Assembly (NCBI GenBank): GCA_965644295.1
Contig: CBFFRP010000242.1
Location: forward strand, 170,401-234,400
Direction of reading: 5' to 3'
DNA length: 64,000 bases
DNA from: Paraphysomonas bandaiensis
Lineage: Eukaryota; Protista; Chrysophyceae
Shown: positions 1 through 64,000 of the stretch, piece by piece
Position numbering within the stretch: position 1 is the first letter of the stretch
How the letters are laid out: each line of letters starts with the position of its first letter
Made by a program: the position numbers and the translations under genes
The notes under the pieces: model-generated
Databases searched by the model: none
Told to the model about the DNA's origin: nothing
Seen by the model: the letters and a program-made list of their open reading frames with translations, nothing else

Positions 1-3000
1 CGTAATTCCCAGCAATAGGAATAGTGTAGTGTACAGTGTATGTACCATCACCATGGTCGTCAACATTTCCGATGTATTGAATTTCAGGATTGCTTATAAG
101 AGTAAAAATCGCACGGAAGTCATCACCGCCAATAATTTGGTTGTTACCATACGCATCTTTTGCTTGAATATAAAAATATCCGAATTCGCCAGTGACCGCC
201 TCCAAAAGGTAATCCATTTGCTCGAATGACGGACTCTCAACTTCAGAAAGTGAAGGCACAGTTGGACCAGGATTAACAGTAAGATGGAACGGAGAGCACT
301 TATTGTCTTCACCCCGACCACAATATATGTCGCGCCCACCCATTTGAACAAAAATCTGGTAAGGACCAGAGGCTAATGGTAGGTATGAAGCCTTAAACAA
401 ACCTCCACCCATGTAATCTAAGTCCGCATAGTACACGGTGTTGCCAGCAGCGGCGCCATCGATTCTCACAGACAATAGATCAGCAGGATCTACCTCTTCA
501 AAGTCAGTAGTTTTATTGTTTCCCTTCGAATCTTTAGTTTGAATGAAGAAATGGGTTGGAGTACCAGTAATTGCGAGTGCAAGTGAATCACCGTAAGCGT
601 CAGTATATGGATACTCTGCAGCACCAGGAACAACAGTTGTACCAAAAGGGCTTCCAGAAATATCACTGGCATAGTAAAACTGGGATGCAGGAATTACTTG
701 TTTTCGAATGGTTGTCGACGAATAGCTTAACTGAATAGACGCAGCACCTGTGATTTCACGATACTCGATTGCGATATCGTAGTAAGTACCCATCTCAAGG
801 TCAAGCATTACTCTGTTTTCAACACAACAAGCATCCCACATATCAATAACTAATTCGTGATCGATATAGAGTCTGGCGCCGTCATCGGCATACAAATAGA
901 AAGACACAACTTCTGACTTAGGCACACGAATTTTTCCAGCCCATTTAATGCTAACATAGTCGTATGAGTCGTGGGTTAATAGTCCAGTTGACCAATCAAA
1001 ATTTATGACTGGGTCTATACGTTCGATACTTGGTTGCCCATAGAACCATTGGTTATCAAAGTACGACGCCGCCAAACCTCCACTTAGGAGCTGTACAACC
1101 TTAACATCATACTTTCCAGGGATATCAACGATGTATTGGCCGGTATAATCAGGGTTTCCTGGAATCTTTTCCATTGCTGCTAAACGGGGATTCGATCCCG
1201 TCAACGTATCTCCATTGCCCGCAACAATTTCTTCAACATACACGGACGCATCAGATCCTAGCAGACGCTCTGCAGATACCCCTAAATTCTCAGTATCGCC
1301 AATCAGTGACCTGTACGTTATGAGCCACGAAAATCGTCCGTTTGAGTATCCAGTTCGGCTGACTTCCACATCACCAACAGAAGGCAACGATTCCAAGGCC
1401 GAGTCCAATTCTTCTGCCGTGCTATCGTACGGAACAGCGACAGTATCGTTACCAAAGTATAATATGATATCGCCATATAATGGAGTCGGGGCGCCACCTT
1501 CAGTCCACAATCTCTGGATCTCATATCTGTAATCACTAGGTTCCATCATCCGAAGATTTCCTACATTCTGAGTAAAAGTAACTGTCCACTTGAATCCATT
1601 GCCTTGATTTTCTCTGGAAACCTGAACACGACCAACACCAGAAAGATCTTCAAGAGCGTCCTTCATGCTGGCAGCACTGGCATCGAAATCAATATCAGCT
1701 GTGTACTCATCCTCAAAGAATATAGTAAAAGTTCCGTAAATTGGACTCACTCCTTTTATAGCTTCAACAACTGTTACATTTGCCCCTGTCGTGGAATCAA
1801 TAACCATATGGTTGACGTCACCAACGGGAGAGGTGAACCGAACGGTATAGGAAACAACTGTATCCCCGCCATACAGCAATTCAGCGGACTTGGATACATC
1901 AGCCAACACAGGAGCTCCATCAGGACCGATTAAATTATTGATAGCACCGGCTACATCCTCGGCAGACGCATTGTAAGGCAAGTACGTAGTATTCTCTAAA
2001 GAACTGAACAAGTTGATACTAAATTCCCCACTTGTGTCGTATGAAATAGTAATAATTTGCTCCTCATTAACAAACTCCTCATCTGCAGCAACAGTAATGG
2101 TCTGCACTTCGGTGACACCTTTCTGTACCTCGCTAATAAGGACACGATCATTTAATGTCGACATATCCGGGACATCACCAAGGTTCGCAACGAAAGTGAT
2201 CATAAACAAAGTTCCATCGTCAGTTTCCTCTTTGGAAACATCAACACTGTCAACATTAGGTAGACTTTCAACAGCAACCTGAACAAGGTACGCAGTGGAA
2301 GTAGAGTTGAACGCAAGTGTCTCGTATTCAAGGGTTGATTCAGGAGTAAGGTAGTCAAGTAAAAACAAAGAAGCGTTCTCTGAGTTTCCGGAAGGGAAGA
2401 ACACACTCACGACTTCATAAACCACCGGGTTATATGTAGCCACCCCTTGATCACGGTACCATTCGCCATTGCTGTATGTCTCAGTGAAAAATTGGTCCAA
2501 CCCAGCAAATCCAGCAGCTGTAGACACCTCTCGCAATACTGAACCGGAAGCTTTCTTTGGCTCAATAGTAAATTGATTGCGGTTGCCTTTCAAAAACTCT
2601 GACACACTGACATTGCAATTAGCATTGAGTGAGAGCGGAACGATATCAGCTACGTCACCAGAGTCGAAAATGGTTACACGCCAGTACGTTATGTCTTGGG
2701 AGGCATTGACATCAACAGTGCGCTGCACATCAACTGCACCCATCATCAAGCTATTGACGAGCACAGCTTCGAACTCGTTAGCCGTATAGTTGTTCCAAAC
2801 AGTGGCCCAATTATCTGATCCCCAGTACAGACGAAAGACAGCATCGCTACAGCCAACAGCTGTGATAATCTGCTGCTCGTCAACATCATCCGTAATGCCA
2901 ATAGTTAATGAGGAGCCAGACGCCGTTGTGTAGGCCGCACTTGAACCAGAGGTTGCTATCACGGTTGGAGAAGCTCCACTGAGAACACCATCACCGAGTG

Positions 3001-6000
3001 CATTAAGGGGTGCCACCTTAAAGGAGTAAGACATATCCGGCACAAGGTGAGTTATGGTGGCTGCTCTTACATCCGGAATACCAGTGCCATCATAAACAAG
3101 GACAGCATCAGAACCTGCCTGCTCCTCCGTAACCCTGATGGAAACGTGGGAGCTAAGAGGAGTAAGACGACCGGGGGTAGCATATAGCATTGGTAAATCA
3201 CCAGCAGCAGCGTCAAACGTGATAATCCACTGATAGGCACCTCTATCCTCACCATTGATCAGATTCTCTACTCGCTCAACAGTAACATACCAAATACCAG
3301 GAAGATCTTCCAGACTGACTTTCATTTCTTCGGCACTAACATTATATGGCATATCAATAGTCATGGCACCATTGTAGGATAGAGTGAATGATCCGCGGAT
3401 AGGACTTGTGAGCTTCTGCAGTACTTGCACAGATGCCACAACTGGGTGGTCAGGATCAGCAGCAAAAGCACCATTCGAATTTTCAAGATTAGAAATGTCA
3501 ATTACAATTAAATCCAGTTCTTCAGAAAACATGCCGAAATCGATTGTCCAAGACCGAGTTAGAGAGCCACCTTCAGTCTCAACGATAACTGAAACGTTTG
3601 CGTCATCAAAGCCAGCAGAACTCAGCACAGATTCCACTGCGAGCGCAACTTCCGCCTGTGTTGCCACATAAGACAAGTCTTCTGAAGGTATTCCAAACAA
3701 AGAAAGGGTAAAATATCCACTGGTTGCGTTTGTCACAGTAACCTTTTGAATTTCAGCGACTCGTTCGTCCACAGAGGTTGTGACCATTTGAATTTCTTTA
3801 TGCACTGGGTTTGGATTGGCAAGGGTGTTGAGACCAACGCCGGGAAACATATACACTTTGTAACCAGTAATTGGAGTACCACCAGTGCTGTTGTAGGCAG
3901 GCATCGGCCAATTCAGACTAATTTCACTAGCTTCGATGGAAGTCATACGCGGTTGGACATGTTGGTAGGTGTTATTAGCGAAAGCATCAACGCCTGCAAC
4001 AATACCTGCCACAACAGACAAAATTGGACTACTCGCCGAACGACCAATTGCGTTGACAGCGACAACGTAGAATCTATATATATCGCCCTCGTTTAGGCCG
4101 CCAACGGTGTACTCCATGACCAGGTCTCCAGATGCTTCGTCGACGATAGGAATAAGAGTTGAAAGAGAAACTTCAGTGTATGTGCTGCTCCCAGGTTGAG
4201 AGTAGTAAAGTAAGTAACGTGTGATCTCCGATCCCCCGTTATCAACTGGCGCTAGCCACCGAACTGTAATCGCTGTATCCCCATATACTTGGGATCCAAT
4301 ATTCGATTTCGCATGACGGTATGGCATCGGCGGGGCGAGCGGTACACGAGGGCTTCGAACTGCGAAGACGGCCGGTTCACTGAATGCACCATAACAAGCT
4401 TTGGTATTGTCGGTGGCTTTGCAGTAGTTCATTGCTCGCACAAAAAACTGGTAGCTTTTTCCCGGTTCAACACCAAGTGAGGTCGATGCTTTAATGACAA
4501 ATGACGTAGTGGGGTTATCTGTACCGTCAAACACTAAACGACGATTACCGCTTGCCCAGTCGTCCATCCAGAGCTCAAACCCCATCACAGTCGCGCCTCC
4601 ATTCTCTCTCGGATAATCCCACTCGACTTCGATAGAAGTAGCTGTACTTTCAACTAGGCGAACACGTGGCGGAGCTCCAGGCGGATTGTTCGTGGGAATC
4701 TCGAACTCAGGAGTAGTCAGAGCAGAAAACCCATAGCCTTGCAAATTGTGTGCAAAGACACGAACGTAGTACGCATTCCCAGATATCAAGTTATCCATGG
4801 TGTACACATATGGTGCAGATCCTGACAGATCAGTGACAATATCTTGACATAGACCACTGGCACTACCCTCACAGACATCAGGCCCGACACCTCGCAGAAT
4901 TTGCTCAGTGGCAAGCATATCTGCAGTACTTGTGTTGTACCCTGTGATTCCTAATTCAGGTACATCACCAACAGCACACACATCAACACCATCCACAATT
5001 TTGCAGCCGTCGAATGTGATAAGCCATATATACCCATTTTGCTTTTTTGTTCTAGCTACTGACACTGTCCCAATAGAATTTAATTCATTTAAAAACTTTT
5101 CCATTTCACTGGCCGACGCATCGACTGGAATGGCATCGGTTACTTCACTGAATGTTCCATTAGAGTACGAGAGCGTAAAATCACCATCCAGAAGAACCGA
5201 TCCAACCTCTACCTCGGTAACATTGACAAAAGTTGAATTACCAAGTAAGTTTGTAGTGTCTGGAGTTAACATTTCCAAGTCACCAGCACCAACTGGGAAC
5301 GCACCGGGCATTGAATTGAAGGTAACGCTCCATGAGTATTCATTTTGCACAGATGGGCCAGTTCTTGATACAGTAACAGTTCCAATGTTGGGAAGAGCTT
5401 CCAAGCGGGTCTTCAGTACGGTTTCGGCTACATTATAATCAATAGGATCCGTGGTATGACCGCGGAAGGTTAATGCAAAAGTACCAGTGATTTCATTTCC
5501 CCGTACAGATCCCTCGGGAGCAGACCCTCGGTCAGTAAGAGATTCCATACCATTCGTCAGAACAGAGATTGTGACATCTGTACCTGTCAGACGATTAAAA
5601 TAACTCTCAACCTTGAGATCTTCTACATCGCCCCCTAGATCAGCATGTGAAAATGTTACGCGCCACTGAACGTCGTGAGCACTAACAAGATCAGATGAGT
5701 CAACGAGCTCAACAGTAACACCATTAGAAGGAATGGTATCGAGGGCAATCAGAGCTTCCTCGAGCTCAGCAGCTGTTGCTGTACCAGAAATATCCTCAGA
5801 AACAGAACCACGGAAAGAAAGACGGAAATATCCACCGATTCCAGCATCGCCAGCTGTAGACTCCGTTATATCAATTCGGCGAAGGCCTTGTAGATTATTG
5901 GTGTAACCATTCATGAGAGGTAAATCACCAGACATATCCACGACATCATCAAACGACACTTCGAATCCACTACCAGCGGGGTAGTCGGCATCAAGGAAGC

Positions 6001-9000
6001 AGGCAGTAGTAATTCCATTAATATATGTGACGGTCACACTGTTGATGATTGCGATATCCTGAAGGGCCCTCTTAACATCATCGGCTGTGGCACTCGCCAA
6101 AATGGTAGACGAATAGTAGCCGTTGAACTCTAATCTGAAACTACCTCCAGTGGCATCGCACTTGATATGTTGTACTTCTGTGGCACTAGTACCCCCAAAT
6201 CCAGTAGAAATGTAAACCAGCTGAATTTCAGGAATCACTTCAGTTGAAGACGTTATCACCTGTACTTCATTAACTACAGAACTGAGAACACTGACTTGTT
6301 GGATTTCTTGAGCAAAGGCCGCACTACCATATTCAACTCTATAGAAGGTAACATCATCCCCACCATCGAGAAGCGGCGGACTAAAGGCAACCTCCATCGA
6401 GGTTCCGTCTATCACTTCAAGTGTGGGGTCAGTGGGACGACCAGGACGCTGGGGTTCCGGAATAGCGTAAGGCACATCAGCAAAGGCGAATGGACCCTGA
6501 CCAACTGAGTTGATAGCTGATACACGGAAGTAATATGCGATGCCTTCTTCAAGATCACTTACAGTCAAAGACAGGTCACTCAAATCCGTAACTATTGCGC
6601 TTCCTAATGGAAGACCATTACTGAGGTCCAGACTATCGAATGGCGGTGCAACACCAACACGATCCACGGCAACAACACCAGATGCCACGGTTCCAGTCAA
6701 GTCTAAACCATCCAAGACAATCATATCGACGTCACCTAACTCAGTGAGAAATGTAACAGTCCAGGTAAACCCACCATTTTCATCAGCCATCGATCGCTCA
6801 ACTACGACATCTCCTATGGTATCCAACGCCTCCAACGCTCTTTCAACCTGTCTAGCACTCGAATCAAATGGAATATAAATCGACCGATCGTTACGGAAGG
6901 ACAACGCAAAATAACCACCAAGAGCCTCGCTGGTGCTCGCACGTACTTGCGAAGTTGAGATGGTGACATAATCTCCCACATTGGTGTTATTTTCATCAAC
7001 GACATATGCATCAAGTAATGGAAGTTCTCCGGCGTTAGTATCAAAAGTTACAGTCCACACACATTCACCGTTAGCAGACATATCACTGGCTGACACAGTT
7101 ACAGTTCCAACTGTATCAAGTAGTTCGAGCTGAGCTTTGATGGCATCTTTCTCACCATTCACTAATGTCCCTGTCGAAACAGTATCGTGTCCCGCAACAG
7201 ATGAGGTACCTATGCTTCCTGTAGAATCGGTAACAGTATTCTTGGACTGCACAGTTAGCTGTTGGAGATCTCCTATGGTGCTGATGAAATCGACAGTCCA
7301 AATGCACCCCTGTGTTATGCCTGTAGTAACAGATGTCACTAAAACATCATCAAAATAAGATAGTAACTCCAGTTCATCTTCAATACTAGCCGCAGCCAAG
7401 GTGCAATCACCATTAGCGCTTGGGTTTGCTTCAATCCAACCAGTAACCTCATCCACATACTTCAATCGAAAAGTGAGGTACTGTGATACTTCGTAATCAC
7501 CACCGGAAGTTGTAGTGTCAATGGTTGAGGAAGTGATGGTTTGAACTTCAGTCACCGCAGATACACAGCTTGAATTAGATGGCAGAAGAGGAATGGTTGA
7601 GGTGTTGTGCTCTCCGTAGTTCAGGAAAAAAGAAGTTGTTTCATTAATATGAGAGGATGCTGACACCGTTATTCTCTGAATTTCCTTCCAAGTACCCTTT
7701 CGTACTTCAACAACATCAACGCGGGAATTCAGACCATTCAAATTCGAAGTGTCGGAACTAAATGCAGAGAGGTCCCCTTCATGAGTGCGGTTGTAGTCAG
7801 CAAGAAACTCAACTGTCCAAGTGTAGGCGAGTTCACCATCTGGTCCACTGCGAGAGACTGATATAGTTCCCGTGGGTATGGTATCAAGATCCTCCAGAAA
7901 AGCCTTCATGTCGGAGGCGGTAGTATTGAAGGGGATGTCCTCGGTTGTGAGCCCGTTGTATGTAAGAGTAAACGATCCAGAAAGTTCATTACCATCTACA
8001 GAAGTAATGTTAACTCCAGGCACCCCACCAGTTGACGTGACAGTTAACCCACTGTAATCTGCTGTGAGCATCTCTACATCACCATCGTTCATATCGGATG
8101 TGAATTCAATCGTCCACTCGTACCCATGCTGATTGTCGACAGCTGACCGAGTTACCTCCACAGACCCGATAGTGCTCAGTGCCTCCAGTTTCTCTCTCAT
8201 CTCTGCCTCAGATGCGTCGTAGTCAATATCACCTGTGGTCTTTTCCTCAAAGGTCAAGCGAAACGTTCCTCCAAGAATATTTCCATCTGTGACCGTTTTG
8301 ACCTGGGCATCGGCGGACCCAAACGGCGTGAGCTGCGCGGTATGAACACGCATCTGAGGTACATCGCCCATGGAAAGGGGAAATACCACTACATACTCAT
8401 ACTCAGTCGAGTCGATAATATTATGAGTAACCTCAACATTCCCAAAAGGAGCAACGTTGTTTAGCTCATTAATGATATCCTCAACAGATTCACGAGAACC
8501 AGAGGCTGGGTAATTGACCTCTATGTACCCTGAATATTGTAGACTGCCACCAGTTGCAGTGGTATCGAGTTCAAGGAAAAAGTAGCCATTGGTAGCATCA
8601 GTAACTGTGATAACTTGAACCTCATTAACTGGGGTGGCAAAAGTCTTCACAACTTGAACTTCGTTGACATCATCAGCATAAGTAGAAATTGATTGAATTT
8701 CGTTAGGTCCAATGTAGTTGGATGTCGTAATGGTTTGAATTTCCGAGGAACCAGGGTCCGTATCCCACTCAACCTATTAAAAAATTAGCCATTTAATTCA
8801 TAATGATGACCTTGTTATACCTTGTAGCTATGAATGGCAGAACCTCCGTCAGAGAAAGGAGAATTGAACTCAGTGAGGATGGAATCGCCACTGATAACAG
8901 TCAGGTCCAAGAACGGAGCAGATGGTACATCTAATTAAAGCAAATTTACGACTATAAATAAAAATCACAAGGTGTACCTAAACTGTTGATGATAGTTGCT

Positions 9001-9035
9001 GTCGCCAAACACAGCCATGAGGCAATACGAAACAT
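1..9035 (-). CDS. Giant secreted/surface protein with fibronectin type III repeats, 'EVQ' repeats, a PA14 domain and filamin-like repeats; runs off the window at its 3' end (at least 2980 aa)
   Basis: Hand translation: exon 1 9035-8978 (MFRIASWLCLATATIINSL, signal-peptide-like), exon 2 8930-8821 (VPSAP...DGGSAIHSYK), exon 3 8773 to <1 in frame at both ends (VEWDTDPG...). FN3 motifs (DNGGSEITRY). PA14 motif at about 700-1080 (GLAASYFDNQWF...ADDGARLYID...IEYRE). Filamin motif DHGDGTYTVHY at the window start. GT-AG introns. Confidence 0.85.
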
Positions 9036-10844
9036 TGACGGCCTTGCAAAGGAAATGTTAATAAACAAGTAATTAAACCAGTAGTAATTACATTCCGCCG
9101 AAAACACACAATCGTTAATCAAGATGATATTCGATGTGGAATATTAATGATGGTTTCAATCCACTTCGAAGTGTAAATATAATTTAAAGGCCCACGTCAA
9201 TGTTGCATGCAAATTACATACGCCAGCGGATTTGCAACGACCTTTTGCTATGAATACATCTGCATCACAAACGACGGATAAAACGGATTTCACAATCTGA
9301 GAGTATCTTGAACGGACACTGTACGATATGACAAAAGTAGTCCAGTTCCGTTGAAAGAGGAGGAGTTTGATGTTACTATTTTGTCGTTTTTTTGTGTTTT
9401 TTGTGCTGCATATATTCTGTATGTATAGCCTTGTACGATTGTTCCTACTTTGGACGACTGCAGAGCGTGAACTGGTTCGAGTTCGTATCTAGATATGGGA
9501 AGAAAACATCCCCAAATGACTTAATGAGAATTATTGGATAGAATGTGACTCCTCATTTTTAATAACTCACTCACTTATTTTACTTTAAAGTGTTCTATTC
9601 GTCAGTAAATAATGGAGGGTGAAACGAATAGTAGGGCTGGCAACAGTGTTGTATCACCCTCTGGCCTGAGAGATACAATGGACAATCTAAATAAACGAGG
9701 TGCACCCTATAGCGCGGATGATTTTCTGCGGGGTACTACCGCGAAAGCGTGCTATGGTTGTGATGTAATCCAGATATCCAAACTGGTGAAACGTAGGGAC
9801 TCAAGGACTTCTGCTCCAGCCCTGTAGTTGTGATATCGGCGGTATCACAACTTCTTGGTCAATCTATAATGTTATTCTACGACATTATATTATACCTTTG
9901 TATAATAGCTAATGGCTATATTATCTAAGTTAATGTAGACGTAGTGTAACGCTTAGATCCTGTCCTGCTGCTGTGTGTAAGTGATAATAAAAACTATACA
10001 ATAGGAATTGCGTCTGCGTTGCTACAATCTGCGACGATGGTATGTAGCGACAATATAGAATATAGTACGCTTATCACGTTTCCGAATATGATGAATTCCC
10101 TTCCACAACTGAATTTCTACCAAGCCGTTGTTGACTTATCGAGAACAATAGCATTTCATACTGAGCAACGAAAGGACCACTTGTATCCCATCACTCCTGA
10201 GAATTCGAGAATATCTTGCGACCAAGTCCGGTGAAGTTCCACTACCTTCGTCATCTCATGGACCCCACAACGACGCCATCAGAAAACCAGCACTGCATCA
10301 AAGCACTATGTTCTTATCCCCATTTAGTCTCAAAAAAATCTATTTTTGACCTGATTTTGTCTCAACAGGGCGCTCATATTAGCACCAGGCAAATATAGAC
10401 ATTCAACTTCTATATTCGGTTCAACAGAAGTTCACTTCTATCTTTATTATGATATTGACAGCCGTATGTATGTGATATCATTATTGTTTATAGTTTATAG
10501 TACACTATTATAGAGAAACCACAATCATGAGCCTAATATCAAGAGCAGATCATCTAACACTCCAAGTTATATACTGCTCTTGAAGATCATAATGAGGTCA
10601 GTGCAAGTGATCCGTCTTCATATCCATGACTTCGAAACAACTTCAAGAATACTACAGGATCGTTTAAGTACCATATCTGATGCTATATAGGTGGTTAGGA
10701 GCAGTGGCACCCAGTTCTTTCAGGGTTTGGGCCATATCGTGCTTCTCAGGATATTGTGTGCCTCATATCATACACACATCTTTCGACCAGGTGCACTTGC
10801 AGAGGATAAGCCTGCTGTATATAAATGTGATGATGATGGTACCT

Positions 10845-11150
10845 AGTAGGTAGTGAACGTGTGATTATAAATAATAGGCGTGTTAGAGTCAGCCCGGATG
10901 CTTGACTTCAGCAGGAAACCCAATACCCCTGATGCAATCGAGGTGGACCCATTCCCGGATACTTGCTTATTCGTCAAGGCCCAAAGACGTCTACACAAGT
11001 GACACTTATTAGTGTTTCTTGTACCACACAAGCATATGGCTATGAGTGGGCAGAAAATTATCTGCAGATTATAATGAAAAAGGTCCCCGGTACTTTTCAC
11101 CACGAAAAGGTACGAGTCCGACTTTGTTGAGGTATATTTTACCTGGACGG
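10845..11150. repeat. Dispersed partial copy of one arm of the foldback repeat at 49381-50320
   Basis: Shares agcccggatgcttgacttca, cagaaaattatctgcaga and cgagtccgactttgttgagg with 50131-50335. Confidence 0.75.
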
Positions 11151-11910
11151 TAGACTTCTATATATCTCTATTTTTTCTGAGCTATGTTGCATTGTTTTAA
11201 CCTCTACGTAACTATATGCGAGGACATGTTATGACTTCTCCAACCCGTTTGAATCAAATATTATTTTGACGAGAACGAGGCGGATCATAATTTACAGTGA
11301 GCCTATTCAACCATTCTGACTATAGACTTTATGATTATATTTTTATTATTAGATAAAAACACGGCATCAGGACATACTATTAGATCGAAATTCTGAGCCA
11401 AAACGTCACTATTTAATTCAAATCCTGTGAATCACCATTGAGAATGCTGTCTGTACTCTTTTATTAGTTCTCACTCAAAACCTCATCATAAAGTGCTTTG
11501 AAATATGGCCCCACTTTCAATACAAAAATTTTGCCTGACATTGCATTCCTTTGGAACTACATCGTGCTTACCAATTTCTGGTGTTGTGAGCGGAGTACGA
11601 CAACGGAATCACACAAGCTCTAATGGTTAGCATCTCTCACATCTCTGAAACTGTAATAACACATAACTGCCTTTTACTGTAGTGGTCACAGGCTGGACTG
11701 CTACAGGAATCTTGAAAAATTCCAAGGAAAAGTTCAGAGAAGCATCTCACGGAACACGAGAAGCAGCAGTACAACAATTACTGACTTTACATGGGCGTGT
11801 ACACTTATCTTTCCGCCTGATTGTTTATTATCATTTGTAATTTTAAAATCGCCGCTTAAATAACCTTAACCCTAAAAATGTGCATTCAATTTCAAAGAGA
11901 CTCTTCACCT

Positions 11911-11988
11911 CAGGGTCTGGTAACCGTTAATGGTAATGCCATTAAAATTGCCGGGAACTGGACTACCATTAATGGTTACCAGGCCCTG
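11911..11988. mobile_element. 78-bp hAT-type MITE
   Basis: 25-bp imperfect TIRs (CAGGGtCTGGTAACCgTTAATGGTA / TACCATTAATGGTTACCAGGCCCTG) and a perfect 8-bp TSD CTTCACCT at 11903-11910 and 11989-11996. Confidence 0.9.
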
Positions 11989-12140
11989 CTTCACCTAACC
12001 TGAGAACCTAATACACAATGCTAAATTTAAATCGTCTAAACGTGCCTTCAGAAGTCATACATGGAACAGTTCAATATTATTCAAGTACAATAGCATCATT
12101 CTACTCGGACTAGTATCTACTTTTCAATGCTCTTCAAACT

Positions 12141-13964
12141 TTAAACATCATCGATATCTATCGCGTTATCATCTACAACCCTAAGCTGTTGAAAAGACGA
12201 AGTGTTGCTACCCTCCACCGGAGGAAAATTAGAGGAAAACTGTTGATCATTCTCAAAATCTATCACATCGTGTGGATACGATGAGTTTAGTGGTGGAGGT
12301 GACTGTCGTTGATTGCGAATTGTCCAAGACGGAGGAGGCATAGGAGGGGGAGGAGGATTCATGCCTGCATGATATGGCACAGAAGGGGGTGGCGCCGATG
12401 GAGGGGGTGGATTACTATATCCCCTAGCAACAGGATGGGCTGAGTATTCGCCATGAGTATTGGACTGATTTTGTATATGCTGATCACAAGGGCGGGTCCA
12501 GATATGATTTAGGCCAAGTGCAGATAAAAATTTATCCGTCTGAGGGTTTCCTTCAGAATGAAGTTGCCTGCCGTAAGGTAGGTCGCATGTATTGATATTA
12601 GGCACTCTCATACTCCCATAAGCCCTTCGTATCATGTCTGAGGCTTCGCTGATTTCCTGTAAGTAACAATGTCATATTGATGTGTACGCGACAACAAGTG
12701 CTTCCAACCGATTGCGTGACAGCTTCTACAACGGCAGGCATTTGCACTGGTCCATTAGAAGTGCAGAGCAGAGAGTGGGTCTTACGGAGAATGGCAACCC
12801 ACTGCGGGTCGTGCTGAATGAAATTCCCATCATTCGGTGCAGTGCGGGTCTTGACAACTTTCATTATCTGGAGAAAGTCTCTGTAAATAACCACACTACA
12901 AGTTACGACATAAAACACAAATCCAAAGTGTCCGCACCTCCCAGGAAGCACTTTATCAAGAGCAAGAAAACGAGTGCTTGTGGGTTTTAAGGCTTCTGCA
13001 GGGCGTGATATATTGTCAGTACCTTGTACATTACCCTTGACATCAGAGACTCCTGAGGAATCCTCGGTCAACAACTGTTCGTGTGAATAAATAGCTGCGA
13101 ACTTGACGTGCAAGTGAGCCGAAAACCACAGTGATGGTCGGAGGCCGCGTAATAAGTGCATAAGGGGAGGACTGCCCATCGAACCTGAATCCATTTCATC
13201 TCTGAAATATGGCTTTCGCTGTAGCAGTCTCTCTTTGTCACCGTATTCCCATATATCCGTCGGCCAATCATGCGAGAGAAATATGTCTACACGGCCAGTA
13301 ATTTGTGCCATGCGAAATATTTCCAGCTCTCTTTGGTGATAGATGCTGCGAAGCGTGTCTGGCGTGTACGGCGGTAGCTCAAAGTGGCCAATACGATAAT
13401 GACGTTGGTTAAATATGCCAGAGATGCCAGCAATGCGAACACCTCCAAACCATACCACACCTAAAAGTCACGATTAACAAAACTTACCTAATTGTGCATA
13501 CAATGCACCTTGACGGTTTTACCTGCAAATCCCATGAAATATATATTCGGGGCAACGTAACCTCCGTAGTACAAGCTATGCAAGATATTGGAAGCCTCGT
13601 GATTACCACCAATAAATATCGTCGGTACATATGCCACTTTCTCTCCAGTAACATACTGATGAAATGTATTCTACAACAAAACCCATTGTAAAAAATAACA
13701 CTGCTATTCCAGCACACATATACCAACTTCCGATACTTCTGAGGAACAGCAACACACTGCAAGTCTGTGTTGGTCCGCACGCACTCGAAGTCACCACATA
13801 CAAGCAAGAGATCAACTTTCGGCCCGCCTCTCTTTTCAGCCTCGCGTATGGTATCATATATGATATCCAGCTCCCCTGAAAATAATCCATAAGGGTAAGT
13901 GAATGACCGATATGGCTCCAATACCATGGCAGCAACCTTCCACTGCAATATTTAAATATTCCAT
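12141..13964 (-). CDS. DBR1: RNA lariat debranching enzyme (multi-exon)
   Basis: [14 protein letters not shown]|[53 protein letters not shown]; Pro-rich C-terminal tail ending [12 protein letters not shown] introns. Confidence 0.95.
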
Positions 13965-14285
13965 GTCAATTGTAGAGTATAGAATGAATCTCTGTATATG
14001 GGAAACGAGGAAGAGATTTCACTGTGCTTTTTACTTCGTCCTTGTTTGGTAAGGCAGAAGTTCATTGATGCATGGAAGTCTGCAGATAGCGGCAGGGAAA
14101 GTTTTTTACAGGTGTACGTACGTACAGGAGAATTATAAATACAGATGAAAACTACCGCTGACCAATCATATATGTTGTACCAAGTATTTAGGGTTATGGT
14201 TCGCTGATATTGTCACAAAGTCAAAGTGTAAGATGAGGTGATCACTTTGTAAAGGTTGCTATCACTTCATTGAGCTGCTAATAAT

Positions 14286-16914
14286 ATGGCTCCTAATCAT
14301 GGTGCACTCTTATTTTCCTTCCTTTTGGAAGCTGTTTTAGTTCACTCAACGATAAGTAACAATGGAACTACCACGACAACGTTTGTGACCCTTGAACCAT
14401 TGGAAACAGTTAATTACAGCTTATATGGAGAGGGGATGGCTTACGATACCGAACGGGATCGTTTTATTCTGGGAAGTTTGCAATTAGGAACTCTAATATC
14501 TGTACCACGGTCTACACTATCTGAAGGAAGTGTTTCATTTGATACAGCAGACATCACGTTTTTATTAAGTGAGCGTCCTGCATCATTTAATGGTAGCAAT
14601 TTTCTTGGACTTGAGATGGATCCTCATAATAGTAATACTCTGTGGGGATGTGTTTCATATGGTGACTATCATACGTATGGTGTTGCCAAGATAAACTTGT
14701 CCACCAACTTTGTCGAGTTTTTCGATATGTCGCATCTTGTACGCACTATTCATTATTCTGGACAGAAACCGACTGACTTATATTTAGGCTAATCCCGAAA
14801 CAGGAAGTCACGCTGTGTTCAATGATTTGACTCTTGATTCAAGAGGCCAATACCTGTATATTACAGACACTTGGTATGTACGGTCATTGTCCCAATACAT
14901 GTGGATAACTCTCATTCACCACCTAGGGGATACCAGGTACTTCGAATGGACGTTTCTTCAGGTAGCACAGAAGTGTGGGGTAATGGTACAGCATACTGCA
15001 CGGACTGCTTATCAACTGAGCCTCACTATGATGGCCCGAATGGGATTGCATTGGCATGTGTGACACATATGGGACATGTGCCTGAAAGTTGTTACCAGGA
15101 GTGCGACAGAAACGATGAATTCTTATTAATAGCCCTTGGAGCTTCCTCTAACACTCTATTAAAGGTTAATACTTCGATGCCTTTTATAGAACCGGATGCT
15201 ATTTTGGTGAACAATAACGCTGGGTATCTGGAAAGTATGGTAGGTAACAACTATTTCCTTTCCATTGCAATGAATTTATTCGGTAGTATACAGGATGCGA
15301 TAGCTCTCTCATCTGACCATACTACCCTTTATGTTCTTGGAAACGGTGTAAACTCATTGTTTGCTCTTACGAGTAGTGATAACTGGGTCACTGCAACGCT
15401 CCGGGCGACATATAATGCGGCTTGTCCGAAGTTTCAGCCCTCTGCGCTGTCAATAGTGCGAGGGCGTGATATAACTGTATATTGTACAAATGGATTTGGT
15501 GCCGCTCCGTATCCACTGACAACACTCACCAATGCTTTTGGTAACTAAAATAACACTTTTCAATGCTATATGAACGTAAACATATGTGTGCATTGAGTTC
15601 TGTGGTGCTTGATATCCTTACGAAATATATTTCTGACTGATTCTTTCAGAGAGAGTCAATGCTGTGCATGGTTTGCAGCTAAATATTTACAATATGGTTG
15701 GCGAAGGAATAGAGTATGATGGTGGAGTTAAAGACCGTCTTATCGTAGGTTCAACATCAACTGGATCTATCCGTGGAATTCCGAATACTGACTTCATAGG
15801 TAAGTATAATGAGTGGCCTTTGGTATTTTATGAAAGTTTTAAGCATGCTGATTTTTGCAGGAGTCAAACATAGCGATCTAGATACACATGAATACTTCTC
15901 AGGCGGAGGGAGCATACCAATCACATCTGTGAAAGGTCTCAAAATTGATCCCAGTGATAGGTGTTTGCTCTGGGTTGCTGTGTCCAGTACGCCGATAGGT
16001 AAGCGGTAGTGCAAGCACATCAGTTTTTGTAAAGTACGTGTGTTGCAGGCGTAGCACTTTTTGACATCTGTTCGTCATATTACTCTTCTGAACCTAGTAC
16101 TTTTGTTAACTTATCTTCATACGGCAATCCTTCGTACGGGTCATCTCCCAACGATATTGCCGTTCATGAATCTATTTTGTATGTTACAGATTTTCAGGGT
16201 GGCTATCTCTGGTCAATACGCAATCCAACATACAGCAGCACTGCATATGTTAGCATATTTAAGAAGTTTGAAGTGTCAAGCCACCCGAATGGCATTGAGA
16301 CGACAGGTGATCTTCTGTTGGTGAGTTTGTCGGCGACTGGCAGCCTATGGGTATATAATTTAAAAACTGGTAAACAATATTTTGTTGATATTCAATATCC
16401 CGCATCGACGATGAATTTGAATGGCGATGGCCTTCGATTTGATGCTAACCACGAAGTACTCTATGTAGCACGTCATAGTTACGATTCAGTAATTGCTTTA
16501 GTTAGCTGTGATGAATGGCGGACAGCATATTTGGCAACAGATTTTTCGGCCAATTGTTTCTCGACGCTGGGATCTCCCAGTGTAACGACCCTTGCAATGG
16601 CAGGTAGCAATTTGTGGGTATTTTGTTCCAATGACTTTGGTACTGGCCCGTACTCTATTAACAGAATCCAAAATGCATCTGGCCAAGTATACTCTGGAAA
16701 TACCGCTTGTTTACCAACTGACACAGAAGATTCTGTTGGCTCTGGACACAGCCACAACGACGACAGTGTTGTTCAACAACCGCTATTTTGGAGCACTCTT
16801 TTTCTGGCAATTAGTTTAGCAACAGTTTTATGTAGCATTTATTACGTCACTTTGTACCACAGTTTAAATGGCGAAAGCGATACCACTACAAGTTCGTTGA
16901 TTCAAGGCACTTGA
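14286..16914 (+). CDS. Secreted, membrane-anchored protein with two SMP-30/gluconolactonase-like (NHL-type) beta-propeller modules (multi-exon)
   Basis: Signal peptide; duplicated motifs (GEGMAYD/GEGIEYD, NDLTLD...LYITD/NDIAV...LYVTD, GPNGIA/HPNGIE, SSDNW/SCDEW, CTNGFG/CSNDFG); C-terminal TM helix LFWSTLFLAISLATVLCSIYYV. Confidence 0.7.
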
Positions 16915-17253
16915 ATGTATGTAATCTTGTAATCACTTGTCTCTTAATGAACATTAATACTGGTATATAACTAAAATAAGGATATTCTATGTTCTATGAT
17001 AAGTATTGAGTAGAATCATGCGTAAACGCAAAAAATATAAATAAGAATAGAAAAGAAGCTCTGAGAGTGAAAATTGAACGTGATGCAACGGGTATGTTGT
17101 ATGCTGAGTCACCAACTTACCACTATAATGATTATTAAAAATGAAGAAAAACTGTCCATTTACATATAGATATACTCCACGCAGGGAGTGACAGCATCTC
17201 ACTTGTGCGTGCATGACTACATGTCATACACTGCTTACTGTATTTCCGTACAA

Positions 17254-20200
17254 TTACTCCAAATCCTGAACCATATTCATATCGAAATTGAGCCCAAAAG
17301 TAGTCGCCCCAAATAGCTTTCTCTTTTGCAGTCCAGTAGAAGGTTCCTTCTTGAGATCGGAATTATCTGAGGCTAATGCATGCTGAACACTGTTCTGATT
17401 CAGCACATTTTCATCATTTTCTTGCACACAATTGATGTTTTCACTCTGAGACATATCAAGGAAGTTTTGCAACCGAGCTATTAACTCATCCTTCCGTCCT
17501 GAACAACAGTTAGCTGATAAACGATATTTTTGTTGCTGTGTATACGTACCACTCACTGGAAGTGATCGCTCCGACAAAAACTTTTTTAGTTCAGGAACTT
17601 TATACTTTGATAGAGGCTGAGATGGCTCTTGAATATCAGATATACCTGATATGTCGCTACCAATGGAACCCTTTGAACGTTTCGATCTAGCCGACGTTGC
17701 ATCACTGGCGTCATCGTCCAATTCTTTGCTCGACCTCTTGCGCTGCCTTTGGCTAATGGCTTCATCATCAGATGCCTCTTCCTCGTCCTCTTCTGGTTCG
17801 AAAGATTCATCTAATTCGTCATCATAATCGTCATCAAACGTCATGTCCAAGTACTGCAATTCTTCGTCCTCGTTATCACTGTTCTCACATTCGTTTCCAT
17901 CAATATTTTCCTCTTTCTTGCTGTCCTTAACTTCAGTTTGATTTTCTCGAAGTTTCTTATTATCAGTGGATTTTTTCTTGATAATGCACTTTTTGAGATC
18001 AGGAAGACCGGGCTTCCTCTTCTCCTTATGAATCACTGTGTCAGGTTTCGAAGTGATATCTTTACTGGCAGATACTAGATCAGTGGATGCACTCTTACAA
18101 CGTTTCTGTACTCTTGAAGCAGCTAGCTGAGCCTCGTAGTGATGAAGTTTACTATGGAGAGCTTTTATTTCTTCCTCCTACGAAAATTTGCATGAAAGGA
18201 TCATACATATATTTGCAAACATCAGACCTGCGACTGAACCTTCGATTCTAGTTGTCGCCTCTCCAATACTTTATCATGTGAGAGTTTGTAAAACATCGTA
18301 TGCAACAGAACTTTTGCCTTTTTCAAATCTGTAATACTTGAAAATCTTCGTTTTTCAACGACAGTTCCTGCTTAAACTATCAGATAACCCCACAAAGGCC
18401 TATCTTCCTACCCATATCAGCTAGTTGCGCGTGAGACTTGGCAATATCAGTACCCCGGCGGCGTACATCCTCCTAAAATATTTCACAGTCATTGATAATA
18501 TTTTGCTAGAAGTGTATTTACATCCAGTTGCTTAATTTCGTTATCTCTAATGATGTCTTCTTCACTTCGAGCAGCGTGACTACCAATGGTAGGCATATCT
18601 TTTTCACGCTGCTGCTTCAGCGCAAGGAGCTTTCGAGCAACAATAGCTCTCTGCTCTGTCTAATATAGAGTCATATTAACAATATTCTTCATGTTGTGGT
18701 GTACCTATACCTGGTATTGAATATCCTCAGTTATGTTGTTTCGTATTATCTGTGCGTCTATTTCAGAGGTTATCCAATTCTGTAGCTTAAGAACTTCATC
18801 GGAATTCAATGGCTTAAGTTCTTCATTTCGACTGAGGGGCTTTCGAAAACCATTGGCCGCCGTTCTAGAAGCAGATTGCTCACGTTGTAGTTTCACCTGG
18901 TATACTTTAGCTAACGTATGGATTGCATGATTGATACTTGTGTACCTTTTCTTGCTTATCGCTCTGCATTTTAAGCTTCTTTATCTCTCGTTCTTTCTCT
19001 TCAAGCTTTCCCTTTAGTACCTATTTCAGAATGTGTTAGGTACGATATCAACAAACATGTTTAAAAGTCATACTCTGTCCTTATTCGTTAGCTCTGCACT
19101 TATCTTCGCCGCTTTTTCGTTGGCCTGTTGCTCCCTTCGTCGTAGTTGTGTTTCACTATTCTAAATATCGCAAGTATATGACACCATAAGTGTCTTAATA
19201 CATTACAGCACATTAACTTTACCAGCAGAATTCGTCTCTCTTCTGCATGTTTCTCAGCTTCTTTGCGTTGTTTCTTCATTGCTTCAACGCGTTGCCGCTT
19301 CGTTGACTCTAACTCTTTCTTTAACAACGAAACCTCTCTGCAAGCTTTATCTTTCTCTTGAAGTAAACGGGCGTATTCTACTTCCTATATTCATAAGTTG
19401 TAATCAGAATATTCAGAAAAACAACATAGAAATACTTTTTTTCGTAGTTCTTTTTGCTTTGCTTCAAGCAATTTCGACTTCTCTCTCAGAACCTGTGCAG
19501 CTTTACCAGCGTCCACATCACTGGGTTTCGAAGATTGCTTCTCTATTTTCAGAATGGCATTTCGACGTTCATTCTCAAGCATTTCAACTTCTTGTCGTAG
19601 CTGAGAAATTGTAGCTTTGCACTAAATTCGAATTACAGAGAATCAATGACGTAGCAGCACTCTGTACCTGTGCAGTCATCAGAACCATGTTAGCTACCTC
19701 TTCTTCACGTGACTGTACATTAGCTCGTCTATCCGCATTTAAATCACGAGCACTTCCCGATTCAAGTTGAAGAACGCCTATATGCAGTTTAATATGAAGA
19801 ATACCTATCGTTTAAAACTGCGTATGTAACACCTTCTACTCGTGCGTTTGAAGAGCTCCGATCACTCTCCTCAGACGACAATGAATTCTCACTACAATCA
19901 CTGTATCTGCCATGACAGCTCCCACTGTCAAATTTTGTCAATGCAATATCTTCTAGTGATTCCAATTCTTCAATCAATTTCATAAGTGGTGGGAGAAAAT
20001 CAAGCTCCATTTCACTAGACTCTTCATTGTCGGATGCTGCAGCTAAGTGACGTCTAATGCATGCCAGAATCTCTCGTGCACTCTCTACATTAGCATCATC
20101 TATGGCCACATCTTCCTCAAGACACTTTACGAGAACATTGCGTGTAAAAGAAGTGAGTTTCAAAAACTGATCCACTACAGCCGTATTCTCGTTTCTGTCA

Positions 20201-21400
20201 GCAGCCTTGATTTCCAGCAGCCGCAGCTGCTCACGAAGAACACATACTTCTTGAATCAGTTGCATCGAGGCTAATGAGCCATTATCACAGGAGTATTCCT
20301 TGTTCGCTACTGTGCTGTTTACAATATTTGAAGCCCTTGAAGCAAACCGCAGAGTGTTTAGGGTTTCTTCAAAGTTCGTATCGGCCGGGGAGACACAGGC
20401 AATCATAACAGTCATGCTATTTCCACCCAAGGAGTCCTTGAGAATGCGCGTAATTTTCGAGTCTCTGTAAGGTACATGAGAGCTTCCCGATCCTTGAGAT
20501 GAAAGAGCGACTATTACATTTCCCAAAGCCAACAAACCTTTGTTAATGTTCACTCCTTCGGAAAATATTTCGCCAGTAGCCATTGTCTTCTTTGCTCTCT
20601 CTGATCCGGCAAGATCGACAAGGTGTAGAGATGACTTTGAAGTTACAACTGTTCCCATTCCTCCCTCGCTGTCTGATGGAACTTCCTTAGTTGTTGTGAG
20701 TGTAAAAGTACATATCGCGTGTGACCGAGAAGATTGAGAATTCATAGCCGTTTTAGCAGTTGAACGGAGTCTAGCAACATCTGAGAGTAGTTCCTGAACA
20801 TCTTCAGGGTTGAGTACCCTGCGATGTGATAACCCTTCAACATAAGTATCGCCCTTAGAACCTTCACGAATATCACACTTCGTTCGTTGGGAAGATAGAA
20901 GGTCGAAACACTCTTCTTTGTAGACTTCCATGTATGACAGTTCCAGTGTTGTCTTGATACCATCATCTTGCATCGCATTGCATTTGTCAAAAATGTCTGA
21001 TATTGCATAAGGGATTATCCCTTCTTTTGAATTATTTCCATCATTTCCCATTGTGAAGGTTTTCCCACTTCCAGTTTGACCTGTTACAACGCATTACTAC
21101 ATACTCATACAATTCCCATGATATTGGCTAACCATATGCAAACACTGTCGCATTGAATCCATCAAAGAAGTTTTGTAATAATGGTTCGCATGTTTCTTTA
21201 TATACTTGTTTCTGGCTAATTGTAGGTCCGTATGCCCAGTCAAAATCGAAGCTGTTTTGACGGGCCGGAACTGCCACACGAATTCTATTATTGTGATCCG
21301 CAGTCACAACAGAGTCGGCTCCATTTACGATTTCAGCATTGATAAGGGGACGAATACGCACACCTACTTTTACTCTTGAAGTGTTCGCACTGCTACTCAT
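17254..21400 (-). CDS. Kinesin-4/chromokinesin-like motor with coiled coil and C-terminal SAP domain (multi-exon)
   Basis: VKVGVRIRP, FAYG|QTGSGKT P-loop, NSQSSRSHA, LVDLAGSER, HVPYRDSKITRILKDSLGGN. SAP-like LSKYKVPELKKFLSERSLPVSG|RKDELIARL. Confidence 0.9.
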
Positions 21401-21822
21401 CCTTACAAAGTATGCATCAATGTTAAATGTGTATTCTTCATGGTGCACTGATGCACACAGAATGTAATATCGTGGAACTCAACGGTCATGCAACCACACA
21501 ACAATGAATACCGTGAATACACTGGAATACTGATGTATACTCTAGAACTGTATTCTGCTGTATACCATTGCCATCTCTCCCAACCTACAGCAGTATATAC
21601 AGTCAGTGTTCTGCATATGTATACAGCAGTAGGGGTATACTATATACACATCTTCTCATTCTTCTTCTTCACACCTGAGGCAGAATCCTGTGTATCCAAT
21701 GAACACGGTCGTCCTTGCTGTCTCATATCAGTCTTGCCTATTTTCTAGATATCCTGTAGAGATGGTTCATAAATTCATGTCGTTCCCTCTCGCTATTAGA
21801 TTGATCGTATTACGTTTCTTGT

Positions 21823-24102
21823 ATGTCTTATTCTGTACACTCAGTACCAAGCGATCCTTGGCTATCCAATATTCCTCCTGTAGATGTGGATTTATTTGAA
21901 TCTGATGGATGTTTCGGGAGGTTTACAATCGGAAGAACAATTGGTTTAGGTCAGTATTCTGCTATCAGGAAGTGTCATGATCCCCTGGATCCGTCGAAGC
22001 GCCCATTGGCGGTTAAAATTGTTCGGAAGGACTTGCAGAGCTCTGCAGATTGCTTGCAATGTGCGGAGAAGGAGCTTGGAATTATGAAAGTCCTTCAATC
22101 AGCAAGTGAACACAACAATATTTTGTCCATGGTGTCAGCCTGGCATGGAAAAAACAATTTATACATTGTTATTGAGCGAGCGCAATCAGATTTGGTAGGT
22201 CTCAATCTTTCTAATTCTAAAAGGTAATATATGTTTATTACAGTATGAATTTTTGGAAGAGTTCCGTGATGTTATGGATCGAAACGTAGGCGGCTTTATA
22301 ATCTCTTCTATTGCAAGTGGGCTTCAGCACTTGCAGACCCTAAATATATCTCATCGCGATATGAAGCCTGAAAATGTCCTAATCGATATAACGAAAAACA
22401 ATATTCATGTGCGGTTGTGTGGGTTTAGCTCCTGTACAGTAGCACCTATGGGGGTCATGGTGGAATCGAGAGGCCAATCAAGTCCAGGTTTCTTCGCCCC
22501 TGAAACCATTCTCAACAAGTCGCATTGGTATTTAACGATTTTTCGTTTATATTTTTTGGGTATATAATTGAATTGCACAGCCCCTACAAAGCGGATATAT
22601 TCTCTCTTGGATGCATTGCACTGGAAATTATCCTCAAGGAGGTATTTTGATATTTTTATGTCTTAATTCTAAACGCTGAATGGATGATATGGAATAAGCG
22701 ATAGTGTTGTGATGTGGTACTACTCTCGTGTAGTTAATTCTGGTCATGCAGGAAGAGTTTTCTAGTCTGTGGTTGTCAGCGTACGACAGCACAACACGAG
22801 ATCACCTTTGTACCTATCGATCACGTATGCTACGTGTGATTCCACAAGTGCAGACACTTATTAGTGTAAGTGTATGATATCCGCCAACTTTGTCTCGCTG
22901 ACTGTTGCTTACAGAACTCTGTACAATCTAGTGTTGACATAGGCTTTCTGAGTAGCTATACGGGACGACGGAGGAAGTCTTGTACTGTACGACTTGAGAA
23001 TTTCCTAATCGAAACGATTCAAGAATGTCTTAATTTCATTCCACGCAAACGTCCCACTTTAGATGCCGTGATAGTGTGCGATATACGTCCAAACTCAGAC
23101 CAAGTAGCTGCCGTCTACACGCTATTACAAGGCAAACGGTCATGTAGTCGCAACAGCAATCGCTCCAATTGTTCGTTGTCAGATAGCGAAGGACTTAGTT
23201 TGGGATGTCAACAGGTCCGCCATTTTTGTGGAACATGTGCAACTCTTAGAATGTAGTATAAAATACATGAATTTGCCGTTATGATCGTTTTTTGGATGTA
23301 GGATATCAAGCATGCTTCTCTTCAGAGCACGAGTGCTGGCTCTGATTGCGGTACATGTCTCTTTGGATGTTCAATGTCATCGTCATTCAGTAGCATTTCT
23401 TTCCCAACTCCCTCAGACCAGCAGACACTTCCACGTGCATATGCTGTGCCATTATCAGCTAATTTGGAAGTGCAATCCCCATCTGAGAACTATTACGCTT
23501 CGGATGAATCCTTATCTGCGTCCTGTCTCTCTTCTAACTCGACATTGAGTTCCTCTCTTGTTAATCTTTCTTTGGACCCCAGCACACGAAAATTCAACTA
23601 TTATGAAACCCCTCATGGAATTTATATTTCTTCGTCTTCTAATATATCGGATCTCTCGTCCGATCAGAACAGCCCAACACAGTCAGAATTAGATGCCACT
23701 TCCAATATGTGGAATCAAGACTATTTCAACGACGACACATCAGACCAGAGCTCTCCTCTGTCAAGACAGCTCACTCAATGGAGTGAAGTACAATCTGCCA
23801 AGTGCGAAAGCGCAATTCGTGCCTATGTGAAAAAGCAGAATCAGAGATGTGATAACTTGTCAGATTCTTCCATTAAAAGCAACATTATTTCTGTCAAAAC
23901 TAAATATACACGAACTGAATCTGAACTTCCTTCGGTTCGTAGCGTCAAATTACCAATGTTAAGTTTAGGTTGCAGCAGAGAAGCTCATTGTCCCTCAGTT
24001 CTATCTCCTCAAAAAATGGGCGTGAAAGTCAAGAAGTGTTTGTCCAATGTCAGCAGCACTTTGCCAAGTCGTAAGCTAAGATGTCGTAAACAGAGTCTTT
24101 GA
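21823..24102 (+). CDS. Ser/Thr protein kinase-like (CAMK-type), probable pseudokinase, with Ser-rich tail (multi-exon)
   Basis: IGLGQYS, LAVKI, HRDMKPEN, PGFFAPE, KADIFSLGCI; the DFG position reads GFS. Exon structure after 22650 is approximate. Confidence 0.75.
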
Positions 24103-24802
24103 GTGAGTTCGACGAATATGATGCAGCAGTTTGATGTTATGTTCTTTCTAATGTTTGACGGTGCCTTGTGATGTGGTAAATGGCATCATCTTTGAAAAAG
24201 AAACTATTGTTTGTCGAGAGCCACTACAATAAAGCAGGGCTGCGTATCAATTATAATTGCAATTATTACGTGCTGTCTCAATTTCAATTATTGCAACTAT
24301 TTGCAATTTTTTAGTACTAAACTGCATACTCTTCAACTGTCATTTCATTCCAGAGTCGACGGTTCATGCGTAATAACATAAGTAGTTCTAAATGCAAATC
24401 AGTCACAACAATCTTAGCTCTACTCAATAACCTTTCAACCTTATTGGTTGTGATATGCAAGTACTTCACGCTGTTGCAACGAGTTTGCTGATGAAGTCGT
24501 GTTCGCTTCCGCTGCCTGCTACCATCAATCTAACGTTGCGCTGCGTCGTCATTCTGAACTAGGCCCTCATTGCCATATTCCATCAACGTTCCTTGCTACA
24601 CATCCATCCATCCATCAACAATCAAACTGAAATGAATTGGAATCATTGCTTTGATTGCGACAAAAATGCCGTTTTAAACAACTTTCAGTGTAAAAATATG
24701 GCAGTCAATAGTCAATTATAATTGCAATTAGGATTTGATGTCCCGACTTCAATTATTGCTATATATAAAAGTAATTGAGAATTAATCGATACATTACATT
24801 GA

Positions 24803-25146
24803 TGTTAACAATGGACATTTCACTGAAGTTAACTTTGCTCTACACGTAAACCGTAACCTTGCTGTTGAACACAATGCACTTTCAAGTAAGAAATTATAAT
24901 TATTATTCTGAACACTTCACTACATATTCGTGTAACATATGTTGAAACATCTGTTCCCAGCAACACCTGTTTATCATATGTTCATCAGTCAGTTCTATAT
25001 CTTGTATAGTCACACATCAGTAACTGAATTTAATTCCTTTGTAACTATAATCACCCGTTACACCTATGAGTTGACTTTACCTATTGCACACTGTTAACTC
25101 ACTTCAATTGCACAATATATATCACATCATATTGCAGAACTCAACA
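24803..25146 (-). repeat. Copia 3' LTR
   Basis: Identical to 28639-28982; adjacent to the PPT. Confidence 0.95.
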
Positions 25147-25290
25147 CTCCCACTCAATTGGATGTAGTTAATCATTCTAAAATTTGTGAAGAACATTGCT
25201 ATCGGATACGCAACCACCGAACCTCATAGGACACTGGTGGACGTATGACTCCGCTGGTATAGCTAGCTCCCACCATTCATTCACCTCTAA

Positions 25291-28143
25291 CTAGTTACGA
25301 CGAACTCTCTTTACCTTGGGTACCTCTGCGATAATTTGTGCAGTAGTCTTAAATTTTTCCCCAAGATTTCGCTCCCTCTGTTCAATGAATATTGGACCAC
25401 ACAAAGCCTTGGTATATACATCAGCCATCTGTTGTCGACTGCTTACATGAAGTAATTTCGCTGTATTAAACTGTTCGGGATCCACGTGCTCTCTAATCAT
25501 ATGATACTTAATCTCAATATGTTTCGATCGTTGATGTTGCACTGGATTTTCCGATATATCCTGAGCACTTTGACTATCCAGGAATAATGGTGTGGGCTCG
25601 TCAATTTTCAACCCTACTTCTCTAGTCACCCCCCGAGACCATATCATTTCCTGTAATCCGTTATATAAGCATTGATACTCTGCTTTCATAGTCGATGTAG
25701 CTACAGTAGACTGAAGTTTAGAACCCCACGATAGTGGTCCACCAGCTCAACATATTATATCCTGAAGTCGACCTCCTCGTCAACGGATCGCCTGCCCAGT
25801 CGGCATCAGTGAACATATGAAGATCAAAATCTCTCCCTCTATAATGAATGCCTTTATCTGTAGTACCTCGTACATACTGCATTAAATACATCATGAGCTT
25901 ACATACAGTGATATTAACTTTCGTTGAGAATCGTGACAATACTCCAACTGCATATGAGATATCCGGCCTTGTATTCATAGATAAATAAAGTAACGCTCCT
26001 ATTAGTGGACGATAGGGAAAATTATCAACTAATTCCTGCTCTTCAGTCGAATGCACATGTTCCACTCCCACTTTGATCCTATCCATGACATCACTATGTA
26101 GTGGGTATCGCCGCGTCTTGTCCCTTGGACACCCAGAAAATCCACATACTTCACCAATATCTTTTTGATGAACACTGTCATGTCAAGTTTGAGACAATTC
26201 GGAGTTCTCGTCACTCTCACGTTCAAAAACTAGCCAATCTCATTCATATCTGTAATATCGAACCTTTCACATACTCGTCGCTTAATTTCCAAAATAATAT
26301 TCGTATCTCGACATGCTCTCAGCATATTATCATCATGACCGTGGTGAGCTTCGAAGACCATATAAACTTTTCTTCAGTTTAAAGCAATATCCTGGTGGCA
26401 ATTTGAAATCTGGTGTTGCATACTTATACACACATCTCCTTTTATATCTGCATATACAAGAATGCATTAGATACGTCGAGTTGATGCACCACCATATTCA
26501 TAACAAACGCGATAGCTAATAACAATCTTACTGTTACCGCTTTTACCACTGGAGTATAATTGTTGGCTCTACCAACCTCATGGCCTCCGCATCCAAGTAC
26601 CACAAGTCTTGCTTTCTATCGTGGAATCGCACCCTCCTTGTTGCGTTTCAAAGCAAAGACATACTCAGGATTCAAATTGCAGTGACACTGGGGTAGGGAT
26701 GATGGGCTTAACTTCCATTACTTCCCTTCGTTCCAGTCTGTCACGCTCAGCCTGTCTTGCTGTCAATGGAGTGACACTGGGGTAGGTATGGGCTTAACTT
26801 CCATTACTTCCCTTCGTTCCAGTTCGTCACATTCAGCCTGGCTGAACTCCATTGCTTCCGTTCCGGCAACTCCAAGGATTCGGAATATGTCTGAGGCACC
26901 TTAGGTCCCGCTGACGAGCACCAGATGGAATCTGCCTCCTCTAGTAGGCTGCACTCCACTTCGTCACACGAAGGTAATACGTGCTTCTCCCCTACTACTG
27001 ACACATTCGTCACCACCCTTGGAGCCCTTGTGCGCCTGCCCCTAGTTGAGCGATCTGATGGAGCTTCCTCTCCCGGAGCACTTACGAAGTCAGAAGGGGA
27101 TGGAACCGTCCCAGTCAACTGCTGTAATAAATGTCCGCTGGTCCCGTCGTCACGAGATCCAGAACTAGCAGATACTCTTGTCACAAGGTCTTCACTCATC
27201 CGCGATGATGTGAATAGGAGTCTTAACTTCCAGTTGCTCCTCACCACCTGACATCAGGGATCTATATCCCACAGTAAGACCTCTTTCCGAATCTATATTC
27301 GCGTGGTCTTGTTGTACAGTTGGCCGCCATCTTCACATGGGTTTTGTCGATAACACTCCTCCCTGAGGAACCACTGCCACCGTGGCTTAGTCCATTTCTC
27401 GGTAGTAATCAGCCGATCTCTAGGGCACTGATACATCAAACAGGACATGAACAGACGTGACTATTGTATCTCCTACTATCAACACTTGATACCCCATCTG
27501 CTCGTTGGGAAACCCACAAAATATCCTGTTTGTGCCTTTTCCTCCCAGTCTTTCCGTCTATAGGCCTTCAGGACTAATACATACGCCTTGCACCCCCATT
27601 TCCTCTCAACCAGGATAACTCGGGCACCTTTCCTCCCAGGAACACACTCATAAGGCAACATCCACTAACTTTACTGTCCTCCTTGGCATTTTCCTCCATT
27701 ACATGATGGCATGATGACGTAATAATAGGCAAATTCAAAACGTCATAATATTATATAGTGCCTCCCATGGCATTCCTCCATTCTCATCATAGTCTCCAGC
27801 CAGCACCTCTCTACCAGTGTTTAACTCTACAATTCTCGGTATTCTAAGTAGTTCCAATCCACACACCAGTGCCCGCAGCATTCCGCCTGAGACAATATTC
27901 TTCACCGCATCTTCACATACTTTGATGCCTTCTCTTTTGCCAGTGTTGAAAGCTTCCTACTCCTTGAGTCTCCATTGCTGACCCCTTCTTCGTCAGAGAT
28001 ATGACTCCTGGATCTGCTTCATATTTCTCTAGCACTCTATGATCTTTAACAACAATGAATAGCTGCTTTCCGGCACAACTGTCTAGATACACTCGTTGGT
28101 CTACTGTTTCAGTCATAAGCACTTCACCATCAGATTCTATCAT
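25291..28143 (-). pseudogene. Fragmented Copia pol (protease/integrase/RT/RNase H remnants)
   Basis: Frameshifted fragments: YLDSCA (protease-like), WGCKAYV...GYFVGF (integrase tail), RT and RNase H pieces; internal duplication of about 70 bp at 26681-26840. Confidence 0.85.
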
Positions 28144-28638
28144 ATTGGACTCCCCTCCAGATGAGACATCATCATCTTCATATTAGCACCATTCCGCCGA
28201 TGAACTCTGTCTCTGTCTCTGTTCATGTGTATGTTCAGCACTCCTGCTCGTTAACTATGAACAGCTGCACTGCTCTGCTGCTCTGCTCAGTGTAGAAGGC
28301 AGTTTTAGTAGAAAATACATTTCAGCCTATCAATCTCTATTTCGACCATATCATTGGCCAATATTTACAAGCTGGTATTTCGCTGTAGTCTTCTCGAGTA
28401 CTACTCCCAACTCACTCCTAGACCTATCCACAAGCGTTTGAAGCATATGATTGGACTAAACTTCCTTATTGGGATCATCATGTGGGAGTCGCCTCCATGT
28501 ATATGTTGGCACCCTCCAATACATCTGCGTCATGTTCACATGCCTCCCGAATCGTTACAACACACGTGTCGTTTCACTTGTCAAACTTCAGCACCTTGCT
28601 GTCCTCCATCGCCTCATCAGAGCTACCATCCGCTACCA

Positions 28639-28982
28639 TGTTAACAATGGACATTTCACTGAAGTTAACTTTGCTCTACACGTAAACCGTAACCTTGCTG
28701 TTGAACACAATGCACTTTCAAGTAAGAAATTATAATTATTATTCTGAACACTTCACTACATATTCGTGTAACATATGTTGAAACATCTGTTCCCAGCAAC
28801 ACCTGTTTATCATATGTTCATCAGTCAGTTCTATATCTTGTATAGTCACACATCAGTAACTGAATTTAATTCCTTTGTAACTATAATCACCCGTTACACC
28901 TATGAGTTGACTTTACCTATTGCACACTGTTAACTCACTTCAATTGCACAATATATATCACATCATATTGCAGAACTCAACA
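28639..28982 (-). repeat. Copia 5' LTR
   Basis: Identical to 24803-25146; followed on the minus strand by a TGG-starting PBS. Confidence 0.95.
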
Positions 28983-29414
28983 ATTGATACGCAGCCCTGC
29001 ACTAAAGTAGCTAATCTTATGCATGAGAAAAAAAACTAGATATAAACGCGGAATATGCAGGTGTACTGCTACAAAGCGAAATTGACGCTGTCGAAAAGAG
29101 CACACCACTGAATTTAGTACCTATCTGTTACAGTAAAACGTGCTTATCTTGTATACAATAGAAACCAAATGATATAATTAGTGCTTTGCACCATAACTCA
29201 TAGTCATAGAAATCTCCTCACAGCTTCACTAGTACTCTTCTTCACACGAGTTCTCTCCTTGCTGTTCACGTTTCTTGTCGTGGTAGCAGAACTGAGATGG
29301 CGTGGCGAGGATACATACAAAGTTATCAAGTCGAAATGTATGAATGATTCCAAGTGCTACTTCAAAGTTGAAATCACTATTACCACAGTAATAGGCAATA
29401 ACATACACATCGCA

Positions 29415-30699
29415 TCATTCATATGAATCGGCCTTGCGAGCACGCTCCCAAAAGAGGCTCACTGCATACTTGTATAACGCAATATCATAAGCATTATCTT
29501 CATGAAAAAATTTCAAGATACTTGGTGGCATAAGCTTTGAATATTTGGAATAAGACGACGCTCGCGAAGCTTTCTTCCCAGTGTTGGTGTGTGAAACGTG
29601 GGTGAGGTTGAACGATTTATCGTGCAACGTCCGGCGAATAACTTGCACCGTATAGTCCTCATCATACAGCTCTGTCACTACAAATTCATAGTAGTCGGTC
29701 AAGAGGTGTTTTGCAACATGCAGAGCTTCAGTGAGATTAAGGTCTATTTTCCCTTCACGAGAACCATCATAACCACAGAATACTTTGCCACCAAATGAAT
29801 TCACTAGTCTCAAATCAGTCTTATGTGCACAGGTTGAAGGATCGTGCATACATTCTATCTGTGCGTTCTTTTTCCACGTGTACTCGTCTGGTGGATGTGC
29901 AAGGCGTTTTACATAATAGTTGCTTAGATACATATCACCAGATTGATTAAGTGATTGACCCCGTCGAATCCACTGCCACCACACTGTAGCGTTAGTCCGA
30001 ATCTCCTCGTGCGCAGCAGCAAGAGAATCTTTTGTGCACTTACAGAGCTCTTTCGATACGGCCCGGTACTTGGGTGTATTGCCACAAAACAATAACCCAC
30101 GAGTGCTGCCGCACATTTCCACGGCCTTTCTATTAAATATGGGCTCACTAAGGCCCTTGTAATAAAACGCTTGCGATCCGATGCGTTCAATGGGGTCTCT
30201 GAGATTAGTAAACATCGAAAATCGACGATTTTGCCCAGAGATCTCCCTAGAAAGCGCTGGGAATCGGACAACTGACTTGCCAGCTGTGCAATCATATTCA
30301 TTATGTTTAATTGTCACATGTGGACAGCGACGAATACGTTCATATCTATATTTCTTGTTGGGGAACTCTGGTAGGCCCTCATTCACACCAAAAGTAAACA
30401 ATCCTGGCATTTTAGCTTCGCTCGCTGAAAGACATCCTCGACTGACTAGCCACTGCGATATACACTAAGCTAAACAGCGTTACAATCATTAAGCGTACCC
30501 TTTCAAGCAATGTCAAAAGACTTGTACCTCCTGCTTTCCTCATATGAACAAAATACAGACCCAGTTTAGGGCTTGACGCATCAGAGTTATTGCCCGAGCA
30601 TAGGTGAGGATGCAGCCAACTGCAAGTCGGTTTAGTTGTCTTGGGAAGCGCTTGGATGCTGGAAAATAAACCTAACACTAACATAACATGAATGTACAT
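29415..30699 (-). CDS. Secreted/Golgi sulfotransferase-family protein (2 exons)
   Basis: Signal peptide; 5'-PSB motif FVHMRKAGGTS; 3'-PB motif TNLRDPIERIGS; C-terminal DNAYDIALYKYA. Intron 30498-30453 joins the two ORFs in frame. Confidence 0.85.
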
Positions 30700-31071
30700 A
30701 CTGAATTGTATAATCTCCAGAAATCAAATCTTGTGAATATTTTGTACGGATATCTAAATACTTAATGTGCATGTGTACACAGACAGCACAGCACAGCACC
30801 TGGAACAGCAGCAAGCACCTCATAATACCTCGTAGTTGCCTACATCCTGGCATACCGCCGTATACCAGGTAGACCTATAGTTGTGTCACATCAGGCAGTT
30901 TTTCACTTGATGTGACCATGTTTTTGGATATCAGATGCCATGGGGATGCTGCTGGCTACAAAAATGGATTGTGAACCAAAAAGCAACCTCGACCTGTTCC
31001 TCCGATGGTGTATTTCCCTCCCCCAGTGATTACAATTACAAAAGTATAAATTGTGGAGTTCAAAAGTAATA

Positions 31072-32468
31072 ATGATTATCAATTGGCAGTCTGCTTTACT
31101 TTTCGCAGCGCTCTATGTTCCGGCGTACGCCTCGAATGCATCAGCCGTCAAGTCCTGCTCGTATCAAGGTAGTATTTGTAGTACTGATTTTGTCAGTGTG
31201 CTCATTCAAGTGTAGCTACTTGTACGGTTAATGGAGTGGAAGGTGTATGTGTATCGGTTAGTGCTGGGTGTTGCTCGGGTACGTGAGAGGAGATCTTGTC
31301 AATTCTATGAATATCTCATTTACACAATAGGCACAACTTACTCCGGCCTTTGCCCGGGGTCAAATGACATCCGGTGCTGCACCAATAACCAATGCTCTAC
31401 TCCTCAGGTTTGTGTCTTATCGTGCTAAATCCTATATATTTCATTATGACGTTCCTCGTGTACTCTTTATTTGACATTTTTTGAGTTCAGGGTTCTGGCA
31501 CATGTATGCAGACCTCCGCCTGCACAGGCACATCTGTAGCTGGTTATTGCACAGGGTGAGAGGAAATACATATAGACTTTTTAAGGGATTTGATATATAT
31601 GATGGATACGTTAATTTGTCGTTGTATGTATGATATACTGTCGCCACATTCATGTTTTCACGCAGCCCGAGCGATCTTCAATGTTGTGTGAGCGGCTCTC
31701 CAGATGGTGGTGATTGCTCCTATTCCTGCGGAACAAAATCCGCTAGCAAATATAGTATCAGCAGCAATGGTCTTAATCTGATTACTGCTTTTGAAGGGTT
31801 CTCTTCCACCTGTTATAAGGTGCGAGGGGCTATCGGTGAATATGAATATCCATGTGCACGTATTGTTATTCACTGTCCACAGAAATCTCAGTTTGTAGTA
31901 ATTTGAGTAGTCTAAAGCTCATCTGTAGGACAGCGTCGGTGTATGGACTATTGGTTACGGACACGCTTGTCAAGATTCATCCGATGAACTGCCAGAGTAT
32001 GGCGTAACATGTCACTCTGGCTACTGCTCCGGAACCCTCACTGAGCCAGAGGCAGAACAGGTGCTTGATGACGATCTCGAGAATTTCGAGTCTTGTGTGC
32101 AGTCATATGTCAAAGTTCCAATCACTCAGAATCAGTTCGATGCTTTGGTCTCATTTGCCTACAACGTGGGATGTGGAGGACTTAAGGATTCCACACTGTT
32201 AAGTGAGCTCAATGCGGGCACCCTCACTGACAAGGAGGCGCAATATCAATTCACAAGGTGGCATTCGGGCTGCCTCGCTGGTCTTGAACGAAGACGGTTT
32301 ACCGAGTCGCAACTTTTCAGTTCTTGTACCACGAACTTTGGGTGCACTCACGCCAGCTGTGACATATCGTATAACTACCCTCAGTGTGCGAGTAACTGCC
32401 AGTATTGTACAGCATGTGGTGGATGTTCTGGAAGTTCTTATTCGATGCCCGAATGCGTAAACCCGTAA
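31072..32468 (+). CDS. Secreted GH24 (phage-type) lysozyme/muramidase with Cys-rich N- and C-terminal modules (multi-exon)
   Basis: Signal peptide MIINWQSALLFAALYVPAYA; catalytic E-x8-D-x5-T (FEGFSSTCYK|DSVGVWTIGYGH); TQNQFDALVSFAYNVG; GLERRRFTESQLF. Confidence 0.9.
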
Positions 32469-33705
32469 AGGGTATATTGCACTGAGTATTTGGGTTGCTT
32501 ATGGTTGCATATGTCTACTCGGTAAATATGACTTCTTTATTCGATAATTAGTCAATTTATGCGATTAAACAAATTTGAAAGCGAAGATTCTTTTATCAAA
32601 AGTATTATATGCAGAAGAATCTACAAAATAATAATTGACCATATTCTTTTCTATATCTGACACTGTAATGGCAATTAAATACAGATTATAGACAAGAAGA
32701 AGGATTTCGTTTTCAACAATTAACAGCCATGATTGATGCTTCGTTTTTTGTTGTAATATGTCCGATTACTCAGGGCCGTATAATTCAGAATGCGACATCT
32801 TTCGAAAAAAGTGGCAAAAATAAAATTAATTTTTATGTGTGTCGTTTTTTCCATATTATACAGAGCTGGAAAGGCATGATTTTACGTAATTTTTTGTTGT
32901 GTGTGATGTCGTAAAATGTCGTTTCCGACTTAATGCGACATAACGAGACTTATCTTTATCAAGTCCTCTCAACGTTTCAACCACAAAATTGGGGTGGCAC
33001 ATAGGCCATCCCACAGGTACTGGAGGCCCTACTGTGTCTTCCAGGGATCCCCTCATTTCGGGAGAGGCTCCATCACCTTGTGGTCAATATTAAAGGGTTC
33101 AGGATTGGTTGTCATTTTCGTTAATATGCTGATATAAATGAGAAATGAGTATCTAGCTACATATAGTATGGATATGTGCGCTATCAAAATGTAGCAAAAT
33201 TGGGTATAACAAGTATGGGTGATTTAGGAGGTTGTTATGTCTGAAGAATAAGATGAAGTGATGTAGGTTGTAGTATGAGATGAGATGTAGATGGTAGTTA
33301 TGATTAGATTAGAAGATACGAGTATTAAGGCCAGATATAGGGTTGGAGTGTACCGGAACTACCCGTACATACGGATGTAACGGACGTTCATGGTAACCCG
33401 TACAGTATTATGATGGTATACGTAGGTATTCTGTAGGATGATATAGGAGTAGATAGCAGGATGTTAAGGGATTTCTATATGATTATTTCTGGAAGTAGAA
33501 AACTAGCTATTTATGGCTGGGAAACCACTTCTAGAATTAACTATGGGGATATAGGTAGAAGGATATGGAGTTTTAGATATAATAGTGAAAGTTGATATCG
33601 TAGTTGAGTTGAAAGTTAAGAAGTAGCGAAGTAAAGAGTAAGAAGAGGAAGTTAAGTGAAGAGTGTTGTGAGAAGACTATCCTACCCCACATCACCTGTG
33701 CACAT

Positions 33706-36621
33706 GGACAGGGATGATAAGACCAGCAATGTTAGTCATGATAGCGAGGCTCAATCACCCGTAGTCGTTACACTTGGTGGACAACGTGGGCTGGGTACAG
33801 TGGTTGAGAGTGATCAACTCAGCCATGCGTCACCCAGCGCACTATCGGCACGATCTCGGAGAGAGCCTTTGCCAGAAGAGGGAGACATTGAGAGTATCAG
33901 CCTAGACCATGAGGGAGAGGAGAGACAGGAGACTAAGGAGGAACTGCGGTCCCATGCACAGAAGGACCTGTTAGAGCACGGGCTGAGGATGCAGAGTATG
34001 GATGACAGGAAAGGTGGAACCCAACCCAATTGGTCTGGAAAGTCTACAGAGCAGATAGAATGGATGCGTGATCCTATTCTTGGAGGCAGAGACCTGGAGA
34101 TGAGGAAAAGGAGTAGTAGAGATGATATGAAGAGCTCGTGGAGGAGCACAGGAAGAAGAGAAGAGAAGATTAAAAGGAGAGATGATTATGCAAGAGCAGA
34201 TGATGTGAGGGGCCCATCAGGAGGTCCTGGATATGCCAGAAGAGATGATTATATAAAAGATGAAGATTTGAGGGGCCCATCAGGAGGTCCTGGATATATT
34301 AGAAAAAAGAATTATGCAACAGATGAAGATGTGAGCGGCCCATTAGGAGGTCCTGGAGATGATTATATAAAAGATGAAGATTTAAGGGGCCCATTAGGAG
34401 GTCCTGGATATGACAGAAGAGATGATTATATGAAAGATGAAGATTTGAGGGGCCCATCAGGAGGTCCTAGATATAGTAGAAGAGATGAGTATACAAGTGC
34501 AGGAGATGTGAGGGGCCCATCAGGAGGTCCTGGATATAGTAAAAGAGAGGATTATGTGAGAGAAGTGAATTTTAGGGACCTATCCAGAGGTCTTGAAGAA
34601 GAGATAGAAAAGCAGATGAGAGTACATGAATGGCTGGCGGAGCCTAGTAGAGAACGGAGTGTAAAAGGACAGAGATTGGGAGATTAAGTAGAAGTGTACA
34701 GAGTGAAAGAGAGTTGCACCGACTGTTGATGAGAGAATTAGAGATAGGAGTAGGGAATGAAGGGTTGACTGCAGCGCACCGTCAGGCGTGTGAATATTGG
34801 CTCCGGAATCGAAGAAGACTATTGAGTGGTAGTATGGAGACGGGTATAAAGATGCTCAGCCAGCTGACTGAACTAAACCGAATAGGGGAGAGGATACAGT
34901 ATGTGGAGGCTCAGCAAGAGGCGCTATTAGCTGCTAGGAAGGAGTTATCAGAGAAGGCAAGGATGTTGTGGATACAGAAAGGAGAGAGCATGTGTGATAG
35001 CAATAGAAGGACCTTAGACAGGATGCGTGTAATGGAGGAAGTTGATGAAACAGATAGTGATGACTGGGAGAACGACGCAGGAGTATATAGGAAGGGAGTG
35101 ATGAGAGGGCCTTTATCAGAAATACAGACTATGACACGGGAAGAAGCAGAGACATGTGGATATAAGACATTCTGCCGCTGGTGTAATATGGTGGGAAATG
35201 AGTACAAGAGTAGTTTGGATAGGCAATTTTAGAGGAAAAGTGTCAGAGTTTTCTGAGGACTCGGAATGTTGCGCAGCATGTGTTTGACTTGTTGGGGAAG
35301 ATACCCATACCTCGATGGATGAGGATGGAGACCGCAGGAAAGCTGAGATTCCAACCTATAGACTTTGATGCTTTAGGACGCTCAGCAGGAATGGTGAAGA
35401 GAGTGGATTGTGTCCAGTTCTTTGATAGTCTTTATGCAGCAGCGCATACTGCGAATATGTCACCCATGAGAATATTAGCGGAGATAAGAGGAGGAACAGT
35501 ATTCAAAGGAGAGTTAGCTGAAGAGGTGAGATGGAGAATGGCATCAGGTGACTTCGAGATGGACATAGATAGGAACAGACGAGCAGAGGAGACCCCTGAG
35601 ACGGATGTTGTGGCATGGGGATATGCACTGTATCAGTTCTCCATATTATATATAAAGATCTGATTATTACATGAGAGAACTACTTTGTTTTTAGCTATCT
35701 ACGACTTTAGACTAGTGGTATCAAAGTTGCTAAAAACTGAGTTGTCTCGGGACTGCTTGTGCATTGCTGCAAGCACCTTGGTGCAACCATCCCTTGATGT
35801 TCTCCATATTGTTTACAGAAGCCTTCGGGGTAAAGATGGATCCTGCAGTATTAATGATGGAGATCGATAGGTTCGAGTTATCCGACGAATCACCACAGGC
35901 GTTTGAGAAGTCTCTGATGGAGTTAAGATATTTAATTACTCAAGCGGGAGTAACTGAGCCAGAGAGAGAGAGTTATATCACAAGTTCAAGGTGAAGACTA
36001 TAGATATGCCACGAGTAGGTAAAAGAGAGCATTATCCAAGTAAAGCAGTGTATGGGAGTGAGGAACGTGCAATATGATCGGAACTTTTTAGTGTCTACTG
36101 TTGCACAGATTGTACCTCGGATAGTGGATCAAGACAGTCTTAACAGTAAGAATGAGAAGGTGGTAAGGTCGCATGGAGTGTATGCGGGAAGAGCAGCTCC
36201 AGAAAAGTGTGAACGAAGGATAGATGGACTAGATAGAAGTACCCGACCATGGAAGTTCCTTAAGTGTGAGACATGTGGGTTTAAACACTATATGAACCGT
36301 TTTTGTTCATTTAGAGATGATAGGAAGAAAGATGACGGGACATTTAGGAAATGTGCGGAGTTTAACGGATATAAGCCATGGAGATTTGCTAAGTTTGAGG
36401 CGAAGACTTTAGAGAAGATATTTGAGGTCATGAAGCAAAATAGCAAGGCGTGGCAAAAACTTGGAGATGTGTTGAAAAGAAAATTCGTACAAATGGTAGT
36501 CGATGCAAAAGAAGAACAGGTGAAGAGTATGAGGACTGTCTTACATCATGTGCGGACCGTAGGAGAGCCGACCAAGGAAAGGGTAGAGGAAGCCAGAGGA
36601 TTAGAGACGGTGAAGTCAGAA
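33706..36621 (+). pseudogene. Fragmented gag-like region of the outer LTR element
   Basis: Collinear purine-rich ORF pieces broken by stops and frameshifts; CETCGFKHYMNRFC knuckle; interrupted at 36622 by the Gypsy insertion. Confidence 0.6.
34177..34560 (+). repeat. 60-bp coding tandem repeat (about 6.5 copies) encoding RRDDYxxDEDxRGPSGGPGY
   Basis: Repeated gggcccatcaggaggtcctggata units. Confidence 0.9.
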
Positions 36622-37082
36622 TGTAGTTGTTCTTAAGAACAACGTATGCTCACACAAAAACAACACTGATCTATAACGTTTTAAAAAGATTTTAAGTGCA
36701 CGCCAGCGGGCTGCTACACTGTTAAGCTCACCAGCGGGTGATGCTCCTCAACTCAGACGCAAACCGCGAAAGAATTTAAATAAATCGTTATTTAAAACGT
36801 GTAATAGAAAAGTGAGTAACATGCTATACAACTCTACAGTAACACACACATACAACATCATGTTCAGCATTTCACTTCAGCACACAACACATCAGATCAG
36901 AAGTATTTTATCCGGTACGTATGTACAGCTTCAACACTCCGTGTATACACTGAAAAAGTAGAAACTGAATATGTAACTGAAAACTGAAAATACAAAAACA
37001 CTCTGTACGTGTTAGAGAGTACAACAGAAGAGTAACATATAATACTACTACCAACGCAGAAAATAACCAGTACTGCGTTACA
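36622..37082 (-). repeat. Gypsy 3' LTR
   Basis: Identical to 42939-43399; adjacent to the PPT. Confidence 0.95.
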
Positions 37083-37319
37083 CTACCCTCTTTCCCCCCA
37101 GCTGGAGAAATTAGATTATGAATACAGACTGTGATTCTTGTATGCAAATACTTAAATCGGCCATAATAAATAGCGTCATTCTAAGTATAAACAGACAAAA
37201 TCAGATTTAAACAGATATTGAGAATAAACTAGATAGACAAGGTGTAGTATTGTAATGGAAATAAAAAATATTGTAAATACTATCATATATAATAGATATA
37301 ATAGAAGAATAAAACCTGT

Positions 37320-40300
37320 TTACAAGAGTATATCAGGAAAACTCTTGCAAAACTCCGCTTCAACAAGCACCATGGTAGACGGATTGAAGTCGAAGCATAG
37401 TCCATAGCAGTAAACATCATAGGCACTCCACTCATAAGTAGTGTCAAATAGTGGACAGTATAAATCTATTCGTAGACGACGTTTGCCTGCCCATCGTTTA
37501 TAACGGCATGATACTACATAATTTGTGAAATAACAATCCGGTAAAGCCAATGCATCGTAAAAATCTGCTCCCCAAGCTCGTAGGTTGATGTACACCTCTT
37601 GGCCTGGTTGAACTCCATCAATCTGCTGTTTCCGCATTCGTAATCGTTTTTCTTTAGCTTCCTTAGCAGAAAATAAAAGCGGAAATAACGCAGGAACGTC
37701 TTTGCAATACTGCTGAAAAGCCCGTGCTGTTGCAAGATCGGAATTGTATGGAATCCACACTTGTGAATCATCACTAAATAAAACGAGAAAATCCATAGTA
37801 GATCTCTTTTCAGGATCTCCCCGATAAGCCACAATCTTTCGCACTTCATACTGGTTATAGTCTACTAAAGCAATGCGGAATGCCTCATCATGAGTACCAA
37901 AAAATGGTTTAAGCCAAGACATATGAAAGACTACCTCAAATCGCATTACAATATGTGTACAGGTGATATCTGCTTTGTACGTAGAGACAACCTCGTATGG
38001 ACCTTTAAATCTAGGATATAGTTTTGACGGTTTAAATTTCGAAGAATTTGGTTGAAATAAAACGAGCTGTCCTGGTTGATATTCCGTAAGTGTCTCCGGA
38101 GGTGTTTTGGATTTTCTCTTTGCTTGGATCTTGCGTTGAACGTCACATGCAATCTCACGTATAGTTCTCAAATTCTGATTTATAAGAGATAAATATTCCG
38201 TAGTATCAACCGAATCTGACACAGCATCTGACAATGTGAAATAAGGTTTGTCTATTGTACCAAATGTAAACTCAAAAGGTGACAATCCCGTTTCACTACT
38301 TATTTCATCATTCAGTATGAACTGGATTACCATATAGCACTCCGGCTCTCCCCAGCAATCTTGCAACCTTTCATCATGTACAAGAGCACTTAGAAATCGT
38401 AATGTCTCTCTATGAGTTCTCTCCACCATGTTAGACTCATGTCTATCTGTCAAAGACATTCGAAAACGCACGCCAAACCATTTTAACAATAACTGAACAA
38501 CCTCTGCTGTAATATTCGAACCTGGGTCTGAAATTAACACTTCCGATATTCCGTACGTCACGAAATAAGAAAACAACGCTCGCGCTACTCCAACTGCCGT
38601 GTAATCAGTTGCTGGATACAGACCAACCAAACGCGATGGCAATTGCTTTACAACATGGATACAACAATGCCCTTTCTTGTCAGGAGGAGACACAGAGAGT
38701 GTGTCAAATCCTACGTAATGTCTACAATGCTCGGAGTCTAAAGCTCTGATAGGTGCCTGCAAGGAAGCACTCATTCCCGCATTAAACTTCTGACAAATGG
38801 GACACCGATCTATGAAATCTTGTATCACCTCTGTGGTTAACTTGTGACCTGGAAATACCTTACTCAGCTTTAACCATGTTCGTTTAACTCCATGGTGACC
38901 TATCCGACCATTGTGTACTAAGTCGAACGCCTCTTTGGGTGAACTAGGTTTTATACCTTGAGCCGCTAGTTCATCTAAAGCTGCAAGTATCTCAGCTGGA
39001 AACGCTGCATAACAAGCTACATCGTCGGTTTCTGAACTCCATTCCCCTACTTGGTTAAGCTCAATAAGCTGATCATCTGGTAGTAAGTCCGTATTTTCAA
39101 ACATAACTACTTCACCACATGCGACACTTTCTTCTGGAAAACATTCCATACAAACGGACAATAACATAACATGAGCCACAGCCGATTCCTGATCCTTACG
39201 AGATAACCAATCAGCAAATCTATTTAACTTTCCCTTGAAGTGAAGCAAGTCGAAATTGAAATTCTGTATAAACATCCGCATGCGTACTATTCTGTCAACA
39301 ACCGAAACTTCCATCCATTTAAGGTTGGCGTGATCAGTCATGATCGTGAACTTTTTACCTCTCAAATAATACGACAAGGCATATACACAAAAGAATATTC
39401 CAAAACACTCCTTGTCAATAGTGGACCACTTCAATGTTGGTTCCGAAAATTTCTTCGACACCATTGCAATTACTTGATAGAATTCTTGACCATTGGCATC
39501 GACGAAAATTTGTAACAACACACCTCCACATGCATAAAACGAAGCATCTGTCATCAAGATCCATCTTAAAGAATAGTCGGGATGATACAGAGTAAGAGAT
39601 TTTAGAATCGCCTCTTTAAATCTACTAAATTCCTCCCTGTAATTTACTTTCCAACAATTCTCATTCCAGTCAAAATTCTTCTTCGTCATGTCATGTAACT
39701 TATGAGTAAGGTCACTATATAACGGAATAAAAGGTTTAAAATATATTGCCGCTCCAAGAAATCTCTGCATTTGTTTCGTCTTGTTTTTCCCTTCTGGAAA
39801 TTCAATTGCAGTTACTGATAATTTTCGGGCCTCAGTTAATTGGTAAGTGTTGTCTTTGCAAAGATAGCCGAAAAATTCCACTGATGAATAACCAAATTTG
39901 CTTTTCGACAATTTTAACACGACATTATAATAAGTACATTTTTTAATGACCTTCTTGAATTTCTCAATAGCATCCTGATAATCATACGCCAACACCAGTA
40001 AGTTGTCAAATATCACCACCATCCACTCTGAGAATTCGTTGAAAATATCAGACACTACATGCATCAAAACTCCACTTGCCGGAGAAACTCCCTCTGGCAT
40101 AAACTTTGGTTCGAACTGGCCCCATGGAGTTTGAACTGACAACAGTGCTGAAACTGATTCATGAAGTCTGATACCATGGAAAGCATTACATATATCTAAA
40201 TCAATGAACACCTTATACCCAGCTGCTTTATGTAATTCTTTTATAACATCTGGTATGGGATAATGCGGACTTTCAATTTCTAAATTAACACGCCTGTAAT

Positions 40301-40568
40301 CACCACATATTCGAATAAAAGGTTTCGTAGCCTTGGGTGCTACTACTATTGGAGATGCATAAGGACTCGTACTTGGACGATAAAAGTATCCACACATCCT
40401 ATTGAACTCCTCCTTAGTACGTTCATATAACATAGGTGGTATCCTTCTCATATTCTTTGGTTTAATTCTATCAGGAATAGTACTTTTCACCTTTAATTTT
40501 AACTCAGGAACATGCTGAATTCCAGTCCATTCTCTAGGAACAAAGACGTCAACTGCATCCTCTCTCAA
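37320..40568 (-). CDS. pol: Gypsy Pol: RT (IFDN active-site variant), RNase H, integrase (HHCC, DDE, GPY), chromodomain and C-terminal extension
   Basis: SPYASPIVVAPK, RICGDYRRVN, DICNAFH, MPEGV, VIFDNLLV, TDAS, TDH, ADWLSR, HNGRIGH...CPIC, ISDPGS, VER, KGPYEV, YEVRKIVAYRG. Confidence 0.95.
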   Translation of the reverse strand: MREDAVDVFVPREWTGIQHVPELKLKVKSTIPDRIKPKNMRRIPPMLYERTKEEFNRMCGYFYRPSTSPYASPIVVAPKATKPFIRICGDYRRVNLEIESPHYPIPDVIKELHKAAGYKVFIDLDICNAFHGIRLHESVSALLSVQTPWGQFEPKFMPEGVSPASGVLMHVVSDIFNEFSEWMVVIFDNLLVLAYDYQDAIEKFKKVIKKCTYYNVVLKLSKSKFGYSSVEFFGYLCKDNTYQLTEARKLSVTAIEFPEGKNKTKQMQRFLGAAIYFKPFIPLYSDLTHKLHDMTKKNFDWNENCWKVNYREEFSRFKEAILKSLTLYHPDYSLRWILMTDASFYACGGVLLQIFVDANGQEFYQVIAMVSKKFSEPTLKWSTIDKECFGIFFCVYALSYYLRGKKFTIMTDHANLKWMEVSVVDRIVRMRMFIQNFNFDLLHFKGKLNRFADWLSRKDQESAVAHVMLLSVCMECFPEESVACGEVVMFENTDLLPDDQLIELNQVGEWSSETDDVACYAAFPAEILAALDELAAQGIKPSSPKEAFDLVHNGRIGHHGVKRTWLKLSKVFPGHKLTTEVIQDFIDRCPICQKFNAGMSASLQAPIRALDSEHCRHYVGFDTLSVSPPDKKGHCCIHVVKQLPSRLVGLYPATDYTAVGVARALFSYFVTYGISEVLISDPGSNITAEVVQLLLKWFGVRFRMSLTDRHESNMVERTHRETLRFLSALVHDERLQDCWGEPECYMVIQFILNDEISSETGLSPFEFTFGTIDKPYFTLSDAVSDSVDTTEYLSLINQNLRTIREIACDVQRKIQAKRKSKTPPETLTEYQPGQLVLFQPNSSKFKPSKLYPRFKGPYEVVSTYKADITCTHIVMRFEVVFHMSWLKPFFGTHDEAFRIALVDYNQYEVRKIVAYRGDPEKRSTMDFLVLFSDDSQVWIPYNSDLATARAFQQYCKDVPALFPLLFSAKEAKEKRLRMRKQQIDGVQPGQEVYINLRAWGADFYDALALPDCYFTNYVVSCRYKRWAGKRRLRIDLYCPLFDTTYEWSAYDVYCYGLCFDFNPSTMVLVEAEFCKSFPDILL

Positions 40569-40574
40569 AACTCT

Positions 40575-41264
40575 TCATATATCAGTTTGTTGAGCGAAAT
40601 CAGGATGTACTTTTGATTCTAGTTCACTAAAATATTTCTCCCTAGCCTCATCCACTGACTGTTCCAAAAATGTCACTAAACTTCCAAAACTACATGGTTC
40701 GGGAATCATATCATCTTCCTCTGACTGTTCCGGAATTGGATTTTCCCAAGGATCACACACTGGTCCTGACGACATATATCTCCTAAGTTCGTCAATGTCT
40801 TCACCAATATTGGCAAGAACTTCTATCTCATTTAAATTAACTGATTGCCCCGCACTCAGTGATGCTTTCTTAATCATATTCATAAATAACTCGGAAAAAT
40901 GCTCACAGATTGCCGGTAATCCTATAATAATATCCTTTGCCAAACCGTCCAGAACATACAGTGAAAGTTGTGCTTTATAGGTCTTACCCTCATCTTCAAA
41001 AGCAATTGTGACAGGAATATATCCTTTAAGTTCAATCTGATGTCCGTCTGCTACTTTAACCCTCAACTTTTTATGTACCATATCTTTTAACAATTTGTCC
41101 CCACACTTCTTAACAAAATTTGATGAAATAAAATTATCCGAAGATGATCCGGAATCAAATAAAACCATTTCCACATTAATCTTATCACCACAATTATTTA
41201 TTATCATTCCTTGCCTATGTACAGCATTGCGAAATCTGCTGGAAGTATCATTGTAATCTCGCAT
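40575..41264 (-). CDS. Gypsy aspartic protease region
   Basis: LFDSGSSSDNFIS, VKVADG, DIIIGL; in frame with both gag and pol and separated from each by a single TGA. Confidence 0.9.
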   Translation of the reverse strand: MRDYNDTSSRFRNAVHRQGMIINNCGDKINVEMVLFDSGSSSDNFISSNFVKKCGDKLLKDMVHKKLRVKVADGHQIELKGYIPVTIAFEDEGKTYKAQLSLYVLDGLAKDIIIGLPAICEHFSELFMNMIKKASLSAGQSVNLNEIEVLANIGEDIDELRRYMSSGPVCDPWENPIPEQSEEDDMIPEPCSFGSLVTFLEQSVDEAREKYFSELESKVHPDFAQQTDI

Positions 41265-41285
41265 AGCCGCTATCAGTGATTGTGC

Positions 41286-42860
41286 TCAAAGGTCATCCAA
41301 AGGATTGTCATCCCCTTGTTGATCCTCTTCAACATCAGGTTGATCTCTGGTAAGAATACGTACATCACCAGGACGCTTTCTATCCCCAGGATATCTTTTC
41401 AATTGAGCTGGAGAATTACTGTATCGACGTTGAGGTGGTGCATTAATACTTGGTTTAGGCATTACTGTTAACCCCACTCTTTCAGTCATCTTCTTAAGAG
41501 CTTCAGTCAAAACAGCTTTATCATGTGAAAATTTACATGACTTATCTTTGCACCCACCATCTTGCGTCAATTCTCTAAAACATGGGGAAGATTTCAATAC
41601 CTCAGCCGCATACAAATCTTCTTCATGTTTCAGCACGTTTTGCTCCTCATCACTCACAGATTCTGAGTCAGAAACTTGTTGCTCAATTTGGTGTAGTCGC
41701 TTATCTACCGCAGAAGATTTTGTTCGAAAATTAAAACGACTTCTGAATTGATTATATTTTAACGACAAATCCCTAGTAATCTTCAACTGCTTAAAGAATT
41801 CTTTCAGAAAAGCTTTTACTGAAGGGAAATTTTCCGACCTCATAAGTCTCTTAGTAGTATCTCTCATACACGCAGGAATAAGACTCATCCACTGTTCCAA
41901 CGAACCACCTCTCTTAGTCGTTACTAAAGGTATACTCTCATCAAGTTTGTTCATCTTAGCAGCCTCCTCCAAGAAATCATACCGCTGATTGAACTTCGTT
42001 TCCAAAATACAAAGATCCTCATCGACTCGACGGAAATCCTCCAACTTGTCCATTGTTACTCTGTACGGCAAACACGATTCAAGCAACATCGAATTAAAAT
42101 CCATCATATCCAAAGGTCTGAACTGATACTTCGCTGCCTCAATAACTTGCGTTACACTTGCATCTATGCATTCCAAAGGTTCAGTATAATCATCAGGATA
42201 TAATTCCATCAACGTAAACCTAATCATTTCCTTAGCCCTGCCTTCCAACAATGTAAACACAGAAGGAATTGGTCCATTATCACGACATTTCTCAAACTCA
42301 GCAATTCGTTCCAAGAAAACCAAAAACCCATCTAAAGTAATTTCCGACAACCTTATCTCCAAGTATGAATCGTCTTCTTTAGTCAACGTAACCTTAGCCT
42401 TCGGTTGACGATCAATTTCACGAAGTGCTTCCTGAATAGTCTGACGTTTAGGTCTGACAGGTGGTCGCTCCTCTTCACTCCTGAGAGCTTGAGTAGCATT
42501 CAATACACCCTCACGCACAGCATTCTCTATATGCGTATGCAACAAGTCAGGGTCAATATACTGCTGCTCACGTCGCTCTATAGTTGCGGCTACAGGCTGT
42601 TCACCATTCCCATGACCATCTGATTTAGACTCTTCAAACGGTATCTCCGAAAGCTGATCAACTTGTATAATTTCTGAATTAGCTCTCGATGACCTTCCAG
42701 ATCTCCTCTGATTGATCTCCTCAAGACTTCGTTGAACATGCTCATTGAACGTCTGTTGCTGATGAAAACGCTGCTCCATATACTCACGTTGCTCACGCAT
42801 ATACTGCATCAAGTCCTCCAGAGTAAGCTCTGTCTTCGCATCGGCTTCTGCAGGCTCCAT
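41286..42860 (-). CDS. gag: Gypsy Gag with a CCCH-type zinc finger
   Basis: First ORF after the 5' LTR; coiled-coil N-terminus; C-x9-C-x4-C-x3-H (CFRELTQDGGCKDKSCKFSH). Confidence 0.85.
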   Translation of the reverse strand: MEPAEADAKTELTLEDLMQYMREQREYMEQRFHQQQTFNEHVQRSLEEINQRRSGRSSRANSEIIQVDQLSEIPFEESKSDGHGNGEQPVAATIERREQQYIDPDLLHTHIENAVREGVLNATQALRSEEERPPVRPKRQTIQEALREIDRQPKAKVTLTKEDDSYLEIRLSEITLDGFLVFLERIAEFEKCRDNGPIPSVFTLLEGRAKEMIRFTLMELYPDDYTEPLECIDASVTQVIEAAKYQFRPLDMMDFNSMLLESCLPYRVTMDKLEDFRRVDEDLCILETKFNQRYDFLEEAAKMNKLDESIPLVTTKRGGSLEQWMSLIPACMRDTTKRLMRSENFPSVKAFLKEFFKQLKITRDLSLKYNQFRSRFNFRTKSSAVDKRLHQIEQQVSDSESVSDEEQNVLKHEEDLYAAEVLKSSPCFRELTQDGGCKDKSCKFSHDKAVLTEALKKMTERVGLTVMPKPSINAPPQRRYSNSPAQLKRYPGDRKRPGDVRILTRDQPDVEEDQQGDDNPLDDL

Positions 42861-42938
42861 GACTCTTAAAACAGTTCAAAGGGCTCAATAACACAATGAA
42901 TGTATAATGTATTGTTCTTATCAACAGAGTAATATTAC

Positions 42939-43399
42939 TGTAGTTGTTCTTAAGAACAACGTATGCTCACACAAAAACAACACTGATCTATAACGTTTTA
43001 AAAAGATTTTAAGTGCACGCCAGCGGGCTGCTACACTGTTAAGCTCACCAGCGGGTGATGCTCCTCAACTCAGACGCAAACCGCGAAAGAATTTAAATAA
43101 ATCGTTATTTAAAACGTGTAATAGAAAAGTGAGTAACATGCTATACAACTCTACAGTAACACACACATACAACATCATGTTCAGCATTTCACTTCAGCAC
43201 ACAACACATCAGATCAGAAGTATTTTATCCGGTACGTATGTACAGCTTCAACACTCCGTGTATACACTGAAAAAGTAGAAACTGAATATGTAACTGAAAA
43301 CTGAAAATACAAAAACACTCTGTACGTGTTAGAGAGTACAACAGAAGAGTAACATATAATACTACTACCAACGCAGAAAATAACCAGTACTGCGTTACA
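42939..43399 (-). repeat. Gypsy 5' LTR
   Basis: Identical to 36622-37082. Confidence 0.95.
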
Positions 43400-43492
43400 A
43401 GAAGATGGAAACCAGCAAGTGTCTAATAGAAAAGTCAGTGTGGCACATACGATGACGTCACCGGCACAACATGATGATATAAGAAGATAAGG

Positions 43493-44083
43493 ATGGATAC
43501 TTTAACTTGGTGGTGTGGAGAAGCGATTGTAAGAGGAGAGACAATACCGATGGCAATTCATGTGGATGGTGGATCAGAAGGAGCATTCATGCATGAAGGG
43601 CTAGCAGAGGAAATGGGTTTAGAAGTTTATGAGTATCCAAGGGATAAACAATACCTGGTGATGGGAGCTACAGGACAAGGAAGATGTCCGGAACGAGTGA
43701 CAAAGTATGTATATCTATGTATGCGGATAGACGGAGTGGAGTATTATGGTGAAATGTTGGGAGAATTGAAGACTGGACATCCGATACAGAGTATATGGAA
43801 GTGTAAGTTTGATCTGATACCTAATATGACGGCTTCATGCTTATGGGGAGGAGCGGAAGTGAAGGAGTTGAAAGAGCATCGTGCCTTTGTGGTGCGAACA
43901 CCAGAGGGTATACCTGTTGTCATGAAAGGGAAGTCATACGCAGAAACAATGAAATGGATGGCTAAGACGAGACATCGGGTAGCAGAACATCCAGTGTATC
44001 AAGGTAATATCCCGGAAGGACGGAGGGTCAATACTGTGTGGAAGATAAGCCAATACCCGAACCAGTACTGTGTAAGACAATGA
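43493..44083 (+). CDS. Retropepsin-like aspartic protease of the outer LTR element
   Basis: IHVDGGSEGAFMHEGLAEEMGL, VMGATG, CLWG; lies between gag and the PPT. Confidence 0.6.
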   Translation: MDTLTWWCGEAIVRGETIPMAIHVDGGSEGAFMHEGLAEEMGLEVYEYPRDKQYLVMGATGQGRCPERVTKYVYLCMRIDGVEYYGEMLGELKTGHPIQSIWKCKFDLIPNMTASCLWGGAEVKELKEHRAFVVRTPEGIPVVMKGKSYAETMKWMAKTRHRVAEHPVYQGNIPEGRRVNTVWKISQYPNQYCVRQ

Positions 44084-44447
44084 TACAGGATGAATCTGTG
44101 AGAGTTCAAGTGGTCAATATGAAGCCAGATCGTTATGTTGTTGGACCTATTCAGGTCTTGGATTAGGGGGAAGTGTAGCAAAATTGGGTATAACAAGTAT
44201 GGGTGATTTAGGAGGTTGTTATGTCTGAAGAATAAGATGAAGTGATGTAGGTTGAGAAACGTGCTCCTTTCATTGTTTAATAGTTGAGTATGTTTGGTTT
44301 GCGTTCGGACAGGGACGTAGGTTCAGACTTTTTATCGCCGTCAAAACACGCGAAATCCTACAGGTAACTTTATGCATGATGTACCTATGATGTGGACTAA
44401 TTAGCTGTCAAAGGTTTACAGAGAGTAATACAGGCCGATTTCATATT

Positions 44448-47400
44448 ATGGGGGTGTCTGGTGGAATGAAGAAGCACTCAGAGCTGAAGTTGAAGACGAT
44501 ACATGGCCGAAAAGATGACCTGCACAAGTGCTCAAACTCTACACCAGTCAAAAATTACGCTCCGGCTAGAATTGAAGTGCGACAAAAAGAAATCGAAGCC
44601 GACGTGAAGGAGCTCTTGTTTCTAGAAGAGGCAAATTAACTGAGGTAAATCGAACTCATATTTGAGTTATTTGTAATCATGTTTCCAGATTCAACGACAG
44701 AAGGAATTGCGTCGAGCAAGGGAAGAGGCTCGCCGAGCTCACCGTCTGCAGTATAAAGCGGCTAGAATTGTACAAAGTGTGATTAGCCGTTTTCTATATA
44801 TATACGTAAAGTACGATCATCTATGATAATCCAGGACTACTTAAAGTATGTTGTCTTCCTTTGTTTTTGATGCAGTTGATGTTACAGTTGCTGACATAGG
44901 TATTTGCTATATAAAAATTCAATTGCTACAGCTTCGTGGGGAGCCAGCGTTATTCGAAAATTTGCGGTAAAGGTATATGCAGTACATCAGCTTACGCATT
45001 CTTGTACAATATGATCGTTGGGTGTACCCAGCAGGTAACGCATAAGGTACACTCTAGTGTCTCGACAACGAGCCATCAAATAAACTGCAGTCCAGTCGTG
45101 GGACTATATTGAGAAGTGTGTATGCACTAATGTTCAGCTGGTGAGAAATACAACTAAGCGGATACTGACTCGAGTGGTGGATATGGGTACTCGTACAGCT
45201 GCCCTTTGCATATTGGCAGTCACTAGAAAAAAGAACCCGCGTAAAGCTGCAAATAAAAAGAACAGCCGGAATATAGCGAACATGAGGTTAAGGAGAGCGG
45301 CCCATCGAGCTTCTAGGACAAGTAAGGGGGCTCATGGACGAGGTAAAGTGTACCTACGCCATCATCTTTTATTCGGCGATACGATGTATCGCCACAAGAG
45401 TGTGTTTACACACGGATGGTACAATCCTGCGAATAAGACGAATTACGCACCTAAGACTTCCAAGGAAGTTTCCCCTAACAATCTCAACAAAGCGCATGTG
45501 TCCAAGCAGGTCACGACTATCACTCTAACGCGATCTCCTCCAGCTTTGCACAGCTTGACGTCTACGGCTACGTTTAATCGCCACGACAGAAACCCCGAAG
45601 AAGCAACAAGGAAATCGGAAAAAGAATTGGAACAAGAGAGAGCTGCTAAACTAGCAATGCTGCAGAAACAGAGAGAAGAAAAACGAAAACTAGAAGAAGT
45701 TAATCATTTGAAAATCATGGAAGAGGTACGTGATATTAGGTTTTTGTGGCACAATTTCTAACGCTGTGCACAGAACAAGCGACACAAAAAGAAGTAATTG
45801 ATAAATTTCGCAAACAAACTTCCAAGCGAGATCTAATGGCACTAGATAGTCCAAACAAGGAGAATATTGGCCGAATAGTTACCGAACAGATACAGCGCGC
45901 GAAAATTGTGAATACTCTTCGAGAGAAGCGCAGATTGTCTGAGAAACGAAAAATTGAGCTCGTGTGGGCTGAACACAAAAGAATGGAGGAAGAGCTAAAG
46001 CTTAATTATGACATACGAAGATTTGCGATTCGAAGACATACAAACCGAAGGTTTAGATATATCGCTGCTTTGTGTAAATGCGATGGCAGCTACAACTGGG
46101 GTCAATATGAAGGGTACCAAAGTTGTGAATATTACTTCGGAAACTGATGTCGTCTCTGCTATAAACCACATGCTGTACATAGTGACTCCGACGTTTGTGA
46201 TATTGAAGTTAACGCGAGAAAAGGAGTAAAAAATGTGATAGCTGAAGAGAAAATGAAAGTAGATGACGTTGTGGATGGCGGGAGTGATAGTATAATGAAA
46301 GATAACTTTGACTCCACAAGAGGTTGCAATGTAGTTGTGGAGAAAGAATCCAATAAGGAAGCAGCAGCAATGGATAAACGTGTACAGCTAGCTGGGGTTG
46401 AAACCAAAAACGAGGTCAAACCCAAGAAAAAGGCTTTTTGGACTCCGCTTAAATCTAACGTACAGCTAGTTGCAGCAGAGGAACAGGAGAAAATTGCCCT
46501 AGAAAAGTTAGAGAAGGATAAGGAGAAGGCTCATCAACAGGTATGACTAACTCAATCCTAATATTTGCAGTATTGTGAATCCTTGCGGTGTACAGCCGCC
46601 GAAGACAGTTTTATGTATTGTTTTGATTAGTTGCAGACCGTTTGGGACCGTGTGTTATATTTAATTAAATATTGAATGCCAATGAATCCTGTTTTGACTG
46701 TCTTATTATTGATGGTTTGAGGTAACGTATCAACTGCTCAGGCGTTACGCGATGCTGCAGTTAAAAAACGAGTTGCGGCTAGAATTGAAGCAGAGAAGGA
46801 AGCAAGGGTGCGCGCTGCCTTTGTAGAGGAGTTGAGAAGAAAAGAGCTTGAGATGGTGTGTATTGGCTTTTTTGTTTTCAAACTAACACTTGAGCAGCGC
46901 CTTCAGAAACTGAAAGCATATATAGAGCACCGCCGAATAAGTCGAAACCCAAGCCACCCGTATTATCGATAGAAGAGGCTGCTGCAATTTCAATGAAGAA
47001 TGAAGAAAAGGCGAGAGAGCGCGCCGAACAACAGGTCAGAGTCCAATTTTGATTGCACCCTACACATGTCACAGTGGAAGTGTACGATATTTAGCTTTCC
47101 TGTAATTCTTCTGCTTCTAACAGTTCTAAATTTTCAAAAGCAACATGAGGCAGCATTGAAAAAGCGGGTTGCATCTCGTATTGCTGCACAGAAAGAGGAA
47201 AAGAAAAGAGCCACAGAGGCTGAAGAATTGAAAAAGGAAAAGGTGGAAAAGGTGTGTAAGATATGGTAACATATGCGATATTTTCTGTTGTTGTTGCTAA
47301 AAGTTTCTATAGCATCTCTGTAACAGTTAATATAGGTCTCAATGAAGGCATCACGACTAGTCAAGAAACAGAGACGTGAAAACAGGTTTATCTCACAGTT

Positions 47401-48923
47401 TAAGAATTCGAGCAAATGTGATAGAAAACTCATCAAGACTCAGGAATCTAATTCTGCGCGTGTGATAGGATCGATTACCCGTACCGTGAATCTGAATGGC
47501 ACTGGAAGTGCCCCTGGGTTATTCGCGCATCCACATATTTCTTCTCCACTTGAGACTGACTTTGATAGCGACAGCGATGATGCAAATACCTCAAATGGGT
47601 CGAATTCTTGTGAATGTGGGAGCGGGTGTGGTAGACACGTGGGAATGGAGCAGCGAAGAGACGAAAGAGCTCATAGTGGACAAATATAAAATGCCTAATA
47701 TTTGTCAACGAAACAATCAGATGTTACTATATGAATTAAACAGCAGGAAGTTGGAGTCTGAAAAAGGTTCTGAACGGAACATGCCTCCTGCGAAGCGCTC
47801 TAACCATGAATCCGCACAATCTAATTCTCAGAACACTCTTCCTGTTTTGTAGGTATTTGACCCCAGTCGTGGGAAGCTTGTACCCAATGCGAATCCTGCA
47901 GCCTTACACAACAGTCCATTTCTACAGTCTATATCACCACCTGTCGCTTTTCCAAAAAATCGTCTTGTCTTCCTGAGTTAGCACATTCACGAGTAAGAAA
48001 GTCTGTAGAGGACAAAAAGTAAGGGTGTACGCTTTATGCTTCGATGTCTGTTGCTGACTTTCTCCTTAGAACTGAGAAGGTTTCATCAATAATATCTATG
48101 GTGGAGAAAGCCCGAAGGATGTTAAAAGAAAGCACATCAGTAATGACAGACACCACTACTGCGATACTTGTGGAGCCTATTATAATGAATCGCGTGATGT
48201 AGCTGTCAGTTCCGCATGTGGAAGAAAGTATCCGAAGCGAAATAAAATTCAGGACAAACTAAAGGAAAATTCTAACCTGATGAGGTCAGTATGTCAAGAT
48301 CCTAGCCGAAAACTCTGGAAACAGGATGGGAGGACGACGAATAAAGTAGACAATAAAAGCAAAAAACTTCCTGTAGGGTTCAGCGGTCCTCAGGGCGTCG
48401 TGGCTGCCCATTTTACGAAGAAAACGCCATCAAATACGGAGCGGAGGACTCACGGTACACATGCTGATATTAAGCTGCAAACATTGGGAAAACACAGTCA
48501 TGTAAAATCCAAGATGTCGCTAAACATGAGCTGTCGTAATGTCAAGGTAACTAGCTCACAAGTTGGTTTTGAGAAGGAGTTGTTGACTATCGAGTCCGAC
48601 AATGCCTCTAGCGGATATGCAGACCAACATGTAGACCGTTGTTATAATATCGATGACACAGCAGATTATAATATGACTTTGCTTGGGGATGAGTTTAAAG
48701 ATGGTTTTGATATCGAAGATGATGAGATTGAAGATACCTTATATCACGATTGCGATTTCAATGAAGATATAGTGGGCTGGAAGTAAATTATACTAAGGTC
48801 CCCGATGGGGTTGAGGGTTATGAGCTCATGCTCTATGAGGAGTGTAAGAGGCTGCGTGCCCAGATTGAGGAAAAGCATTATGCTGCACAGAGGAGTGGTA
48901 CAAAGACATGGGAGGAGAAATAG
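44448..48923 (+). CDS. Hypothetical multi-exon coiled-coil protein with IQ-like motifs
   Basis: Series of same-strand K/E/R-rich ORF pieces with GT-AG boundaries; AARIVQSVISRF; repeated KKRVA(A/S)RI exons. Boundaries uncertain. Confidence 0.45.
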
Positions 48924-49380
48924 GTGAATGCGTCAGTGAGAAGGCGTACGAGAAGATTGAGCATGTATATGAATTCAACGATGGAAATACCATAGCCTAT
49001 TTACACGAAGAGGAGGAAAGGAGAAAATTACAATTGACAGACACTGTACGTGGGTAACTTATATTTTACTACTACGTATAAGTTGTACTATTCGTGGAGT
49101 GCCGTCAGGCTTGATGCAACTAACTCCACCAGTAAAAAATGTGATGACATTGATTATTGTTACGTTGTACGACATTATGTTGTTCTTAGTGTTGTGTGTA
49201 CGAATTTTATAAGTGGTAGTGTAATACATCCCCATTACTTTGTCATATATTGCAGTACAGCAATGAAATTACTATGCTTGAATTTATTTAGGTTTGTCGT
49301 TGTAGTTTAAACCAGAGCTATATTGAAATACATTGTAATATATATTGATTGGTCAACGGGAAGAAAAATATAGTATCTAC

Positions 49381-50320
49381 TGCGAACCTTTTCGTGGTGT
49401 TCTGGGGGAGAAGTACCAGAGCTCTTTCTCCGGGAAACTAACATGAACCGCATATATAGTCTGCAGATAATTTTCTGCCCACTAAAATAGCCAAATGCTT
49501 GTGTGGTGCAAGGGACACTAATAAATTTCACTAGACATCTTTGTGCCCTGATGTCTAGGATATTGGGCGGCCTGCTGAAGTCAAGCATTCGTTATGTTCA
49601 CCTTGAGGACTCAAAAATCCTGAAGTCAACAGATATCGGGTGTATAACAATATTATCATTCTGCTTTTGCTCTCCGCGCTTGCTTTGAGTGATAGAGCAA
49701 ACGTGGCTGTACCTTGGTACTTGCGGCGACGTACATGCAGCTTTCGTAGCGTTAAATAGTAGGATATCAGAGTTAAGCACTAGTTCGTTAAATAGTAATG
49801 CTAAATTTGTTCTGACTCTTACACGCCTGTTGTTAAGTATAAGATATTCACTATGCTGCTTCTATTGTTATCATAGTGCACTGAGCTAGCTTTGTACTAC
49901 GTGCTGCGATGTGAATAATAAGACATTAAGCACACATTCCAGTTACTCTTAGTAGTGGATGTCTGATAATTAGCAATAGAGGCGCGTAAGAGTCAAAATT
50001 AATTCAGCCTTACTATTTATCGAACTAGTACTTAACTCCGATATCCTACAATTTGGTGCTACAAAAGCTGCTTGTGTGTCACCGCAAGCACCAAGGTGCA
50101 ACCACTTTCGCTCTCTGTTCTTACGGTGAACTAGCCCGGATGCTTGACTTCAATAGGCAGCCCAATACCGCGGATGCTATTGAGGTGGGCCCATTCACGG
50201 ATGCTTGAGCACTATGAGTGGACAGAAAATTATCTGCAGACAATATATGCGGTTCATGTTAGTTTCCCGGAGAAAGAGCTCCGGTACTTCTCCCCCAGAA
50301 CACCTCAAAAAGGTGCGAGT
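49381..50320. repeat. About 940-bp imperfect inverted repeat (foldback element)
   Basis: 49381-49858 is the diverged reverse complement of 49950-50320, e.g. gagctctttctccgggaaactaacatgaaccgcatat versus atatgcggttcatgttagtttcccggagaaagagctc; loop of about 90 bp. Confidence 0.85.
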
Positions 50321-50637
50321 CCGACTTTGTTGAGGAATGAATTTTGAATGACTGTTATGATGACGTCACCGGTGATGGCTCAGGGGATGAGAATGGGAAA
50401 ATTTTGATAACAAGCAGTGGATAGTTTTTGAAGTAGTAGGGTAGTGGGTTTTTGCTTATTATGTGGTCTTGATGACTAGATTTAAAAAAAGCATATACAA
50501 TTTTTGTATGCATTTTACTGTTGATTAGTTACTGTTGCCAAAACATAGCTGTAGAGTTGTATGAACATTGATTAACATTGTTTATATTTCACTTAGTTCT
50601 ATATATAGCATATATCAAGTGCTAGTACATTCCATTA

Positions 50638-50759
50638 CTGGTCCATTAATGGTAGTCCAGCTCCCGGTAATTATAATTACGTTGTGTGGATATCCAATTA
50701 CAGTCAGCGTTATACTAGTATATTGCAATCGTATTGTTGAGTCGGTTTAAACAGCCCTG
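50638..50759. mobile_element. Degenerate relative of the hAT MITE family
   Basis: ctggtccattaatggtagtccagctcccggtaattataat matches the reverse complement of 11941-11982; ends in CAGCCCTG; no TSD recognised. Confidence 0.5.
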
Positions 50760-51352
50760 CAATATTATTGATTGTTGATTGCCATATATTGTTCCCAAAT
50801 TCTGGTTTAAACTACCATTCTTTATATTGATGGACATAGCTATAGATATCGGCGCACGTATATAATGGGATCTAATATTGGACAAAGTCAATTTGGTGTA
50901 ATTTCCTAGTAACACCAATATCGGTGTAAAAAACTACTCAAGCGGTTGAAAAGCCTAGTCATTTAATCATTCCTATTTCAGTTTACAATGACTAGGTTGA
51001 CTACGGTGACTAGGTGTTATGGTATTCAACTTTCATTCAAACATGAGAGCATACTCTAGCCATCAATTAATGAATGCAGATATTGTGTACATGCAATGAA
51101 ACTTCGCATTTCAATGATATTGATACCGTTTTACGTGAAATGACACAAGCCTTCCAGCCTTGTTGCTCAGTATTCCTATAAGGGTTAAATACATCAGGGT
51201 TAAACCGACCACGACTTTGTAATGTATTAATTTACATGTTTAATAGTTGTCATGATTAAATCAAATATTTATATAACTAGCGCTTCCAGATTATAACTAG
51301 CCCGTTAAACTTGTTCCACACAAGCGGTGAAAGTTATGTGCATTATAAAACA

Positions 51353-52246
51353 CTAGTCTACAGCAATATTTGCATAGCTCTTATAGTATCCATCATCACT
51401 CATTTCAGTCATTTTAAGGAGATCAATAGTTGTAAGTGCAGCTGCCTTTGGCTCAAACGACTCAAAACCATCGTAATCAGCAGGTAATATGCGTAGTTTC
51501 TTTCCCCATTTCCGACCAGCAGATACTTTGGCAATCGTTAGATGTGGCTTCCAGGAATGAATATATTTCTCCATGCTTGAGTCTTTAATAATACCATTCT
51601 CTTTGAACTTGTCGTATATGCAAACAGTGATATTTCTCAGTGCATCTAATGCATCACTCTGTACTGGGACTGCGTGAAGAACGTTCGATTTAAATCTGTC
51701 AAGGTTTTTGAAAAAAAGTCGTCGCGGAGTAGGGATGTGGCTCAAAATTCCACGAATGCTCTCTTGGCACTCCATCAGACTACTTACAGCCATATCAATC
51801 TCGTCTTGGCGTGATAAATGCATTACAAAACACGTCAAGTGTATTTTCTTTGAAGATACGAAACAATTCTTCAAATGCGGCGATCGGTTTCTAATATATT
51901 CTTGGATTGATTCTACACAATCTCGAATTTCCTGTCCGCTGAGTCGTATGCCAACAAAAAAATTTGGCACTTTAGTTTTGACTTTGGTCTGCTTTTTTTT
52001 CTTGAAATCAACAGACTTGCGGAGTTTAGATGGTGGCTCCTCTCCATGCGGCTGTATAGACAAATCTCCGAACTTTCTGACCATAGGGTTCACTTGTATT
52101 GGTGAGTGGGCAGCATGGATCTGGTCATCTCCCACGAGGTGCAGTGAGGACAATTTATTCGACACAGCCGCTACTTTACAGTGAGACTGGTCAGGGGCTT
52201 GGAGTTTTAGGGTGGAGAATTTTCGAGTCTTCTGAAGCGTTATCAT
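51353..52246 (-). CDS. AKAP7-like 2H phosphoesterase (2',5'-RNA ligase/phosphodiesterase fold)
   Basis: PNFFVGIRL; two HxT motifs (IHLTCFV, KPHLTIAK); C-terminal IDLLKM...DGYY. Confidence 0.85.
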   Translation of the reverse strand: MITLQKTRKFSTLKLQAPDQSHCKVAAVSNKLSSLHLVGDDQIHAAHSPIQVNPMVRKFGDLSIQPHGEEPPSKLRKSVDFKKKKQTKVKTKVPNFFVGIRLSGQEIRDCVESIQEYIRNRSPHLKNCFVSSKKIHLTCFVMHLSRQDEIDMAVSSLMECQESIRGILSHIPTPRRLFFKNLDRFKSNVLHAVPVQSDALDALRNITVCIYDKFKENGIIKDSSMEKYIHSWKPHLTIAKVSAGRKWGKKLRILPADYDGFESFEPKAAALTTIDLLKMTEMSDDGYYKSYANIAVD

Positions 52247-52806
52247 TGTTAGTTGGGTGCGCAGGAGTGGTATGCTTGTATGATATATTTGATAATATCA
52301 TGATGTACACTCTGTATATGTGTGTATATGTGTGTATATATGTTGTGCAAAAATCGGCACTTTTTAATGAGTAAACTACAACTTTATGGGGAAAATACCA
52401 CTTTATTAGTTGTAAAACACTGTTAGAATACTCTATTCTCCTTGAACGTCATATCCGTTAGTGGCATATATCAATATTCGACCATACTTACTGCAAACAT
52501 GAGTGAGACAGATTCAGACAGGGAGGAAGAGTTGCCTAAATGGTGAAGAGGAAGTGGCCGTATACGCCGACAGCCGGTTGTGTCTGTTGACTCCAATGCT
52601 GATAATATATCTGACTATAAGAAGAATCGAACAAACGCAGGAACGATATCAGCATACAAACAAAGGTTGGCCGTATTGTAGCGTGGTGTAAAGAAGAGTA
52701 CCCTGAAGCTCTAAATGATTATGAAAATTTGAAGATTCCAATCCCGAAAGACATCTGTCTTGATTACTTTGGCCATCTGTTCACACCGGCTCACGAAAGA
52801 GCGAAA

Positions 52807-52844
52807 GTATGTATGTATGTATGTATGTATGTATGTATGTATGT
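52807..52844 (+). repeat. (GTAT)n microsatellite
   Basis: About 9 perfect tetranucleotide units. Confidence 0.9.
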
Positions 52845-53657
52845 AGGTCCTAGATATGATTCTGCTGCCGATAGAATTCGATGTTTTGTAAGTAGTTGGA
52901 AACTCACATAAACTCACATCTGCCGATACGATCGTAGTATAGATTATGTGGTCCGTGAAAGAAAATTGCGATATATCGAGTGATATAGTGATATAGAGAC
53001 CGCGTTATATCGCAAGTGGTCTGTATAATGGAGTCAGCTAAACTTAGTATTATTCGAGGGCAGACTGAAAGCAACGCTTCATAAAGACCTATTTCAATCG
53101 ATAATTAATACCTTATTCTTCACTTATTTAATATTATTGTATGGTTTAGATGACTGCATCGTTTCTTATATTTGGTGAAACGGGTCCAATTTAGCACAGT
53201 GAAGAGGTTAAACGAATCTTCAACAACCGGAATCGAATGCTATCATCTACTTCACAGAAATTTATAGTAAAATTTGTTAGATAAATGATAATATGATTAG
53301 TAAAATGTTAGAGCAATATTTTGAATTAAATAGGACTTCGTTCAAGCAACATGACTGTAATCTTCCTACCGAAGTTCTGCTGACGATGTTTTTAAGCATT
53401 TGAAACAACCGGGTTGTGAGAATCATCGTCCTATGGCTACATTCCGACATGTCATGAACATGCCTTGAATATATACTCATGAGTTATACCTAATACGCGT
53501 ATATAGTTTCTAACTAGTAGAGTATAGTGGTATGTACTGTTCAGCCCTATCTCTGATCCCTGTTACTCTCCCAAATATACCTTCAGTAAAATGACTTATA
53601 TCAGAATCGTCACACATTTAAAGTTACCCAAACTGTGAAGTCACTAATCACCTAACC

Positions 53658-53882
53658 GATTCTGTCTTAATTGTCAATCATACCGCAGGAGAAAGGTGAA
53701 TTGTATTGCTTTAAAGTGTGTTAAAATATTAGACCTAGTGTTGAGTACTTACAAACATTGAGTTGACCAGGCTTTGTCTTATCACTCACCTCCCTACAAT
53801 AAATGGTCGATGATTCTGTCTTCATTGTCAATCAAACCGCAGCAGAAAGGTGAATAGTATTGTTTTAAAGTGTGTTAAAATA
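53658..53882 (+). repeat. Two diverged 71-bp direct repeats (53658-53728 and 53812-53882)
   Basis: gattctgtctt(a/c)attgtcaatca...agaaaggtgaat...taaagtgtgttaaaata. Confidence 0.8.
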
Positions 53883-54626
53883 ATTATTCCACATAGCTTT
53901 CAGTTCATTTTTGCCCCATTTCTTCATTAATCTTTCATCCTAACATAATATAGTACCATATTACTGTACAAAATTTGGTGAAATGACACTCCATATCTAA
54001 GTTAAGCAATATAATGTGTAAAATATTTTAGGAGCTCAATAACTTTTTTGAATGTAATCATTGAATATCTATATTTTGGCTACGCTGCCAAAGCAAAAGT
54101 GAGAAAGTATGACACAGAAATAATTCCTATTTATAAAAGCTACTTATATATAGTGCATATTATTATGTTGTCTCATATCGTCTCAACTGCATACGCTGCG
54201 ACGACGACAATTAGGCGGGCAACTTGTGATACTAGGGTATTCAACCCTGGCTCATTGAGTCCAAACAGCATGTCTACAGCCCTGATTTTGTCTTAATGAA
54301 CTGTAAAGAACATTATCCTTCTAACATTATCCTTAAGACTCTACCAACAGGATTGGTTCTAGCAGAGTCCTGCATCTCAACCTTAGGTTCCTCCTCCGTA
54401 GTAATAATCGTAATGACATGTAACTATACAGCTACTGGCCATAAGCTACACACAACTTCCAAAATTAAGAAACTGCATCTTATTATCGATTATTAGAAAA
54501 AACTACTTAGGATTCCCAGGCCAACAGAAAAGCACAAAGGAATTACCTCTATCCATCTTTCTCTGCCCTACGGTGGCAAATACCGTTCAACACAAAGTTC
54601 CACCTTATTAACCAGCTTTAAGCTCA

Positions 54627-56861
54627 ATGTCCCTATTAAGGGTGTGGATGAGTCATGTCAGTGTGCCTAGGGCCTCTTCTCCCTCTCTTCGGCCACATTT
54701 TGCTGATCACCTCGTCTCCGACAAATCTCTTGTTTTACCACGTTGTACACGTTCCAAGCCTCACTGCCTGGCCTTGCGACTTCTACCCAACCTAACGGCT
54801 TCTGCTAAACCACGTGCCTGCACTAATGCAGCGCTTACCGCATTCATATGCCATCATATCAGTAGACATCATAGTCTCACCTATCGAATTCTACGGTTAC
54901 AACCACTCAAAACGTGGCTCGTGCGAGCAGGTCCACGCAAAAGATCCTCTGGTGCTCTCCATATGGTCACAGACTACTCTCGAACCCACACAACTGAGCT
55001 ACAGGGCTGCCTCCTGATGTCCACACAAAACAACCCAACATGGTTTGTCTGTGGTCTATGCATCCAGCAGGTTACCCCCTCATTCTGTTCACCTATCACT
55101 CCCTCAGCCCATTCCTCTTATTGGACAGACACTGTATTCCGCATACGGTATATTCGGCTACTGTACTACAGTGCCCTACAGGATGTATACCACACAAAAA
55201 CGGTGCTAGCATGCGGAACACCACGTAGCCCCGGACCCCATCAATACCCTACCAACCCACACCCACTCAATCTTGCTGGTTATGAGTATATCACCTATGC
55301 AAGGCCCCAAAGTTCACGCTTAAGTCTCTTGCGTAACAACACTCGGTTCACATACAGATATACACCAACACTCTTTAGAAGCAACTTCGACACAATTTCA
55401 ATGAAACGTGAAACAAATTCCAACACTTCCAGAACCTTCACCCCGAAGTTTGTTCTTCCCCCCTCCTATCAACCAACCAACATTGATGCGCAGATCAATA
55501 ATGCTATCAGAGAACAGAAGAAAGCCAAAGCTGACACTCCCCAGCTACAGCTCCCATCGGTACGCACCTTTCTGGGATGGGAAAATGACCTACCTGTGGG
55601 AGAGTACAAAACACTCGTCCTTACAAACATAAAAGCTGCTGATGATGCCACCTTCCTGGGGATAACACACTACCTTATCCATGAGTTGGGGTTTCCCATT
55701 CAACCCCCTACCCCCCAAGACATCGCTACTTTCAGGGCAGCCAAGGATGCACGAACGTGTTCAGACTTACCTGCTCCCACAGCGAGTAGGGTAGTCCGAG
55801 CGTTCGACCTAGGCAGACCTGGGTACGAAGTCCGACAGGGCATGGGAGCGAATGTTACCGCTGACTCATGTATGTACTCCTCCCCTCTATGCTTTGACCT
55901 CCATGTAGAAACGGGCACATCAGTCGATGACAAAGGCCTCCTTTGGACTGAACGCCGACATGTCCAGATATCACTTTTCCGAACGCCACGAGAACTCTTC
56001 GTGGGTCGTACCAAGGATGAGCCCTCGCTGATACCAGTGGCGGCTATATATGGGCTACATGCAAACTCAGCGCACACCAGACCTGCACATGCCTTTAGGT
56101 TACGAAACACGCTGGATATGCTTCTCCGAACGGGAGGTTTCCCCACGCCACCTCTATACGAAGTATTCTGGACTCTAACACACTATAGAGGCAAGACTCG
56201 AGCCACTGATAAAACACATAGGTTCTATCAGATTCTATTACTCCACGATCCCATTCACGATCAGGATCTAAGAGCTAAATTCTATAAAGCACTCTTCAAT
56301 AATGAAATAGGAGGACATGTCGAAATCAACCTCGGCTCACTCTGTTGTAGAATGGTCAGCAGTGAAACACCCACGCAAAAGCAGTCCAACTGGACACCGT
56401 CTCAAGAACTCTTCCACATCGCTGTCTGCTCTGAAACACTCCTATCTCCCATCCAAGTCTGGCAAGCCTGTGAGGCTATAGGTATCCCATCCACGGACAT
56501 AGAGGACATCATTTGGACCGCCCGCAGCCCACTCACAAGCGGGCGCAAAGAAAAAGAACGCTTAGTTGAACAAACCTACATTTACCTTGACGACAGGAAT
56601 ACCAAGATCAAACTCTGCTGGGAAATCTCACGCGCAGGTATCGTGCCTTTACTGCGCAAAGCTCTGGGTGACGAAACTCTAAGGCTCCTCTATCACACCA
56701 TAGCAGTCCCCCCTGGCCTCCCTACTCAGCGGTTTCTATACGGCCTCCATAAGGCCCCAGACACAGCAACAAACGCCCCTCCCATAATACCGCCTCCAAC
56801 GTCCCTCCAACCCTTCGGCCCAACTATGACACAGCCAGGTTTGATAACCAAGGCTGTGTAG
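54627..56861 (+). CDS. Intronless orphan ORF, possibly ORF1 of a non-LTR retroelement, truncated by the Gypsy LTR at about 56827
   Basis: 744 open codons, C-rich, no recognisable domain; its last codons and stop fall inside the inferred LTR; the true start may be the ATG at about 55401. Confidence 0.4.
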   Translation: MSLLRVWMSHVSVPRASSPSLRPHFADHLVSDKSLVLPRCTRSKPHCLALRLLPNLTASAKPRACTNAALTAFICHHISRHHSLTYRILRLQPLKTWLVRAGPRKRSSGALHMVTDYSRTHTTELQGCLLMSTQNNPTWFVCGLCIQQVTPSFCSPITPSAHSSYWTDTVFRIRYIRLLYYSALQDVYHTKTVLACGTPRSPGPHQYPTNPHPLNLAGYEYITYARPQSSRLSLLRNNTRFTYRYTPTLFRSNFDTISMKRETNSNTSRTFTPKFVLPPSYQPTNIDAQINNAIREQKKAKADTPQLQLPSVRTFLGWENDLPVGEYKTLVLTNIKAADDATFLGITHYLIHELGFPIQPPTPQDIATFRAAKDARTCSDLPAPTASRVVRAFDLGRPGYEVRQGMGANVTADSCMYSSPLCFDLHVETGTSVDDKGLLWTERRHVQISLFRTPRELFVGRTKDEPSLIPVAAIYGLHANSAHTRPAHAFRLRNTLDMLLRTGGFPTPPLYEVFWTLTHYRGKTRATDKTHRFYQILLLHDPIHDQDLRAKFYKALFNNEIGGHVEINLGSLCCRMVSSETPTQKQSNWTPSQELFHIAVCSETLLSPIQVWQACEAIGIPSTDIEDIIWTARSPLTSGRKEKERLVEQTYIYLDDRNTKIKLCWEISRAGIVPLLRKALGDETLRLLYHTIAVPPGLPTQRFLYGLHKAPDTATNAPPIIPPPTSLQPFGPTMTQPGLITKAV

Positions 56862-58177
56862 CAGAAACAAACACAATGAGTTAACCAGAGCTGTAGGTAT
56901 GTCTGATTGCAGGAGAACAGGATGATTATTACTCTAAACAGTATGTCAAGCGTTGTAAGCTTGTACTAGTGACCCCCTCCAAGAATCACCGCGCAAACCC
57001 CACCTCCAGTGAAGTCAGAACACTAGTGTACAAACAGAACAACACTTAACAGAGAACTGAGCTGCAAAGCAATGTAACATAGAACAAGCACAACACACCA
57101 CACACCACACACCACACACCACACTCGCCAGTTTGTAAATTAGCCGTTGAATACTGCGTATTCAGAGTACAGCTACTGTATTACAATGGACCAACATGTG
57201 AGTGTGCAGCATACCGTATGATGTTTTTCCTACATCTACTATCTCAGACTAAGAACCAATGTCCACATCATATACATACATCATATCCATTGCTGCATAA
57301 ACAATGTCTACTACTACAGATCCAGCCGCGGGCTCCACTAAGCCTAAACCTCGCAATCGTAGAGGACGGGGCTCTCTACTACGTAGGTCCAATCGGTATC
57401 GGTATGCCTACCGTGAAAGGGCTGCTGCTAGGCGCATCTGGGAACGCTCCGTTCGATGCCCCGAGGGACAACTTGATGCACATAGGCAACTGTGCAAAGT
57501 TGTTCCTTACTTGCACTCGTCATCGCAAGATGCAAGGGGAGAAGTCTGCCAGTGCGTGTTGGACTTCTACCACAGGTGTGGGATAGTGAATCCCTATGTG
57601 GAAGTCCGGTCTGGCCTAAACATTGCCAACCCGCTGGGCGATAAGCCTGAACAGCAAGGTTTATTCTCCTTACAGGATTTGGAGCCAGGACTGCGTTTCT
57701 GCCTCTACAGCGGTGAAGTGTATACCTCCCGTCCTAGCTGGGGAGCATACATACTTGAGATAGCTAAGGACTTCTATATAGATTCGGAGCGGGACACTCA
57801 TGACATAGGTTACCTTCTGCCGCTGGGGTCCCAAGCTTATTTGGCCCGGGTGCCTCATAATCATGGTAGGTATATAAACACGGTGTATCCCTCTGACCAT
57901 GCTGCTGGCCGGAGCTTCAACTGCGAATTTGTATTAGATGAGTCCGGCTTGGACGTGGTCTGGGTGCAGACCACTCGGGCAGTTGCGGCCGGCGAGGAGC
58001 TGTTGGCAGATTACGGGAAATTGTACCTCCAGTCCTAGTGCTAGTTCTCCAGTAATTTGTAGCGTAATAATGATATGTTTCTGATACTTCTATCGTTTCT
58101 GTCTTCATCCCGTAGTTAGTAGTTTTGCACTTACTATAGACACGTGACTGAGGCATGTGAAATGCCACGTGGTCACA
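56827..58177 (-). repeat. Putative 3' LTR of about 1.35 kb
   Basis: Right edge set by PPT plus TG. Left edge inferred from TG, the terminal hairpin ACACAGCC...GGCTGTGT and disruption of the flanking ORF (alternative edge 56855). The partner LTR is not in the window. Confidence 0.6.
57304..58038 (+). CDS. SET-domain protein (putative lysine methyltransferase), intronless, antisense to pol
   Basis: QGLFSLQDLEPG (motif I), LYSGEV (motif II), GRYINT...FNC (motif III variant), TTRAVAAGEELLADYG (motif IV); Arg-rich NLS-like N-terminus. Confidence 0.9.
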   Translation: MSTTTDPAAGSTKPKPRNRRGRGSLLRRSNRYRYAYRERAAARRIWERSVRCPEGQLDAHRQLCKVVPYLHSSSQDARGEVCQCVLDFYHRCGIVNPYVEVRSGLNIANPLGDKPEQQGLFSLQDLEPGLRFCLYSGEVYTSRPSWGAYILEIAKDFYIDSERDTHDIGYLLPLGSQAYLARVPHNHGRYINTVYPSDHAAGRSFNCEFVLDESGLDVVWVQTTRAVAAGEELLADYGKLYLQS

Positions 58178-58356
58178 TTGCCCCCGCCTCCTTTTTTTTT
58201 TTTTGTTTGATATAAGTATTATGCGAAATGATGGAGACGGGCGTCACTCTGCGACCCACAAATTTCAACGGAACTAAAAATTAGCCATCAAAACGAAGGT
58301 ACAGCAGAGGAGCGTTGGAGTTGGAAGATCGCGTGTGAGTTGATTGGTCCCGTGCT

Positions 58357-61300
58357 CTAAACGGACTCAAGGACTTGAGGGTAGCGTGTAGCCAAGTCCT
58401 TGTCGACGAGTACCATAGTGCTAGTGTCTAGTTCAGGGTGAACGAAACAATGCACGAGGTAGTTGTCATAGCGGTAGGTGCGGAGAGTGAGAAGATCCTT
58501 GACGGATAATACTCTCTTAGAGCTTCGATGATACCAGTGTGTGAACTGGATCGGAGCTACATAGGTCAGTAAGTGGGAGTCTGGTAACTGCAGTCCGTCG
58601 TACCATACGTCGCCGTAAATGCGTAGGTCAACATATGCATGGTCGCCGGGTTTGAACTGAGTGATAGACTGGCGTCGGATGTCCGAGATATATTTCTTGG
58701 CACCCTCCGCTGGATAAATCAGGTGGTAGAGGTACCGTTTGCTGGAACAAAAGTCCGCGTAAGGCACAGAGTCAAAAAGGTCCTTGCTATAAGGCACTTC
58801 TCTGACATCACCATCCTGAAATCTCACAGTAAAAATCAAAGTGGAGCGTGACTCTCTGTCACCCCGATAGTAGAGAATCTTGTCAATGACATGCTGATCC
58901 TGGTCTCGTAGAGCCATGCTGTACGCAGTGTCTCTATCACCTGGAAACAGTTTGACGTCTGTCACTGAAACACGTACCACTTGCCCTGTAGCAAGGTGCT
59001 GACAATCGATGTCATTCTTGTACTGGGTCTTAACAACAAAAGGTCCCATGTATCGATGTGACATCTTGGGATGAACCTTGGCGCCTTTGTCAAATAAAAT
59101 GAAGTCGCCAGGTTGATATCGGTTCTGCTTGTCCGGGTGAACTCCCTCACCAGCGCGTTCACTCGCTAACTGCTGCTGGTAAGTCTTGGAAGCCGCCCGT
59201 AGACCTTCTAACTGTTCATTAAGAGCAGTCAGTCTGGCGTGTGCACGCTCAGGTAAAGTTTGTATATTCATAGTTAAATATTCCAGATCATTAGAGCCAA
59301 AAGTGAGCTCAAAGGGTGAATACCCCGTCTCGGATGAAACTTCTGAATTCAGAATGTATTGAGCGCTGGGTATCCAGCTGGGATCCTCAAAAACATCCTT
59401 TCGTTCTACACGCTTGCTGTTTTCATATACTAGGGCGCGCAAATGTCGGACCACCTCACCGATGATGCGTTCACAACCATTAGCATGCCTGTTGGCTATG
59501 CTGAAGGTGTGTCGGACGCCCATATATTCAGTCAGTTGTTTGAAAAGATCGGAAGTTAGGTCAGGACCCTGATCTGAGATGATAAGATCAGTGTGTCCGT
59601 AGTAACTCCAATACTTCCATACCGTGTTTGCCAAGTTGAGCGCAGTCACTCCTTTGACTGGCTCAAGATAAACTAACTTGGTGAACAGGTTGACTACGAC
59701 ATTAATGTGCGTGTATCCATCAGCACCATGGGGTGTGATTTCTACCGCGTCAATTCCAATAGCACTCCGAGCGCTCGGAGGCTTAAGGTTTCGGACTATA
59801 GGAATCAGCGCTTCTTTCATCGCCAATCTAGTCTTAACACAGTTTGGACACTTCGCAATGAAGTCTTCGACTACTTTGTAAGGAATTCCATGGCCGGGGA
59901 ATTGCTTATTCAGTCGAATCCAAGTGGCTCGCCCACCGAGATGTCCAACTCGGGCATTATGTACTTGTTGCAAGGCATCCTCGGGAGTGACTGAACTTTG
60001 CGCATGAGGAGATACTTCCCTGTCTTCTGGGTTCATAAAATTGCCCAAGAAGTTAAAAAATTCATCCTCAGTGCAGTCCTCTCCAAGGAAGTAGGCATCG
60101 GCATAGTCTTCATCTAAGAATATACCGGACAACGCCGCAACTTGATGCTCCCGAGATAACCAATCGGCTAACCAATTCTTGGCACCCGATATGTGTTTAA
60201 TGCTGAAGTTGAAAGATTGCAAGAAAATTCTCCATCTTGTGATCTTAGGTACTTCAGACGACTCCATCCACAAGAGATTATTGTGGTCAGTCTCTATAGT
60301 GAACTGCTTCCCAATCAAATAGTACGCTAAGTGCTTGACACTGTAGTAAATACCATAAGCTTCTTGCTCTATCGTAGCCCATTTCTGAGCCTGAGCTGAA
60401 AACTTCTTTGATAGGAAGGCAATGGGTTGCAACTGCTCTGTTCCATCTGCGAGAATCTTTTTCTGCAGAAGCACCGAGCCGATTCCTAGCTCACTAGCGT
60501 CAGTACGCAGTGTCCACTCCAAATTGTAGTCTGGGTAGAACAATTCGCAGGAATCTTGCAGGCCTTTTATGAAGCGACGATATTCAGCCTCATAGTCGTG
60601 CCGCCACGTAGTCTTGTCCCAATTGAATTTCGATTTGGTCAAATCTGTGAGATGAGCCACCAAGTCTGAATATCTAGGGGTAAAACTGGAAAAGAACACG
60701 CCCTTGCCAAGCAGAGACCTTGCTTGTTTGGTGTTGGTAGGCATTGGAATTTTGCCTAGGGCTTCCTTCTTCTCAGGATTGACTTCATAGGATTTGTGTC
60801 TGCATACGTATCCGAAGAAGTCTACTTTTCTAAATCCAAGCCAACTCTTTGGCATTTTCAGTTTGAGATTCCTCTCGATGCATCTGTCAATCACTTTCTC
60901 GAATTTCTGATACGCATCTTGAGGGTCGTTGGCCAATATCAACATGTTGTCAAATATTACAATGGCCCAGTCAGAAAAATCTTCAAATATTTCCCTGACT
61001 ACCTCTTGCAGAATTCCAGTAGCCGGCGCAATACCTTCTGGCATGAACTTTGGCGCATATTGGCCCCATGGCGTCTGGATAGAAAGCCTCTCTGATGTTT
61101 CTTCCGCTAGAGGTATCTGATGGAAAGCGTTGGTCAAGTCAATGTCCATATACAATGGGAAATTGATGATCTTGTCCAATTCATGCTTGACGTTGGGAAT
61201 TGTATAATTACCCACTTGCATGTGCTTGTTGATGTTAACATAATCCCCGCAGAATCGGATATAAGGTGGAGTAGCCTTGGGAGCAACCACCAAGCATGAA

Positions 61301-61491
61301 GCCCAAGGAGATCTGCTCTTCTGGTAAAAATAACCACATAGTCTCCTGAACTCCTTTTCGGATGCTTCCCAGAGCTTAGGGTTGATCGGCCTGGCTCTGG
61401 GTTTCATTCTTTCAGGTAAAGTTTCTTTCCACTTAAGAGTCAAAGGGTAGACGGAGGACTTTCCTGGCTGCTCGTGCAAGTATTTTGTCAC
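58357..61491 (-). CDS. pol: Gypsy Pol: RT (IFDN variant), RNase H, integrase, chromodomain and C-terminal extension; N-terminally truncated
   Basis: SPWASCLVVAPK, RFCGDY, DLTNAFHQI, MPEGI, VIFDNMLI, TDAS, TDH, ADWLSR, HNARVGH...CPNC, ISDQG, CER, MGPFVV, HVIDKILYYRG. Confidence 0.95.
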   Translation of the reverse strand: MTKYLHEQPGKSSVYPLTLKWKETLPERMKPRARPINPKLWEASEKEFRRLCGYFYQKSRSPWASCLVVAPKATPPYIRFCGDYVNINKHMQVGNYTIPNVKHELDKIINFPLYMDIDLTNAFHQIPLAEETSERLSIQTPWGQYAPKFMPEGIAPATGILQEVVREIFEDFSDWAIVIFDNMLILANDPQDAYQKFEKVIDRCIERNLKLKMPKSWLGFRKVDFFGYVCRHKSYEVNPEKKEALGKIPMPTNTKQARSLLGKGVFFSSFTPRYSDLVAHLTDLTKSKFNWDKTTWRHDYEAEYRRFIKGLQDSCELFYPDYNLEWTLRTDASELGIGSVLLQKKILADGTEQLQPIAFLSKKFSAQAQKWATIEQEAYGIYYSVKHLAYYLIGKQFTIETDHNNLLWMESSEVPKITRWRIFLQSFNFSIKHISGAKNWLADWLSREHQVAALSGIFLDEDYADAYFLGEDCTEDEFFNFLGNFMNPEDREVSPHAQSSVTPEDALQQVHNARVGHLGGRATWIRLNKQFPGHGIPYKVVEDFIAKCPNCVKTRLAMKEALIPIVRNLKPPSARSAIGIDAVEITPHGADGYTHINVVVNLFTKLVYLEPVKGVTALNLANTVWKYWSYYGHTDLIISDQGPDLTSDLFKQLTEYMGVRHTFSIANRHANGCERIIGEVVRHLRALVYENSKRVERKDVFEDPSWIPSAQYILNSEVSSETGYSPFELTFGSNDLEYLTMNIQTLPERAHARLTALNEQLEGLRAASKTYQQQLASERAGEGVHPDKQNRYQPGDFILFDKGAKVHPKMSHRYMGPFVVKTQYKNDIDCQHLATGQVVRVSVTDVKLFPGDRDTAYSMALRDQDQHVIDKILYYRGDRESRSTLIFTVRFQDGDVREVPYSKDLFDSVPYADFCSSKRYLYHLIYPAEGAKKYISDIRRQSITQFKPGDHAYVDLRIYGDVWYDGLQLPDSHLLTYVAPIQFTHWYHRSSKRVLSVKDLLTLRTYRYDNYLVHCFVHPELDTSTMVLVDKDLATRYPQVLESV

Positions 61492-61498
61492 GCATACC

Positions 61499-64000
61499 TG
61501 TAGTTACTGTTATACGTGGAGTTATACGGTGTTATACTGCGGTACTCTAGGTAGCATGCTGTTGTACTTTCATTTTCAGTTTATTTAGTATACATTGCGG
61601 TTACTGTATTCTTGAAGGGATATAAGTCCCGTATATGTACAAGTATGATACTGTAAACTGTAGATGATTCACAGCAAGATAGAGTGTTGTATGATTTCAC
61701 TTTTTCTTTACACGTTTTAACGTAATTTAATTCATTCTATACTCGCGGTTTGCTTGTGTTAGGAGGCAGTTTCACCGGTTTGGTGTTCTGGACAGTGTAT
61801 TCTCGGTTTGGGAAGCACTTTAAATTCATATAAAACGTTGTAAACACGGTCTTTCTCATCAGAAAGATTACAGTATTAATACTTTAGTCGGATAGAAAGA
61901 AACATTGTTTATTTATATTATTGTCGACTATGAGTTCGGAAGAAGAGGTTTCAAAGATTATGGAGTTCCTTCAGCAGCGGTTTGCTGAACAAAATGAACA
62001 GTTTGCTCAACAAAAGCAGCGGTTTGCTGAACAACAAGAGCAGCTGAACAAGCGTTTTGAGTCCATCGATCTTCATTTCGAAATGTTCGAACAAAGATTG
62101 CAGCAGTTGGAGTCTCGACGTTCCTCAAGACGAGCGATTCCAGCTAATTCAGATCTACTTCAGAACAGAACCGATGAGAACTGTATTGTGCAGAATGTTG
62201 TCAATGATATGTTGGAATTTGTTGAGCAGCAGGACGTTCAGTCAGAGTCATTCGAGGCTGAGATTTTTGTTGATAATTCTCAAGTTGTTATGCAGCATGT
62301 TGCCATTGATCCTGAAATGGTAATTCCAAATTCCTTTGGAAAAGAGACTACTGCCAATGATGCTACAGATGTAATCGAGCGCATGTCAGTCGTACCTTTT
62401 TCAGTGTTCAATTATTCGGTGTTTGAATATTCCTTGTTTATGCTGATAAAGCAAGATGCAGCTTGTTACGTTTTTCAGTTTCTTACGTTGAACAAGAGTT
62501 TGAGTTTATTGCTTTCAAATCTTGTGTTTATTGCGGAGCATGGGCCAGGGCCGCCATTAATTCAGTAAGTTCAATTCCAAATCCAGCAAGTGTCTTTTGT
62601 TTCAAAGTTCATCTTATTATTTATGATGATGCAATATTTATCATGGTTTTATTCATTTTATTTCGGAATGGATTGAGGTTGTTGTGAGCCTTACCGTTGT
62701 GATGGGAGTTACAATATGGGAGTTCTGAGTTTTTGAGAAGTGTGATCCATATTCAATAATGTCTAGTTAAAATTATGCTCAATAGTCCTGTGTGATACTG
62801 ACTACTACGAGAGAATAATTCGGTTTTAAGTTCAATGTATAAGAATGGGTTTCAGTGAATTTATCAAGTTTCAATGAATGACAGTATTGTCTGAGATTGG
62901 TAAAAAGTCTGCAAAGAGTTGTTCAATATCAATGGTATGGTTTCAACATCAATGGCAAGCAATTATTGTTATAGTTTTGCAAGGGTCATGTATGGTTTGG
63001 ATAAGTTTTGCAATACTATATGATTCATATACGAAAGTTTAATTTCAGAGGAAGTAAACAGTTTTTAATGAACGCGATTGCCTCTATGTGAACAGAATGT
63101 AAATTTTGATGTTGTAATTTCAGTATGAGGAAAGTATATTTGGAGCAATATGTTTTCAGTGTGCTTTGCATTTTGTATTAAAGAGAATGAATAGAAACAG
63201 GAAGGAGTTGGAGATATTCATTGTCTTGTTGATGCTTATAAAATGGTTACTCAGTTTTTTTGGATCTGCAATGGGATTGAATTTGAATATATGGTATCCA
63301 TAAATGCAACGAATTAACTTGTCTAAATTCATGGTTAGTTGTTGATTGAAAGTTGTTCGAAATTGAAGTTTCTGTTACGTTGAAGTGAATATGGTTCAGT
63401 GATACAACATGTCAATGAAATTTTGAAAACTTTGTCGCTGGTATTTTTCAATTGTTTGACTGTATTATGCATCGGGTATGAGATCGATGGTTAAGTGTCA
63501 ATGATATTTGGAGGTATGGTGTTGATAATACTATTGCATGCGAAAGAATTATATATGCTAGTGATGGTTAACTTCGAGACTAAAAATGGGAGTTATTACT
63601 TTGCGAGCTTGTTGTTATTTCAGTTGATATTTCTATTGTTGGATTCTTTTCAATGAGATTGCGTTGAGTGGATCATTCTATTGTTTACAATATTATAATG
63701 TTGTATCTGAGGGAAATCGTTACGTATGGTTACTGAAATATAAGACCAGTGCACTATGTTCGTATATATTCAGAATGAGATGAATGATGTTTTGATTGGG
63801 GTGGTTATTGATTGGTCCGGTGATATTTTCATTAATCAAATATTGTTTCGTTCTAAAATCGAGAGGATGAATTACAATTATTGTACAAAATAAGATATGT
63901 CAAAGTAGAGTTTGGTGCACAAATACATGGATGATGGTGGTTGATTACTTTCAGATTCAGTTGTCAAAATGGGTTGTAAGACACTTACGGTTTCCAGTTG
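61499..64000 (+). mobile_element. Third element of the Gypsy lineage (5' LTR, truncated gag, AT-rich non-coding interior) inserted into the second; probably non-autonomous
   Basis: LTR 61499-61872 (TGTAG...TTACA) shares U5 motifs with the 461-bp LTR (cacgttttaa, tcgcggtttgc, acagtgta, gcactt, taaaacgtt); gag N-terminus resembles 41286-42860; no long ORF after 62568. Confidence 0.75.
61930..62568 (+). pseudogene. Truncated gag-like ORF
   Basis: IMEFLQQRFAEQ...LESRRSSRRA aligns by eye with LMQYMREQREYMEQRF...RRSGRSSRA; similarity is lost downstream. Confidence 0.6.

Follow-up and report, generated by a model that had tools for sequence, protein, structure and literature searches.

A lineage of Ty3/gypsy retrotransposons carries a complete gene for a SET-fold protein of ~240 amino acids inside each long terminal repeat (LTR), on the strand opposite to gag-pol. 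We came upon it in a 64,000-nucleotide stretch of the Paraphysomonas bandaiensis genome, referred to here as the window. The element family seems, from these sequences, to bring its own chromatin-type enzyme. The LTR SET gene is under purifying selection, and we consider it probable that it is expressed from its own mRNA and acts in trans on chromatin in a way that favors the element family. In the literature searched, no description of a Ty3/gypsy LTR carrying an antisense SET gene was found.

An antisense SET gene inside the LTR

The element and its surroundings comprise the following features.

56825 to 58177, minus strand: 3' LTR of the Ty3/gypsy element, 1,353 bp, 5'-TGTGACC...GTCATA-3' in the element sense
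57304 to 58038, plus strand: SET-fold open reading frame (ORF) of 244 amino acids, intact and intronless, from the ORF list; antisense to the element
58178 to 58204, minus strand: polypurine tract, A13 G GAGGCGGGGG CAA, directly read; it abuts the LTR and is conserved in C378 and C599
58357 to 61491, minus strand: pol ORF with RVT_1, RNase H, rve, and Integrase_H2C2 (Pfam); N-terminally truncated copy
58360 to 59154, minus strand: integrase C-terminal tail, 265 amino acids, conserved in the lineage
61486 to 64000, no strand assigned: unrelated LTR element, high-copy, bordering the SET element and cutting it short
54555 to 56824, no strand assigned: another repeat family, the insertion target on the left flank, with at least 13 copies at 98 to 100%

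The 244-residue frame contains no stops, lies wholly inside the LTR, and runs antisense to pol, as an earlier reading of the sequence alone had described. That reading had also placed an LTR boundary where a polypurine tract meets TG at 58177, and this was borne out, as was the identity of the LTR itself. The LTR sequence is present in about 25 genomic places, including both ends of full-length copies, and termini and 4-bp target duplications (CGGT and ATGG) could be read in the C378 and C599 copies. Full-length copies with the LTR at both ends occur in C378, C70, and C599; the C378 LTR pair is spaced by 7,553 bp, and the C599 LTRs, at 1,432 bp each, are 98.4% identical. The other end of the LTR lies at 56825 (...GTCATA), not at 56827 or 56830 as first proposed. 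A supposed U5-like hairpin block folded no better than shuffled sequences (z -1.05), and a motif taken to be a feature of the lineage, searched as GGGTTTGC, has only two occurrences in the window and is absent from the LTR of the sister element. The sister element was correctly described as lacking a SET gene: its 461-bp LTRs (36622 to 37082 and 42939 to 43399) are 100% identical to each other, and its pol is 38% identical to that of the window element.

In the window, the element lacks its 5' part and sits among other repeats. Its 5' LTR is not visible: homology to other copies ends at 61448, and position 64000 is the end of the contig. The abutting element has more than 40 genomic matches that begin at query position ~38, equivalent to window position 61486, and three public runs have loose ends at the same point. 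On the other side, contigs labelled as another organism continue past 56825 into different sequence, and a 744-amino-acid ORF in the flanking repeat has no Pfam domain. The host is a marine, non-photosynthetic protist with silicon-transporter genes.

A predicted minimal SET domain

The ~240-residue protein is predicted to begin with a basic helix, after which comes a minimal SET domain. The SET motifs pointed out previously are all found, with YxG as CLYSGE, followed by GRYINT and GEELLADYG. Among 51 relatives (21 to 64% identical to the window protein), nearly invariant residues stand at the canonical positions, Y135 and G137, Y190 and N192, and E232 and Y237; in functional terms, YxG, the Tyr of ELxxDY (catalytic), and the Asn of motif III that contacts SAM are among those kept. 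Motif I is degenerate in the window copy and its subfamily, reading QQG against a family consensus of GKG. Motif III does read NT, as had been stated; the His of this motif is the residue mutated to obtain catalytically dead SET7/9 and SUV39H1. Via the family profile, the window GRYINT corresponds to TRYINFS of LegAS4, with NT aligned to NF, and LegAS4 is thus a solved SET enzyme that likewise lacks the His. The N terminus is Arg-rich as described, but conservation does not extend to the Cys and His residues assigned to it: close relatives share C82 alone without exception, and no Cys or His reaches 90% across the 51.

Support for the SET assignment comes from the Pfam matches of relatives, the structural model, and matches in the PDB. 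The window protein itself scores 22.1 bits against the Pfam SET model, just under the cut-off of 22.4, and 46 of the 51 relatives match it (best E value, 1.1e-13); the PR-domain model PF21549 is also matched by 22 of the 51. An AlphaFold (AF2) model built on these relatives reached a pLDDT of 93.4 and a pTM of 0.85, and Foldseek searches with it gave E values of ~1e-7 at probability 1. Alignment with VIA-align gave a Z score of 11.8 and an rmsd of 2.2 Å over 115 residues to Set1/COMPASS, tied with MLL1/3/4, SET7/9, SETD8, and ATXR5. The PDB structure matches listed are all SET methyltransferases (Z, 11 to 12), and the family profile likewise found only SET enzymes among the 60 PDB matches listed, down to an E value of 5e-9.

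Distribution, selection, and loss of the SET gene

The LTR with its SET ORF is multicopy and stands at both ends of full-length copies; the ORF is not a one-off capture. Six intact copies of the window family were found in the genome, together with at least three further families. Two other LTR families of the genome share the layout; their pol proteins are 88% and 72% identical to that of the window, and their SET proteins 53 to 57% and 40%, respectively. The third family with this geometry is represented by C656. Seawater and other metagenome contigs also have this layout, at 36 to 46% identity in the pol C terminus and 30 to 36% in SET, and SET converges with the pol 3' end in contigs L029, L031-L032, L039, L041, L045, and L046. 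One relative, L040, adjoins a Copia-type reverse transcriptase (RT) and has no gypsy pol neighbor. Among 1.84 billion proteins, 275 cluster representatives were recovered at an E value of ≤1e-3. The open frame is maintained down to 28 to 33% amino acid identity, and the closest non-repeat SET matches in the genome are 27 to 28% identical, partial, and within very long open frames.

The SET gene co-diverges with pol across at least three families of the genome and the metagenomic relatives, and codon comparisons indicate that it does so under purifying selection. Between families, dN/dS is 0.10 to 0.13, as measured between C599 and an MMETSP transcript (dN, 0.23; dS, ~2). The ratio is ~0.45 (0.40 to 0.55) between the window and a close sister subfamily, and ~1 in pairwise comparisons within the young subfamily, where it rests on 2 to 9 differences only. 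SET diverges much faster than pol between two of the families (53 to 57% versus 88% amino acid identity), which could reflect weak constraint or, alternatively, LTR exchange.

The ORF is destroyed in three LTR deletion variants (A, B, and C). Each variant has reached several insertions, and in some of these the two LTRs match. Deletion C removes the following stretch.

57325 to 57625, no strand assigned: absent from LTR variant C, 301 bp, removing SET codons ~8 to 108

Variant C was seen twice in C378, twice in C645, and in the 3' LTR of C589, and its joint (57324 to 57626) is also present in public runs. Since such SET-deleted variants have spread, SET is dispensable in cis, and since they match or exceed intact LTRs in number, the element can spread without any benefit that SET may bring. 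Given its location in the LTR, upstream of the candidate sense poly(A) site, the gene is copied to both ends of each new insertion by reverse transcription. Every solo LTR had been suggested to spread the SET gene; in the sole solo LTR identified, the ORF is broken.

Evidence for a separate SET transcript

Public contigs suggest the following parts of a SET transcription unit and an end for the sense RNA.

57200 to 57303, plus strand: predicted SET leader and promoter-proximal region, positioned in the window by analogy only
58039 to 58090, plus strand: predicted SET 3' untranslated region, with a conserved AATAATGA at 58066 to 58073 as the putative poly(A) signal
56907, minus strand: candidate poly(A) site of the sense RNA (R/U5 boundary), with U5 at 56825 to 56906; a lead only

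An MMETSP contig from a relative (L037) is 915 nt long: a 104-nt leader comes first, then the full SET ORF, and the contig closes with an A-run. A Logan contig (L042), also of 915 nt, maps to positions 8470 to 9384 inside a C599 LTR (8395 to 9826). Both start 104 nt 5' of the ATG, and both have the AT-rich AATAATGA element 3' of the stop codon, of which L043 has a variant; in L037 the A-run begins 14 nt past the element. For the sense RNA, a single metatranscriptome contig (run X15) has 22 T residues before 56907 on the plus strand. Depths in a poly(A) metatranscriptome were 40 to 89 over the LTR and 0 to 6 over pol, a weak indication, as these are contig depths, and the public runs were compared as contigs, which cannot show strand. 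SET is probably expressed as its own ~0.9-kb polyadenylated mRNA, starting and ending inside the LTR. If it is, the LTR would be a self-contained gene.

The integrase tail

The pairing of a chromatin writer with a chromodomain reader in the integrase, proposed in the sequence-only reading, could not be upheld. The tail is conserved, with a mean column identity of 62% over 20 homologs (alignment A3), and full-length pol homologs are ~1,300 to 1,370 amino acids long. A chromodomain was undetected in it: Pfam gave no match at an E value of ≤10, sequence and profile searches of the PDB were likewise negative, and PF00385 (Chromo) is missing from all 27 pol homologs. Language-model comparisons gave weak leads (0.86 to 0.89) to Chromo or SH3_Tf2-1 clusters.

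Proposed biological role of the SET protein

In the explanation we favor, the protein would be an active S-adenosylmethionine-dependent lysine methyltransferase, supplied in trans, that may enter the nucleus through its basic helix and methylate a histone or another chromatin-bound protein. The benefit to the element family would most likely be permissive LTR chromatin, or chromatin marked for integration; counter-silencing and integration-site marking were both raised previously, and we infer no more than that either may apply. The presence of each ORF-destroying variant at multiple loci, in part as matched LTR pairs, counts for action in trans. Counted against this explanation are the NT of motif III, the QQG of motif I, the Pfam score below cut-off, the abundance of SET-deleted variants, the faster divergence of SET than of pol, and the location of L040 beside a Copia-type RT.

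The same motif and score deviations would suit a pseudo-enzyme that kept the fold and the peptide or histone groove but lost methyl transfer. Such a protein might occupy a histone tail or titrate a host silencing factor, working as a decoy or adaptor. The PR-domain matches of 22 relatives point the same way, and some PRDM-family proteins have weak activity or none. However, the catalytic Tyr, YxG, and SAM-contacting Asn are nearly invariant across relatives as little as 21% and at most 64% identical to the window protein, and NF stands at the position in question in LegAS4, a SET enzyme of solved structure; we regard loss of activity as unlikely. An active enzyme might instead restrain the element by placing a repressive mark (H3K9 or H4K20 type) on LTR chromatin or target sites, which would control copy number or steer insertions to silent, repeat-rich DNA where they do little harm. 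The nesting of the window copy between two other repeat families would fit, as would the spread of SET-deleted variants at least equal to intact ones and the presence of SETD8, EHMT2, and ATXR5 among the tied structural and profile matches. Yet any kind of element is commonly found nested among repeats at a contig end, the search of the integrase tail gave no reader domain, and the best structural matches tend to be of the H3K4 type (Set1/MLL, SET7/9, and LegAS4), with Z scores tied within 1. We judge restraint rather improbable.

Two further readings dispense with the protein. Antisense regulation is known for Ty1, and here the antisense unit and the genomic RNA overlap at the 3' end of the latter. 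The functional entity might be an antisense RNA regulating the sense RNA through dsRNA/RNAi or transcriptional interference, with the ORF incidental. Regulation of this kind has been discussed for plant antisense ORFs (PMC7264820). A frame kept open to such low identity, a between-family dN/dS of ≤0.13, conserved residues at enzyme positions, and a confidently predicted fold make this highly improbable. Least credible, and already largely refuted, is a passenger ORF, a host SET gene captured once and decaying neutrally. Many copies are indeed deleted or have stop codons, and dN/dS near 1 in the young subfamily agrees with decay, but on those few differences only. Against it, the ORF persists in elements whose pol C termini are 36 to 46% identical, with dS saturated and dN/dS at ~0.1, and the nearest non-repeat SET matches of the genome are distant and partial.

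Comparison with known systems

The plant elements Grande (gene23), RIRE2, and Retand have conserved antisense ORFs 3' of pol with a suspected regulatory role, and the Grande ORF was shown to have its own promoter (PMC7264820, PMC11963269). The SET gene resembles them in being antisense, conserved, and on the 3' side of pol. The plant ORFs lie between pol and the 3' LTR, whereas the SET gene is inside the LTR, and a review finds in them no clear resemblance to known proteins (PMC7264820, PMC11963269).

Host-type epigenetic writers or readers in mobile elements have precedents: DNMT is carried by eukaryotic retrotransposons and MBD by one from an arthropod (de Mendoza et al. 2018, 2019, cited in 10.1101/2021.11.30.470311). 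The idea of evading or steering silencing is shared. The survey 10.1101/2021.11.30.470311 counts gene models that combine transposable element and chromatin domains, names SET among them, and gives SETMAR as the validated example; a separate antisense SET gene inside an LTR is not described there. SETMAR likewise has a SET domain physically linked to a transposable element, but it is a host gene with a domesticated mariner transposase, whereas the SET gene of the present case belongs to an active retroelement lineage.

Legionella LegAS4/RomA and chlorovirus vSET are also small SET proteins of genomic or cellular parasites, with host histones as their targets. In the profile search, LegAS4 gave the best full-length match, at only ~24% identity (Foldseek ranks 27 and 34). 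The carriers differ, being a bacterial effector and a giant virus, and LegAS4 has extra ankyrin and other regions. The sag gene of MMTV, a vertebrate retrovirus, encodes a superantigen in the U3 of the LTR, in sense orientation, that modulates immunity. Like sag, the SET gene is a complete protein gene inside the LTR and therefore present at both ends of the provirus, and we count it as a further likeness that sag acts on the host and not on replication chemistry. Unlike sag, the SET gene is antisense, encodes a SET-fold protein, and apparently has both a start and a poly(A) site of its own within the LTR.

The SET gene lies inside the LTR of a multicopy gypsy element

The element carrying the SET gene is a Ty3/gypsy copy that reads along the minus strand from pol through a polypurine tract into its 3' LTR, with the SET ORF running in the opposite direction inside that LTR. 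In window coordinates, its features are as follows.

56825 to 58177, minus strand, 3' LTR
57304 to 58038, plus strand, SET ORF of 244 amino acids
58204 to 58178, minus strand, polypurine tract, followed by TG at 58177
58357 to 61491, minus strand, pol ORF of 1,044 amino acids

Pfam models placed RVT_1 at pol residues 100 to 228, RT_RNaseH at 321 to 427, Integrase_H2C2 at 505 to 554, and rve at 580 to 667, which is the Ty3/gypsy order, and the RNase H region was matched by two RNase H models. The sequence-only reading had set the pol-proximal LTR boundary at 58177, and this was right, as the polypurine tract and TG are read directly there. Its left end, 56827, was close; the LTR termini (5'-TGTGACC...GTCATA-3' in the element sense) and the target site duplications of full-length copies move it two bases further out, to 56825. 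The U5 hairpin block described in the same reading did not hold up, its stability being no better than that of shuffled sequences (z = -1.05), and the GGGTTTGC motif, described there as one of the lineage, is absent from the LTR of the sister element, a second gypsy element in the window (36622 to 43399).

When the window's own 62.5-Mb assembly was searched at the DNA level with a 1,351-bp LTR query, about 25 places matched. The matches were often paired at a distance of 7.5 to 7.6 kb, as on contigs C378, C645, C153, and C226. Alignment of the window with C378 and C70 extended over 56825 to 61448, and the first 1.35 kb appears again at the element's other end. The C378 LTR pair has CGGT on either outer side, and the pair of a related element on contig C599 has ATGG; these identical 4-bp flanks indicate true insertions with target duplications. 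The polypurine tract is conserved in both full copies. The window copy itself is 5' truncated, retaining only the 3' LTR. Its homology to sister copies ends at 61448, a different high-copy element that abuts it starts at 61486, and the contig ends at window base 64000. On the left, it adjoins another repeat family with at least 13 copies at 98 to 100% identity and older relatives at 72 to 81%. That repeat contains a 744-amino-acid ORF without any Pfam domain (54627 to 56861, plus strand), and the right end of this repeat is where the SET element inserted.

Six LTRs of the family hold an intact 244-amino-acid frame (the window copy, two on C70, and one each on C589, C218, and C496), with 93 to 94% protein identity to the window copy, and each of the six adjoins internal sequence of the element. 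Other LTRs have lost part of the ORF by one of three deletions.

Deletion variants of the LTR (window coordinates)
Variant A: about 57738 to 58023 missing; part of SET ORF gone; C196, C153 (two LTRs)
Variant B: about 57584 to 57790 missing; part of SET ORF gone; C564, C120, C226 (two LTRs), C36
Variant C: 57325 to 57625 missing; part of SET ORF gone; C378 (two LTRs), C645 (two LTRs), C589

Several of the deletion-form LTRs are matched pairs with target site duplications, which means that SET-less derivatives transpose and that the gene is not needed in cis. The C120 copy is a solo LTR of variant B, in which the ORF is broken. The 5' LTR of the element at C589:2028-10940 is full length with SET intact, and its 3' LTR is of variant C. 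The two LTRs of one element should be identical at insertion, and the mismatch suggests either recombination between copies after insertion or an assembly join.

Related families in the same genome and in public assemblies

Judged by sequence comparison, the SET gene is not a one-off capture, since the same layout recurs in further families of the genome and in public assemblies. The C599 family has 1,432-bp LTRs that are 98.4% identical to each other, and its SET and pol proteins are 53 to 57% and 88% identical to those of the window element, respectively. In the C656 family, pol is 72% and SET 40% identical to the window proteins, and the LTR start recurs 7,369 bp away. Contig C338 (266001 to 276000) holds two SET-bearing LTRs that are 92% identical and 5,537 bp apart, each with a TAG in the SET frame and with no detectable pol enclosed; this pair probably represents a non-autonomous derivative. 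A C599-type SET gene convergent with the end of pol also occurs on three contigs from marine metagenomes (L029, L031, and L032), two of which belong to study PRJEB4352. More distant contigs (L039, L041, L045, and L046) have a SET gene at 30 to 36% identity beside an antisense pol C terminus at 36 to 46%. On a further contig, L040 (752 to 4537), a distant SET relative (29 to 32% identical to that of the window) is separated by 1.6 kb from an antisense Copia-type reverse transcriptase (RVT_2, E = 1e-49) rather than being next to a gypsy pol; this is either a chance neighbor or a second element class with a SET gene.

Searched with a profile, 1.84 billion cluster representatives yielded 275 proteins at an E value of ≤1e-3 and 34 at ≤1e-30, the closest being mostly 230 to 330 amino acids long. 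The SET relatives are a distinct, moderately large family and not the general SET superfamily. Public runs holding the LTR comprised coded organisms and marine and hydrothermal-vent metagenomes, and the family is common in ocean metagenomes.

The host was considered from the same 62.5-Mb assembly. The silicon-transporter family gave 15 matches in seven long open frames, all above the Pfam cutoff, and first suggested a diatom. That host was rejected, as the light-harvesting family PF00504 had no match at all in the assembly. The combination fits a colorless, non-photosynthetic, silica-forming protist rather than a diatom.

The protein is predicted to have a SET fold

With the Pfam SET model (PF00856), the window protein scored 22.1 bits (E = 2e-4), just below the curated cutoff of 22.4. 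Of 51 relatives, 46 matched at an E value of ≤0.01 (best E = 1.1e-13). Among the same 51 sequences, 22 also matched the PR-domain model. A profile of the 51 matched 104 PDB chains at an E value of ≤0.01, and all 60 listed were SET enzymes, down to an E value of 5e-9, including LegAS4, EHMT2, KMT2C, KMT5A, and EZH2.

An AlphaFold (AF2) model built on the 51-sequence alignment had high confidence for both the residues (pLDDT of 93.4) and the overall fold (pTM of 0.85), superseding an earlier model from only 8 relatives in which confidence was low. As modeled, the protein has the SET fold, a beta-sheet core ending in the ELxxDY strand. It also has a long basic helix at residues 22 to 50 and a helical insert at 168 to 180, and the beta core stops seven residues past GEELLADYG. 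The top 50 Foldseek matches listed were all SET enzymes (E of about 1e-7), and the ESM Atlas rows were all SET clusters. VIA-align matched the model to yeast Set1 (Z = 11.8; root mean square deviation of 2.2 Å over 115 residues), with MLL1/3/4, SET7/9, SETD8, and ATXR5 tied within 1 Z, such that the fold match sets no substrate class.

Residues that are nearly invariant over the 51 sequences include C133, Y135, and G137 of motif II, Y190 and N192 of motif III, and G230, E232, and Y237 of motif IV. The sequence-only reading had reported SET motifs I to IV, and two of the four are clearly there: motif II reads CLYSGE, and the reported terminal ELLxDYG is found as GEELLADYG with the catalytic tyrosine present. 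Motif I, which in its strict form is a SAM-contacting GxG, is degenerate, reading QQG in the window subfamily vs GKG in the consensus of the wider family. Motif III, which likewise contacts SAM in its strict form NH(S/C), departs from that form as had been noted, reading GRYINT with N192 kept and the histidine replaced by threonine, and it is invariant in 8 close relatives. The histidine is essential in SET7/9 and SUV39H1. In an alignment via the family profile, motif III falls on RYINFS of LegAS4, a solved SET enzyme that also lacks the histidine, indicating that SET enzymes do not all carry the strict motif. The N-terminal cysteine and histidine residues are not conserved, and hence there is no pre-SET zinc cluster. 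We infer that the protein is a putative methyltransferase that would transfer methyl groups from SAM to lysine.

Divergence and selection

Between the window copy and the other subfamily, the SET ORF has 28 to 31 nucleotide differences, with a dN/dS of 0.40 to 0.48 by NG86 and 0.55 by maximum likelihood. The ORF divergence of 3.8 to 4.2% is about the same as that of the non-coding LTR (3.4 to 4.1%). Between families, synonymous sites have reached saturation; the pair least affected, C599 and an MMETSP transcript, gave a dN of 0.23, a dS of 1.8 to 2.4, and an omega of 0.10 to 0.13. The open frame and conserved motifs persist down to 28% identity. The non-coding parts of the LTR are no longer alignable between families. 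Identities of pol and SET fall in step, at 88/55, 72/40, and about 45/31%. SET has evolved some three to four times faster than pol yet tracks it, which fits vertical descent with the element, SET being under weaker constraint.

Transcription of the SET gene and of the element

The MMETSP contig (L037) is 915 nt long and consists of a 104-nt leader, a complete 237-amino-acid ORF that is 51% identical to the window protein, and a 3' end with a run of A's 14 nt past a AATAATGA element. A Logan contig (L042), also 915 nt long, likewise begins 104 nt before the ATG and maps to 8470 to 9384 of the C599 contig, within the LTR at 8395 to 9826. The AATAATGA element also follows the SET stop in the window (58066 to 58073) and in the Logan contig, with a variant in another relative, L043. 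By analogy, the SET transcription unit of the window would extend from about 57200 to about 58090, wholly within the LTR. A GGTGT/GT-rich simple repeat (57085 to 57126) separates the predicted SET start region from the R/U5 part of the LTR, and L043 has a CA-rich run, the same repeat type on the opposite strand, upstream of its SET ORF; the repeat may belong to a bidirectional promoter.

Contigs from four public runs were placed on window positions 56000 to 61900, where they show presence and not strand or level. Those from a poly(A) metatranscriptome had contig depths, again to be read as presence only, of 40 to 89 on the LTR vs 0 to 6 on pol. One metatranscriptome contig has 22 T's before 56907, which would mark where the minus-strand element RNA is polyadenylated and would give a U5 of about 82 nt. 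The SET ORF is upstream of this candidate site, which would place it in U3. One metatranscriptome contig omits 50 bases (57230 to 57279) with GT..AG ends on the minus strand, which may reflect either a small intron within the LTR part of the element's sense RNA or a deletion variant at the DNA level.

Reverse transcriptase motif and integrase tail

The catalytic motif of the reverse transcriptase is IFDN and not YxDD, both in the window pol (60935 to 60970, minus strand) and in 24 of the 24 homologs among P0171 to P0196 that cover the site. The lineage has been recently active despite IFDN, as evidenced by LTR pairs that are 98 to 100% identical. IFDN was also reported for the sister element from its sequence. 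In C599 (L036, 1922 to 1933) and in C378, the 5' LTR is followed immediately by a 12-bp palindrome, GTAATTAATTAC, at the position expected for a tRNA primer-binding site. A check for self-priming found no copy of the palindrome in the window or the LTR.

The integrase tail, of 265 amino acids, is conserved within the lineage. It had been described as a chromodomain, beside the SET gene, and that identification was not sustained: there was no Pfam match at an E value of ≤10 and no PDB match by phmmer or by a 20-sequence profile, and PF00385 was annotated in 0 of 27 pol homologs. A language-model search gave only sub-threshold leads (0.86 to 0.89) to Chromo and SH3_Tf2-1 clusters. The chromodomain part of a writer-reader picture is unsupported.

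Biological role and comparison with known systems

What stands on solid ground is that a gypsy lineage carries, within its LTR, an antisense SET-fold gene that is both intact and conserved. Beyond this, we infer an active lysine methyltransferase that would be supplied in trans and would act on chromatin to the advantage of the family. A more elaborate possibility is that the LTR acts as a self-contained mobile gene for a methyltransferase and closes a loop with the element's own integrase. Chromatin near existing copies would receive a lysine mark from the SET enzyme, the conserved C-terminal domain of the integrase would recognize this mark and steer new insertions there, and the family would in this way build and target its own "safe-haven" chromatin, with solo LTRs that have an intact ORF remaining as working enzyme genes. 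We regard this full loop as quite improbable.

An active enzyme would mean that transposons can not only read chromatin marks but also write them, and the lineage would then offer a direct handle on how mobile elements manipulate host silencing in a little-studied protist group. The compact putative enzyme (about 240 amino acids), with its unusual NT motif, could be used for biochemical study.

Retroelements are known to borrow chromatin readers, such as chromodomains, and, rarely, DNA-methylation genes. In the full-text literature searched, there was no description of an LTR housing a SET gene, of a retrotransposon lineage that had retained a histone-type lysine methyltransferase over a long time, or of a complete antisense gene inside an LTR that is doubled with each insertion and left in solo LTRs. 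The antisense extra ORFs of plant elements sit outside the LTR, in the interval separating pol from the 3' LTR, unlike the SET gene, and resembled no known protein (PMC7264820). In a survey of transposons joined with chromatin genes, SET is listed among "fusions," and no separate LTR-borne gene is described (10.1101/2021.11.30.470311). The diatom retrotransposon papers searched do not mention SET. The classic gene inside an LTR is sag of MMTV, which shares that location with the SET gene but differs in being in the sense orientation and in not encoding an enzyme. We therefore rate the wider class, retroelements carrying epigenetic genes, as already known, and the SET gene within an LTR as a new variant of it.
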